A model generated the notes under the pieces. That model did no database searches and had not been told where the DNA came from. It worked only from the letters and a program-made list of their open reading frames with translations. Positions 1 through 50,325 of a DNA stretch of 50,325 bases are shown here, one piece after another (within the stretch, counting starts at the first letter, position 1; each line of letters starts with the position of its first letter). The position numbers were made by a program, and so were the translations under genes. Location: contig MCFE01000642.1 in assembly GCA_002104905.1 (NCBI GenBank), positions 1-50,325 on the forward strand. The letters are read 5' to 3'. Origin of the DNA: Basidiobolus meristosporus CBS 931.73 (Eukaryota > Fungi > Basidiobolomycota).

Positions 1-190
1 GAAATCAGGAAATAGTCAAGAAACAGGGTGAGTGCATAATATGTGTAGAGCAATCAATATCCCAGGTAGAGAAAGCAGTATTGTTACTCCAGAGATGGAA
101 CTCAAGTAACCTAGTGTCACAGCCAAGAATTGAGCTATTTCCTGATGTAACAGCAGAGGAACACCATACAGTCCTTGAAGCACAACAACA

Positions 191-1678
191 GTGCCCAATG
201 ATAAAGCCCACAGTAAACCTAGCACAGCATGGGAGGGAGACAATGTGGTGTTTATACCAAAGCCTAAAAATCAAAAGACATTGAAGATTTGTGAAGCCAT
301 TGAGTGCAATAATGAAGAGTGGCCTAATATTCAAGAGGCTGCCCAAAGTCTAGCACACCATCACCTTAAGGCCAGCATACCATGGGACCATCAGGAACTC
401 AAGGCCAAGCAGAATGCACTTGACTTGTTCTATGAGCATTATCCTGGATTCAAACAGGCAAACAGATTTTGGGCCAACATTGGTATGTTAAGAAAGTATC
501 TTAAGAATTGCAGAAACTATCAAAGGCAGAAGAACAAGGGTGCCATGGCTAAAGACCAGCGGCTTCCTCAAGAGCCCATTACAAGCAGGGCCAAAAGCTC
601 CAGACAAGCATCAAAGAGATGTCAGGCAGCTGGAAGAGTGCTAATTAGGGACAAGCAGGCAGACATGAATGCACCAGCACAACATTTATCAAGGAAAAAG
701 TGTTGCACTATGCAAGAGGCACTGAGTCAAAGCAGCAGTGAAGGACCTGGCAGCGATAAAAACCAGCAGCTTTTATGAGGGCCCAATGCAACTACAGTTG
801 AGAGCTCAGAACAAGCAGAAAAGAAATGTCAGGTTGCCAGAAGAGTGCCAGCAAGGGACAAGCAGGCCACAACAGATGCCTCAGAGCAGAATATATCAAG
901 GGGAAAATGTAACTCATTGCAAGAAGTACTCAGACAAAGTAACAGTGAAAGACCTGGCAGTGATAATGGAAAAGATAAAGGGGAAAATGTCTACCCAAGG
1001 CTGAGACAGGGAGGCATGCAAAAGACGCTGCAGTTCTTGCCAATTAATGCCGCAAGCCTGGAACAGATTGAATCCCATCATAGCCAAGAAGAATCACCAA
1101 CAAGAAAACAGCTGTTTTCACAAGTGTTGGAAGTGCAGCCAGTTGGGCTACACTCCAGCAAGGTAGATGAGTTTGCAGAAAAAGGCAATTTGTCTACCAC
1201 AGCCTCCACATTCTCCATTGTTGACAGAGTGGAGACCCCACTGACAGACAAGGCTACAGCATCAAGAGCTCAAAAGACTATCACAATGCCTTCAGTGTAA
1301 TTTTGGAATATCAATAGGCACACCAAGAGGTTGCAGCACTTCTTCAAGAGCAGTGCTCAAGAATACACACTTGAATATTGCAAGGATTTATTGCAAAGAC
1401 TGGCAGATGAGGTGCCAGACCTTGCAGTGCCAGCTGAAGACCAGGACATGTGGGAACCAGTGAATGTACAGTGGCATAGAGCTGTTGGGTTCCCGCTAAA
1501 GTTGTGGAACCAGAGTGTTACAGCAGAAATATTTATTGAGTGGTGGATTTTAATGGAGTTACTTGTTGAATGTGGGGTTGGGCTGAATGTTAGTGTAGCA
1601 TATAGGGACTTGTACAAGTCAATACAATTGGCAATTGAGGTACAAGGAAATAAATCAATTTGTACACATGAAAAGTAA
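191..1678 (+). mobile_element. Degenerate, CpG-depleted ORF remnants, probably a transposon relic of unidentified class
   Basis: Broken ORFs 191-778, 845-1300 and 1331-1678 in DNA with almost no CG dinucleotides, next to LTR fragments. No recognisable domain motif. Confidence 0.3.
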
Positions 1679-2057
1679 GAGAAATGATTGAGTCAGGGAG
1701 TAAGAAGTGTGAAAAAGAGGTAATAGCCAATCAATGCACACAAACATAGGAGGTGATAGAGTGTCCAGGATCAGAAAGTGAGCAAATTGGCAGGGAGCCA
1801 ATCAAAAGCAACTTATACATTGTTGTGATGAAAAAATTTGACCAAGTTTTTTGTGAAATCTAGGGTGCAATTATTCTTCAACAGTCTCTGGACAGTGTCC
1901 TGACAGGATCATTACCTCTTAGTCATGGGACTTTAACTTTGTAATGGCCTTTTGACAGGATTATTACAATAATTTCCCTTAGGGAGAAATACCCTGCTAG
2001 TGGGTGAGATGGAATCTGTGGGGATACCAACTACTGATAAGGATGTCATAGTATGTA

Positions 2058-2326
2058 AATGTAAAAGTAGTATTTATACCTTTTCAGAGTCTTTGTCAAA
2101 AAAAGATGTAGAATATGCTTGAAAGACCTCAAGAACATACGTGCAAAGATTGAGGTTGTTTGGACAACTTTGTGAAACCCCATGCTCTGGGTATTGGATA
2201 TTTTGGTGGAAATATTCCAAGTAAACCCAACAAGGGATTTGGTTAGAGTTCTCTAAGATTGGTAGGTAGTGAGCTAAGTGACTAAGTTAGGGGAATACTT
2301 AGGTGTAATTACAAGTTCTTACAACA
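2058..2326 (-). mobile_element. Ty1/copia LTR fragment (antisense; same family as 41926-42273)
   Basis: aatgtaaaagtagtatttata...gtgcaaagattg...ctaagttagg...taattacaa...acaaca aligns by eye with 41926-42273 and ends in the LTR terminus ...ACAACA at 2326. Confidence 0.75.
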
Positions 2327-2517
2327 CCCAGAACATAGAATTACTCAGAGTTGTCCAAGCAGCCCCAAACTTTGGACACATGTCCTTGGGACCTTCCTAA
2401 GCATATTCTTTGTGTTTGTCTTGCCAAGACCATGTAAAAGTATAAATATTACATTCACATTCAATAAATGATTAAGTGGAAACCACATAATCCACTTGTT
2501 CTCCCAAACTCTTACAA
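2327..2517 (+). mobile_element. Ty1/copia LTR fragment (sense; same family as 42279-42557)
   Basis: gttgtccaagcagccccaaa...gccaagaccatgtaaaagtataaat...ccacataatccacttgt...actcttacaa matches 42367-42557. Confidence 0.75.
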
Positions 2518-3141
2518 TTGGAGGGAGCCAGGTCCGTAAGCCAGGTTCCAAATGGCAAAGTAAATGTCAAGATCTAGGTATAATACAAAATGTACAACGG
2601 AGTGCACATCTGTGTATTCAATCTACCAATGGTGGCATTTGTAATAGTGTAGTATATTAAGCTGATAGAAGTCAAGTAGAGAGAACTCTCCAGAGATTGG
2701 GTTGATGGCATTTCCAGAGTTAAACAGATCGATGTAGAAGGGCCAGCAATACAAATCAAGATTTAGATAGCCTTTCATTTTAAGTTTTATAAGATGGGCG
2801 AGGATAACATGCAGATATCAACCAAATTTCTCATATGTGATCATTTCAAACAAGCTAATCAATCAGCTATCTCTACTGGAATGCGTAAATTTGGATGGTA
2901 TAGTTATTATCATTGCGTAATAATTGGCAATATTACTAATGAATCGATTTTGGGCAAATGGATGGGATTTCAGGATGTGAACTATGTTCATAAATGGGAA
3001 TTCGAGTGGGTTTTTTCATCGGCTTATTTCTAAGCAGGCTGGGCAGGAATGGAAACCGGCTCACACGTGATCTGAGGATTTACCTGCGGAATGGGAAAAT
3101 TACTCTACTTTAACCTGGTCCGTAAAGGAGAAAACTTCAAT

Positions 3142-4672
3142 ATGCAGGCACTCCGTCTCACCCAGAATCTCACGTCACTACGTACACCTTTTCTCAGAGG
3201 ATGCTCGACAAGGTTCAGAAACCTTCGAGAGAAGTCCACTACCAGCGGTAGCTCCACCGCGGAAATCACCACTCTGGGTAACGGGATTCGCGTGGCCACC
3301 GAAAATACTCCAGGCCATTTTTCAGCAGTGGGCGTGTATGTGGATGCCGGCTCACGGTACGAAACGGAGGAAACCAGGGGTGTCAGCCACCTGCTAGACA
3401 GAATCGCTTTCAAAGTGAGTGACTGCTTTGTTGGAAGGTCTTTAGACCCGCCGTTTATTAACCAGGTTGTCGTATTGAACCATTTAGAGTACCGCTAACA
3501 AAAGCACCGAAGAAATCACTTCCGAATTGGAGGCCTTGGGTGGAAATGTGATGTGTTCTAGTTCGCGCGAGTGCATGATGTATCAAGCCTCCATTTTCAA
3601 CCAAGATCTGGAGCGAGTGGTATCTCTGTTCTCCGAGGTGGTGCAGAACCCCATCATTGACCCCCAGGAGTTGGATGAACAGCGACAATCAACATTCTAC
3701 GAGATCTCCGATATCTGGTCAAAGCCAGAATCGATTCTTCCCGAACTACTGCACATAACTGCTTACAAGAACAATACATTGGGGAACCCATTGCTCTGCC
3801 CGGAGAAGAACCTCGTCTCAATGACCCCTGAGACTATAAAGAAATATCTTCACCAGTGGTACACCCCCGAGCGGATTGTTGTCGCCGCTGCCGGTGCTCC
3901 CCACGATGAAGTATGTCGCTTGGCGGAGAAGTACTTCGGAAATATGAAGCAGAAGGCACCCGAGGAGCCATCCAAGCTAGCCAGTCTTTTTGGCAAGAAA
4001 TCTCCGGCTGACGAGAAAGCCAAATACACCGGAGGGACTCTCATGCGTGAAAACCTGGAGCTTCCATTTACAAACGTATACCTAGGCTTCGAGGGTGTCT
4101 CCATCCACGATCCTGATGTCTACCCCTTGGCCACTCTCCAGATCCTCATGGGAGGTGGTAGCTCGTTCTCCGCTGGTGGGCCAGGCAAGGGAATGTACTC
4201 ACGATTCTATACCAACATTCTGAACCAGCACTACTGGGTGGAATCCTGCCAATCTTTCAATCACTGCTACACGGACTCTGGACTCTTTGGTGTTGCGGCA
4301 TCCTGCCGTCCCGAATACAATCAGCATCTGATCTACTTCGTTGGACAGGAGCTGGAGCTCATCACCCGAACCGGGCGTGGGGGCATCTCCGAGGTGGAGA
4401 TGAACAGAGCCAAAAACCAGCTCAAGAGTAGCTTGCTAATGAATTTGGAAAGCCGCATGATCCAGCTGGAAGATCTTGGGCGTCAGGTGCAGATTCGGGG
4501 TCACAAGGTCGAGGCGGAGGAGATGTGTGACCTTATTGATCAGGTTACGCTAGCGGACCTGTGTCGCGTCGCCAACCGAGTTCTGAAGGACGGCAAGGGA
4601 GACATCACCTTTGTTGCTGAAGGAAACCTCACCGGACTGAACGATTACAAGAAACTACTTAAATTGCCCTGA
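3142..4672 (+). CDS. MAS2: Mitochondrial processing peptidase alpha subunit (M16 family); exons 3142-3414 and 3488-4672
   Basis: Arg/Ser/Thr-rich presequence, [46 protein letters not shown], glycine-rich loop [18 protein letters not shown]. Intron GTGAGT...TTTAG restores the frame. Confidence 0.95.
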
Positions 4673-5193
4673 GCAACATCTAATTCATGCATTGTATTTA
4701 GACTCATCTCATCAAATCCCTACAATAAACCAATGTGACCATTTGGCCCATTTTCTAGAAGTTACCATTCCCTTTGGGATAATGCCTCATGACGTTACGT
4801 TGGTAACTTGCCTGATCACATGATTCGTCTCACCACGGCAAAGATTTTTCATCTTCCAACAGCCGATGTGAGAGTGTGATGATGGATTCGGCCATTCACC
4901 CACTGCCATTGCCATTCACCACCCCTAGCATCGACACCATTCTGATCATGTAAAATCATCTATTCCGGATTCCGTTGACCAAATTGATGAAGTTATATGT
5001 ATATATATACTCCACTGACGTTGACACTGTTTCCTCACAAACCTGAATCCAGTAGAGTTTTAGTAAGCAAGCGCGAGTCCGAAAACTCCCCCCTTCCCTT
5101 CTACAGTTACTCTATATTTATAGAAGGCACGGGAATATAGACACACTACTGGTTACTTTTTCGTATTCTTAAGAAGTCATCAAGGCAAGCTTC

Positions 5194-8100
5194 ATGACTT
5201 CCGTGACTAAAGGCTTCGCCACCCTTGTCGAGGGTTTCTCGACATTGGGTTTAAGGCGAGCCCTCCCTAAGACGGGACCGAGCCTGGCGGCACGCCCAGT
5301 CTCCACTCAGGTCCGCTCCTTACCTCGTAGATTACCCAACCCAACAAGCATAAGCAACATCGGATTCCCCCCAACCCTACCGAACGCTCCGCTCACTTTG
5401 GTTAGAAATAACTTTCAGGTTGGCGGTTTGAGCCCCTTCACGCGCATACAAACCCAGAGTTTTTTCACCAGAGCTTATGCGCTGAAGGCCAAAAAGTCCT
5501 CCGAGAAGGGCGAGGGGAGTGAAAAGAACAGCAAGCAGAGCAATTCCAAAGGTGAGAACGGCTCGAAGAGCGAAAGCAACAACGGCAACAAAGGTGAGAA
5601 TGGCAACAACGGCAACGGCAAAAACGACAACGGGAATAACAGCAACAACGGTAAAGGCAACAATGGCGGTAACAACGGAAACAGCGGTAAAGGAAGCAAC
5701 AGCAACAACGGTGACGACGGTAAAGGCAAGAACGCCTTCGAAGCAATTCGAAAGGTGATCGATATCGCGGAAAACACACTACAGAAGCCCTCCATTCCGG
5801 AAAACTATCCACAAGTTCTGGCTCTACCGATCACACGACGCCCGCTGTTCCCTGGCTTTTACAAGGCGGTTTCTATCAAGGATCCTAACGTCACAAATGC
5901 CATCCGCGAACTCATGAAGCGTAACCAGCCTTACGTTGGTGCCTTTCTACTCAAGGATGACAACAAAGATGTCGATATAGTGAATGATATCTCGGAAATC
6001 CACAAGATCGGTGTGTTTGCTCAGATCACCAGCATCTACCCGACCAATGGACAGGATGGCGATTCTTTGACCGCGGTACTTTATCCTCACAGGCGTATTC
6101 GAGTGACCGAGCTTATCCCACCCAAACCAGTTGACGGAAATGCTGCCCCTGCTGTTGCTGCCGTCGTTGACGAGGAGAGCGAGAAGAATAGCGATGAACA
6201 GCCGGAAGCTGGCGCAAAGTCAGATGCTTTGGGAGACAAAGATGAGAACGGCGACTTCTACGCTACCGCATTCTTGCGTGACCACGCAGTGTCCTTGGCC
6301 AATGTAGATACGCTTCACGATGAGCCGTACAACAAGAATAACCAGGTCGTGCGGGCCATTACGTCGGAAATTGTCGCGGTGTTCCAGGAGCTGGCCACGC
6401 TCAACCCGCTTTTCCGCGACCATATCGTCAACTTCTCAATGTCGCAAAACCCCGGAAACCTGTTCGACGACCCGGCCAAAATCTCTGATTTCGCCGCAGC
6501 CGTGTCAGGTGGAGAGTCGGATGAACTGCAAAGTGTACTCGAATGCCTTACGGTTGAGGAGCGTCTTCAGAAATCGCTAGAGGTCTTGAAGAAGGAGCTA
6601 ATCAACGCGCAGCTTCAGAACAAAATCAGCAAGGAGGTCGATTCCAAGATCGCCAAGCGTCAACGGGAGTACTATCTGATGGAGCAACTCAAAGGGATTA
6701 AGAAGGAACTCGGAATGGATTCGGACGGAAAGGACAAGCTGGTCGAGAAGTTCAAAGAAAGAGCCTCAAAGCTGGCAATGCCTGAAGCGGTCACCAAAGT
6801 GGTTGAGGAAGAGCTGAACAAACTGGCGCATCTGGAGCCTGCGGCCTCCGAGTTCAATGTCACCAGGAATTACCTCGATTGGCTTACATTGATCCCTTGG
6901 GGACTGAGAACCCGGGAGAATTACAACATCGAGAATGCTATGAAGGTTTTGGACGAGGACCACTACGGATTGAAGGACGTGAAAGAACGAATTCTGGAAT
7001 TCATTGCTGTTGGTAAGCTCCGTGGCACCGTCGAGGGGAAGATCATCTGTCTTGCCGGACCGCCAGGTGTAGGCAAAACATCGATCGGCAAATCCATCGC
7101 TCGTGCGTTGAATAGAGAATTCTACCGATTCAGTGTGGGCGGGCTGACCGATGTTGCCGAGATCAAAGGGCACAGACGTACCTACGTCGGAGCGATGCCA
7201 GGCAAGGTCATCCAAGCCTTGAAGAAAGTACAAACCGAGAACCCCCTGATTCTGATTGACGAGGTTGATAAGATTGGACGTGGACACCAAGGAGACCCAT
7301 CCTCCGCTCTTCTAGAGCTGTTGGACCCCGAGCAGAACTCATCCTTCTTGGACCATTACATGGACATCCCGGTGGACCTTTCCAGAGTGCTGTTCGTCTG
7401 TACAGCCAACGTATTGGACACCATCCCCGGACCACTGCTCGATCGAATGGAAGTCATCCAGCTGTCAGGCTATGTTGCGGACGAGAAGGTCGCCATTGCC
7501 GAGAAGTACCTTGCCCCTAACGCGAAAGAAACCTCCGGCCTATCCGACGCACAAGTTGACCTAGACCCCCGATGCATCGAGGCGTTGATCCGATCCTACT
7601 GCCGGGAAAGTGGTGTGCGTAACCTCAAGAAGCACATCGAGAAAATCTACCGCAAGGCGGCATTGAAGATCGTCAAAGAAATCGATGAGAAGCACCCAGA
7701 ATTGCAGTCCACCCCAGAAGACGACAAGGCCGAGGCCGAGGAAGGGGACAAGAGCCTGACCAAGGAGAAGCGTAAGCCTATGAACGTCCCTGCCGATATC
7801 AAGGTCGAAATCAAGCCCGAGAACTTGAAGGACTTCGTGGGACCGGCGGTGTTTACTAGCGATCGCTTGTACGACAATACTCCTCCGGGTGTGGTGATGG
7901 GATTGGCTTGGACTAGCATGGGTAAGTGGATGTTATTGACATATGGCCATCAGCAGCGAGCTAAATCTTTACCCAGGTGGATCTTCCCTCTATATCGAAT
8001 CTGTTGTGGACTCTGCGCTCACCGATGAAAGCAAGCCCCATTTCGCCAGAACCGGACAGTTGGGCGACGTCATGAAGGAGTCTTCTTCGATTGCTTATAC

Positions 8101-8545
8101 TTACACCAAGAGCTTGGTTGCTCGTCGCTTCGAGGCCAACAAATTCTTCGACAAGGCCTCGATCCATCTTCACGTACCCGAGGGGGCCACCCCCAAGGAC
8201 GGGCCATCTGCTGGTGTCACCATGGCCACAGCACTGCTTTCCCTCGCTTTGAACAAGCCGGTTCTCCCTACGGTTGCCATGACCGGGGAATTGACCCTCA
8301 CCGGCAAGGTGCTGAAGATCGGTGGGCTCAAGGAGAAGACCATTGCTGCCAAACGAAGCGGTGTTACAAGAATCATCTTCCCTAAGGCCAATTTGCCCGA
8401 CTGGGAAGAGTTGCCGGAGAACATCCGTGAAGGCATCGAGGGATACCCTGTTGAGTGGTACGAAGAGATCCCAACACTGGTAGGCTTGGTGTCTGAGGAA
8501 GAATGGACCGGCACAAAGTACCAACGCCCTACGGTCGGACGTTGA
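5194..8545 (+). CDS. PIM1: Mitochondrial Lon protease (AAA+ and S16 domains); exons 5194-7921 and 7977-8545
   Basis: Walker [10 protein letters not shown], Walker B LIDEVDK, catalytic PKDGPSAG and KIGGLKEK. Intron 7922-7976 joins AWTSMG to GSSLYIE. Confidence 0.97.
5500..5730 (+). repeat. Low-complexity Asn/Gly/Lys/Ser (AAC/GGC-rich) coding tract in the Lon N-terminus
   Basis: Translates as ...[50 protein letters not shown]... Confidence 0.85.
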
Positions 8546-8931
8546 ACCAATCTTTAAATTCATATATATATATGCATCAAGCGAGACAATCTCTTAACCT
8601 TACTTTCATTTCACAAAGTACATTCTCTTTCTTCACTATCTAATAAAATGCCTCCCAAAATGCTCGTCTTATTCCCAATTCTCTCTCTGGTGGTGGTCGA
8701 TTTGCCAACATTCGAAATGGATTGTGCCAAATAGATCTACGAATCGGTTCCCAGCTCGCATTATGATTGATATTCGCTCTGGATGGCGCCATTCCATTCA
8801 ACATCACCACCGCTGGCTTCGAGCTTGTCGCATCGGGATTCGTGATCATATCTTGCCTCAGATATTGCGAGATGCGGGCACTACGGGTATAAATAGTGTA
8901 GGTAGGAGAGTCGATACCACAACTATCGACC

Positions 8932-10031
8932 ATGGCCACTTCTACTTCTATCCAAGGAAACACCATCAGCAGCACCGCTAAAGGCGGCCTTGTAGTCAAA
9001 GGCGAATACATTCGCGGGTTCAACGCCGATCCCCAGTACAAGTCCCTTTTGGATGCAGCCACGAAGCGAACTGATCTGACCCCTTCCATTGGGACGGAGC
9101 TAGAGGGAGTTCAGCTTGCAGAGCTTACAGATGCCCAGCTTGAAGATCTCCTTGCCTTGACAGCCGAACGCGGGGTTGTCTTCTTCAGGAATCAAAACTT
9201 GAACCAGCAGGAGTCGCTAGAACTTGGAAACAAGTTAGGTGAGTCCGAAGTTTCTTTTTGACGGCCGTTTTAACGAGCTCTTGTCTCACCTCTATGCTAG
9301 GCCCACTTCATGTCCACCCGTTTATTCCCTCGCCTGATGGGCAACCTCAGCTGTTGATTCCTGACGCTTCAGGCAGGCGTGACATCTATGACGAGGAAAT
9401 CAATCGAAAGGGTGGTTGGCACAGCGATATCTCATTCGAGGAGGTACCAGCGTCCATCTCGATCCTACAGCTTAAAGCAGTCCCACCAACTGGGGGAGAC
9501 ACATTATGGTCGAACGCTTATGCACTCTATGATAAGCTTTCTCCTGAATTTCAACGGTTTCTTGAGACCCTTACTGGTGTTCATAGTGGCGAAGGATTCA
9601 TCAGGCTCGCAGAGAGAAGTGGTCAGCCGCTACTACGACCAATCCCCACCCACACTGAACATCCTATTGTCCGTACCAACCCACTAACCAAACAAAAAGG
9701 TCTCTTTGTTAACGCAACATTTACCAAGTCCATCAAAGAGTTGAATCCAGTCGAATCTGATCTGGTTCTGGGTTTCCTGTTCGATCATGTTGCGCGTAAT
9801 CATGATACCCAGGTTCGCTTCACCTGGACTCCCAACTCTGTTGCATTCTGGGATAACCGAAGCACCCAGCATATTGCCACTCCTGATTATTATCCTTATC
9901 CTAGGTATGGTGAGCGTGTCACCGTGCTGGGAGAAAAGCCATACTTCGACCCTAATAGCACCACCGAGGCTGCGGTCAAAGAACCTATCATTGCTGCGCT
10001 ACTCGAGCAGTTAGAGCTCCAAAAACCATGA
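8932..10031 (+). CDS. TauD/TfdA alpha-ketoglutarate-dependent dioxygenase (sulfonate dioxygenase-like); exons 8932-9238 and 9301-10031
   Basis: ERGVVFFRNQ, HxD motif WHSDISFE, GGDTLW, HPIVRTNP, WDNRSTQH, distal Arg RYGERVT. TATAAAT about 45 nt upstream. Confidence 0.92.
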
Positions 10032-10194
10032 TATGAATTGAAACATGGTTGAGCATTTAAGATCGATTAAAATAAAGTGCATTCATTTTGTGAAGTATGA
10101 AATTCCGGAATAAATCGCCTTGTTTATCGGATCGTTAATGGGCCTTCCTCTAGCCTAGTCAACTTCGGAAGCCGACCAAGGCATACACGTTGGA

Positions 10195-12954
10195 ATGGAC
10201 TTTGAGAAATTGGTGGATCGCTATCGGGACAAACTAAACAACCAGTTAAAACGAAAGACTGCACAGCAACCGCAGAAAAACCATGTTGACGTTGTTCCTT
10301 GGTAATTTGGCTAGACTACCCACTGGTATTGGGAAATTCAGCTAACGCAGACGTCCAATTAGGAACTGGGTTGCCGGAAAAATCACTTCTCTGCTTTCTG
10401 AGTATCCTTCAGGTCTTACTGACGCCATCATTTGCTCCGAGTTAGAAGTTCAAGTAAAGTAGATTTTTGCTCTATTAGACGGTGCTTATCCCTTGGGATC
10501 TTGAACGGGCACTTACTGCAATATTCCAGTGGGAAGAGAGTAGCATAGAGTACAAGAGAGGAGTATCAAAAAGTTCGTAAGAGAAAGTCCAGCCCATATT
10601 GAGTTTCGTGTTCTAAAATCGACTGCACGAATAGAATTTGGAACCATCGATTCCATGTTGGAGTCGGCAATGTCCGAGGAGAATGTGTTCGAAGTCGAAA
10701 TCAAAACAGTACGCATATTACCGGGAACACGAACATATATCCTTTCATGTCTGTTGAATCTATTATTGATGCCCCTAGCCTTGTAACACTCCATAACTCC
10801 ACTCTACGTGTAATAACGCTATCGGATCAAAGAAGCCCGCATCATCTGGATATGTACTTACATCAGAAGTATTATTTCTTGACTACCGACGACTATAAGG
10901 GGCTATTCAACCAGGTATCACTACTCGTCACTCGATATTTTGGAATGTATTGAAGTAACGGACGTATGTAGAATCAACGACAAATCCGAATTACTGGCAT
11001 TCGATTGCTCGAAAATGCTAGTCGGTTTCCTCGATTACTACCAACGGAGATGATGATCTTCATGCTGTCGTCGGAGAACTCGTATGACCAAAGGTTTATC
11101 AAGGAGGAACTTGAGGTGGATAAACTTGGGGATGTGAGTGGCGCAGCCATAGCTCAAGGAAAAGAGTACAGATTTTGGGTCAAGGTAAGTGTAGACTCGA
11201 CACCCTGGCCACTGCTCATTTAGTCATCACACAATCCAGATTGTTCACATTGGTTCAGAACAAGCCGGCAATATACCTGGCAGACTGAAGAAGCTAAAGA
11301 TCTTTGTAAACGATATGTCTACCAACGAAAATGCAGTTTTCCTACTATGGGACGAACAGATTGCGATGAGGGATTTGTTTAAAAAGGTTAGTGGAGGCTA
11401 TTGGACATGGTCACCACCCTCTTCACCTAAACCATTGAATTTTGCTGAATCTAGGGTGACTACTTAGGCCTTCATAGACCTTACATCAATGGAGATTCGA
11501 CATATAGTGACGATATGTTGATTCTCGAGTACGGAACTGGGACAGTGCTGTTCTGCTTACCTTCGGACTTCTCACAGGTAGCTAACTTCACCAAGGCCTT
11601 CTTGCCATAGGTTAACCAACCGATTTTAGGAAGTAGTATCTAGCTCTATGCCCAGCCAAACTGGCTCCAGCCAGACTACCGTTCCACGAGATGACTTCGT
11701 AGGGCAAACGCTCTGTTTTACCTAGTTCATCCCAGATCTAATAATACAACCTTGCGCATAGGGCCTATTGGATTACAAGTATTATCCAGAAAGGATATAC
11801 ATTCACGACTTGAAGCCGAAGATGATCAACATCACATTGTTTGGTAGAATAGTTGCAATGTCACAAAATGTACCGATCATTTAGGCGTCTCCCTGATTCA
11901 AACATGGATTTAATCTCATTCGTCAACCGTACAAACCCACTCTAGATTCCTGTGGAAAAAACTGGAACAATGATGGACCGCTTTGCCGTAAGAGTCCTCG
12001 ACATAACAGGTATTCCTGAATCTGCACATCTCAATGCACAATTTCAATTTATTGAAGCACCTCAATCGACCTCGTAAGGCACTTGCGATATCACGCTTTG
12101 GGAAGCAATCGGCCATGATGCAGCGCCATTCCGAATTGGCCAATACATATTATTGGAAGGTTTAAGTACGTCAGAGCGAAAGGAGAACGGTCAGTGTTTC
12201 GTGAATGGTAGTGAAATTCTAGGCTGTCAAGTGAGAAACAGTAAGTGTCCGATAGAGTACATCTCACGTGGGGTTGAAGCTGATTTCATTCTACAGTAAG
12301 CACTCTGAAGGGGATCCTGGCGTCGCCAGCGTTACGTGAAATGGTCCCTCTTAAGAACGCAGTCGAATATGATAACTTCTACTGTCGCAGTGTGATCGTC
12401 GGTTGGGAGGCTGGCAACTCCAAAGGAATCAGCTCAAAAGAGGGGATCCCAAACCTGATCCTCTTAACTCGTATGTATTTTATCAGCAACTATGAAACCA
12501 TGAGAGCCTCGTTGACCCGCCCTCTACAGATAATGCGTGTAAGAGAACTGTGATAGAGAAATCCGATTGGTTTTACTGTGAGCACTGCAAGGTGGAAATC
12601 AGAGATGACTCTGGTCTAGAACCAATTTACAATATCACCTGGTTTCTTGATGATGGCACCGACGCCTTGAGTGTCCAGGGATTGTGGAATGCAAGTTTGG
12701 ATATATTAGGGCTGCCTGCACAAGAGTTCATGTTCACGCCCAAAGAAGAGGCGGAGTTGATCTTACAGCGTGCGATTGGGAAAGAGATATGGGCGTTGAT
12801 TTGTCAAGTGGTAATTGCGCAGATATGGCTATATCGTACACACGTTCAGGGACATTCATCTTTCTTTTAGAATCTTCAGGAGTACGAGCTTAGCGTGGCT
12901 TTACCACCATGTTGCCCTATTGGCGAGGTGATGGAGCTCTTGAACTCGCAATGA
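10195..12954 (+). CDS. Multi-exon, multi-OB-fold nucleic-acid-binding protein (CDC24_OB-like) with a C-terminal RPA70C-like Zn-OB domain
   Basis: Exon pieces DMYLHQKYY, PRLLPTEMMIFML, KEYRFWVK, FLLWDEQIAMRDLF, GDYLGLHRPYI, LEYGTGTVLFCLP recall the plant CDC24_OB family. C-terminal WFYCEHCK...WFLDDGT...ILGLPAQEF is RPA70C-like. Exact exons not resolved. Confidence 0.6.
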
Positions 12955-13079
12955 CTAAAGAGGCGGTTCGAAGCTGTACCTGGAAAGCAAATATCCCGCT
13001 GTCTAACCAATCAAACTTTCGAGTGGAAAATTTAATATTAAAAATAAATGAATTCGTGTAGGAATGTAATGTGGAAAGT

Positions 13080-13945
13080 CTATATTTTCGCTCGAATCAA
13101 GCTCGACGGAGTAATCTCCACCTGGACGGGATTGGAAAAATGACCAATGTTTTCGACCTCTACTTCACAGATATCGCCATCATTCAACCAAACAGCAGGA
13201 TTTCGAGCACCGCCAACCCCTGGGGAGTACCAGTGAGGACCTCTCCCGGTTGCAAGGTGGTCCCCTGGGAGAGAAAGCTAATCAGCTCAGCCACCGGGAA
13301 TATCATATCGGCGGTGGAACTGTTCTGCATCGTCTGACCATTTAATCGGGTTGTCAGTGTAAGCGCCTGAGGATTAGGTGTTAATGATCTATTCACAATA
13401 CATGGACCCATTGGAGCATATGTATCGAAGCCCTTGGAAAAGCACCATTGTCCAGAACCATACGCTGGGCTCTGCCATCTACGAGAGCTAACATCGCTGC
13501 AAATAGTGTATCCCAGAACATAGCCCAACGCCAGTTGGACTATGTGAACACATCACGACAAGCCTTGCCAATCACCACGGCAAGCTCGACTTCATAGTCA
13601 GCTTCCTGATTACTAGCTACATATGGGACTACAATTGGCTCATTTGGGTGTTGGAGCACGTTAGGTGGTTTCAAGAAAACTATTGGGTAGTTGGGGATAG
13701 GACTGTTGAATTCTTGAGCGTGTTCCTTATAGTTTAATCCAATCGCTCGGAAAATGGGAACCTTTGCCAAAGGGGCAAGAAGCTTCTGCACAGTTACCTC
13801 GCGACTAGTGACCTGGGCAGTGCCACCAAACGGCTTTCAATCCCACCACATCCCTGGGCCACTGTTCATCAATGAGATTTGGCTCTCCACAGTAAACATT
13901 CCCATCTTTGAGAGCAACAAAGCGAATGGGCCGTTTCCAAGCCAT
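13080..13945 (-). pseudogene. Fumarylacetoacetate-hydrolase (FAHD) family gene with three frameshifts
   Basis: MAWKRPIRF, AIGLNYKEH, IVFLKP, DYEVELAVVIGK, LGYTICSDVSSR, KGFDTYAPMGP, LTGTP are all present. The frame breaks near 13832, near 13535 (with a TAG) and near 13220. Confidence 0.8.
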
Positions 13946-14793
13946 GCGGGATGAACGAACAGCTATCTGTTAATGCGTAGGTACCGGGAACGCCATACAA
14001 CCCTTGCTATTGGCTTTATAGCCGCAACCAATTCCATACGCATCCATTTCGGTTGAGTCACTGTGACCAAGACGAAGGGACTGCCTCGGGGTATCACGGG
14101 AAGCTTGCAACGAGGACCTTGCAATTATTAAGCAAAGGCCACCAGGTGGCTGGTAAAGCCCCATCCAGCAATAGGCAGGCTAACCAAAGTTGAACTGAAT
14201 CGGTGGCCCATAGAGTTTATCCGTGACTTCATATAGTCGACCAAAATGAAATTACACCATTTTAACGAAACTTAATCTGCCGTGCGACCCAGAATGTCAG
14301 CATGATTCTACCATTGGCACCAGTGAGTGGTACAACATGATATATCTTGATGACCAGGCATATACCAGACAAATCATTCCCGCATATAATGTGTTCCAAA
14401 TGAGAGAGTAATGTTGCCTGTTATTCGATCAGTTTAATATACTGTGAAACATACGTAAAAACAAACCGATCCTTTTTTGGCTCCTACTCTAGAGATATGT
14501 ATTTTCTTCTGTCCACTCTTTATCCGCCCGTAGGCTCTCTTTTGTTAGGGACTGTCATTCCCCCCACTCTTTCCCTTGCTTTGTTGCACTTTTGAGCTTC
14601 TTGAGCTGTATTTGGAGGTTTACTCTCTCTAGGCAAGTGCCTCAACGTGGTTTGTTTTCTATCCTGGACGCTAGACCGCTTTTCTCACCGAGCGTTCACT
14701 TCACAGAGCCGTGTTGGAAATCAATTGAAACTTACTGCGGGGTTTCCGTACTCTTCTGGTTTTCGATTCATCTTTCACCAACACATCCTTAGC

Positions 14794-17634
14794 ATGAGTA
14801 CCAGATGTCCTGAGGAGCTATCCATTGACACGAATTTTCATCATATGGAAGCTGCCCCTTCCGATTCCATAGAGACTCCGCTGTACACCTCCCCGCGGTC
14901 ATCCATGAGTTTGGATGATCCAGAGGGAGACTCTCTTATTAGTGCCAAAGTGGAGAAGCTCTTCATGGAACTATTTCAAAGCGACCTATCCGCTTTTAGG
15001 GATAACGAGGAGCTGAAATTCGGGCCATTCGTCTCTGGGGTATGTGGCCATAGGGATTATTTTGACATGGGCATTATCCCTCGGAACGGTCATGTCCAGG
15101 ACACGTTCGAGGAGAAGAGCGAGAATAATGGTCCTGGATTTACGAGATCGAATTCTAGATATTCTCTGAGAGGTCTCCAACTCTTCAAAACAATAAAAAA
15201 GGCCACCCCTTCACTTTCCCGCTCTAGTACGAACAGCGTCAAACCTGTGGAGGATACATTCGTGGAGCCGGAAGAGGTTGGTTGCGAGCAACCTCTTGAC
15301 ACCGTCTGCCAGCGGGCAAACCCAGGTACCGACGGAACACACGAGCAGGAACAGGGAAATTCGAATAACGATAGTAGCAATAAGTTCCCTAGCCAGTCGC
15401 CTAAAAGAAACCTAACTCGCTTTAACTCATTAACCACCTTGGCCACGAATAACTCCGTGAGCGGGGAGTCCCAAAATGAATCTGCCTCGGGATCGTCCTT
15501 CTCGTCCTCTGCAAGGGTGTTAAAACCCAGTCTTTCCCTATCCGCCAGAAGTAGAAAATCGTTGGCGAGCTTCCGGTCGTTTACTAACTTTACAAGCGAA
15601 CAAAAATTGTCGAGAAAGTCCTCTCAACGGAGCCAAGCATCGGACAAGTCGACCAGCTCTCGGTCGTCCGGCACCCCGGAACCAGACAAGGCCAAAAGTA
15701 TGGAAATCACTCGAAGCCGGGGATTCATTCCCTTGGATATCCCCAAGAATCTTGGAGACTTCTCTGCCACCTCTATATTGAACGAGCTTGGCATTGAAGA
15801 GAAGGAGGTAAAGCGATCCCAGAGTTTGAACAGCCCACTGAAGCCTCCCGAGGTGCGGTTTTTGAGAAAGAACTCCTCCTCGGTGGATCTTTCATTGATC
15901 AGTTGGGCCCAGGCCGAGGCTTGTAAAACGGCCACCCACCCTACAGTAAGCCCACGAATATCCTCAACTTCATAACACTGATGGCTAAACCAGACATTTA
16001 TTGAACCATGATACAGCAAAGAGAGTTCAATTTCTCCAAGCAGATGGTTTGTTGCGATCTCTAACCCGCCAAATAGCCCACTCCACACTAACCATGCGCT
16101 TCATATCCACAGAGCCAGCTGATTAGACCCCATTGTCATGAGATTCGCTATTTCGTCACTGAAGAGATCTTCACAACGGAGATCAGCTACATGGAGAATC
16201 TCGAAATCATCCTCAACGTATGTTGTTCCTGCTGCTTCATGTGATGTACCGGTAATAACGTGCGGTGCCGTTCAATTACAGACCTTTATGGTGCCAATCC
16301 AAGATATGGCCAAAACGTCAGATCCCATCGTGCGCCCGCATGACACCAAAATCATCTTCCAAGGCATCGAGCCGCTGTACAAGCTTAGCCAGCAGCTTTG
16401 CTTCGAGCTCAAGCATGAGATTGAGAACTGGAATCCAAGCTCCCGAATCGGTCGGTTGTTTTTGAAGCGCCAACGGTCGTGGGACATATACCCCCGATTC
16501 GTTGATAACTACTCATTTGCTCGGGAGGCCATCCAGCGAGCGGAAGGAACTACTTCGTTCAATGAATTTATCAAGGTACACGGCTCTTTCGCATATCAGT
16601 CACAGCCACAGTCCCCATGACCTAACCTTCCCTTAGAGTGTGGCCAAGAACGACACCAAGCGCCAAACACTAAAAGAGTTTCTCATCATTCCCATTCAAC
16701 GAGTCACCAGATACACACTGCTTCTAAAAGGTATTCAAGGGTTCTTGTAGTGCCGGCTGTTACGCATTCTTAACCTTCGCCTATGTAGATCTGCTGAAAC
16801 AGACGCGGGAGGACCATCCTGATTATGCAGATGTTTCGCAAGCCTTGAAGTTCATGAAAAACCTGGCGTTCAAGGTTAACGAAGTGAAGCAGAGGGAGGA
16901 GGAGAGAACTCGACTGTTCACCATCTTCAACAGCATTGAAAACTGCCCGGTACGAAGCAGTCACTACCATGGTCAAACACTCACTGGTACTCACCATCCA
17001 TTTTAGCCCACGATGATCAACTCCAAGCGTAGGTTCATGCTCGAGACGGATGTACTGGAGACCAGATCAAACCGCAGGTTGCACGTTGTCCTGTACTCGG
17101 ACTACCTGATGTTGGCAACCTCCGGGAAATACCGGCCCTCGCGGGCAGGGGAGAAATGGGTTTTCTGGCGATTGATTGATTTACGTCATATCATATTATT
17201 TAATGTACCTGACACCAAAGGTATGTCATGGATCAATGTCTTGTCATCATTAGTAACTCCACTAACTCGAGCCGCCAGATGCAACTGATCTCACGGTCAT
17301 CTTTGTTTCAAACCCATTTCCCACCACCGGCACCGACAGCATTGAGCCGCTCGTCAGATCCCCAACGAGCGCAACGGACAGCTCATCCAGCTCGCCACCG
17401 TCTTCGCCGCGAGGCACCCCGCGCACCTCCTTTGTAGAAAGCAAAAAGCGACCAACCTCCAAGAAGCAGCTGCCGACCAACCAGTATAATTTCCAACACG
17501 CCGACCAGAAATCCAAGGTGGAGTTTCTGATTGCCCTGGAAAGTGAGCTCTCCAAGATCAACAAGAGGCTCGGCGGGCAACCCCGGAACTTCATCCAGAC
17601 GCTTGGACAGCCTCACGCAGACCTGTTTCCATGA
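14794..17634 (+). CDS. Rho guanine-nucleotide exchange factor (Ser-rich N-terminus, DH-PH), multi-exon
   Basis: DH motifs EEIFTTEISYMENL, IFQGIEPLY, IYPRFVDNY, LKEFLIIPIQRVTRYTLLLK. PH-like RRLHVVLYSDYLMLA. Confidence 0.88.
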
Positions 17635-18081
17635 TGGCTCCGGTTCCAGTTCCAGTCACCGTCACCGTCACCTCCCCCATGATTCACGTCCCTTGACGAT
17701 TTTGATCACGTCTACTCCCCCTTCAATGTAAATTAGTATAGACCAACACTCACTCATCCACATGTACCTGTACCCACCCTACCCCCACGTATACGTAAAT
17801 CCAAACATGCCATGTAAACCTCGCTGCCTTTGTAAAAAGGAACTGCCCTCTACTGTCGCCATCGCCATCCCACCAACGGTGTCTTGATAGTCGAAGTACA
17901 TAAAGATTCATCCTTTACACTGGTCTATTCAACCAACATCCGGACCCATCACCCACACGGTTTCATAGCAAATCGATAAGCTTCGACCCATCAGGAGCCC
18001 TATCAGTTATTGGGCCGACATAAATACGCGCGGCCCCTGGGCCATGGCGAGAAGCAAAACGAACCAGAGGGATTGATTTGA

Positions 18082-20645
18082 ATGATGGAGGGAAACGCGC
18101 CCACTTCGCTGGTCCTCAGGCCCGGGGTGTGTGGTGTTGGAAAGATAGTGAGGGTCGAGACCAATCACTGCAAGTTTAGCGAGCACTCTCAGGTCGACAT
18201 CTACCAGTACGACCTGTCGATCATGCCGGAGATTCGAAACCCCAAGGTGGCTAGGCTCCTGTTCGACGAGATGCAGAAGAGGTACAAGGATTCCCTGTGC
18301 GGGGAGTACTCCTTGGTGTATGATTTCGCCCGAAACGTGTACTCCAACGGCCCGCTGCCGTTTGGGCAGTCAATGAGCGTGGAGGTAGATCGAGTTTCCA
18401 ATTCCCGTCCTTAACGAATTGTTCTGATTGTTCGAGACAGATGGAGTCGTCCCTGGTCAGCCCGGCCACGCAATGCACCATCAAGATCGTCCAGGTCGCG
18501 GTGATTCCGATCCAGGCGCTCCTGGAGTTTCTGAATGGCCGCTCGGACCAGACGTCCGCAAGCTCGTCTTTCATCACCGCCATGAATGTCCTCTTCAAGT
18601 ACCACACATCTCTGGACCACTTCACTTGGGGAAACTCGATTTTCAGGCCGGGTAAGAGCTTCCCTCTGGGCGGTGGCTTGGAGGCTTGGCGCGGGATCCA
18701 TCAGTCGGTAAAGCCGACGAAGGGCCAGCTGCTGCTGAATATCAATTCGACCGCCACCGCCTTCTACACCCCGGGACCCTTGCTGGACAGCATTGTCAAC
18801 GTGCTCGGGCGTCGAAGCCCGCGCGAGCTCAGGCAAGGGTTCGCCCCCGAGGAGAGATCCCGGTTGGTGCGGTTCTTCAAAGGAGTGACTATCCGGACGA
18901 CCCATCGAGGGGAGAAGAACTTCCAATACAAATTCGAAGGGCTAACCGAGAAAGGAGCGGACCAGACTTTCTTCCCTTCAAGCGATGATCAGATGGACAT
19001 CGGAGTGTCCACCTACTTTCACCAGACCTACAACCTGCGCCTGAATCACCCAGGCCTCCCCTGTGTCCTGGTCAAGAAAGGCAGGGTTTTCCTGCCCATC
19101 GAGGTGTGCGAGGTCGTCCGAGGACTTCGGTACAACTCGGCCAGGCTTAGCGACGAGCACATCAGCAACATGATCAAATTCTCGGCGCTGAGCCCGTCCA
19201 AACGGATCAATGAAATAAACGATGGGATCCGCACCCTGATTCACAACAACGGCCACCACCTGAGCAGATTCGGGGTCAAGGTGGAGAATCGTATGATGGA
19301 CATCGAGTCCAGGATCCTGGATCCACCCACCTTGCAGTTCCACGAGAGCACGCCGGACTTCACCCCGGGCTCGGGTGTGTGGAACATGAACAACCGAAGG
19401 CTCTACCGCACAGTTCCCCTTGTTGCCTGGTCCATCGTCAACTTCGCCTCTCGCGCAGAACGCCAGGTTCAATCTTTTCTCGGTGAGCTGATCAACACCG
19501 GGAGACAGATGGGCATGGCCGTCGAGATGGACTCCCCGGCTGTTCTTCAGCCGTCACGCGAGGATACCATCGAGGAGATCCTGAAGAACGCTTGGTACAG
19601 AGCCCACCATCAATCGGAGGACATCCCTCAGATGATCCTATGCATTCTGCCGGCACGGGATCCCCAGTTGTATTCGGAAATCAAGCAGGTGAGCGAGACC
19701 TCGATTGGGGTGATCACCCAATGCGTGGTCGCGCGGAGCGCACTGAGCCCAGGCCGTGGCTACAAGATGTACCTATCCAACCTGTGGCTAAAGATCAATA
19801 CAAAGCTGGGCGGGATAAACGTTCGACTTAGCCCCAGGTCAAATCTCTCGCTGAAGCTACCCAGCGTCCCCATGATCGTCGGAATCGATCTGTCACACCC
19901 TGGCCCATACGACAAACTCTCCCCCACCACCGCAGCGATGGTGGCCTCCATTGACTCGAGCTTCACGAGATATGTTACTTCCTTCCGGGCCCAGGAGCCT
20001 CGCAAAGAAACCCTGAGCGACGTGGAGTCCATGATGAGTGAACTCCTCGTACTGTACAGACAAGAGTGCGGCAGCTATCCCGAACAGATAATCATATACA
20101 GGGACGGGGTATCCGAAGGCCAATTCGAGGAAGTGAAGCTATGTGAGATAAGGCCGCTGCACGAGCTATTCCAGAAGCGAAAACTCACTCTGAAAGTCAC
20201 CTACATAGTGGCCAGGAAACGGCACCACACACTGTTCTTTCCCACCGAGAGGGCTTTCGCCGACAACTCAGGGAACTGTAGGCCGGGAACTCTGGTCGAC
20301 ACCACCGTGACCCACCCGAACGAGTTCGATTTTTATCTTCAGTCGCACGCGGGCATCCAGGGGACCTCCAGGCCTTGCCACTACTACGTTATCTACGACG
20401 ACTACCACTTTACCGCTGAGGAGCTGCAGACGTTAACCTTCAAGCTATGCTTTATTTACTGTCGCTCGACACGTTCCACCTCCATCCCAGCCCCACAATA
20501 TTACGCTCACTTGGCAGCCAGCAGGGCGCAACTTCACTTTCGGAATGGTCAATGGAACGACCCGCTGAGCGAAAGTGGCCAAGGCTTGCAGGAAACCTAC
20601 AAAGGGGTGAAGCACGAATTGAAGACCCACATGTTCTATGTGTAA
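18082..20645 (+). CDS. AGO: Argonaute (N-L1-PAZ-L2-MID-PIWI), about 835 aa; exons 18082-18384 and 18441-20645
   Basis: GGGLEAWRGIHQSVKP, PAZ LPCV...FLPIEVCEV, MID YSEIK...TQCV and KINTKLGG, PIWI GIDLSH, RKET, YRDGVSEGQ, HAGIQGTSRPCHY, YYAHLAA, terminal MFYV. Confidence 0.97.
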
Positions 20646-20858
20646 GCTGAAGAACAGCAACAATAAAAATGATGGAAGATCCATGACATAATCGGTGAGG
20701 GACCCGATATATATGGTCCATTTGAGAAATCCCTTTTTTTTTGGCCACGCCTGGTTACTATCACGGTGCATATACGAAATAGCCTCCACTGCTTCGGCTT
20801 CCCCTGTAGGCCTACCTGGCGTATTTTGAAAGTTTCAAGAAACCTACTGTTCGCTCCC

Positions 20859-22413
20859 ATGTCCACCGGTAGTAAACGAGCGCGCTCACCACGGTCGCCG
20901 GAACCACGTAGAGAGAAGAGGAGCCCTTACAAAGATACCGAATTCCCTCTGTTCCCTTTGGAGCGATTCAGCGACAAGCCAGTCCAGTTCCGGCAGCCAG
21001 TTGAGATAGGCTCGTTCAGTTACGATGAGGAAAGAAACACTCGAATGGACGATTCACAATTGGTGGGTGAAGCCCCTGTGCGGGAAGCTAGCGGAAATGA
21101 AGTCGCCCAACTCATTAGAGCTCATACTAACCTTGAAGCATTCCCAACCCCCTCCCTACCCCCTAGAAATACTACTATCCACCAGAGGTGAACAACAACC
21201 TGTCCGACAACTACGACAAATACATAGAAAGAGACCAATCGATTCCCGAGCACATAGACGCCTTGCTCGAATGCTTGACCCACATCAAAGAAACCAACAA
21301 GACCCCGGGTTTGACCGAGGCGAACTTCGTACGTTGTCCAGACCCAGTTGTTTTTCTTCGACCCGCCCCTCAACCAACCCGTGTTTATTCAAGGTTTGTT
21401 ACCGGGGCATCATGACCAAGATCTTCTGCACGCCCTACGCGAGAAGAGACCCCTGGGAACTGGGAGCAACTCTGCATCGGGTAAGGCTTCACTTGTTCGA
21501 GGCGAACGGCACCCGTTACTGACGGTATGCCACCAGGGTACAATCTATATCGAGGAGCACGAGACGGAGTACAAGAGGAAGAGTCGTCAGGAGCAAAACG
21601 CCAGACTCCATCGGATGTGTTACTGGGGGTACCGGTTCGAATCGCTATGCACCATTCCGAAGGCACCTAGCGAGCTGCAGGGAAACGATGACCCGGTGCT
21701 GGAGGAGAGGAAGAATGACGTGGTGAACACCAACATCCAGTACTGCTCAGTGGTCCGCACCAAAATCCACAACAAGTCCATCATCATGGGGGCCGAGGTG
21801 GACTGTATCACAGGTATTTCTGGAGCGTTTCCAACGTTCGCTGATCCCTTCTAATCGGCACCCCGAGCAGAAAAGAAATCCACCCAAGACCCTCTGAGGC
21901 AGTACGTCGAGCTCAAAACCACCAAGCAATTCACTCGCGAGAGAGACCAGCACAATTTCGAAAAGTAACCCTACCTCTCCACCCAGCCCATCCCACGCGT
22001 GCTAACCCCCCACATCTCAGATTCAAGCTGATCAAGTTTTGGGCGCAGTCTTTCCTCCCAGGCATCCCAAGGATTGTGGTAGGCTTTCGGGACGACGACG
22101 GGTACCTGAGGTCAGTTCAAACCCTCAAGACGCTGGAGATCCCTCGGATGGTCCGTGGCAAAGGATACTGGGTAAGTGTGTGATCAGGCTGTCTCTCACT
22201 GCTATCCTCCTAACGTCCACATCGCCACAGGATGCCACTGTCTGTCTGAATTTCGCCAACGCCTTCTTGGACTGGCTGCAACGCCAGATCACTGTCGATA
22301 ACCCCAAAGCCACCTACACCATCACATTCAAAGAGCCCTTTCGAGCCATAGAGATCGTCTACGAGGGGGAGAAGAACTCCTTCCTGACCGAAGCATATTT
22401 GGAGAAGTGCTGA
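20859..22413 (+). CDS. RAI1: Rai1/DXO decapping exoribonuclease, multi-exon
   Basis: [62 protein letters not shown]. Confidence 0.92.
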
Positions 22414-22485
22414 GGTGGTTACGTTAGGGTTTATTGTAAATATTATACACGAGAATTAAAGGATGTTGGAGTATTTACACAAGTG

Positions 22486-24267
22486 TTAGTCCCATTTGGA
22501 TTTGATCTCGTCTGTCAGGGCCCGTCCCACTTGCTGGATGACTTCGTCCGCCGCGTAGACAATGGTTTGCTTCCAGGTTATGACCACCGGCCGGATTTCG
22601 TGGTAGCTCTCATGGATGAGCTGGGCCAGTGCGCTCCAGCTTAGGGTCACAATCGACGATGCCTTGGCAATGAATTCGGCCACCACGGGTAGCAACTTCT
22701 CGAGAGAGGTTCGAGCCACCCGACAAGTCATCCTGATCGTCAATCCAACGTATTTCAGCGCCAACGAAGTCCACGATAGAGCATGCCTGTAGACCTCTTG
22801 GACAACCGAGACAACCAGGGGTCGAGCATTCAGCGTTACACTGGCGCCCCAACGAACAGCGTACGAGAGGATCGATCGGGCGATCCCCTTAACGTTGAGA
22901 CAAACCTGGAAGGCCAGGGAGAAAACTTGTTTGCAAACAAAAGTGGTTTTCGCACGGGTCGGCAACCAGAATTGGGCCCTCTTGCTTCCAAGTAACACTA
23001 GGCAGCTCGAGATTGCATCACGCACAATACGATATAGCCGCGCTGAGGCGGACACGGCGATGGAGCGGGCTCGGGCAATGGAGGAATCCGCTCTTCTTAG
23101 TATGTGGTTAGAGAAGTATTTGGTGGTACGACTTGCTTGCGACAAGAGGGAGCAACCGATCTCGTGGAGTAGAGCTGATGCGCTAGCAGCCGCTTGTTGG
23201 AACTTGGGGATGGCTTCGGTCCAGGTCCACGACACGGTTGATTTGGACACGCGGTTCAAGTACTTATAAAGGCCCCCGGCCAGGAAGATCGAGCATATCC
23301 AGGTAGCAATAATCAACCGGCGGTAAAGGTGCGTAGCACATTGAACGGTTGGTAAGAGAAGAGAGTTGATGCACTGGTCCCACGTAGGGACGATATTAAG
23401 GACTCGTTTGGAATTGCTTTCGTAAGCCCGCTTGAAAAACGACCCTGAGCTGGATAGTGCCCCGACAATCGCGGGTTTACTCGTGTCCTGGGCTGCTCCT
23501 ACTATTCTCCGCGCAGAATGGAATAGCTCTCCAAGGTCATAGATCAAGTCCAACGCTGGCACCTGAACATGTTGGAGGGTGCGTTTTCCAAGGTACGAGC
23601 CATGTACGGCGATCCAGATGAACACGTGACTAACCAATACACCACAAGTGCGGTAAAGTGGCCTCGCAAACGAGCTGTCAAAAGTGGAAAAGCAAAGGCG
23701 GATGGACTGCCAGGCAGAACAGAGGAAATACCAAAGGCCCTTCGCCCTCCTATGATATGGCTCGACAGCAAGGTACGATGCCGTGTTGGATTTGGAAATC
23801 TTGAGGCCGTAATCTAATACAGCCGTGCTGGGAGTTATGATGTATCTCTCCCAATACTGGGGAGATGTCCGCTTTACGAGCTCTGGAAGTCGGGACAAGT
23901 ATGTCACATACCAAGAAAACAGCGAAGGGATCTTTGCCAACGTCCAGAGAAAACCATCCATCGAGCAATAGACACAGATTCTAAACAATCCTCGAACCAA
24001 ACGTATAACAAGATATATAAAGGCCAAGGGTACAAACGGCAGGAGCATAAAGTTCTTCCTGCTGGCTTTAATGGCCTCGGGAACACTGGTCTCTCTTTTC
24101 CCCTGCGCACCCATCCTTTTCTCTAGCCTCCAGTTCGGGGAATAATCTCGGACCACATAGAGGAAGCAACCCAACAAAAAAAGGGCGGCGCCTATAAATT
24201 TTGGCGACAGAAGTAGTCGAGAGAGCGCTTCTGTTAAACGGACATCTTTATAAAAGGCTCTAAGCAT
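22486..24267 (-). CDS. Hypothetical 593-aa single-exon membrane or amphipathic-helical protein
   Basis: Long uninterrupted ATG-initiated ORF with several hydrophobic segments (FIGAALFLLGCFLYVV, FMLLPFVPLAFIYLVIRLV, LIIATWICSIFLAGGLY). No recognised domain. Confidence 0.65.
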   Translation of the reverse strand: MLRAFYKDVRLTEALSRLLLSPKFIGAALFLLGCFLYVVRDYSPNWRLEKRMGAQGKRETSVPEAIKASRKNFMLLPFVPLAFIYLVIRLVRGLFRICVYCSMDGFLWTLAKIPSLFSWYVTYLSRLPELVKRTSPQYWERYIITPSTAVLDYGLKISKSNTASYLAVEPYHRRAKGLWYFLCSAWQSIRLCFSTFDSSFARPLYRTCGVLVSHVFIWIAVHGSYLGKRTLQHVQVPALDLIYDLGELFHSARRIVGAAQDTSKPAIVGALSSSGSFFKRAYESNSKRVLNIVPTWDQCINSLLLPTVQCATHLYRRLIIATWICSIFLAGGLYKYLNRVSKSTVSWTWTEAIPKFQQAAASASALLHEIGCSLLSQASRTTKYFSNHILRRADSSIARARSIAVSASARLYRIVRDAISSCLVLLGSKRAQFWLPTRAKTTFVCKQVFSLAFQVCLNVKGIARSILSYAVRWGASVTLNARPLVVSVVQEVYRHALSWTSLALKYVGLTIRMTCRVARTSLEKLLPVVAEFIAKASSIVTLSWSALAQLIHESYHEIRPVVITWKQTIVYAADEVIQQVGRALTDEIKSKWD

Positions 24268-24430
24268 TAGAAACTTTAAAACATATTAGTCGGTGGTCGA
24301 TTTACAAAGGATGCGCAGTGCTTAATGGGGATTAAAAGCCGGTTTTCCAGCCAATTCGATTGCTGCGATCTGATTGGTGCTGGTGCATATTTATGTGTTG
24401 ATGTAGCTACGGAACAATCTGCACCTTTAC

Positions 24431-24697
24431 ATGATTGCCTTACGAAGAACTCGAGCCTGGCAAGCTTTTCACTGCCGCCATCGGCAAAAATGGACTCGGT
24501 GCAAGGACCCTGCACACAACCAAACAAAGTCACGCTACGAACTCTACCGGATCGACACTAACGGTGTGGAGTACTTCATGAAGCACTTCGACTCGCTGAC
24601 AGCCGCCCAAGCGGAAGCGAAGAGATACTCCGACCTGGGCCACAAGCAAGGCTATTTCGTTCGCGAAAAAGCGAACTTCGACTTAAATAAACCTTGA
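24431..24697 (+). CDS. Small 88-aa protein resembling bacterial small SPOR-like proteins
   Basis: YRIDTNGVEYFMKHFDSLTAAQAEAKRYSDLGHKQGYFVRE matches the recalled bacterial pattern R-x-D-x-N-G-x(2)-Y...A...GHKQ-x-Y-x-V. Confidence 0.6.
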   Translation: MIALRRTRAWQAFHCRHRQKWTRCKDPAHNQTKSRYELYRIDTNGVEYFMKHFDSLTAAQAEAKRYSDLGHKQGYFVREKANFDLNKP

Positions 24698-25115
24698 GCC
24701 CCATGATTTGGATGTAACCCCTATTAAGGTCAGATTACCAAACGATGCTCCAAGTAGTAGGCTCCTTATCGGGCTAATTAGCAAGTAGAGATTAATAATA
24801 TGACTCCTAATCCAGATTACCAAGGGACATGCTTCCTTGATGAATCATCTGTTCGATAAGCGTCTTGATAAACGACACTACTGGATAGGCCAATTTCACT
24901 GTGTTCTGTCTGTGTTTCACGAAACTAGTTTCAACACCGTCTTGATTGATAACTATATTAGCTACAGATAGCCAGCTATATACATATGCTGATAGTGTCA
25001 CCCCCGGATAATTACCTCGACTCCTTGATTGGATTGCCATTTGACATCCATTGAAGTTGGCCTTTTTTTGGATATAAGGGTCGCTCTGGCTGTTGACAAT
25101 CTGTATTTCCTCATC

Positions 25116-26572
25116 ATGTATGGAAGCGTCCAACAATATCCTTACGATCCCCTTGGGCTACAGGGTGTGCGTGACAAGCTGGAGTTATTGAAGAGCTCGG
25201 GGTCCAGCAAAGTTCGTAAATATTATCAGAATTTGGTGAGTACGCAGGGTCTCTAGGAACGGCTTTTGTACCACCTTCTTAACCACCGCCTCTCAACGTT
25301 GTAGAATGAGACGTTGGATCGCTTCTCGGACGTAGACATGATTCTCGCCCACCACGGCCCTTTCGATACCGACAGTCTTGGTACCGACGATCCGACCGAG
25401 GAGACTCCCTTGAAATTGATCTCCAACCAGCGGAAAACCTCCGAACATTTGATCCGTCTGGCAATCAACATCAGTTTCGTTTTCAACCTTGTTCTGTTCA
25501 TCGTCAAAGTGTACACTGCTATAGCTTCTGGTAGTTTGGTAGTTATCGCCTCCACCATTGGTTAGTGCTCCCTTTGCTGCTATCTGAGGTCTGCCCATTC
25601 CAGTCCTAACCCCTTGATCTTTAAAGACTCCTTCATGGATCTACTCTCGGGTGCCATTATCTTCTATACAGCTACCGTTATTCGTCATGTAAATTATTAC
25701 CATTACCCTATCGGCAAGGTACGACCAGTTCAACCCCTACTTCGAGCTCTGCGATGTATACTTACCAAGGCCGTCTAGTCTCGTATGGAGCCTCTAGGGA
25801 TTATCGTCTTCTCCGCTGTAATGATCACCTGTTTCTTCCAAGTCATGGTGACATCCTTTGAAAACCTACTCAACCCTGAGGCCCCGGAAACGTTGGTACT
25901 GAGCCCGCTGACAATCATGCTATTGTTCAGCAACATCGTGGTCAAATTCTTCTTGTGGCTCTGGTGCCGCACCATGACCTCGAATAGCGTCCAGGCACTT
26001 GCACAAGATCATATGAACGATGTCGTCTTCAACGTCTTCTCCACCATCTTGCCTGTAGTTGGTTAGTATCGACTTGCGTTCACCCTTGGTCGACACTATT
26101 GCTGACAAGCCGTTGTTTAGCGAAATCCTTGAACTGTTACTGGGTTGATCCTTGTGGGGCCATCTGTCTCTCGATCTACATTATTATCGATTGGATCCGA
26201 ACATGCACTGGTATGTCCCAAAGCCAATTCTGCCCACCACAACCTGCTGACTAACGACCCCCTCTAGAAAACATCCGCAGAATGTCTGGCGCTTCGGCCT
26301 CGGCGGAGGACATTCAGCAGTTTACTTACTTGACTTACAGATTCAGCGACAAGATCATAGAGATAGACACCGTACGCGCCTACTATGTCGGAGACCGGTT
26401 GTTCACCGAGATCGATATCGTGCTTCCACCTGATTGCCCACTATCCGAAGCCCACGATATCGGAGAGGGCCTCCAGAATGCGCTAGAGAAGATGGACATT
26501 GTTGAGCGCGCGTTCGTTCATCTTGACTACAACTCGGACCACAAGATCGAGCATCGCCAGGCTCTGCTGTAA
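25116..26572 (+). CDS. Cation diffusion facilitator, Mn-CDF type (MTP8-11-like), multi-exon
   Basis: LAINISFVFNLVLFIVK, SGSLVVIASTIDSFMDLLSG (TM2 DxxxD), YPIGK, MEPLGIIVFS, AQDHMNDVVFN (TM5 DxxxD), DTVRAYY, HDIGEGLQ, ERAFVHLDY. Confidence 0.92.
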
Positions 26573-26920
26573 ACACCAGCCTCCCTGTACAGACCCAACC
26601 TTCCATAGATTTCCATCGTTTCCTCGCGCTACATGCATCCCGTATGGTCCATAGAATTCCCATTTCAATGCCCAAACCCACATTCTACCCTCACCTCCCC
26701 CAATTGTATTGGTCGATTGAATTAAAATCGCTGACTTGGTTAAGCGGGCTAGTGATGCTGACTAGTGATGCTGGCTAATATCTTTATATATTTGAAAGAA
26801 TGTTTGTATGAGATTGGCCTATCAGGTGCTGTAGGTGGCTAATCAGCATTGGCGGCATGCATCCACATTAAAATCCATCTGCTTCCTAATGCGCGCACGT
26901 ATTGAAGTTCTCCGCGAACC

Positions 26921-27871
26921 ATGGACTTCGGGAAACTTAACCAGGCTTTGAACGTTGCCAGCAGCCCTTATTCCGGTGAGTCCGTTTGTTTTTCACCTCG
27001 AGTGGACCCCTGCTAACTTCGTTTCCCCAGGCCACCGCGTCGGCTCCCTCGGTGCGGCCCACACCGTGGAATATTACGTAGACTTTACAGTTAGTTCGCT
27101 TGAGTTGTATGTGAAGCCATGTGAGGACGTGATGAGCTAACCTTTCCACCCAAGTGTCCCTTCTCTCGACGCATTTTCAACACCCTCACCAAGGTATACC
27201 TAACACTCGGTCCCACCCTGGGCCTCTAGAGAAGCTAACCCCTCGCTTGGCTCCAGGAGATCATCCCGTACGTACAGAAAGAATTCGGGGGCAGCGTTCA
27301 GTTTATCCTGCGCCACCAAGTCCAACCGTGGCACCCGCAGAGCACGCTTTTGCACGAGGTAACAGCTCGGACGAAGACTCGGTCACCATCTTGGAACCTT
27401 TCCTCAAGTCAGCACTTGCTTTACAGGCATCCTTGGCCGCGGAGAAGGTCGAACCCAAAAAGTTCATGGCGTACGCGGAGAAATTATTCGACGTACAGAG
27501 AGAGTAAGTCAAGCCGCACATTTGACTCCACTCGGCCCCCTTTCATGCCTTATTTACGCCCTTTCGTCAGCTATTTCGACGAGGCTTGCCATAACCTGAG
27601 CCGTACTCAGATCTACCATTCTTTGGCTGAACACGCGGCATTCCTCGGAATCGACCGAGAGGAGTTTCTGAGTTACCTTCTCATCCCAGACACCGAGCCC
27701 CGTAACAAGGGGAACAAGATCCATGGTGACCTGAAGTACCATATCAAGTTGGCTAGACAGAACGGAATCCACGTATCACCAACCGTCCTTATCGACGGGA
27801 TTATCGACTCCACCGTGTCCAGCTCCTGGGGGCTAAACGAATGGAGAAACTGGTTACAATCGAAGGTATAA
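26921..27871 (+). CDS. Thioredoxin-fold (DsbA-like) protein with a single-Cys CPFS motif, multi-exon
   Basis: GHRVGS...VEYYVDFT/CPFSRRIF, LRHQVQPWHPQSTLLHE, KYHIKLARQNGIHVSPTVLIDG, VSSSW. Confidence 0.8.
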
Positions 27872-27873
27872 AA

Positions 27874-27902
27874 CCTTCCCCTTCCCCTTCCCCTTCCCCT
27901 TC
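27874..27902. repeat. Short (CCTTCC)n-type pyrimidine microsatellite
   Basis: ccttccccttccccttccccttccccttc directly after the stop codon at 27871. Confidence 0.8.
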
Positions 27903-28257
27903 TCGTTCACTCCACATGCTTTTCTACACACCTGAGCTTAATTCATGAGAAATAAACCACTTTCCGGATGTACTCACTAAGGAACTTACTCGCACCAAAA
28001 GTCAAACGCATGGTTACTGGGAAGGGATAGAAATTGCCTGAGAATCAGTGAGCTTGCCAAATCACTAATAAACCTGCCACGACGCTTCATTCGATCTCCA
28101 ACTGAAATGTGCGTCATATCACCTCAGCTACCATCGCTTGGATCACATTTGCTATTCGCGTCTACATCGGCATACAGTTACCGGAGATCTGGTTGCGGTG
28201 GTGTGTTCATACGCTGCTATCTTCTGATGCGTATATTACATTAACCCTATACAATCA

Positions 28258-28374
28258 CCTATCCCACCACGCGAGCCTAATTAACCAAATGTGCCTATTG
28301 AGCAATCTGTCGCCATGCAACCATACTTCCCCTTTCATGAAGAGCTTATTTGATGAGGCTAGATTTCTATAAAA
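28258..28374 (+). promoter_or_regulatory. Conserved upstream block plus TATAAAA of the Met-rich family (copy A)
   Basis: cctatcccaccacgc...taattaaccaaatgtgcctattgagcaatctgtcgccatgc recurs at 29594-29654, 36694-36754, 38739-38799 and 40251-40311. TATAAAA at 28368. Confidence 0.55.
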
Positions 28375-28431
28375 TGCCTGCTTTTGACCTTACCATCTCT
28401 CATCCAACTTCTGATCTACTCCAGCCTAACC

Positions 28432-29052
28432 ATGCAACTGACCTTCTCTCTGCTCTCCTCATACATCCTGATCCAGTCCGCATTGGCCGCCCCAATGCAT
28501 AACCTTGCTACTGGAGTTAGCGCGGTGGCCAAGACCACCTACCAGACTTCAGCTTGCAGGTATCAGTCCGGCTCATGCTCAATGAGATACAAGTCACACC
28601 GGTCCCCAAAGTACATGGAGTCAGAGCAGATGCCAATGATGATGATGCCAGAGCGTCACCGCTACCAGATGATGGAGCAGCCAGAAGACACTTCCATGGA
28701 GGAAGACCCGACCCCAATGGAGATGCAAAGCTACAAAGACACTCCCATGACAATGGATATGGATATGAATATGGACATGAACATGGCCATGTTTGGGATG
28801 CAGCCAAAGCGGGCACTCATGGATGAGATGCGCGGATACTCAACCCAAGAGAGTGGAGCCCTCTCCAAGTCGAACCAGTTCGATCAGGCCCAACACCTCG
28901 ACCAGACGTTGTACCAACCAGCTCAGCCAGTTCAGTCCCAGGTCATCATTCCTCAGTACTTCCCCCGCAGGTGCAGCAGACCCTACAAGAAGTACAGTGG
29001 GTATGGCTGTCGTCACTACAAGATCAGATACTATGGTAGACACGGATATTAG
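28432..29052 (+). CDS. Secreted Met-rich, Tyr-Arg-Cys-tailed protein, copy A (206 aa)
   Basis: Signal peptide MQLTFSLLSSYILIQSALA|AP, about 25 Met, dibasic PKR and PRR, tail CSRPYKKYSGYGCRHYKIRYYGRHGY. Near-identical to four other copies in the window. Confidence 0.8.
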   Translation: MQLTFSLLSSYILIQSALAAPMHNLATGVSAVAKTTYQTSACRYQSGSCSMRYKSHRSPKYMESEQMPMMMMPERHRYQMMEQPEDTSMEEDPTPMEMQSYKDTPMTMDMDMNMDMNMAMFGMQPKRALMDEMRGYSTQESGALSKSNQFDQAQHLDQTLYQPAQPVQSQVIIPQYFPRRCSRPYKKYSGYGCRHYKIRYYGRHGY

Positions 29053-29766
29053 CCTCAAGGTTGAGTTGACTTTAGCTGATCAGCGTAGATGGAATGTGAT
29101 ATAACGTGATACGACAAGTTAATCAATAAACCAAAATCTTCATACTTTTGAGCGGCTCAAAGATATCAGAGCGTTGAGATCAAGGGTGTTCAGTGTGTGC
29201 ATGTCTTTCTCACTAATTACATAACAATCAGCCCTTCCTGAAGCTTGACGAGGTGAGCTATTACAACTCGGTATTAGGCTCAGTAGGAAAGAAGGATATC
29301 GCTACCCAGATATTGGAAATGGGGACTGTAAGTTGATGGGCTGTTACTTCGCGGAAGCCGAGCGTATACCAAACTTGCTACGATGCTTTATTTAATTGCT
29401 GACTGAAATATACGTCATGTAACCACAGCACCCATCACTGGGATCACAGTTATTGTTCGTATCCACATAAACACATATTTACCAGAGATTTGGTTGGGGC
29501 GGTATGTACTATGCAGCAATATCCTAAATGCTTTTTTCAACCAAAAAAAGTAGTTTGGTAGACCTAAGTTGAATTATTGACCCTATGCAATCACCTATCC
29601 CACCACGCAAGTATAATTAACCAAATGTGCCTATTGAGTAATCTGTCGCCATGCTATCATACTCCCCCTCACATGAAAAGCTTGCTTGATGAGGCTAGAT
29701 TTCTATAAAATGACTGCTTTGACCTTACCATCTCTCATCCAACTTCTGATCTACTCCAGCCTGACC

Positions 29767-30393
29767 ATGCAACTGACCTTCTCTCTGCTCTCCTCATACA
29801 TCCTGATCCAGTCCGCATTGGCCGCCCCAATGCATAACCTTGCTACTGGAGTTAGCGCGGTGGCCAAGACCACCTACCAGACTTCAGCTTGCAGGTATCA
29901 GTCCGGCTCATGCTCAATGAGATACAAGTCACACAGGTCCCCAAAGTACATGGAGTCAGAGCAGATGCCAATGATGATGACGATGACAATGCCAGAGCGT
30001 CACCGCTACCAGATGATGGAGCAGCCAGAAGACACTTCCATGGAGGAAGACCCGACCCCAATGGAGATGCAAAGCTACAAAGACACTCCCATGACAATGG
30101 ATATGGATATGAATATGGACATGAACATGGCCATGTTTGGGATGCAGCCAAAGCGGGCACTCATGGATGAGATGCGCGGATACTCAGCCCAAGAGAGCGG
30201 AGCCCTCTCCAAGTCGAACCAGTTCGATCAGGCCCAACACCTCGACCAGACGTTGTACCAACCAGCTCAGCCAGTTCAGTCCCAGGTCATTATTCCTCAG
30301 TACTTCCCCCGCAGGTGCAGCAGACCATACAAGAAGTACAGTGGGTATGACTGTCGTCACTACAAGATCAGATACTATGGCGGACACTATTAG
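29767..30393 (+). CDS. Secreted Met-rich family, copy B (208 aa)
   Basis: Intact ORF near-identical to copy A, ending ...YYGGHY. Confidence 0.8.
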   Translation: MQLTFSLLSSYILIQSALAAPMHNLATGVSAVAKTTYQTSACRYQSGSCSMRYKSHRSPKYMESEQMPMMMTMTMPERHRYQMMEQPEDTSMEEDPTPMEMQSYKDTPMTMDMDMNMDMNMAMFGMQPKRALMDEMRGYSAQESGALSKSNQFDQAQHLDQTLYQPAQPVQSQVIIPQYFPRRCSRPYKKYSGYDCRHYKIRYYGGHY

Positions 30394-30678
30394 CCTTGGC
30401 TTGAACCGATCTGAATGAATGCGATGTGATGTAGTGTAATTGACAAGTTAACCAATAAACCAGAATATGGATTCTTTGGGAATAGTCGCTACTCCTGAAC
30501 GACTCGAGTGTGTCAATGTATTAGCCAAGCCGAATAACTGTTAGCCACGAGATCGCCAAAAATGGACTGGGTCTGTGCTTTGTAAAGTGCTCTATTAGTT
30601 TATTTCACCTCCTGGTTTCTCATTAGTATACCTGTTTGTTTGCCGAGCTTCTCCTGATGCTGGCTAAGCAATAGTGCA

Positions 30679-32256
30679 TCAATAATCATCCACTTTAATG
30701 TCATTTATACCAAACTCCTCATTCTGCTCATAACTTCTAGCATACTCAGCAATGATCAGGTTAGGATCATCTCCGTCAGGCCTTAACGCCTGAACGAAAG
30801 TATTACCCAGGGGGTCATCCAACACAAGGGTCAACTCATGTCCCGGCTCAACAGCAACCGCCTAGAATCTGTCATCAGAAAGAATAGACAACAACACGAG
30901 CAATTACTCTAGCCAACCTTTTTGAGATTCTCGACAAGGGTCTGGACAACCTCCCTCTTGCTAAGGGGAACGGAATCCCCTTGCAGAAATGGAGTACGAG
31001 ACTGAATATTTTGGATCAGGTCCAGCAAGAGCCCCTCAACAGTGGTGTACTTTCCGGCGGAGAGGATGGACTCGAATCGCAGCTCGGGGATGCTTACTTT
31101 ACAAGAATCCGACTTCACCACCTCCCGGGACATATCCTCCCCATCCTTGAGGTGTAGTGTGATGCGTTTCCCTTTGGCAGCAATCGAGCCGGTTGGTTTG
31201 ACTTCATTGTTTTTGTAGCCACACTGTTCGCAAGCGGTGCTCATAACTACGATTTCCTGAAAGTTTGGTACCTTCAATAGACACATACGCGTCTCACATA
31301 TCACCCCACACGAGTAGCAGGGCTCATGAAACACGCTGACGCTGTCAGTCGTCGAAGAGTCGCTCTCTGCCTCGGCGCGTTGGGATCCAACCCCTTCGGA
31401 AGTATCATGTAGGCCGAGGGAGGCATTTTGCTCTTCGGACCGAGTGTAGTGTTTGATGGTGAGTTTAGGATCGACGCTTGGCGGATCCAAACTTTCAATG
31501 AAACTATTTCCGGCCGGATCATCCATGGAAATGGTCAACGGGTTGTGGCGAGTCAAATGATCCTTCATTTTTGCAATCAGGTCTTCTATTTTCTCATGGA
31601 TCTCTGGTTGCATTATCTGGAGCACGAAATGGTTAGTTTACACATGCTCCAAACTCCGTGAGAACACTTGTCTTCAAACATGCCTTACGAATCGCTTGCT
31701 CCATGGAAAGGTCTTCGATGATGCGTAGCAGCAAACCTTCAATGGTGGTCAAGACACCTCTCTTCGAGGTGTTCGGTAGCTCGAGGTCAAGCTCATGCAA
31801 ACGAATGGTGGCATATTCGGACCTCACGATCTGCCGGGAATAGTCCTAACCAGGATAGAAGGTTGGGTTACCTTCGCTGTAGTAGCAGACACACAAAGTG
31901 GTAAAATACCTCTTTGCTATTAAGAACACAGGTGTAGATCGCCCCCTTCTCTTCAAGCGCACCACCATATTGTACTTGGTTATTCTCGTATTCACAAAAT
32001 GGACATTGGAAGTGTACGAGTATGACTTCTTTGAAGTATGGAACCTTCGTTAACATTATCCGAGTTGTTCCCTAGTGTAACACATTAGACTAGAAACAGG
32101 CTACGAAATGGGTCCTGGACAACACTGAAATGGGACAGCATGTCCGACTTTGCGTTTGATAAAAGTATTTACATTGCGTTCGCACTTCATGCATAGGCTC
32201 TCCACCTCGATCACGGGAGTGTCCTCCTTTATGTCAGTGAAAGAGATATCCTCCAT
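30679..32256 (-). CDS. ZPR1: Zinc finger protein ZPR1, multi-exon
   Basis: PVIEVESLCMKC, TKVPYFKEVILVHFQCPFCEYENN, GVLTTIEGLL, DDPAGNSFIE, second finger CYSCG...CEQCGYKNNEVK, KYTTVEGLL, LDDPLGNTFVQ. Confidence 0.95.
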
Positions 32257-32548
32257 ATGAACAACAACTTCCTAACTTGCTCACCGATGTGTTGCCCTTC
32301 AGCACGACCGAAAATCAGTCAACACTGTAGAACACTCGAAGCTCCAGCATGTTTGAATAATATCTACAAAATTGCCATTTCGGGCCGAATTTATCTTTAT
32401 TCAATGTTGGATCATTCCGATCGAAATTCCTGGCTCCAAAATGATGCTAATCTCTGGAATGCTTACATGATTGGTCTGGCTGTGAGTCTTGGTGGGAGTA
32501 TTAAAGGGAAGTTGCTGCTACTGTCCCCTTTCCAAGCAACTGCTCACC

Positions 32549-32845
32549 ATGACCAACTATATTGAACACGTCCTCTTTCTGACACTTGAGCCCATGAGCG
32601 AGGAGGCCTGGGAAGACCTCCACGCTACCTTTATGGCCATGAAGGGACAAGTCCCTGGAATTGTCGACCTGTCAATTGGTAAAAACATCTCCCCCGAACG
32701 TGCACAAGGCTGTACCCACGCACTCCGAGTCTTGTTGGAAGACCAGAAGGCTTTGACCGTTTACGCAGACCACCCCGCTCACGTTCTCTTCAAGAACAAG
32801 CTTCGTCATCAACGCCCACCCATATGTCTGGACTGGAATATCTAA
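32549..32845 (+). CDS. Stress-responsive A/B barrel (Dabb) protein, 98 aa
   Basis: IEHVLFL, VPGIVDLSIGKN, GCTHAL, ALTVYADHPAH, CLDW. Confidence 0.88.
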   Translation: MTNYIEHVLFLTLEPMSEEAWEDLHATFMAMKGQVPGIVDLSIGKNISPERAQGCTHALRVLLEDQKALTVYADHPAHVLFKNKLRHQRPPICLDWNI

Positions 32846-32907
32846 ACCCGCTTCCACCAAATAAACAAATGCTTATCCAAGAAATTTAATAAACCCTCGA
32901 TCATAAG

Positions 32908-33830
32908 CTATATCTCTCGGGTGAGAACAAACTTCTGAATTGCTAGCAAAACCTGGGAGAAGTTCTCGAACGGGACGTATTCCACCTTTTCCTTGATGCA
33001 CCATTCCTCCAAATCCCTCCCCTTCTTTGCAAACAAGATATCGGCCTCGCGTGCGGCCGAGATGTCCGAGAGCCCGTCTCCCACGAATACGAAAACAGCA
33101 TCGGTCCCTAGGGACTCTTTGACTTTCCGCATGGTCAATGATTTATCATGGCCAAACTCACTATTGATGGGATTTGCATCAGTGATGGAAGATACGTCAT
33201 CAGCAAGGAATTGCGCTACCTGTCGTCGTGATAGACCGGCTTCCACTTGTTGTTCTCTATGCGTACTCCATTGGCCTCGACTTGTATTGTGCTTGATAAA
33301 TCAGTCCCAATAAAGGTGTCCAGAAAATCTTGGATCAATGGCCCGATGCCGCTACGTAGCACTCTCGGTTAGTTGAAAGGGGCCGAGCGAGTTCCTTCCG
33401 CCGACCATGTACTTTACCAGCTAACTACGGTCAAAGGCAGGTTTTCCGAATTACAGTATTCAACAAAGTCCTTGAAACTTGGGTCCACATGGGTAGTAGC
33501 TGGGAGAGGTATGCATGTCAGTTTAGCCACCAAACAACCCAGAAGGAGGTTACCTTTCAACAGCTTCAACGCCTCTTCCCAGGAAACGTTGATCCCATCG
33601 AACTCGCGAAGCAAGCCATCTCTGCAAACACGTAAGTACGGTGCGAAAGAGCCGACGGGGGAAACCTCCGGGGATTACCTAAAGTTGAGTGACCCTTGCT
33701 TGATGGCATCGTCGACCAGCTGTTTGGCCTCGGCACCCATACATTGTGTGATCAGGATATCTAAGGAGTCTTCCTTCGTGATCGTTCCGTCGAAATCGGA
33801 AAATAGAAATAAACGATTCGGAGCGAACAT
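32908..33830 (-). CDS. HAD-like phosphatase (MtnX / YNL010W-like), multi-exon
   Basis: FSDFDGTIT motif I, DPSFKDF...LTVVS, GHDKS, FVGDGLSDISAAREADILFAK. Confidence 0.88.
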
Positions 33831-34022
33831 GGTGGACAGTAAAAAACCGGTTGGATTACGGTTCTTATTTTATTATGTTCATTGCTTCCGGATACGCTGA
33901 AAAAAACCTTTCCGGGCGAGATGATTCGCTTACCGGCCATCGATTTCGATGATTCCCATATGACATCTATCCGACCGATGCATTGGATAAATATATCTAG
34001 CATCCTTGCCACATGGGAGGAG

Positions 34023-35283
<1,261 letters not shown>

Positions 35284-35971
35284 GGTGATGATGAAATAAG
35301 AAACAGAACGTAATCCTTGGGAAATTTATAGTGTATATGCAACCCCAGTCAACCCGGGAATTATATTCATGCTAATACAACTTTATAAAAAGAAAATGGT
35401 GAAAATACACATTATTCGAAGATCTCTAGATTCACTAAGGGAGTAATAGTGGTACCCTAACCCTATATCAATGCAGGATCTATATATATAGACTTAATCT
35501 ATCCTGATGAATTGTGACGCACTGCTTATTTAGATTCTGTGTATTTCAATGGAGGTTTAATCAACAAGTTGACCTAAATGATTGGCATCATTTTTTAATT
35601 TGGAAACATAGATAGTTATGGACTTTCAGATAATCCCTAGAAATTAGTATGTGGTCAATGCAATCAATAGAAGTTTCTTAGGCCTAATTCCGGTGATGTC
35701 TTGGATTGGGCGCCTGTTCGTTTCATGCCTGGTTGGCAATACTATAAGCCGGGCCTCACAAGCATTATCCTCTCCACGATGGTGTTGAAAGGTGGAACAT
35801 AGTGTATATCCAAATGTATGGCATGCCATTTTAATAGTAATAACATTCTTTTCTCCTAGGTCTAATGTTGATCTACATAGGTTCAACTCAGATTTAGTAG
35901 CTATTCCAAAAGAATCACACTATATCACATCCAACCTACACTGGTTAGTTTAAGCCAACTCAGCCCCGAGG

Positions 35972-36580
35972 CTAATATCGGTGCCTGCCATAGTATCTGA
36001 TCTTGTAGTGACGACAGCCATAACCACTGTACTTCTTGTAGGGTCTGCTGCACCTGCGGGGGAAGTACTGAGGAATGATGACCTGGGACTGAACTGGCTG
36101 AGCTGGTTGGTACAACGTCTGGTCGAGGTGTTGGGCCTGATCGAACTGGTTCGACTTGGAGAGGGCTCCGCTCTCTTGGGCTGAGTATCCGCGCATCTCA
36201 TCCATGAGTGCCCGCTTTGGCTGCATCCCAAACATGGCCATGTTCATGTCCATTGTCATGGGGGTGTCTTTGTAGCTTTGCATCTCCATTGGGGTCGGGT
36301 CTTCCTCCATGGAAGTGTCTTCTGGCTGCTCCATCATCTGATAGTGGTGACGCTCTGGCATTGTCATCATCATCATTGGCAGCTGTTCTGACTCCATGTA
36401 CTTCGGGGACCTGTGTGACTTGTATCTCATTGAGCATGAGCCGGACTGATACCTGCAAGCTGAAGTCTGGTAGGTGGTCTTGGCCACCGCGCTAACTCCA
36501 GTAGCAAGGTTATGCATTGGGGCGGCCAATGCGGACTGGATCAGGATGTATGAGGAGAGCAGAGAGAAGGTCAGTTGCAT
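35972..36580 (-). CDS. Secreted Met-rich family, copy C (202 aa)
   Basis: Intact ORF with a shorter MD tract, ending ...YYGRHRY. Confidence 0.8.
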   Translation of the reverse strand: MQLTFSLLSSYILIQSALAAPMHNLATGVSAVAKTTYQTSACRYQSGSCSMRYKSHRSPKYMESEQLPMMMMTMPERHHYQMMEQPEDTSMEEDPTPMEMQSYKDTPMTMDMNMAMFGMQPKRALMDEMRGYSAQESGALSKSNQFDQAQHLDQTLYQPAQPVQSQVIIPQYFPRRCSRPYKKYSGYGCRHYKIRYYGRHRY

Positions 36581-38011
36581 AGTTAGGCTGGAGTAGATCA
36601 GAAGTTGGATGAGAAATGGTAAGGTCGAAAGCGGTCATTTTATGACCACCAGTTCTCATCAAGTTAGCTCTCCGTGGGAAGGGGAATATAGTTGCATGGC
36701 GACAGATTACTCAAAAGGCACATTTGGTGAATTAAACTCACGTGGTGGGACAGGCGAACATAGAGGGTCAATATAACAAGCATAGGAGGAAGATAGCCGT
36801 GTCACAAGAGAATAGTGCATAAGCACAACGCCACAACCAGATTCCTGGTAGCTGTATATCTATGTAGATTCCAATAACGATTGTTGTTCAAGTGACGGGT
36901 GTGCCACATGCTTCAAAGTGACAAACCTATTGATTTTATAGTATATCGTACTACTTTGCAGTAATCACGTGTCTTCTGAGGCCGGAGTTCCTAGAGCCAT
37001 CCCAACCATACAATACTTCCTTGTACTATTCAACTGCACACAAGAGGTTTCTTCTCTTCCTTTGTCAACCCGTCACTGTAGCAAGGTTTACAATCGATTT
37101 CCTCTACGGAACAACCTGTGGACTGATATTTCCCCTTGCCAGCATGTCTACAAATGGAGTTTCCATTAATTTAGATGGGTGAGATGAAGAGGTTAGTCCC
37201 ATTAAGCTTTTGTGGTGCTTATCAACAAATGAACCATACAATGGATGGTATGTGATTCCAGATAGCAATATCTTTCTTCCCTTTCAAGCTTATATTCGGT
37301 TGATTTATATGCGGCTAAAGGGAATATATATATACAATGATCCATACCATCTGAAAGTTTGTAGGAATATGCAGCCAATCCTTACATGTACTTCCTTAGT
37401 GGATCGCAAATGTAGAGTGACATCGAGACTATAATACCATAACTTTGACATTGTCTTTGAGCACTAGATTGATGTCAGATGTTATGTAATTCGATATTTG
37501 TAGTACAGGAAATCTTCACCACTGGTAAAAATACAAGAAAATATGTGTACAAAGATGGGCCATTTTGTAACTCTGAAATTTTGAGGTGTGATAATAATCA
37601 TTTGAAGCAAGTGAAACCGGGACTTGACAAACAAAGCCGATATTATTCTTATGTGAAATCACTAGAATCGTAGTAGCACTGATTGCTATTCGACATATAC
37701 TGATGATTACTTGGAGTAACTGTGACATGAGAATAGTATTTTCGTTGTATGTGTTATTGCTCTACCTGTCGAAGTAAGCGCGGATTGGAATAGAATATCT
37801 GGTATTTAAAATCAGAGCGTAAACCTGTATATTGAGGGTGGTTTACATTGCCTGCTCCAAACCTGACCATTGTTGATTCTGATATCCTTGAGTTACTCAG
37901 CAGCGGCACTTATTGTCAAATGATCTAGACTTAGGTTTATTGACAAACGTCAAATTACACTACATCACATCGCATTCGCTCAGATCGATTCCAGCCGACT
38001 CAACCCCAAGA

Positions 38012-38625
38012 CTAATAGTGTCCGCCATAGTATCTGATCTTGTAGTGACGACAGCCATACCCACTGTATTTCTTGTAGGGTCTGCCGCATCTGTGGGGGA
38101 AGTACTGAGGAATGATGACCTGGGACTGTACCGGTTGGGCTGGTTGGTACAACGTCTGGTCGAGGTGTTGGGCCTGATCGAACTGGTTCGACTTGGAGAG
38201 GGCTCCACTCTCTTGGGCTGAGTATCCGCGCATCTCATCCATGAAGTGCCCGCTTTGGCTGCATCCCAAACATGGCCATGTTCATGTCCATATCATGTCA
38301 TAGGGGTGTCTTTGTAGCTTTGCATCTCCATTGGGGTCGGTCTTCCTCCATGGAAGTGTCTTCTGGCTGCTCCATCATCTGGATAGCGGTGACGCTCTGG
38401 CATTGTCATCGTCATCATCATTGGCATCTGCTCTGACTCCATGTACTTTGGGGACCTGTGTGACTTGTATCTCATTGAGCATGAGCCGGACTGATACCTG
38501 CAAGCTGAAGTCTGGTAGGTGGTCTTGGCCACCGCGCTAACTCCAGTAGCAAGGTTATGCATTGGGGCGGCCAATGCGGACTGGATCAGGATGTATGAGG
38601 AGAGCAGAGAGAAGCTCAGTTGCAT
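38012..38625 (-). pseudogene. Secreted Met-rich family, copy D (frameshifted, or carrying consensus errors)
   Basis: Same sequence as the other copies, but with about five single-base indels between ~38245 and ~38385 (gctatccag, gaccgacc, gacatgatatg, gcacttcatg), producing a premature TGA. Confidence 0.7.
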
Positions 38626-39505
38626 GGTTAGGCTGGAGCTGATCAGAAGTTGGATGAGAAATGGTAAGGTCGAAAGCGGTCATTTTATGACCACCAGTTC
38701 TCATCAAGTTAGCTCTCCATGGGAAGGGGAATATAGTTGCATGGCGACAGATTACTCAATAGGCACATTTGGTGAATTAAACTCGCGTGGCGGGACAGGC
38801 GAACATAGAGGGCCAATATAACAAGCACAGGAGGAAGATAGCCGTGTCACAAGAGAATAGTGCATAAGCTCAACACCGCAACCAGCTCACTAGTAGTTGT
38901 ATTTTTATGTAGATCCCAAAAATAACTGATTCAAGTCACTGGGGCCGAGGTAATATGGCATACATATCAGTTAGAGGCCAAATGAAATATCATGGCAGGT
39001 TTATTGCTGATAAGGCAAATCACACTACTTCATATTAACCACACGCTTGTACTTGGGGGCTGGTATTCCTCCAACCACACAACTCTATCTGTTATCGCTC
39101 AACTGCATCCCAGGAGAATTCATTCTCTCCCAAACCAAACCATGATTAGAGCAACGTGTACGTCCGAATTCCCTGAAGAAGCAGCCCGTCGTCTGACAGG
39201 TCTCATTTACAGCGTATTTATTAATGGCAATGAACGTGATGGTGATATGAGCCATGTCTAGCTTCTGGGCAACGCATTTACTTGGTAGTAAAGGAGTAGC
39301 AACAAACATCCAAATATATAACATATCATTTCAAATAGCAATAGCATTTTTTACTTCTGCGTCTGATATTGAGCTACAAAGGCTCAACTCAGTTGAAGCA
39401 ACTGTTTCAAAAGTATCGAGATTGTGGTTTATTGGTTAACTTGTCAAACGGCACTATAACGCATCCCATCTACGCTGATCAGTTAAAATCAACTCGACCC
39501 TGAGG

Positions 39506-40138
39506 CTAATATCTGTGTCTGCCATAGTATCTGATCTTGTAGTGACGACAGCCATACCCACTGTACTTCTTGTAGGGTCTGCCGCATCTGTGGGGGAAGT
39601 ACTGAGGAATGATGACCTGGGACTGTACCGGTTGGGCTGGTTGGTACAAGGTCTGGTCGAGGTGTTGGGCCTGATCGAACTGGTTCGACTTGGAGAGGGC
39701 TCCACTCTCTTGGGCTGAGTATCCGCGCATCTCATCCATGAGTGCCCGCTTTGGCTGCATCCCAAACATGGCCATGTTCATATCCATATCCATATCCATA
39801 TCCATATCCATTGTCATGGGAGTGTCTTTGTAGCTTTGCATCTCCATTGGGGTCGGGTTTTCCTCCATGGAAGTGTCTTCTGGCTGCTCCATCATCTGGT
39901 AGCGGTGACGCTCTGGCATTGTCATCATCATCATTGGCATCTGCTCTGACTCCATGTACTTTGGGGACCTGTGTGACTTGTATCTCATTGAGCATGAGCC
40001 GGACTGATACCTGCAAGCTGAAGTCTGGTAGGTGGTCTTGGCCACCGCGCTAACTCCAGTAGCAAGGTTATGCATTGGGGCGGCCAATGCGGACTGGATC
40101 AGGATGTATGAGGAGAGCAGAGAGAAGGTCAGTTGCAT
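39506..40138 (-). CDS. Secreted Met-rich family, copy E (210 aa)
   Basis: Intact ORF with the longest (MD)n tract, PHRCGRP variant, ending ...YYGRHRY. Confidence 0.8.
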   Translation of the reverse strand: MQLTFSLLSSYILIQSALAAPMHNLATGVSAVAKTTYQTSACRYQSGSCSMRYKSHRSPKYMESEQMPMMMMTMPERHRYQMMEQPEDTSMEENPTPMEMQSYKDTPMTMDMDMDMDMDMNMAMFGMQPKRALMDEMRGYSAQESGALSKSNQFDQAQHLDQTLYQPAQPVQSQVIIPQYFPHRCGRPYKKYSGYGCRHYKIRYYGRHRY

Positions 40139-40799
40139 GGTTAGGCTGGAGTAGATCAGAAGTTGGATGAGAGATGGTAAGATCAAAGCAGTCATTTTAT
40201 AGAAATCTAGCCTCATCAAGCAAGCTTTTCATGTGAGGGGGAGTATGATAGCATGGCGACAGATTGCTCAATAGGCACATTTGGTTAATTATACTTGCGT
40301 GGTGGGATAGGTGATTGCATAGGGGCAATAATTCAACTTAGATCTACCAAACTACTTTTTTTGGTTGAAAAAAGCATTTAGGATATTGCCGCATAGTATA
40401 TGCCAAAAATACTCACTCCATGCTTTTGGCCCATTGACTTCCGGCTTTACCCACTTATCTGCATAGACAACATTCCAGACTGCCTACAGGTATCCCCATG
40501 AGAAATCTCACAGTTGGAATTCATTGGATTTTTAGCTGGTATTCTGATGGTATTTTGCTGGTATTCAGCTGGAGTTTCTGCATCACATTTCCAGTTGCAA
40601 TTTTTGGCGGAAGCACTGGGAAGCTGATTTTCAAATATGGTATGAATACAAGTAAGCCTAGTCTTCCCCTGGAAAGGATACTTGCTTGCCTGCTGTGAAG
40701 CTAGTACATGATACAGTGAGAGTTGTCACTCATTGGAAAGTTGGATTTCAGCTGATATTATGATGGTATTCTGCTGGCCTTTTCTTAGTTTTTTCTCTT

Positions 40800-41400
40800 A
40801 GGGATATGTCAACCAGTCTCATATATGTGGTTTACTCTGAGTCAAGAGTTTGGTATCAATTTTGTGTCTGTGGCAGTAATAATCAGGTTAGGATGCAGGC
40901 GTTGTACCAAAGGTTGACAAAGGCCACAAAATGTACTAAGTTGTATATTTCATCTGAATATTTTGCCAATACTGGCATGTATCTCATTGCCAGCAAGTCT
41001 GGATATTTTCTCCAAGTATTCACTATTGGGGCTTACCTTGAGTATTTTACCAAGATACTATATACTCAGCACCTATGAAGTAATTAAGCTGTTGCATAGC
41101 CTTCAAAATCTTCATGAATATTCTTGGGCCCCTCAAATATCTACAAGTATCTGGTGTAATCATCAATAGATGTGATCAACTACTTTTCTATACCAAGGGA
41201 TAAGTTTGTATAGACTGACATTGATTTGAGTCACAAGTATTAGAGATCAGAATATACACTAACTGATCTATGCCCAAGTAAAGAAGCTGAGAAAAGGTGT
41301 GCACAATACTATCATAATAATAGCTGAATTCCAAGTGTCCCAAATCTGACAGCTCTCAACATCTCAGATACTAGTTGTTGGGGAGACTAGTAGACAAATC
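40800..41400 (-). mobile_element. Highly degenerate Ty1/copia integrase relic (antisense)
   Basis: Minus-strand fragments resembling GHL, LVYSDL and TSIDDYTRY, with many stops and CpG depletion. Confidence 0.5.
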
Positions 41401-41599
41401 TTTCAAGCAGAGACTAGGCCAGCTAGCATATATGCAAATTTGGTAATCAGCTGCTCCCTATGTTCATCAAGAATTGCAACTGAAAACAGAAAGGACAAAC
41501 ACCAGCTGATTACCAGCAGAGTACTATTAGTATACCAGCAGGATACACACTAAAAGTCAGATGCATTTCAAGTCTGAGATTTTCAAAGGGTACACTCCA

Positions 41600-41845
41600 T
41601 CATATCTGGAAGCCAGTATATATAACTGAAGTAAGGAAGCTTCAGTGCTTTAGCACAAAAGATTAAAACTCATCAGCTTGAATATTTGAGAAAAATGATC
41701 CAAAATTAGTTAGTTTGTGAAGTAAAAATCAATCTTCCAGTTAACCTGGAGCACTGAGAAACTTGTATATATTAGAAATAAGCTGTACAACTGTTCAAGA
41801 GTTTGATGTTAATTAAAGGTAAGAAAAACCCAAGTCTAGTTCACA
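41600..41845 (+). mobile_element. Older copia GAG-pre-integrase fragment
   Basis: Aligns by eye with 43771-44005 (gaagcca...gctttrgcaca...gtaaaaat...ttcaagag...tagttcac) but is more decayed. Confidence 0.55.
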
Positions 41846-41925
41846 GTAAGCTTTGTAGAGCTATGCAACATTTGTTGTTAAAGTTTGTAATTCCACCTAG
41901 ATATTCACCTAGCTTAATCACTTAG

Positions 41926-42273
41926 TGTTGTAAGAGTCTTGGAGATATTGGAAGTGATTGGGAGAGCAAGTAGATTATGAGGTTTTTACTGAATGCTTTA
42001 TTCAATGTAAAAGTAGTATTTATATGTTTACATGGTTTTGGCATAAAGAACAGATAGAGTAGGTTAAGGAAAGTCCCAAGAGCATGTGTGCAAAGATTGG
42101 GGCTGTAGGAACAACTTTGAGAACTTTGATGTTCTGGGTGTTTGGCATTTGGTGAAAATATTCTAAGTAAATCCCAACCAGGAATTTGGTCAGTATTCTC
42201 TAGGATTTGAAGGTAATGATCTAAGCTACTAAGTTAGGTGAGTATATAGGTGGAATTACAAATTTTAACAACA
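41926..42273 (-). mobile_element. Solo LTR (348 bp) inserted antisense into the 5' LTR of a same-family element
   Basis: TG...CA ends, reverse-complement match to the host LTR, perfect 5-bp target-site duplication CTTAG at 41921-41925 and 42274-42278. Confidence 0.9.
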
Positions 42274-42557
42274 CTTAGATCACTACCTTCAGATCCTAGA
42301 GAATACTGACCAAATTCCTGGTTGGGATTTACTCAGAATATTTGCTCAGAACATGAAAATCACATAGGTTGTCCAAACAGCCCCAAATTTTGCACACATG
42401 TTCTTGCAACCTTCCTTAACCTATTCTACATGTTTGTAATGCCAAGACCATGTAAAAGTATAAATACTACTTTTACATTCAATAAATCATTAAGTGAAAA
42501 CCACATAATCTACTTGTCCTCCCAATCACTTCCCATATCCCCAAGACTCTTACAACA

Positions 42558-42567
42558 GGTTATGAGC
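42558..42567 (+). promoter_or_regulatory. Primer-binding site of the copia/Ty5 type (tRNA-iMet anticodon-stem half primer)
   Basis: GGTTATGAGC immediately after the LTR end ...ACAACA, as in Ty5 and Drosophila copia. Confidence 0.8.
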
Positions 42568-45106
42568 TCCAGCTGTCACTCTCTGCAATGTTTACTACTG
42601 CTATTACTGGAATTTTTCCCTCTGCTGAAAAGTTGGATGGATCTAACTACCAAGTGTGGAAGGTGAAGATGAAGATGCTGCTAAAGGAAAGGGGCCTATA
42701 GGATATTGTGATGGGAGAAGAATGCCCTCCTAAAAATGTGGGAGAGAAATCCTTAAAGTGCCAGAAGAAAGAACAAAGTGCCTTTAACTGTATTTGCCAT
42801 AATGTCAAAGACAAATTGCTAATTCAATGCTCAAGAGCAAAAACAGCAAAGAATGCTTGGAAGGCACATACCAGTCATGTTCAGCTGCCAAGAAAATCTA
42901 TCTTAGACAAAAATTCTTTACTACAAAGAAGCTGCCAGGAGTAGAAATTAAAATTCTAATTAACAGAATTATTCTGCTGGTGGATGAGATGGGATCTATG
43001 TGCACACCAACCACTGATGAGGATATTATAGTAATCATCATGAGTAGCCTGACAGACAAGCTTCAGGGCCTTGTATCAGCCCTAGAGTCCAGAACTGTTG
43101 ATTAGACCTTAAATTACATATAAGGAAGGCTACTGGATGAAGATTTAAAAAAACCAAGTGCCAGTAAGAAGGAAGAAGAAAATGCATTTATAAGCAATGA
43201 TAACCAACAAAGGAGATACCCAAGACCTTTTAAAGGCAGTAGCAACCTGTTTTGCAACTGCTGCAAAAGGAAAAGACTCACATCAGATCAGTGCTTGAAA
43301 AAGAGATAGTCTGCTGAAAAAGCCTGATTATGGAAATGCTGCAACAACTGAAGATGGATTTTTCAGATCTGCATTAAATATGACCGCAAACAAGGATTCT
43401 CAGTAGTGGTATGTTGACTCTGGAGCATCTCAACACCTCATGTACCAAAAAGTACTTTTTACCCATTATCAAGAAATTCTATTTGAGAAGGTTTTCATGA
43501 GTGACAGTAGAACAGTTGATTCAGTGGGAGAAGGAACCATCCAAGTAAGCCTTTGAAGCAGTGAAGGAAGCCGTACACTCACCTTTAAACAAGTACTCTA
43601 TGTATCAGAAATAGCCAACAACCTACCATCTGTAAGCAAGGCCACAGTAGAAGGACTCAGTTTCAACTCTGACAATTCTGGATGCAGGATCACTGATCAA
43701 AATGGTGCTCATATTGCTTTGGGTATCAGAGATCAGAATCTGTATAGGTTGACTTATATTCCATCATATCCGGAAGCCAATATAAGTAGCTTAAGTAAAG
43801 AAACACCAATGCTTTGGCACAGGAGATTTGGACACATCAATTTGATTATTTGCGCAAAATGTTGAAAGATCAGCTAATTTCTGGAGTAAAAATTGATCCC
43901 CCAGCTAAATTGAAGCAATGTCAAGCCTGCAAATATGGGAAACAAGCCAGACAACCATTCAAGAGCTCTGGGTTAATCAAAACTAAGAAAAAATTAGATC
44001 TAATTCACTTAGATATGTTTAGACCTATGCAAATTTATCCTTAGGCAGCATGACATATTTAATTACCTTGACTGATGGTTATACAAGAAACACATGGGTC
44101 TACTTCATGAAAAGAAAGGATGAAGCTCTGTCTAAGTTATCTAAAGTTTGCAATCTTTTGTATAACCTTAACAACTGATACATTTTGAGTAGCCCATGTT
44201 TGTGCATTCAGTGATTTCATGCCTAGAGAAGGGTTGTGAACACAATTGTGTCTTAATATCTATGCTAACACTTGGTGTAAGGGATTACTCACTGATGTTA
44301 TCAGACACAAGCCATCATCACTCAGAATTCAGAAATTATGGAATTAAGAAAGTAAATATTAATTGTATGTATTTCCATGGTATAGACAAGTGGCAACATA
44401 TGTAAGTGCAAAACAAATATTGCAAGTTTGCATATTCCCTTTATTAGTAAAATACCTCTACATAGTATATTAAATGTAGGAACAAAGCCCACACATATGT
44501 AAGGATAGCCTTAGATATAAAGCATTATTGGATATCCTAAGAAAGCTACCTTTTAGGCTAAGATAGTGACCAATATCTGCCATATTAGGAGACCTCTGGA
44601 ATAATGTGAATCTATAAGAGCTTCAGAGTTTAGACCAACAGAACAATGAACAAAATACAAATACAGAAGTACTTCAGGAAATCAGCAATCAATCCTTACC
44701 AAGCACCAACAAAACTAATATTTACAGTATGCCCAATGTACTGCCAAGTACTGATTTACAAACAAACCAGTTATGCATCTGCTTTGCAAAGTGTACTCGA
44801 GAGGATTATTAGTCCTGTTTGAATTGAGGATCCTGATGCATTACAAGGAGTTTTAGTGCGGACTTGATTAGCATTATTTGAAAATTTGGTAATGCAAAGT
44901 AGAGCAGATTGCAGATCAATAGAGTCTGCACATGGGATACCCAAGTGGTGATCACATATGTGCAACAAGTCATTGCAGATGATGTAGTCTTTGCTCAGAG
45001 TGCTACAGAGGCGTTACAAGAACACTACATCTATATATACTCGGTCTTGGAAGTAGGAACATCCGTAAATACACAACTTTGTTCTATCTTTCAACTAGCC
45101 TACCAG

Positions 45107-46900
45107 ATGAGACATACTGATATCAACAGTGGTTGCACTGCTTTTAGTAGAATACCAGAGACTAATCGCAAAGATCAGCTTCACATTGACCCATTTGACA
45201 AATATCTATGTGCCCAAAGTGAGCACAAGCTGAGGGAAAAAGGGCTAATATCACCTCTGGGTTTCTCGTCATTGGTTGTGCCAGTACGTGCGCAACTAGG
45301 GGATGACGCCTTGATGTCAGCTGCCGAGTTCGGCATCCGCCAGATTGTCACGTTGGGTGTAGGACTGGATTCACGAGCATTTCGATTAGTGCTTCCTTCG
45401 GATCTGGTCTTCTTCGAGATGGATACCCCAGAACAAATAAAGGTGAGTACCGACCGTATAGTTGGAGATAAGCTGAAGTCGACCTGTTGTAGAATCAGTG
45501 TGGCTGTCGACCTTACCCAAGACTGGGCAACCTCCTTGCGTGATGCTGGCTTCAATACTCAAAAGAGTAGTTTGTGGATTATTGAGGAATTTCTTCCCTA
45601 TTTGGATAAGGCAACTGTAGATAACTTGCTTAGAACTGCACGGGACCTATCTGCGCCTGGAAGCCGACTGTGGTGCGATCATATTCACCCAGACATCTTA
45701 GCCTCAGCTGAATATGCGCCACTTAAAGCAAGCCCTGACAAATCGAGGGTTCGCTCGTGCAGCACGTGGGCAAATCCAACCTGGGAGCTGGAAAGAAATG
45801 GATGGAATGGCCATGCATGGTTGCTCAATGATCTTACTAGCACATGGCCTGAGAATCCGCCACCCTTATGGATGTCACCCATTCCGGACACTTTCGACAC
45901 CTGCTTTCACTGGATAATCTTTGCGACGGTAAGCGAAGCTGAATCCTCAATGCCAAGCAATACACAGAGGATACACGAAATGTGCCGGGGCTTGAAAGAA
46001 ACTCCAAAGAATCTACCCATCAAGTTTATTTATGACTCCTACGGCAGCATGCTCTTCGAAGCAGTAACCCGGGTGCCTAGCTACTATATAAGTCATGCTG
46101 AATGTGAGATTCTTACTCGTTACATTTCAAGCATTGGCCAAGACATCCATCCCCGCTCCCTTGTTGAGCTTGGTTCTGGTAATTCTATAAAAACCCAAAT
46201 AGTATTGGACTTCTACCACAAAGTGAGGTCTCCTTTGCATTACATTGCAATGGATATCAGCTCCGAGGCTCTGAGAAATGGCGTCGATTCGCTAAGCTCC
46301 AAATATGCTGGTCTCGATATAAAGACAATAGTGGGCGACTTTGACGGCGCCGTCAAACTGAACATCATCAATAGACCTGCACTTATCACGTGCTTTGGAA
46401 GCACTATCGGAAATCAATTACCTGAGCAACGTCATAACATGCTGTCCCAAATCTGGGCTCAGATGCACCATGGAGATGCCCTTCTTTTGGGTGTGGATCT
46501 GGTCAAGGATACGCAAGGCATGGTTTCTGCCTATCAGGACCAGAATGGGACCCTAGCTGCCTTTTGTAAGAATGGCTTGACCGTCCTCAACTATGAACTA
46601 GGAGCTGACTTCAAGTTGGAGTCTTTTGAGCACGTTACCACCTGGAACTCACAGCTTCGGCGGGTTGAGAATTGCCTCTTGGCGTGTCATCCTCAAACTA
46701 TTACTCTCTCCAAGCCAAAGACAACGGTGTCTTTTGCGAAAAAAGAGCCGCTGACAGTTGGAATATCGTACAAGTTCTCCCAAGAAAGCCTGCGCTCTGA
46801 GCTCAGAGCCGCTGGGTTCGACCTAACAAGATGGTGGACTGACGCACAGGGTTGCTACGCAATTGCTCTGAGTTTCCCTGTCCAGCCCCCCACATTTTAA
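45107..46900 (+). CDS. Intronless fusion: LCM/Rv0731c-like SAM O-methyltransferase plus EgtD-like (Methyltransf_33) amino-acid N-methyltransferase, about 597 aa
   Basis: N-domain DPFD, GIRQIVTLGVGLDSRAFRL, FFEMDTP, VAVDLTQDW...AGF, LSAPGSRL. C-domain PKNLPIKFIYD..GSMLFE, YY...E.EIL, LVELGSGNSIKT, MDIS, GSTIGN, LLLGVDLVKD, LGADF, SYKF, WWTD. ATG chosen downstream of a TATATA at ~45030. Confidence 0.85.
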   Translation: MRHTDINSGCTAFSRIPETNRKDQLHIDPFDKYLCAQSEHKLREKGLISPLGFSSLVVPVRAQLGDDALMSAAEFGIRQIVTLGVGLDSRAFRLVLPSDLVFFEMDTPEQIKVSTDRIVGDKLKSTCCRISVAVDLTQDWATSLRDAGFNTQKSSLWIIEEFLPYLDKATVDNLLRTARDLSAPGSRLWCDHIHPDILASAEYAPLKASPDKSRVRSCSTWANPTWELERNGWNGHAWLLNDLTSTWPENPPPLWMSPIPDTFDTCFHWIIFATVSEAESSMPSNTQRIHEMCRGLKETPKNLPIKFIYDSYGSMLFEAVTRVPSYYISHAECEILTRYISSIGQDIHPRSLVELGSGNSIKTQIVLDFYHKVRSPLHYIAMDISSEALRNGVDSLSSKYAGLDIKTIVGDFDGAVKLNIINRPALITCFGSTIGNQLPEQRHNMLSQIWAQMHHGDALLLGVDLVKDTQGMVSAYQDQNGTLAAFCKNGLTVLNYELGADFKLESFEHVTTWNSQLRRVENCLLACHPQTITLSKPKTTVSFAKKEPLTVGISYKFSQESLRSELRAAGFDLTRWWTDAQGCYAIALSFPVQPPTF

Positions 46901-46926
46901 GAATAAACATCCACAAAGTTGCGATT

Positions 46927-47017
46927 ACTCTTGAATATATGCATCCAACTGCACTCTGGAATATATGCATCCAACTGCACTCTTGAATATATGCATCCAA
47001 CTGCACTCTTGAATATA
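46927..47017. repeat. 26-bp tandem repeat, about 3.4 units (ttgaatatatgcatccaactgcactc)
   Basis: Units start at 46931, 46957 and 46983, with a partial unit at 47009. One mismatch in unit 2. No spacers. Confidence 0.92.
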
Positions 47018-47215
47018 CACATATCAATACACTGCACATTTAGTTCAGGAATTTGTAATCAGAGTGGATTTCATTGAAAAGATTTATTGAAACCCGCTTG
47101 AACATCTAACGACAGTGGTTGAATACACTCTTCAACTAGTACCGCTTGATGTTCTATCTCTGTTGATTATTTCTTGATCTAAGCCGCGATAGCACAAGCA
47201 TCTCTGGGTTGAAGT

Positions 47216-48308
47216 TTACACTCGTTGAACAGCTACATATGCGCTCATCAAATATTCATCCTCCGAGCTGGCATAGTACAAGCGTAACTTGCGGAAGTAT
47301 TCATCTACAAAGTGAACCATTATGGCTTCATTTGCAAAGACCTGGCGTTTCTTCAAACCGGCTAGTATTTGTGGGTAACATGCCGCTTCCATTATATCCA
47401 TTCCAGCCTCTCCCTTGTTGAAAGGCTCCGTAAATATGCGCTCAGCGTAGCTCACCAAACGTAGAGTAGGAACAAGGCTCAAGGCCCGATAGATGTCTTC
47501 CTTTGATCTACAGAAAACTGCGACGCTTGTGGTATCAAGGAGCTTAGGATTAATGTTGGCCTCATTGATGTGGTGTTGCCAAATATCATCCATACGCTTC
47601 AGACAATCATAGCGCTGTATCACGGAAGTTACAAGGTGACCTCCAATTGACAGCTCAGCTGAACGACTGGCAAAATATGAGACTAACTCTCGATGGCCTT
47701 CGTCGCGAATCAGGTTGGCTTGAGAAGCATTAATCTCAGCTGACGCAAAGGTTAATGGACGATCCATAGTCACCGGAATAGTATGTAGCCAATGAACACT
47801 ATTAAAGCAGACACCTAGGTCAATGCTTCCACTTGGCACACACTGCGTGAAGAAAGACTTAGCACTGAGCATGGTTAATACATCCACCGCCGGGCTACCA
47901 GTGATAAAAGTATGATTTAGGTAGGACAAATCGGGATTGTCCAAGCACTTCAGCAGCTCTCCAAAGTCGTTATTTGGAAGATCGTTATGGTAGACATGGA
48001 TTGTTAAGTGTTTGTTGCCCTCCAATTCCTGAAGGGAACTCAGGATGCCATTCACCACAGCCATGGAATTGGCCCCATGGCTACATCCATAGTCCCCAAT
48101 AGTGAATGTTGTTTTTGTATTGCGAGGCACTGCAGACAGTTCTTTCATCAATGCTTGAGCTATCAACAGTCAAAGAAAGTCTGTACTTACCTAGCTTCTT
48201 CAACACTGAGATTCCATGCTCATTCATCTGAGCCTGTAGCGAGGAGCTTTTGTTATAGCTCATCATTGGTTGGATCATGGAGTCACACGTTGTGAAATCT
48301 GGTATCAT
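47216..48308 (-). CDS. SABATH-family (Methyltransf_7) carboxyl/N-methyltransferase; putative 31-nt intron at 48160-48190
   Basis: SYNKSSSLQ, IGDYGCSHGANS, YHNDLPNNDF, KSFFTQCVPSGSIDL, NSVHWL, FASRSAELSIGGHLV. The start could be 48308 or 48266. Confidence 0.85.
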
Positions 48309-49079
48309 CTTGTCTTCTCTCTTCTGGCTTATTTTCGAAAGTCATCAAACAGTTCAACCCGAGCTTTTCTTAAGTATCATCCTAGAATCTAATCACATGT
48401 CACTGCTACTGATCTACTATGCAGCAGTGGAAGATGATCTGGTGCGGCTCTAACAATGTGTTGGATTGCTGAGTCGATGTTACGCGATTGCCTTTCAAGT
48501 GCTTTATCCTGCATGATTTAGTAAATACCAATTACCACTAATCGTCTATTCCACACGAGTGACCAATGCTGCTGTAAATCTTCAGAATTAGCATGCAATC
48601 TATACAGCTATTAGGCAGATGTGAGTAATTGCGGCTGCTCACTATGCGTGTTACTCCATTGATTTGTAAAACTCCCTCTATGGTTGGTGTTGAATATTAG
48701 TTTCTTAGTCCTCCTGGTTGGCGGTTATTGTATCCAAGTTAAACAGGTTATTCCTGTAATATGTATAAAATCATACAGCTCATAGTCTCAGTTGTGCAAT
48801 ATTGCAAGTGTAGCATGTGCTTTGAGTGCACCTGTAATGGGCTGTTGCAGCACTATTGAGGCTTATTTGGTTGCTTGAGCAAAGACTAAGAATTAGCCAA
48901 CCTGGGCTACTCTTTCTGGCAGCTCAACAAGTTGCTTAGGATCTAATTGTATTCAGTACGCAAGATTGCAGTATTGATCTAATACTCATAATATGCAATA
49001 CACCATTCAGAACCAGTAGGCTGTGTTAGTTGTGCAACAAAGGTTGGTAACAGTGGTATTAGTGGGATGAGCTATCTGA

Positions 49080-50325
49080 TACTATAGCTTAGCTTTTCTA
49101 GCCCATGGGTAGCTCAGTTGCCTGAAATACTAGTTCAACTATGGTCAGCAAGTTATCTTGGCCATCATTCATTTTAGTGAAGGGGAAGACAGCCATTGAC
49201 CAATAGAATCTTTCTCTCAGTTGAAATAAAGATGCCAGCACCACTGTAATAGCTCTGATATAACAGTATGTAGCTGAGAGGAACTAGTAGGTAGGTTAAT
49301 AAGAAGAAATGTTAACTCTTCTGTGCTTCAGGCATTGTTTAGTGGGAGTAAGAGTGGCTGCAATGGTTTATCAACATCATTGTTAGAGGGTACATGAATT
49401 GGACTAATACTTATCATAAGGGAAGTGTAGGGGGAGGGAGAGCCACAAGGTTGGTGAAGTCCTTATTTGCTAGTAAGAGCTAATCAAAGTGCAAACAAAG
49501 AAGCCAGTCAAGAGGTAGAGAACCTCTTTAATAAGTAATTTAATTTATATCTTGACTCATGTCTAATGGTGGTGTCAATAAAGTAAAGTTCTGGAAGCGT
49601 AAATATGAAATACAAGAGTCTTTGGGGAGTACAAATTGTAAATGTTTCATATCAATATAATCTAAGACTGGCACCCAACCTGGTATCAGGTGTAGTAGGG
49701 ATGGTGTGTGGACTTCTAGGTAACTCTGCCACATTGATCTCAGATGGTCCTGTGCTACTAACCTAAGTTTTTCAGCTTTAGGGGAGGGAAAGTCACCAAG
49801 TTGGTGAAATCTTTATTTGAGTTAAGAACTAATCTAAGTACAAATAAAGAAGCCAATTAAGAGGTCTAGAACCTCTCTAATAAGTAATCTAATTTATGTT
49901 TTGTTTCATCTCTAATGTTTATTTCAACAAAGTAAAGCTCATCAGGGGTAAATATAAAATTCAAGGGTTTTGGGGAAGTACAAATTGTAGATGTTTCTGA
50001 TCAATGTAATCCAAGACTGGAACCCAGCCTGGGATTAGGTGCAGTAGGAAAGGTGTGTGGACTTGTAAGTAGCTCTGCCACATAGATCTTAGATGGTCCT
50101 GAGCCAGTAGTCTTGGTTTCTCAGCTTTTTGAAGTTTTGAAGCAAGCTCTGTTACTACGGCAGAGCCAACCTGGGTGTGCCAGCAAGAAGATTTCAGGGA
50201 GGAGTTAGATTGAAGCCATTGTTTGATGGAGGGATTATGTGATTTCTGAAGTTTGACTAGGAAGGAAGCACGGAGATAGACCATTTGGATTTGGTATGGG
50301 TAGAACCCAAAGGCTCCATTAGTTG
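49080..50325 (-). mobile_element. Degenerate non-LTR retrotransposon (LINE) ORF2 C-terminal region, running off the window end
   Basis: NGAFGFYPYQIQMVYLRASFLVKL resembles the post-RT GGLG...AL..W..KL segment. A decayed zf-RVT-like SCTL*...TI lies near 49360-49410. Strong CpG depletion. Confidence 0.5.
49430..50130. repeat. Diverged tandem duplication of about 350 bp inside the LINE relic
   Basis: 49430-49780 and 49781-50130 align (aagttggtgaa...gaacctct.taataagtaat...gtacaaattgta.atgttt...ggtgtgtggactt...agatggtcctg). Confidence 0.85.

Follow-up and report, generated by a model that had tools for sequence, protein, structure and literature searches.

The five homologous units of about 1 kb that lie in our window, a 50,325-nt stretch of Basidiobolus meristosporus CBS 931.73 comprising the whole of contig MCFE01000642.1, hold genes that are real and kept by selection. 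Our preferred reading, to which we assign a probability of roughly 60%, is that they belong to a family found only in Basidiobolus, that their products are exported, intrinsically disordered and modular, and that the cluster grew by local expansion accompanied by gene conversion. No recognised domain is present, and very likely these are genuine protein-coding genes for an exported product. An initial annotation had described a five-copy array of a secreted, methionine-rich protein; that observation is confirmed in part, and the interpretation attached to it is likewise partly supported. Judged from sequence, the product could be a peptide precursor, a wall or adhesive protein, or a Cu(I) binder. 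Basidiobolus inhabits the guts of amphibians and reptiles and is able to cause infection in people; secreted proteins with amplified genes are obvious candidates for mediating its contacts with the microbes of the gut, with the surface of the host or with metals.

The array and its maintenance

Open reading frames and translations bear out five homologous units at the positions first proposed, arranged as two inverted blocks (Table 1). The further claim, that all five are intronless genes of 202–210 aa, holds for A, B, C and E but fails for D, in which the frame is broken by an inserted T at 38383, the loss of a C at 38341, four remnant nucleotides, TGAT, at 38292–38295 that place a TGA in frame, and another inserted T at 38245, leaving an open reading frame that stops after 110 aa. 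A sixth copy, F, lies where contig MCFE01001160.1 is cut off and, since it ends a contig, the true copy number may exceed that found. These findings correct the public annotation: one of its models runs three loci together, another is mis-spliced, and A and B have no model. The neighbouring genes are housekeeping ones (Lon protease, Argonaute, ZPR1, a CaM-type kinase, TauD and an M16 peptidase) and offer no clue to function.

Table 1. Positions of the gene copies and associated features within the window.
Feature	Position	Strand	Description	Basis
Copy A	28432..29052	+	Intact, intronless CDS, 206 aa; identical to P0002	ORF and translation
Copy B	29767..30393	+	Intact CDS, 208 aa; MMMTMTM present, GGHY end	
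Copy C	35972..36580	-	Intact CDS, 202 aa; shortest (MD/MN) run	
Copy D	38012..38625	-	Pseudogene, four frame-breaking lesions	Alignment A1 and lesion mapping
Copy E	39506..40138	-	Intact CDS, 210 aa; longest and perfect (ATGGAT) run; HR for RR before tail	
Conserved core, copy A	28777..28953	+	Residues ~116-174, …QPKRALMDEMRGYSTQESGALSKSNQFDQAQHLDQTLYQP…IIPQ	Alignments A3 and A4
Basic Tyr-rich tail, copy A	28960..29049	+	Residues 177-206; Cys pair C-x12-C	
Microsatellite, copy A	28753..28791	+	(ATGGAY/ATGAAY)n, encodes MDMDMNMDMNM	TRF
Matching microsatellite arrays	B 30097-30135; C 36233-36261; E 39779-39811			TRF
TATAAAA box, copy A	28368..28374	+	58-64 nt upstream of ATG	Pattern search
TATAAAA box, copy B	29704-29710			Pattern search
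TATAAAA box, copy E	40195-40201	-		Pattern search
CATAAAA variant, copy C	36638-36644	-		Pattern search
CATAAAA variant, copy D	38683-38689	-		Pattern search
34-nt upstream block	28285..28318	+	CCAAATGTGCCTWTTGAGYAATCTGTCGCCATGC; near-invariant across all copies	Alignment A1 and pattern search

The coding sequences differ between copies by 1–3% (1.3–3.3%), the 5' flanks by up to 20% and the 3' flanks by 22–45%; because the flanks diverge so and the units differ by in-frame indels, we rejected a simple duplicated-assembly artefact as the source of the five copies. Pairwise dN/dS among the copies is 0.08–0.15, about 11 of the 29 changes being nonsynonymous (binomial p = 1.4e-5 against neutrality), which places the genes under purifying selection, and every indel of the four intact copies is in frame. 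The informative sites form a mosaic, grouping B with E and C with D in the 5' flank, D with E in the 3' part of the CDS, and B with D and C with D in the 3' flank, and none falls within the opening 175 nt of the CDS; such mixed patterns indicate gene conversion. The array offers a clean, small case of concerted evolution in which a coding microsatellite creates an extreme amino-acid composition.

The same data bear on the sceptical explanation that these are low-complexity genes of recent evolutionary origin that are close to neutral, serve no specific function, owe their similarity to gene conversion alone and are perhaps partly silent. Such an origin would be in keeping with a family confined to one genus, proteins for which no fold is predicted, a composition driven by a microsatellite and the death of one copy in five; we nevertheless regard it as quite improbable, as dN/dS lies significantly below 1, the intact copies have not lost frame, core and tail persist at 35–50% overall identity in two species and among old paralogs, and the upstream block, TATA box and AATAAA signal are conserved.

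The strong TATA of the initial annotation is TATAAAA in A, B and E, but C and D carry CATAAAA instead; taken together, the pattern search gave five matches against zero expected, each 58–64 nt 5' of its ATG, and in A, B, D and E an AATAAA lies past the stop codon (alignment A1). The boxes and the copy number suggest that expression may be high. The near-invariance of the 34-nt block, although the 5' flank around it diverges, makes it a candidate cis-regulatory element. An ATG further upstream, inside TATAAAATG, is in frame in B, E and F; we rejected it as the start codon because A, C and D have it in another frame and because the relatives begin at the MQ… position.

A protein family confined to one genus

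The initial annotation read a series of modules from the translations, and these we recover: a hydrophobic N-terminus ending ALA|AP, a basic Cys-Tyr patch (CRYQSGSCSMRYKSHRSPKY), methionine at 10.9–12.9% of the protein across copies (about 12% had been given), a Gln/Pro stretch, and a basic tail whose last 30 residues have a net charge of +9, seven Tyr and two Cys. The N-terminal pattern and its conservation throughout the family are signal-peptide-like, and secretion of the products is accordingly probable. In copy A, the methionine-rich core has 21 Met in 72 aa (29%), densely spaced as MxM and MxxM, and its (MD/MN)n run is encoded by an (ATGGAY)n microsatellite; the number of hexanucleotide repeats is different in each paralog, and the length changes appear in the alignment as in-frame indels.

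The annotation had also called the protein unrecognised and recognised no domain in it. The second part stands: Pfam searches with four copies and 21 aligned relatives gave sub-threshold noise only (wnt, the best, at E = 0.056; DUF4781; GvpK; Myticin-prepro), a single segment and two profiles found nothing in the PDB at E <= 10, and neither the complete protein nor its C-terminal part drew a usable match from the ESM Atlas, so that no clear link to a characterised family emerged from any of the three. Relatives do exist, however. We searched 1.84 billion representatives exhaustively with HMMER and added a profile word search; together these recovered about 25, each from B. ranarum or B. meristosporus. 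When metagenomes were scanned with the family alignment, 569 stretches fitted the pattern and 0 were confirmed. Our searches of the literature on Basidiobolus Met-rich proteins, secretome, transcriptome and capilliconidial adhesives turned up nothing concerning them.

From alignments A3 and A4, we define these proteins as an undescribed, genus-restricted Basidiobolus SNQFDQ-core family, named for a new conserved core motif, and place the five loci in it. Conservation falls on an N-terminal C-x6-C loop and on a Gln/Asn-rich core of about 48 aa, ALLD…ALSNSNQFDQAQ-IDQTLYQP, joined in one subfamily, across two species, by the basic tail KKYK…FKIRYFSGNRY. Within the core, the columns L, AL, DQ, Q and Y are invariant and S-SNQF, T and Q nearly so. 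The pattern P-x-x-A-L-L-D … A-L-S-x-S-N-Q-F-D-Q-A-Q-x-I-D-Q-T-L-Y-Q is recognisable in A, B, C and E as QPKRALMDEM…ALSKSNQFDQAQHLDQTLYQP, with all invariant columns matched; in D the shared segment is out of frame. Matches to family members have E-values of 1e-33 to 1e-10. The copies also have the signal-like segment followed by Y-x4-C-x6-C, the loop TTYQTSACRYQSGSC aligning to TTYKDRSCGEQAGSC of P0004, and the subfamily 1 tail pattern KKY…[FY]KIRY[FY], with PYKKYSGYGCRHYKIRYYGRHGY aligned to AYKKYKKFAHRSFKIRYFSGNRH.

B. ranarum K7432_012791 (P0004) and K7432_012792 (P0005) and B. meristosporus K493DRAFT_349226 (P0006) and K493DRAFT_301816 (P0013) are true homologues of the window copies. Relatives of this type share the signal peptide, the C-x6-C loop, the ALLD…SNQFDQAQ-IDQTLYQP core, an IIIP stretch and the KKYK…FKIRYFSGNRY tail and, like the window copies, are intronless genes in small tandem clusters. 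They differ in their spacers, which are rich in Glu, Asp and Gln with 1–3% Met where those of the window copies are Met-rich, and in their tails, where the Cys pair is absent; a further module, PLLRQVFTTVTRKH…NIKYQAGPS, occurs in some of them but in none of the window copies. All the relatives listed are annotated as hypothetical proteins.

AlphaFold2 runs on the full protein and on core plus tail with family alignments gave pLDDT of 50–62, pTM of 0.11–0.13 and no secondary structure, so that the AlphaFold check suggested with the initial annotation gave no predicted fold. The proteins are predicted to be intrinsically disordered; as the alignments were shallow (21–23 sequences), the models do not prove it.

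Methionine, charge and candidate roles

The proteins can be described as five modules, namely a signal peptide, the small C-x6-C loop, an acidic spacer that evolves fast, the Gln/Asn-rich core, and a Gln/Pro-IIIP stretch with a basic aromatic tail. On our preferred reading, the window cluster would be a recent local expansion, in which units of about 1 kb were copied in tandem and by inversion, gene conversion kept the coding parts alike and copy D decayed, while Met codons would have taken over the acidic spacer in the window sublineage, partly through slippage of the (ATGGAY)n microsatellite.

The methionine-rich core and the Cys pair of the tail lie outside the parts conserved in the family. 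P0004, the closest B. ranarum relative, is 41% identical with 2.6% Met and a tail without Cys, and in most members Met makes up 0–3%. The roles first proposed, namely Cu/Ag binding, a sulfur store or Cys/Tyr crosslinking, are thereby weakened at the family level, although a lineage-specific role of the Met core is possible. A soluble extracellular binder or buffer of Cu(I)/Ag(I), in which the acidic core would work like Mets motifs, perhaps for scavenging or detoxifying soft metals in the gut or as a sacrificial Met sink for oxidants, could account for the density of MxM and MxxM spacing, for a copy number agreeing with dosage demand, and for the separate Met enrichment in a B. ranarum branch (P0007 with 10.2% Met and His-rich HHTWEKPKK repeats; P0011 with 9.2%). 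In human Ctr1 peptides, Met-only MxMxxM motifs are reported to be selective for Cu(I)/Ag(I) (PMC9117721), which also speaks for a metal binder. We still think it unlikely, given that part of the Met core is a slippage-prone microsatellite of unlike length between paralogs, that no copper-related genes were found around the array, that no metal-binding family matched in sequence, and that a search for the yeast-type CuRE, the Mac1 copper-response element, found it neither close to the genes nor enriched.

The conserved core and the cationic Tyr/Lys/Arg tail would instead form the working end of the protein in the mode of action that we favour tentatively, a charge-block pro-protein, which we rate as plausible at somewhat under even odds. 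This working end would engage an anionic partner, either the fungus's own wall or matrix or the envelope of another microbe, and the acidic Met-rich block would serve as a variable counter-ion or spacer; any role of Met itself is conjectural. A complete basic tail is found in 13 members, 12 of which have a tail charge of +8 to +11 (0 in P0009), and the spacers preceding the core are mostly acidic, with net charges of -5 to -30. Release of the tail may be possible at the RR that precedes it in A, B and C, the residues being HR in D and E. Since a dibasic site is present in some members only (KR or RR in P0004, P0005 and P0021; absent in E and many others), proteolytic release is not a family rule. 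Other observations sit badly with the pro-protein picture: the net charge of the mature protein ranges from -25 to +17 across members and is thus unbalanced, the tail of a second subfamily is acidic and ends in CxRC, and the best-conserved part is the neutral core, of which the picture gives no account.

The tail could also be read as part of a structural wall, spore-surface or adhesive protein, in which the Gln/Pro stretch and Lys/Tyr tail would be cross-linked or sticky, through transglutaminase-type or oxidative Tyr coupling or through cation-pi and charge interactions, in the wall or at the adhesive tip of capilliconidia. Predicted disorder suits such a protein, as does a high gene copy number suit a bulk product; the tail is rich in Tyr, Lys, Arg and Gly next to a Gln/Pro-rich segment, and the strong conservation of its motif in two species fits a fixed binding partner. 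The Tyr-rich portion is only about 30 residues long, though, the repeat structure usual in bulk structural proteins and a GPI or other wall-anchor signal are absent, no tyrosinase, laccase, transglutaminase or wall-enzyme genes are nearby, and our literature search found no molecular data on Basidiobolus adhesives, so that we give this role a small chance.

Comparison with known secreted systems

Repeated cores bounded by KR or RR, the mark of Kex2-processed repeat proteins (KEPs) and dikaritin-type RiPP precursors, are absent from the window proteins: the (MD/MN)n run is their one internal peptide repeat, and the dibasic sites are single (KR127 and the RR before the tail) and unconserved in copy E or most relatives. 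Precursors of the defensin and cathelicidin type combine an anionic propiece with a cationic peptide. The window genes resemble these in plan: the signal peptide leads into a pro-region, acidic or conserved, and the protein closes with a cationic peptide. Shared too are the occurrence in multicopy clusters and a C-terminal part that varies by subfamily (P0018 ends CSRCGCRRRHRGRRYRFGRRC). There is, however, no sequence or fold similarity and no conserved cleavage site, and the tail of the main subfamily is conserved, not hypervariable. Mussel foot proteins are adhesive proteins rich in Tyr, Lys, Arg and Gly, and the window protein is similarly cationic and Tyr-rich and predicted to be disordered and secreted, but such character is limited to the tail of about 30 aa, and there is no sign of an associated tyrosinase.

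Among copper proteins, the three transmembrane helices of the Ctr transporter family (PF04145), with MxxxM in the second and GxxxG in the third, are missing, there being no Pfam match and no hydrophobic segment in the hydropathy profile beyond the signal peptide. The likeness to the Mets-motif class, which is a functional class and not a homology family, consists in motif density: the Ctr1 ectodomain and bacterial periplasmic Met-rich copper proteins (PMC9117721, PMC6437178) have dense MxM/MxxM spacing in a disordered, acidic, extracytoplasmic segment, and our copies show such spacing in an acidic segment predicted to be disordered and extracytoplasmic. The window protein differs from them in having no transmembrane domain and no homology, and its Met richness is lineage-specific and in part microsatellite. 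It might be a soluble, secreted Mets-motif copper(I) carrier or buffer, or a cathelicidin-like pro-protein whose core chaperones a cationic Tyr-rich peptide acting on gut bacteria, a proposal that we consider a long shot. If true, either would represent a new extracellular system in an early-diverging gut fungus, built on a domain found in one genus only, and the copper(I) carrier would be analogous in its logic to the secreted zinc scavengers of fungi.

The array and its annotation

The contig of Basidiobolus meristosporus CBS 931.73 that makes up the entire 50,325-nt window carries five homologous units of about 0.9–1.1 kb each (A–E; see the table), identified by ORF listing and alignment. 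They form two convergent blocks, A+B versus C+D+E, with 5.6 kb of unique housekeeping genes between them (ZPR1, a Dabb-like ORF, a phosphatase-like ORF and a CaM-type kinase). The initial annotation had described five near-identical genes of 202–210 aa; this holds for A, B, C and E but not for D, a pseudogene. Since the other four copies contain in-frame indels only, random sequencing error is an unlikely cause of the lesions in D. A sixth copy, F, is cut off by the end of contig MCFE01001160.1 (L001:10001–10496) and is in frame up to that point, and the real copy number may therefore be higher than that counted; upstream of F lies a Ty1/copia-type element with gag and pol ORFs (L001:942–5046) and a second pol fragment (5293–6426).

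Coordinates of the units in the window, the lesions of D and the segments of the copy A protein
Feature	Position	Strand	Description
Copy A	28432–29052	+	uninterrupted ORF, 206 aa
Copy B	29767–30393	+	uninterrupted ORF, 208 aa
Copy C	35972–36580	-	uninterrupted ORF, 202 aa
Unit D	38012–38625	-	broken; ORF ends after 110 aa
Copy E	39506–40138	-	uninterrupted ORF, 210 aa
D lesion 1	38383	-	one extra T
D lesion 2	38341	-	C missing
D lesion 3	38292–38295	-	4-nt remnant TGAT with in-frame TGA, replacing the repeat
D lesion 4	38245	-	one extra T
A, hydrophobic N-terminus	residues 1–19		ends ALA|AP
A, basic stretch	residues 20–59		net +5, C-x6-C loop
A, acidic core	residues 60–131		net -9, 21 Met
A, Gln/Asn/Pro-rich stretch	residues 132–176
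A, tail	residues 177–206		net +9, 7 Tyr, C-x12-C

In all units a TATA-type motif lies 58–64 nt 5' of the ATG, reading TATAAAA in A, B and E and CATAAAA in C and D, and A, B, D and E have AATAAA about 70 nt past the stop codon. Farther upstream, a near-invariant 34-nt block (28285–28318 in A, with equivalents at B, C, D and E) stands in a 5' flank that diverges by up to 20% between copies, and is a candidate for a shared regulatory element. An upstream ATG within TATAAAATG was rejected as the start: it is in frame in B, E and F only and the relatives begin at MQ…, so the start codon chosen initially is right. The public annotation is wrong for the array: model K493DRAFT_361093 (318 aa; 35953–39919, minus strand) is a chimera of copy E (residues 1–122), pseudogene D (118–160) and copy C (161–302), the copy F model K493DRAFT_364740 is mis-spliced, and no public model covers A or B.

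Elsewhere in the window, a Lon protease gene (5194–8028) and an Argonaute gene with PAZ and Piwi domains (18441–20645) are ordinary housekeeping context. A low-GC stretch at 40–44 kb, with diverged inverted repeats (40503–41582 and 41983–42500), adjoins a long ORF (44909–46900) and a SAM-dependent carboxyl methyltransferase ORF (47216–48166).

The protein and its relatives

Methionine accounts for 10.9–12.9% of the whole protein, in agreement with the initial estimate of about 12%, and the basic Tyr-rich tail with a second Cys pair was likewise borne out. An (ATGGAY/ATGAAY)n microsatellite codes for the MDMDMNMDMNM run; its length differs in each copy, that of E being the longest and perfect. 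The sequence pattern and an N-terminus conserved across the family suggest that the product is secreted. With the family alignment, AlphaFold2 predicted no secondary structure either for the whole protein (mean pLDDT 49.8, pTM 0.11) or for core plus tail (61.8 and 0.13); given the shallow alignments, this fits, if weakly, an intrinsically disordered product.

No domain had been recognised initially, and Pfam, PDB and ESM Atlas indeed gave no significant match; the protein belongs to none of the curated families tested. It is not without relatives, however. A word-indexed search matched only this genome's own models. Twenty proteins came from an exhaustive HMMER search against 1.84 billion representatives, and five more from a profile search. 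P0002 is copy A itself and P0003 is copy F. All those with origin looked up (24 of 26) come from B. ranarum or B. meristosporus and a metagenome scan confirmed no relative; the family, itself undescribed, thus appears restricted to the genus Basidiobolus as far as present databases show.

Conserved across the family alignments are the N-terminal segment with a Y-x4-C-x6-C loop, a core of about 48 aa (P-x-x-ALLD-x-V-x-G-x-S-x-Q-x3-ALS-x-SNQFDQAQ-x-IDQTLYQP) and a QP-rich IIIP/IIIT stretch. The C-terminus differs between groups: a conserved basic aromatic tail in one subfamily (KKYK…H-x-x-FKIRYFSGNRY), an acidic stretch with CxRC in a second, and an Arg/Cys-rich peptide in one member. The loop-to-core spacer is hypervariable, Glu/Asp/Gln-rich with 0–3% Met in most members, and Met-rich only in the window copies and a B. 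ranarum branch, there from different repeats (P0007, 10.2% with His-rich repeats; P0011, 9.2%; P0009, 5.6%); the tail Cys pair is missing in most relatives. The Met core and tail Cys pair, stressed initially, are therefore lineage-specific, and the conserved parts lie elsewhere.

The relatives elsewhere are intronless and occur in small clusters with gene fragments, the divergent members at L003:8091–12759 and L004:56–2348 in B. meristosporus and L002:3618–7231 in B. ranarum. A second conserved module, PLLRQVFTTVTRKH-NLN-ANAN…NIKYQAGPSFEAEG, is present in the longer members; it matches nothing in Pfam and is lacking in the window copies.

Exchange and selection among the copies

Pairwise divergence is only 1.3–3.3% in the CDS but reaches 22–45% in the 3' flank. 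Informative sites are mosaic along the units: the 5' flank groups B+E (16 sites) and C+D (24), no such site falls within the first 175 nt of the CDS, D+E are grouped by 7 sites in its 3' part, and sites in the 3' flank support B+D and C+D. Among intact copies, pairwise dN/dS is 0.08–0.15, with about 11 of 29 changes nonsynonymous versus 76% expected under neutrality (p = 1.4e-5). Together, these patterns are characteristic of gene conversion that has acted repeatedly, with the coding region as its focus, atop purifying selection; pseudogene D still participates in the exchanges. Because of the selection signal, a near-neutral young gene is disfavoured as an explanation of the array.

Possible function and known systems

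Our preferred reading, at a probability of about 35–40%, is a charge-block pro-protein in which an anionic partner would be bound by the conserved core together with the cationic Tyr/Lys/Arg tail; the acidic spacer would then act as a variable counter-ion, and the tail might be released at RR in copies A–C. Against this, E and many relatives lack the dibasic site, net charges are not balanced over the family as a whole, and the conserved neutral core is not explained. One rival is a soluble protein that would bind Cu(I)/Ag(I) or act as a Met sink for oxidants, a role for the Met-rich spacer of the window copies; no yeast-type copper-response element was found upstream of the array genes, and the neighbouring genes are housekeeping. 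Another, a structural protein of wall, spore or adhesive, would draw on the Tyr-rich tail.

The finding corrects the annotation and offers a lead into Basidiobolus extracellular biology. Among fungal genes, those for secreted disordered proteins that are taxonomically restricted and tandemly amplified are a familiar kind. The closest known things, each by analogy only, are the anionic-propiece precursors of cationic peptides, Tyr-rich adhesive proteins and the Mets motifs of Ctr1 (PMC9117721, PMC6437178).

Follow-up and report, generated by a model that had tools for sequence, protein, structure and literature searches.

The locus described here raises the question of how two methyltransferase domains, one of the LCM family and one of the EgtD type (Methyltransf_33), came to be joined in a single protein of Basidiobolus meristosporus, a frog-gut fungus, and what such a protein might make. 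The window, i.e. the whole stretch of DNA that was analysed, comprises 50,325 nucleotides of contig MCFE01000642.1 of strain CBS 931.73. The features of the gene are as follows:

45107-46900, plus strand: fusion ORF of 597 aa plus stop, with its start codon coinciding with the starts of bacterial LCM proteins
45107-45928, plus strand: LCM-fold half (aa 1-274), a putative OPCMT-like small-molecule carboxyl methyltransferase by family, structure and alignment matches
45929-45976, plus strand: linker (aa 275-290), at the position where the bacterial genes have a stop codon, a spacer and the start of the second cistron
45977-46870, plus strand: Methyltransf_33 half (aa 291-588), a putative EgtD-type alpha-amino-acid N-methyltransferase by family match, fold and residues
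46250-46900, plus strand: public gene model P0125 (216 aa)
45032-45039, plus strand: possible TATA box TATATATA, 68-75 bp upstream of the ATG, from sequence only
46902-46907, plus strand: possible polyadenylation signal AATAAA directly 3' of the stop, on the same basis

The frame is open from 44909 to 46900 on the plus strand, with the first ATG at 45107, a TAA stop codon at 46898-46900, and 597 codons without interruption between them; by simple arithmetic, the chance of an open frame of 597 codons at 48% GC is approximately 1e-13. In alignment A1 the first methionine of the fusion is aligned with the first methionine of the Streptomyces LCM proteins. Pfam places LCM (PF04072) at aa 11-177 (E 9.5e-33) and Methyltransf_33 (PF10017) at aa 291-588 (E 5e-87), and among the NCBIfam models the fusion scores 145.6 bits with TIGR00027 (cutoff 93.55) and 270.7 bits with the egtD model TIGR03438 (cutoff 290.9). 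One continuous LCM plus EgtD-type ORF had been proposed in a sequence-only reading of this DNA, together with the peptides LGADFKLESFEHVTTWN, SYKF, and WWTD; the 597 codons with both Pfam domains confirm the former, and all three peptides are present in the translation. Since the public model begins at the internal Met382 and is missing the SAM motif, it looks like a truncated call of the fusion gene, likelier a prediction error than a product of transcript evidence, and the corrected gene model would be 597 aa in place of 216 aa.

The same reading knew of no described LCM-EgtD fusion, and that statement holds. Across 1.84 billion representative proteins, searched exhaustively, the LCM plus Methyltransf_33 architecture was restricted to Basidiobolus, the sole other fusion being P0001 of B. 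ranarum, and no Atlas cluster contained such a fusion. A word search with the LCM part and full-length scoring returned four weak LCM proteins and zero fusions. The two paralogues of B. ranarum, P0001 with a decayed LCM half and P0126 with only the Methyltransf_33 part, form a ready-made comparison for the question of whether the second methylation step is still required.

The nearest relatives of both halves are found side by side in about ten Streptomyces species, as an LCM gene followed by a Methyltransf_33 gene at a spacing of 31-36 bp. The fungal halves are 42-46% identical to the proteins of this cassette, far ahead of other matches: seven Streptomyces loci lie at 41-46% identity, the next matches reach at most 38% and are partial only, and in bit scores S. 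syringium (255) and S. uncialis (245) are followed by a next match of 106. Among the called genes of S. jumonjinensis and Streptomyces sp. NPDC049906, the two lie in this order on one strand, with 31 and 33 bp between them, respectively. An EgtD-like gene downstream of LCM was detected in nine Streptomyces loci and in none of 73 other actinobacterial LCM loci, and in five of the nine (L003/L010, L006, L007, and L011) the frame of the first cistron continues past a single TGA into that of the second. A convergent LuxR-type regulator gene is conserved beside the cassette. In S. jumonjinensis, S. netropsis, S. syringium, S. uncialis, and NPDC049906 the enzymes and their order are those of the fusion, and the LCM proteins of cassette and fungus have a C-terminal extension in common (WCDH.HPD, NPP..WM, and HW.I.A); the difference is that in Streptomyces a stop codon and the short spacer keep the two proteins apart, at 70% GC, whereas the fungus encodes a single one at 48% GC. 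A small, uncharacterised Streptomyces cassette is defined in this way. Complex prediction with the S. jumonjinensis LCM and Methyltransf_33 proteins gave a score of 0.00 and no verdict either way.

In the tree of the LCM half, Basidiobolus and the cassette form one clade with an SH-aLRT value of 97. In the Methyltransf_33 tree, in which no fungal Egt1 or EasF sequences were identified, the Basidiobolus proteins (100/99) are sister to the cassette clade (100/100) with moderate support for the join (93/75). Horizontal acquisition of an actinobacterial-looking gene had been suggested from the sequence, with nesting within bacteria as the phylogenetic check. For both halves acquisition is supported by the ranking of matches, the trees, the gene order, and the active-site substitutions described below, and both group with the bacterial cassette, but Basidiobolus is sister to the sampled Streptomyces clade and not nested in it. 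The fusion ORF has a GC content of 47.9% and a GC3 of 49%, compared with 70% and 76% in the cassette. The two halves are equally identical to Streptomyces (45% and 43%) in spite of a complete shift of base composition to the host level, which argues for long purifying selection on both. Native GC and the position of the gene on a fungal contig of 50 kb, where the remains of a copia element and a spliced neighbouring gene are also found, point to an old transfer from bacterium to fungus and subsequent fusion rather than to contamination.

We propose that an actinobacterial gene pair, encoding an OPCMT-like carboxyl methyltransferase and then an EgtD-like N-methyltransferase, was the ancestor of the fungal gene; an ancestor of Basidiobolus would have gained this cassette by horizontal transfer, and loss of the stop codon and intercistronic spacer would have produced one reading frame, a single mRNA thereby expressing both enzymes in a eukaryote. 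Because the two genes are adjacent in a few Streptomyces species, uptake of the pair and fusion in the fungus appear the most likely course, and we regard the cassette origin and fusion of the fungal gene as highly probable. Horizontal transfer into Basidiobolus has been reported (Tabima et al. 2020, PMC7466969), as have gene fusions after transfer in early-diverging fungi (Ciach et al., bioRxiv 10.1101/2021.12.02.471044); transfer candidates account for 2-5% of Basidiobolus genes and are mostly intron-less, and fused domains were found in 100 of 829 xenologs (PMC7466969; bioRxiv 10.1101/2021.12.02.471044). The window gene has the general phenomenon in common with those fusions and is unlike them in that both fused domains were imported, from a single operon, and in that extant loci of the donor type display an intermediate with one stop codon. 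Single-stop Streptomyces loci set against a fungal read-through product would make this an unusually clean case of a bacterial operon made usable in a eukaryote.

Two other accounts of the gene itself were weighed. In one, the gene is of fungal, vertical origin and was acquired and split by Streptomyces, or the contig is bacterial contamination. As the tree is unrooted, the direction of transfer is read solely from the outgroup distribution, which leaves some room for this account; however, all 120 LCM relatives listed and the identifiable neighbouring clades in both trees are bacterial, mostly actinobacterial, the LCM/OPCMT-like family is reported to be overwhelmingly actinobacterial (PMC10193983), the cassette occurs in about ten Streptomyces species with its LuxR-type neighbour, and the GC of the window is at the fungal level, with a copia element and spliced genes also present, so that we consider it very improbable. 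In the other, two proteins are made as in bacteria, by separate transcripts or by removal of a mini-intron of 29 nt (45929-45957). A GTAAGC at 45929 is followed by AG at 45956-7 (a 29-nt frameshifting option) and at 45966-7 (a 39-nt in-frame option), a 31-nt intron is annotated in a neighbouring gene, and with such a donor and such a neighbour a mini-intron in the linker is conceivable; Met292 stands at the position of the bacterial second-cistron start, and the public gene model spans the 3' part alone. Yet the halves of B. ranarum P0001 also share one frame, across a linker that is shorter and of different sequence, removal of 39 nt would leave a fusion protein, second cistrons are rarely translated by eukaryotic ribosomes, and the public model resembles a prediction error for the reasons given above. 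Production of two proteins is unlikely. A GTGAGT at 45443 was rejected as an intron start, the stretch being aligned with the bacterial protein.

The C-terminal half matches nearly the whole Methyltransf_33 profile (positions 4-301 of 304), its SAM site is intact, and its match to EgtD has an E value of 5e-61. The structure was predicted from the 19-row alignment A5, two larger alignments (A3 with 99 rows and A4 with 63 rows) having been discarded because LCM rows were forced onto the Methyltransf_33 half at 11-16% identity. The predicted fold has a pLDDT of 80-95 and a TM score of 0.9 to EgtD structures at 38% identity; in the linker, pLDDT is low at aa 278-283. Retained residues are Y309, F317, Y326, N436, Y476, and S554, of which Y326, N436, Y476, and S554 correspond to Tyr56, Asn166, Tyr206, and Ser284, the carboxylate and alpha-amine binders of EgtD (roles in PMC8593015). 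The histidine-specific residues T213, M252, and E282 of EgtD are replaced by L483, N522, and G552. Among 92 relatives, 55 have T/M/E at these three positions, and the combination N252 plus G282 occurs in no sequence outside the cassette clade, the window protein, and P0001 of B. ranarum (P0126 has S plus G). At position 213 the cassette has Thr in place of the Leu of the window protein. The engineered EgtD variant M252V,E282A is switched to tryptophan, as its complex with this amino acid shows (PDB 4PIP). Compared with mycobacterial EgtD, the L-histidine N-alpha-trimethyltransferase (PDB 4PIM, 4UY6), the window protein has the fold, SAM site, and backbone binders in common, and differs in the L/N/G pocket, in its fusion to a second methyltransferase, and in its gene context, since no egtB, egtC, or egtE homologue or sulfoxide synthase domain was found near the fusion or in the Streptomyces cassette loci. 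Other fungal Methyltransf_33 enzymes, i.e. Egt1, EasF, and Psilocybe TrpM, act on His or Trp derivatives, and fungal Egt1 combines Methyltransf_33 with DinB_2 and a sulfoxide synthase of the FGE-sulfatase type. The window protein belongs to the same family but groups with Streptomyces and has a different partner domain, the Pfam search having given LCM and Methyltransf_33 alone, with no DinB_2 or sulfoxide synthase domain; the EasF model TIGR03439 scores 175.9 bits on it, compared with 270.7 for the bacterial EgtD model.

The N-terminal half matches ML2640 with an E value of 1.5e-32 and also Rv0731c, and over aa 5-274 it is 45% identical to the Streptomyces protein P0128. It has the SAM motif LGVGLDS at aa 83-89 and keeps R15, R61, G84-V-G86, D106, D135-L136, and E160, at the SAM-contact positions R28, R90, GxG, D135, D164-L165, and E189 of ML2640c, as well as Y165, at the carboxylate-anchoring landmark Tyr/Phe194. 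In ML2640c numbering, N7 replaces Thr20, the other landmark of this kind (with Ser8 adjacent), and E161 replaces the SAM-contact residue Gly190; Gly190 is kept in Streptomyces and B. ranarum, and the Thr20 position is Thr in the Streptomyces partners. Lin et al. (PNAS 2023, PMC10193983) describe ML2640c and Rv0731c as small-molecule carboxyl methyltransferases, and the substrates of known OPCMT-like members are hydrophobic acids (steroid side-chain acids) rather than amino-acid betaines. With the OPCMT-like enzymes ML2640c, Rv0731c, and MnMT4 the fungal half has in common the LCM fold, Tyr194, and a TIGR00027 score above cutoff; it is only about 30% identical to them, has a distinct C-terminal region of 90 aa, and carries Asn and Glu where they have Thr20 and Gly190.

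These residues bear on two further accounts, both concerning function. A true histidine methyltransferase (hercynine synthase) for ergothioneine synthesis, fused to an accessory domain, would agree with EgtD being the best-scoring named family for the C-terminal half, but the score lies under the NCBIfam equivalog cutoff, the pocket is L/N/G where most relatives have T/M/E, and the egtB, egtC, and egtE homologues are absent beside the window gene and the cassette; we find this account quite unlikely. The EgtD-type domain named in the sequence-only reading therefore stands as to fold and family, but not as to histidine specificity, and the L/N/G replacement suggests that this half is probably not a hercynine synthase. 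Somewhat more weight is due to the account in which only the EgtD-like half works, as a plain aromatic amino-acid betaine synthase, and the LCM half is inert, a structural remnant nearing loss. The changes G190 to E and T20 to N, together with the LCM half truncated at its 5' end and with a destroyed Gly-rich motif in P0001 and the lack of any LCM part in P0126, indicate that LCM activity may be dispensable or gone, and the LCM match is also broken at Streptomyces locus L011. The LCM half of the window is nevertheless a full-length open frame, as similar to Streptomyces as the other half and with all of the residues listed above, and a neutral LCM sequence would be expected to lose its open frame during a complete remodelling of base composition. 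An inert LCM half seems to us improbable, though less so than a hercynine synthase, and capture of the cassette and its fusion, with a proposed two-step N- and O-methylation, are the likely overall explanation.

A two-step N- and O-methylation enzyme, for instance for an amino-acid betaine methyl ester, had also been suggested from the sequence. In the chemistry proposed for it here, the C-terminal half would hold the carboxylate and alpha-amine of an L-amino acid in the manner of EgtD, while its altered pocket would accommodate an aromatic side chain larger than that of His, namely that of Tyr or Trp; methylation of the amine would proceed as far as the betaine. A carboxylate, in the simplest case the one on this betaine, would next be methylated by the N-terminal half, and the product would be a permanently cationic methyl ester. 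An aromatic amino-acid betaine that is then methyl-esterified fits what is known of both families and is our tentative choice as the likeliest product; that the fusion and the Streptomyces cassette constitute a self-contained two-enzyme route to N,N,N-trimethylated aromatic amino-acid methyl esters is put forward with slightly more reserve. We know of no biosynthesis described for this class of metabolites. If the proposal is true, permanently cationic tyrosine-betaine or hypaphorine methyl ester would be example products, a gut fungus would have captured an actinomycete pathway and turned it into one bifunctional N,O-methyltransferase, and a new betaine-ester metabolite could be revealed in gut fungus and soil actinomycetes alike.

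The surroundings of the gene were also examined. A SABATH neighbour, whose spliced model was searched exon by exon, was rejected as a cassette member because it occurs neither at the Streptomyces loci nor on the two B. ranarum contigs. The ORF had been described as embedded in transposable-element debris, which applies to the upstream side, where gag, pre-integrase, and rve pieces of a decayed Ty1/copia element lie at 42498-44175; on the other side the ORF is followed by an ordinary spliced gene. It had further been noted that CpG is retained in the ORF while the flanks are depleted, and the observed/expected ratios agree (0.65 in the ORF, 0.07-0.14 in the 4 kb upstream, and 0.20 at 48167-50325). 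As a sign of transfer, however, CpG retention was rejected: the ORF is at the level of the downstream neighbour (0.68) and below the other genes of the window (0.87-1.0), so that the ratio marks a sequence as not a repeat rather than as foreign, and separates genes from methylated or decayed repeats.

The forward strand of the window holds an open reading frame (44909-46900) whose first ATG, at 45107, gives a product of 597 aa with two Pfam domains, LCM (PF04072, aa 11-177, E 9.5e-33) and Methyltransf_33 (PF10017, aa 291-588, E 5e-87). In NCBIfam, the N-terminal half matched TIGR00027 above cutoff and the model nearest to the C-terminal half was TIGR03438 (egtD; 270.7 bits, below the equivalog cutoff of 290.9); the fungal EasF model gave the latter half 175.9 bits. 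The LCM plus EgtD-type ORF proposed at 45107-46900 in the sequence-only reading is thus correct. The public model P0125 begins at the internal Met382 without the SAM-binding motif and therefore truncates the fusion gene; the ORF supported by homology is 597 aa long. P0125 and the two neighbors of the ORF are:

46250-46900, + strand: public gene model P0125, 216 aa (annotation of GCA_002104905.1; ORF aa 382-597)
42498-44175, + strand: decayed Ty1/copia element (DUF4219 + Retrotran_gag, gag_pre-integrs and rve fragments broken by stops)
47216-48308, - strand: SABATH-type Methyltransf_7 gene (exon 1 48308-48191, intron 48190-48160, exon 2 48159-47216)

In a full HMMER search of 1.84 billion representative proteins, both domains occurred in one other protein, P0001 of B. 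ranarum (47-48% identity), and P0125, from MCFE01000642.1 itself, was also recovered; neither a word-index search nor the ESM Atlas gave a further LCM and Methyltransf_33 fusion, and the best eukaryotic matches to the window protein came from B. ranarum. The fusion, earlier thought to be undescribed, was found only in Basidiobolus and is a new domain architecture, in which established families were combined through an event of a familiar type.

The top match to the C-terminal half beyond Basidiobolus is the Streptomyces cluster P0127 (44% identity, 258 bits; next match 217 bits, HMMER), and the top matches to the N-terminal half are Streptomyces LCM proteins (P0128, 45% identity over aa 5-274, 247 bits; S. 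syringium, 255 bits; S. uncialis, 245 bits), after which the scores drop to 106 bits with mycobacterial TIGR00027 proteins. The two top Streptomyces matches adjoin each other on their contigs. S. jumonjinensis (L002) and Streptomyces sp. NPDC049906 (L003) each have an LCM gene of 279 aa with a co-directional Methyltransf_33 gene of 328-336 aa behind it (gaps of 31 and 33 bp from the called genes) and, next, a convergent LuxR-type regulator. With the LCM-half alignment as query, searching a single genome from each bacterial species returned 80 loci, among which seven Streptomyces loci were distinct at 41-46% identity, the remainder reaching at most 38% over partial lengths. An EgtD-like gene lay directly downstream of the LCM gene only in those seven and in L002 and L003, and within 4 kb downstream at 0 of the 73 other LCM loci. 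When translation is continued through the LCM gene's single TGA in L003/L010, L006, L007 and L011, the frame runs with no other stop into the Methyltransf_33 cistron, so that one substitution would create the fungal architecture. The analysis thus adds a donor-type operon, including a one-stop-codon intermediate.

In the LCM-half tree (105 rows), the B. ranarum fragment pairs with the window protein (89), and the pair is sister to the LCM clade of the cassette (94; SH-aLRT of the join 97), with LCMs of other Streptomyces, Micromonospora and Nonomuraea as next relatives. In the Methyltransf_33 tree from a careful search (53 rows), Basidiobolus (100/99) and the cassette clade (100/100) are sisters, joined at 93/75, and a quick 92-row tree agrees. 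Support for this join is moderate because the bootstrap of the careful tree is not fully settled, and it is strengthened by the congruence of the two halves, the gene order and the shared active-site signature. The sequence-only reading had taken the ORF to be actinobacterial in look and horizontally acquired, and its interpretation is supported overall: both halves rank and group with the Streptomyces cassette, in the same gene order. Both halves lie in an all-bacterial neighborhood in their trees, and Basidiobolus is sister to the sampled Streptomyces, not nested among them. The donor was probably an actinomycete with this cassette, not necessarily any sampled Streptomyces species. Both trees were built without labelled fungal Egt1 or EasF sequences, and the argument against a fungal origin draws on how the matches rank by score, on the NCBIfam model scores and on the bacterial surroundings in both trees.

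Contamination is not the explanation, since the ORF has a host-level GC content (47.9%, GC3 49%, vs 70%, GC3 76%, in the cassette) and a fungal setting, between the copia remnant and the spliced fungal gene on the 50-kb contig. The description of the ORF as embedded in TE debris is right for the upstream flank, the other neighbor being the spliced gene. CpG had been said to be kept in the ORF while the flanks are depleted, which is so (observed/expected 0.65 in the ORF, 0.07-0.14 upstream, 0.20 beyond 48167), but the neighboring gene has an equal value (0.68) and other window genes higher ones (0.87-1.0), so that CpG does no more than set the ORF apart from the decayed repeats. Generally, 40000-45100 has a CpG observed/expected of 0.06-0.14 and ~37% GC, and 1-2000 and 48167-50325 resemble the decayed copia region; the low CpG of the repeats suggests methylation-driven C-to-T decay in this genome. 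The three Basidiobolus copies are mutually only 47-51% identical, which makes the transfer older than old duplications in the genus. These features agree with published work, in which 2-5% of the genes of Basidiobolus are candidates for HGT, 61% of these intronless and with host-like composition (PMC7466969), and in which early-diverging fungi often show fusions formed after transfer (bioRxiv 10.1101/2021.12.02.471044).

Two paralogues were located in B. ranarum, on contigs of only 4-5 kb:

L001 (JASJQH010009005.1), 275-1825: P0001, fusion with a 5'-truncated LCM half
L004 (JASJQH010008732.1), 2404-3366: P0126, stand-alone EgtD-like gene, homology beginning exactly at the junction

Further additions of the analysis are this paralogue series and the corrected public gene model. 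Within Basidiobolus, the role of the LCM half may be fading, as P0001 lacks its first ~85 residues, with stops upstream, and has its Gly-rich motif destroyed (VGLDSRAFR to VQLDVRTFR), and no LCM remnant was found upstream of P0126. The window gene, however, has a complete LCM half, whose conservation against Streptomyces matches that of the other half. A frameshifting mini-intron in the linker could split the window fusion: GTAAGC at 45929 with the AG at 45956-7 would make a 29-nt intron after which an LCM-only protein would end within a few codons, leaving Met292 close to where the second enzyme starts in bacteria, and the 31-nt intron annotated in the adjacent gene means that such mini-introns exist here. 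The AG at 45966-7 would instead make a 39-nt in-frame intron and keep the fusion. P0001 argues against the frameshift, keeping both halves in frame via a different, shorter linker. From an AlphaFold2 model (19-row alignment; mean pLDDT 77, pTM 0.57; C-terminal half 80-95, LCM core 60-90, below 50 in the first 52 residues and linker aa 278-283), the window protein is read as a pair of folded domains joined by a flexible tether, their placement relative to each other not being confident. In L011 (Streptomyces sp. UNOB3_S3), the LCM match at 4001-4593 is split (aa 57-119 and 155-276) and without the N-terminus, but the Methyltransf_33 gene downstream of it is intact; bacteria may here parallel what happened to the LCM half in B. 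ranarum, where it was lost.

Substrate-site residues were mapped by alignment to M. smegmatis EgtD, checked on 92 sequences. The carboxylate and alpha-amine residues Tyr56, Asn166, Tyr206 and Ser284 are kept (window Y326, N436, Y476 and S554), as are Tyr39, Phe47 and Gly161 (roles described in PMC8593015). The side-chain pocket is altered, T213, M252 and E282 of EgtD being L483, N522 and G552. T/M/E is present in 55 of the 92 relatives, and N252 with G282 only in the Streptomyces cassette (T/N/G) and in the window protein and P0001 (L/N/G); P0126 has M/S/G. Positions 252 and 282 are a known switch from histidine to larger aromatic substrates (Vit et al. 2015, as cited in PMC9103826), in line with PDB 4PIP, titled 'Engineered EgtD variant EgtD-M252V,E282A in complex with tryptophan and SAH'. 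Kept backbone-binding residues and changed switch positions make the C-terminal half a predicted alpha-N-methyltransferase for an aromatic amino acid, most likely Tyr or Trp, whose phenol or indole group the conserved Asn at 252 could bond. This adds evidence, at the sequence level, that the enzyme is probably not histidine-specific. A bacterial operon (L085-L087, 4994-9930) encodes an SfmD-type peroxidase, the long-branched Methyltransf_33 protein P0247 (pocket P/H/A), a DAO-family oxidase and BcGHD/DUF2264. The SfmD family hydroxylates a methyl-tyrosine, and the operon seems to be a further case of an EgtD-like enzyme employed on something other than histidine, perhaps a tyrosine derivative, which hints weakly at the aromatic-substrate reading.

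The N-terminal half matches ML2640 (E 1.5e-32) and Rv0731c (E 3e-31), also in fold; both are small-molecule carboxyl methyltransferases, with landmarks Thr20, Tyr/Phe194 and listed SAM contacts (Lin et al., PMC10193983). Window R15, R61, G84-V-G86, D106, D135-L136, E160 and Y165 correspond to R28, R90, GxG, D135, D164-L165, E189 and Y194; Thr20 aligns with Asn7 and Gly190 with Glu161, where the Streptomyces partners keep Thr and Gly. The most economical reading of a cassette of an N- and a carboxyl methyltransferase, and the chemistry that the fusion is predicted to encode, would be N-methylation of an amino acid followed by esterification of the same molecule, an order suggested by the EgtD-like half, whose site for binding the carboxylate is intact.

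The Methyltransf_7 gene lies tail to tail with the fusion gene, 315 bp apart, and was not found in the Streptomyces cassette loci or the short B. ranarum contigs (4-5 kb). Its structure, with a 31-nt intron (GTAAGT...GATAG), agrees with the public 353-aa model, and its best solved relative is the mycobacterial fatty-acid O-methyltransferase 5F2K. Together with the LCM half, it puts both known small-molecule carboxyl methyltransferase families side by side. The spacer between the convergent genes contains, just after AATAAA, 3.5 copies of a 26-bp unit, ACTCTTGAATATATGCATCCAACTGC, at 46927-47017 (96% identity).
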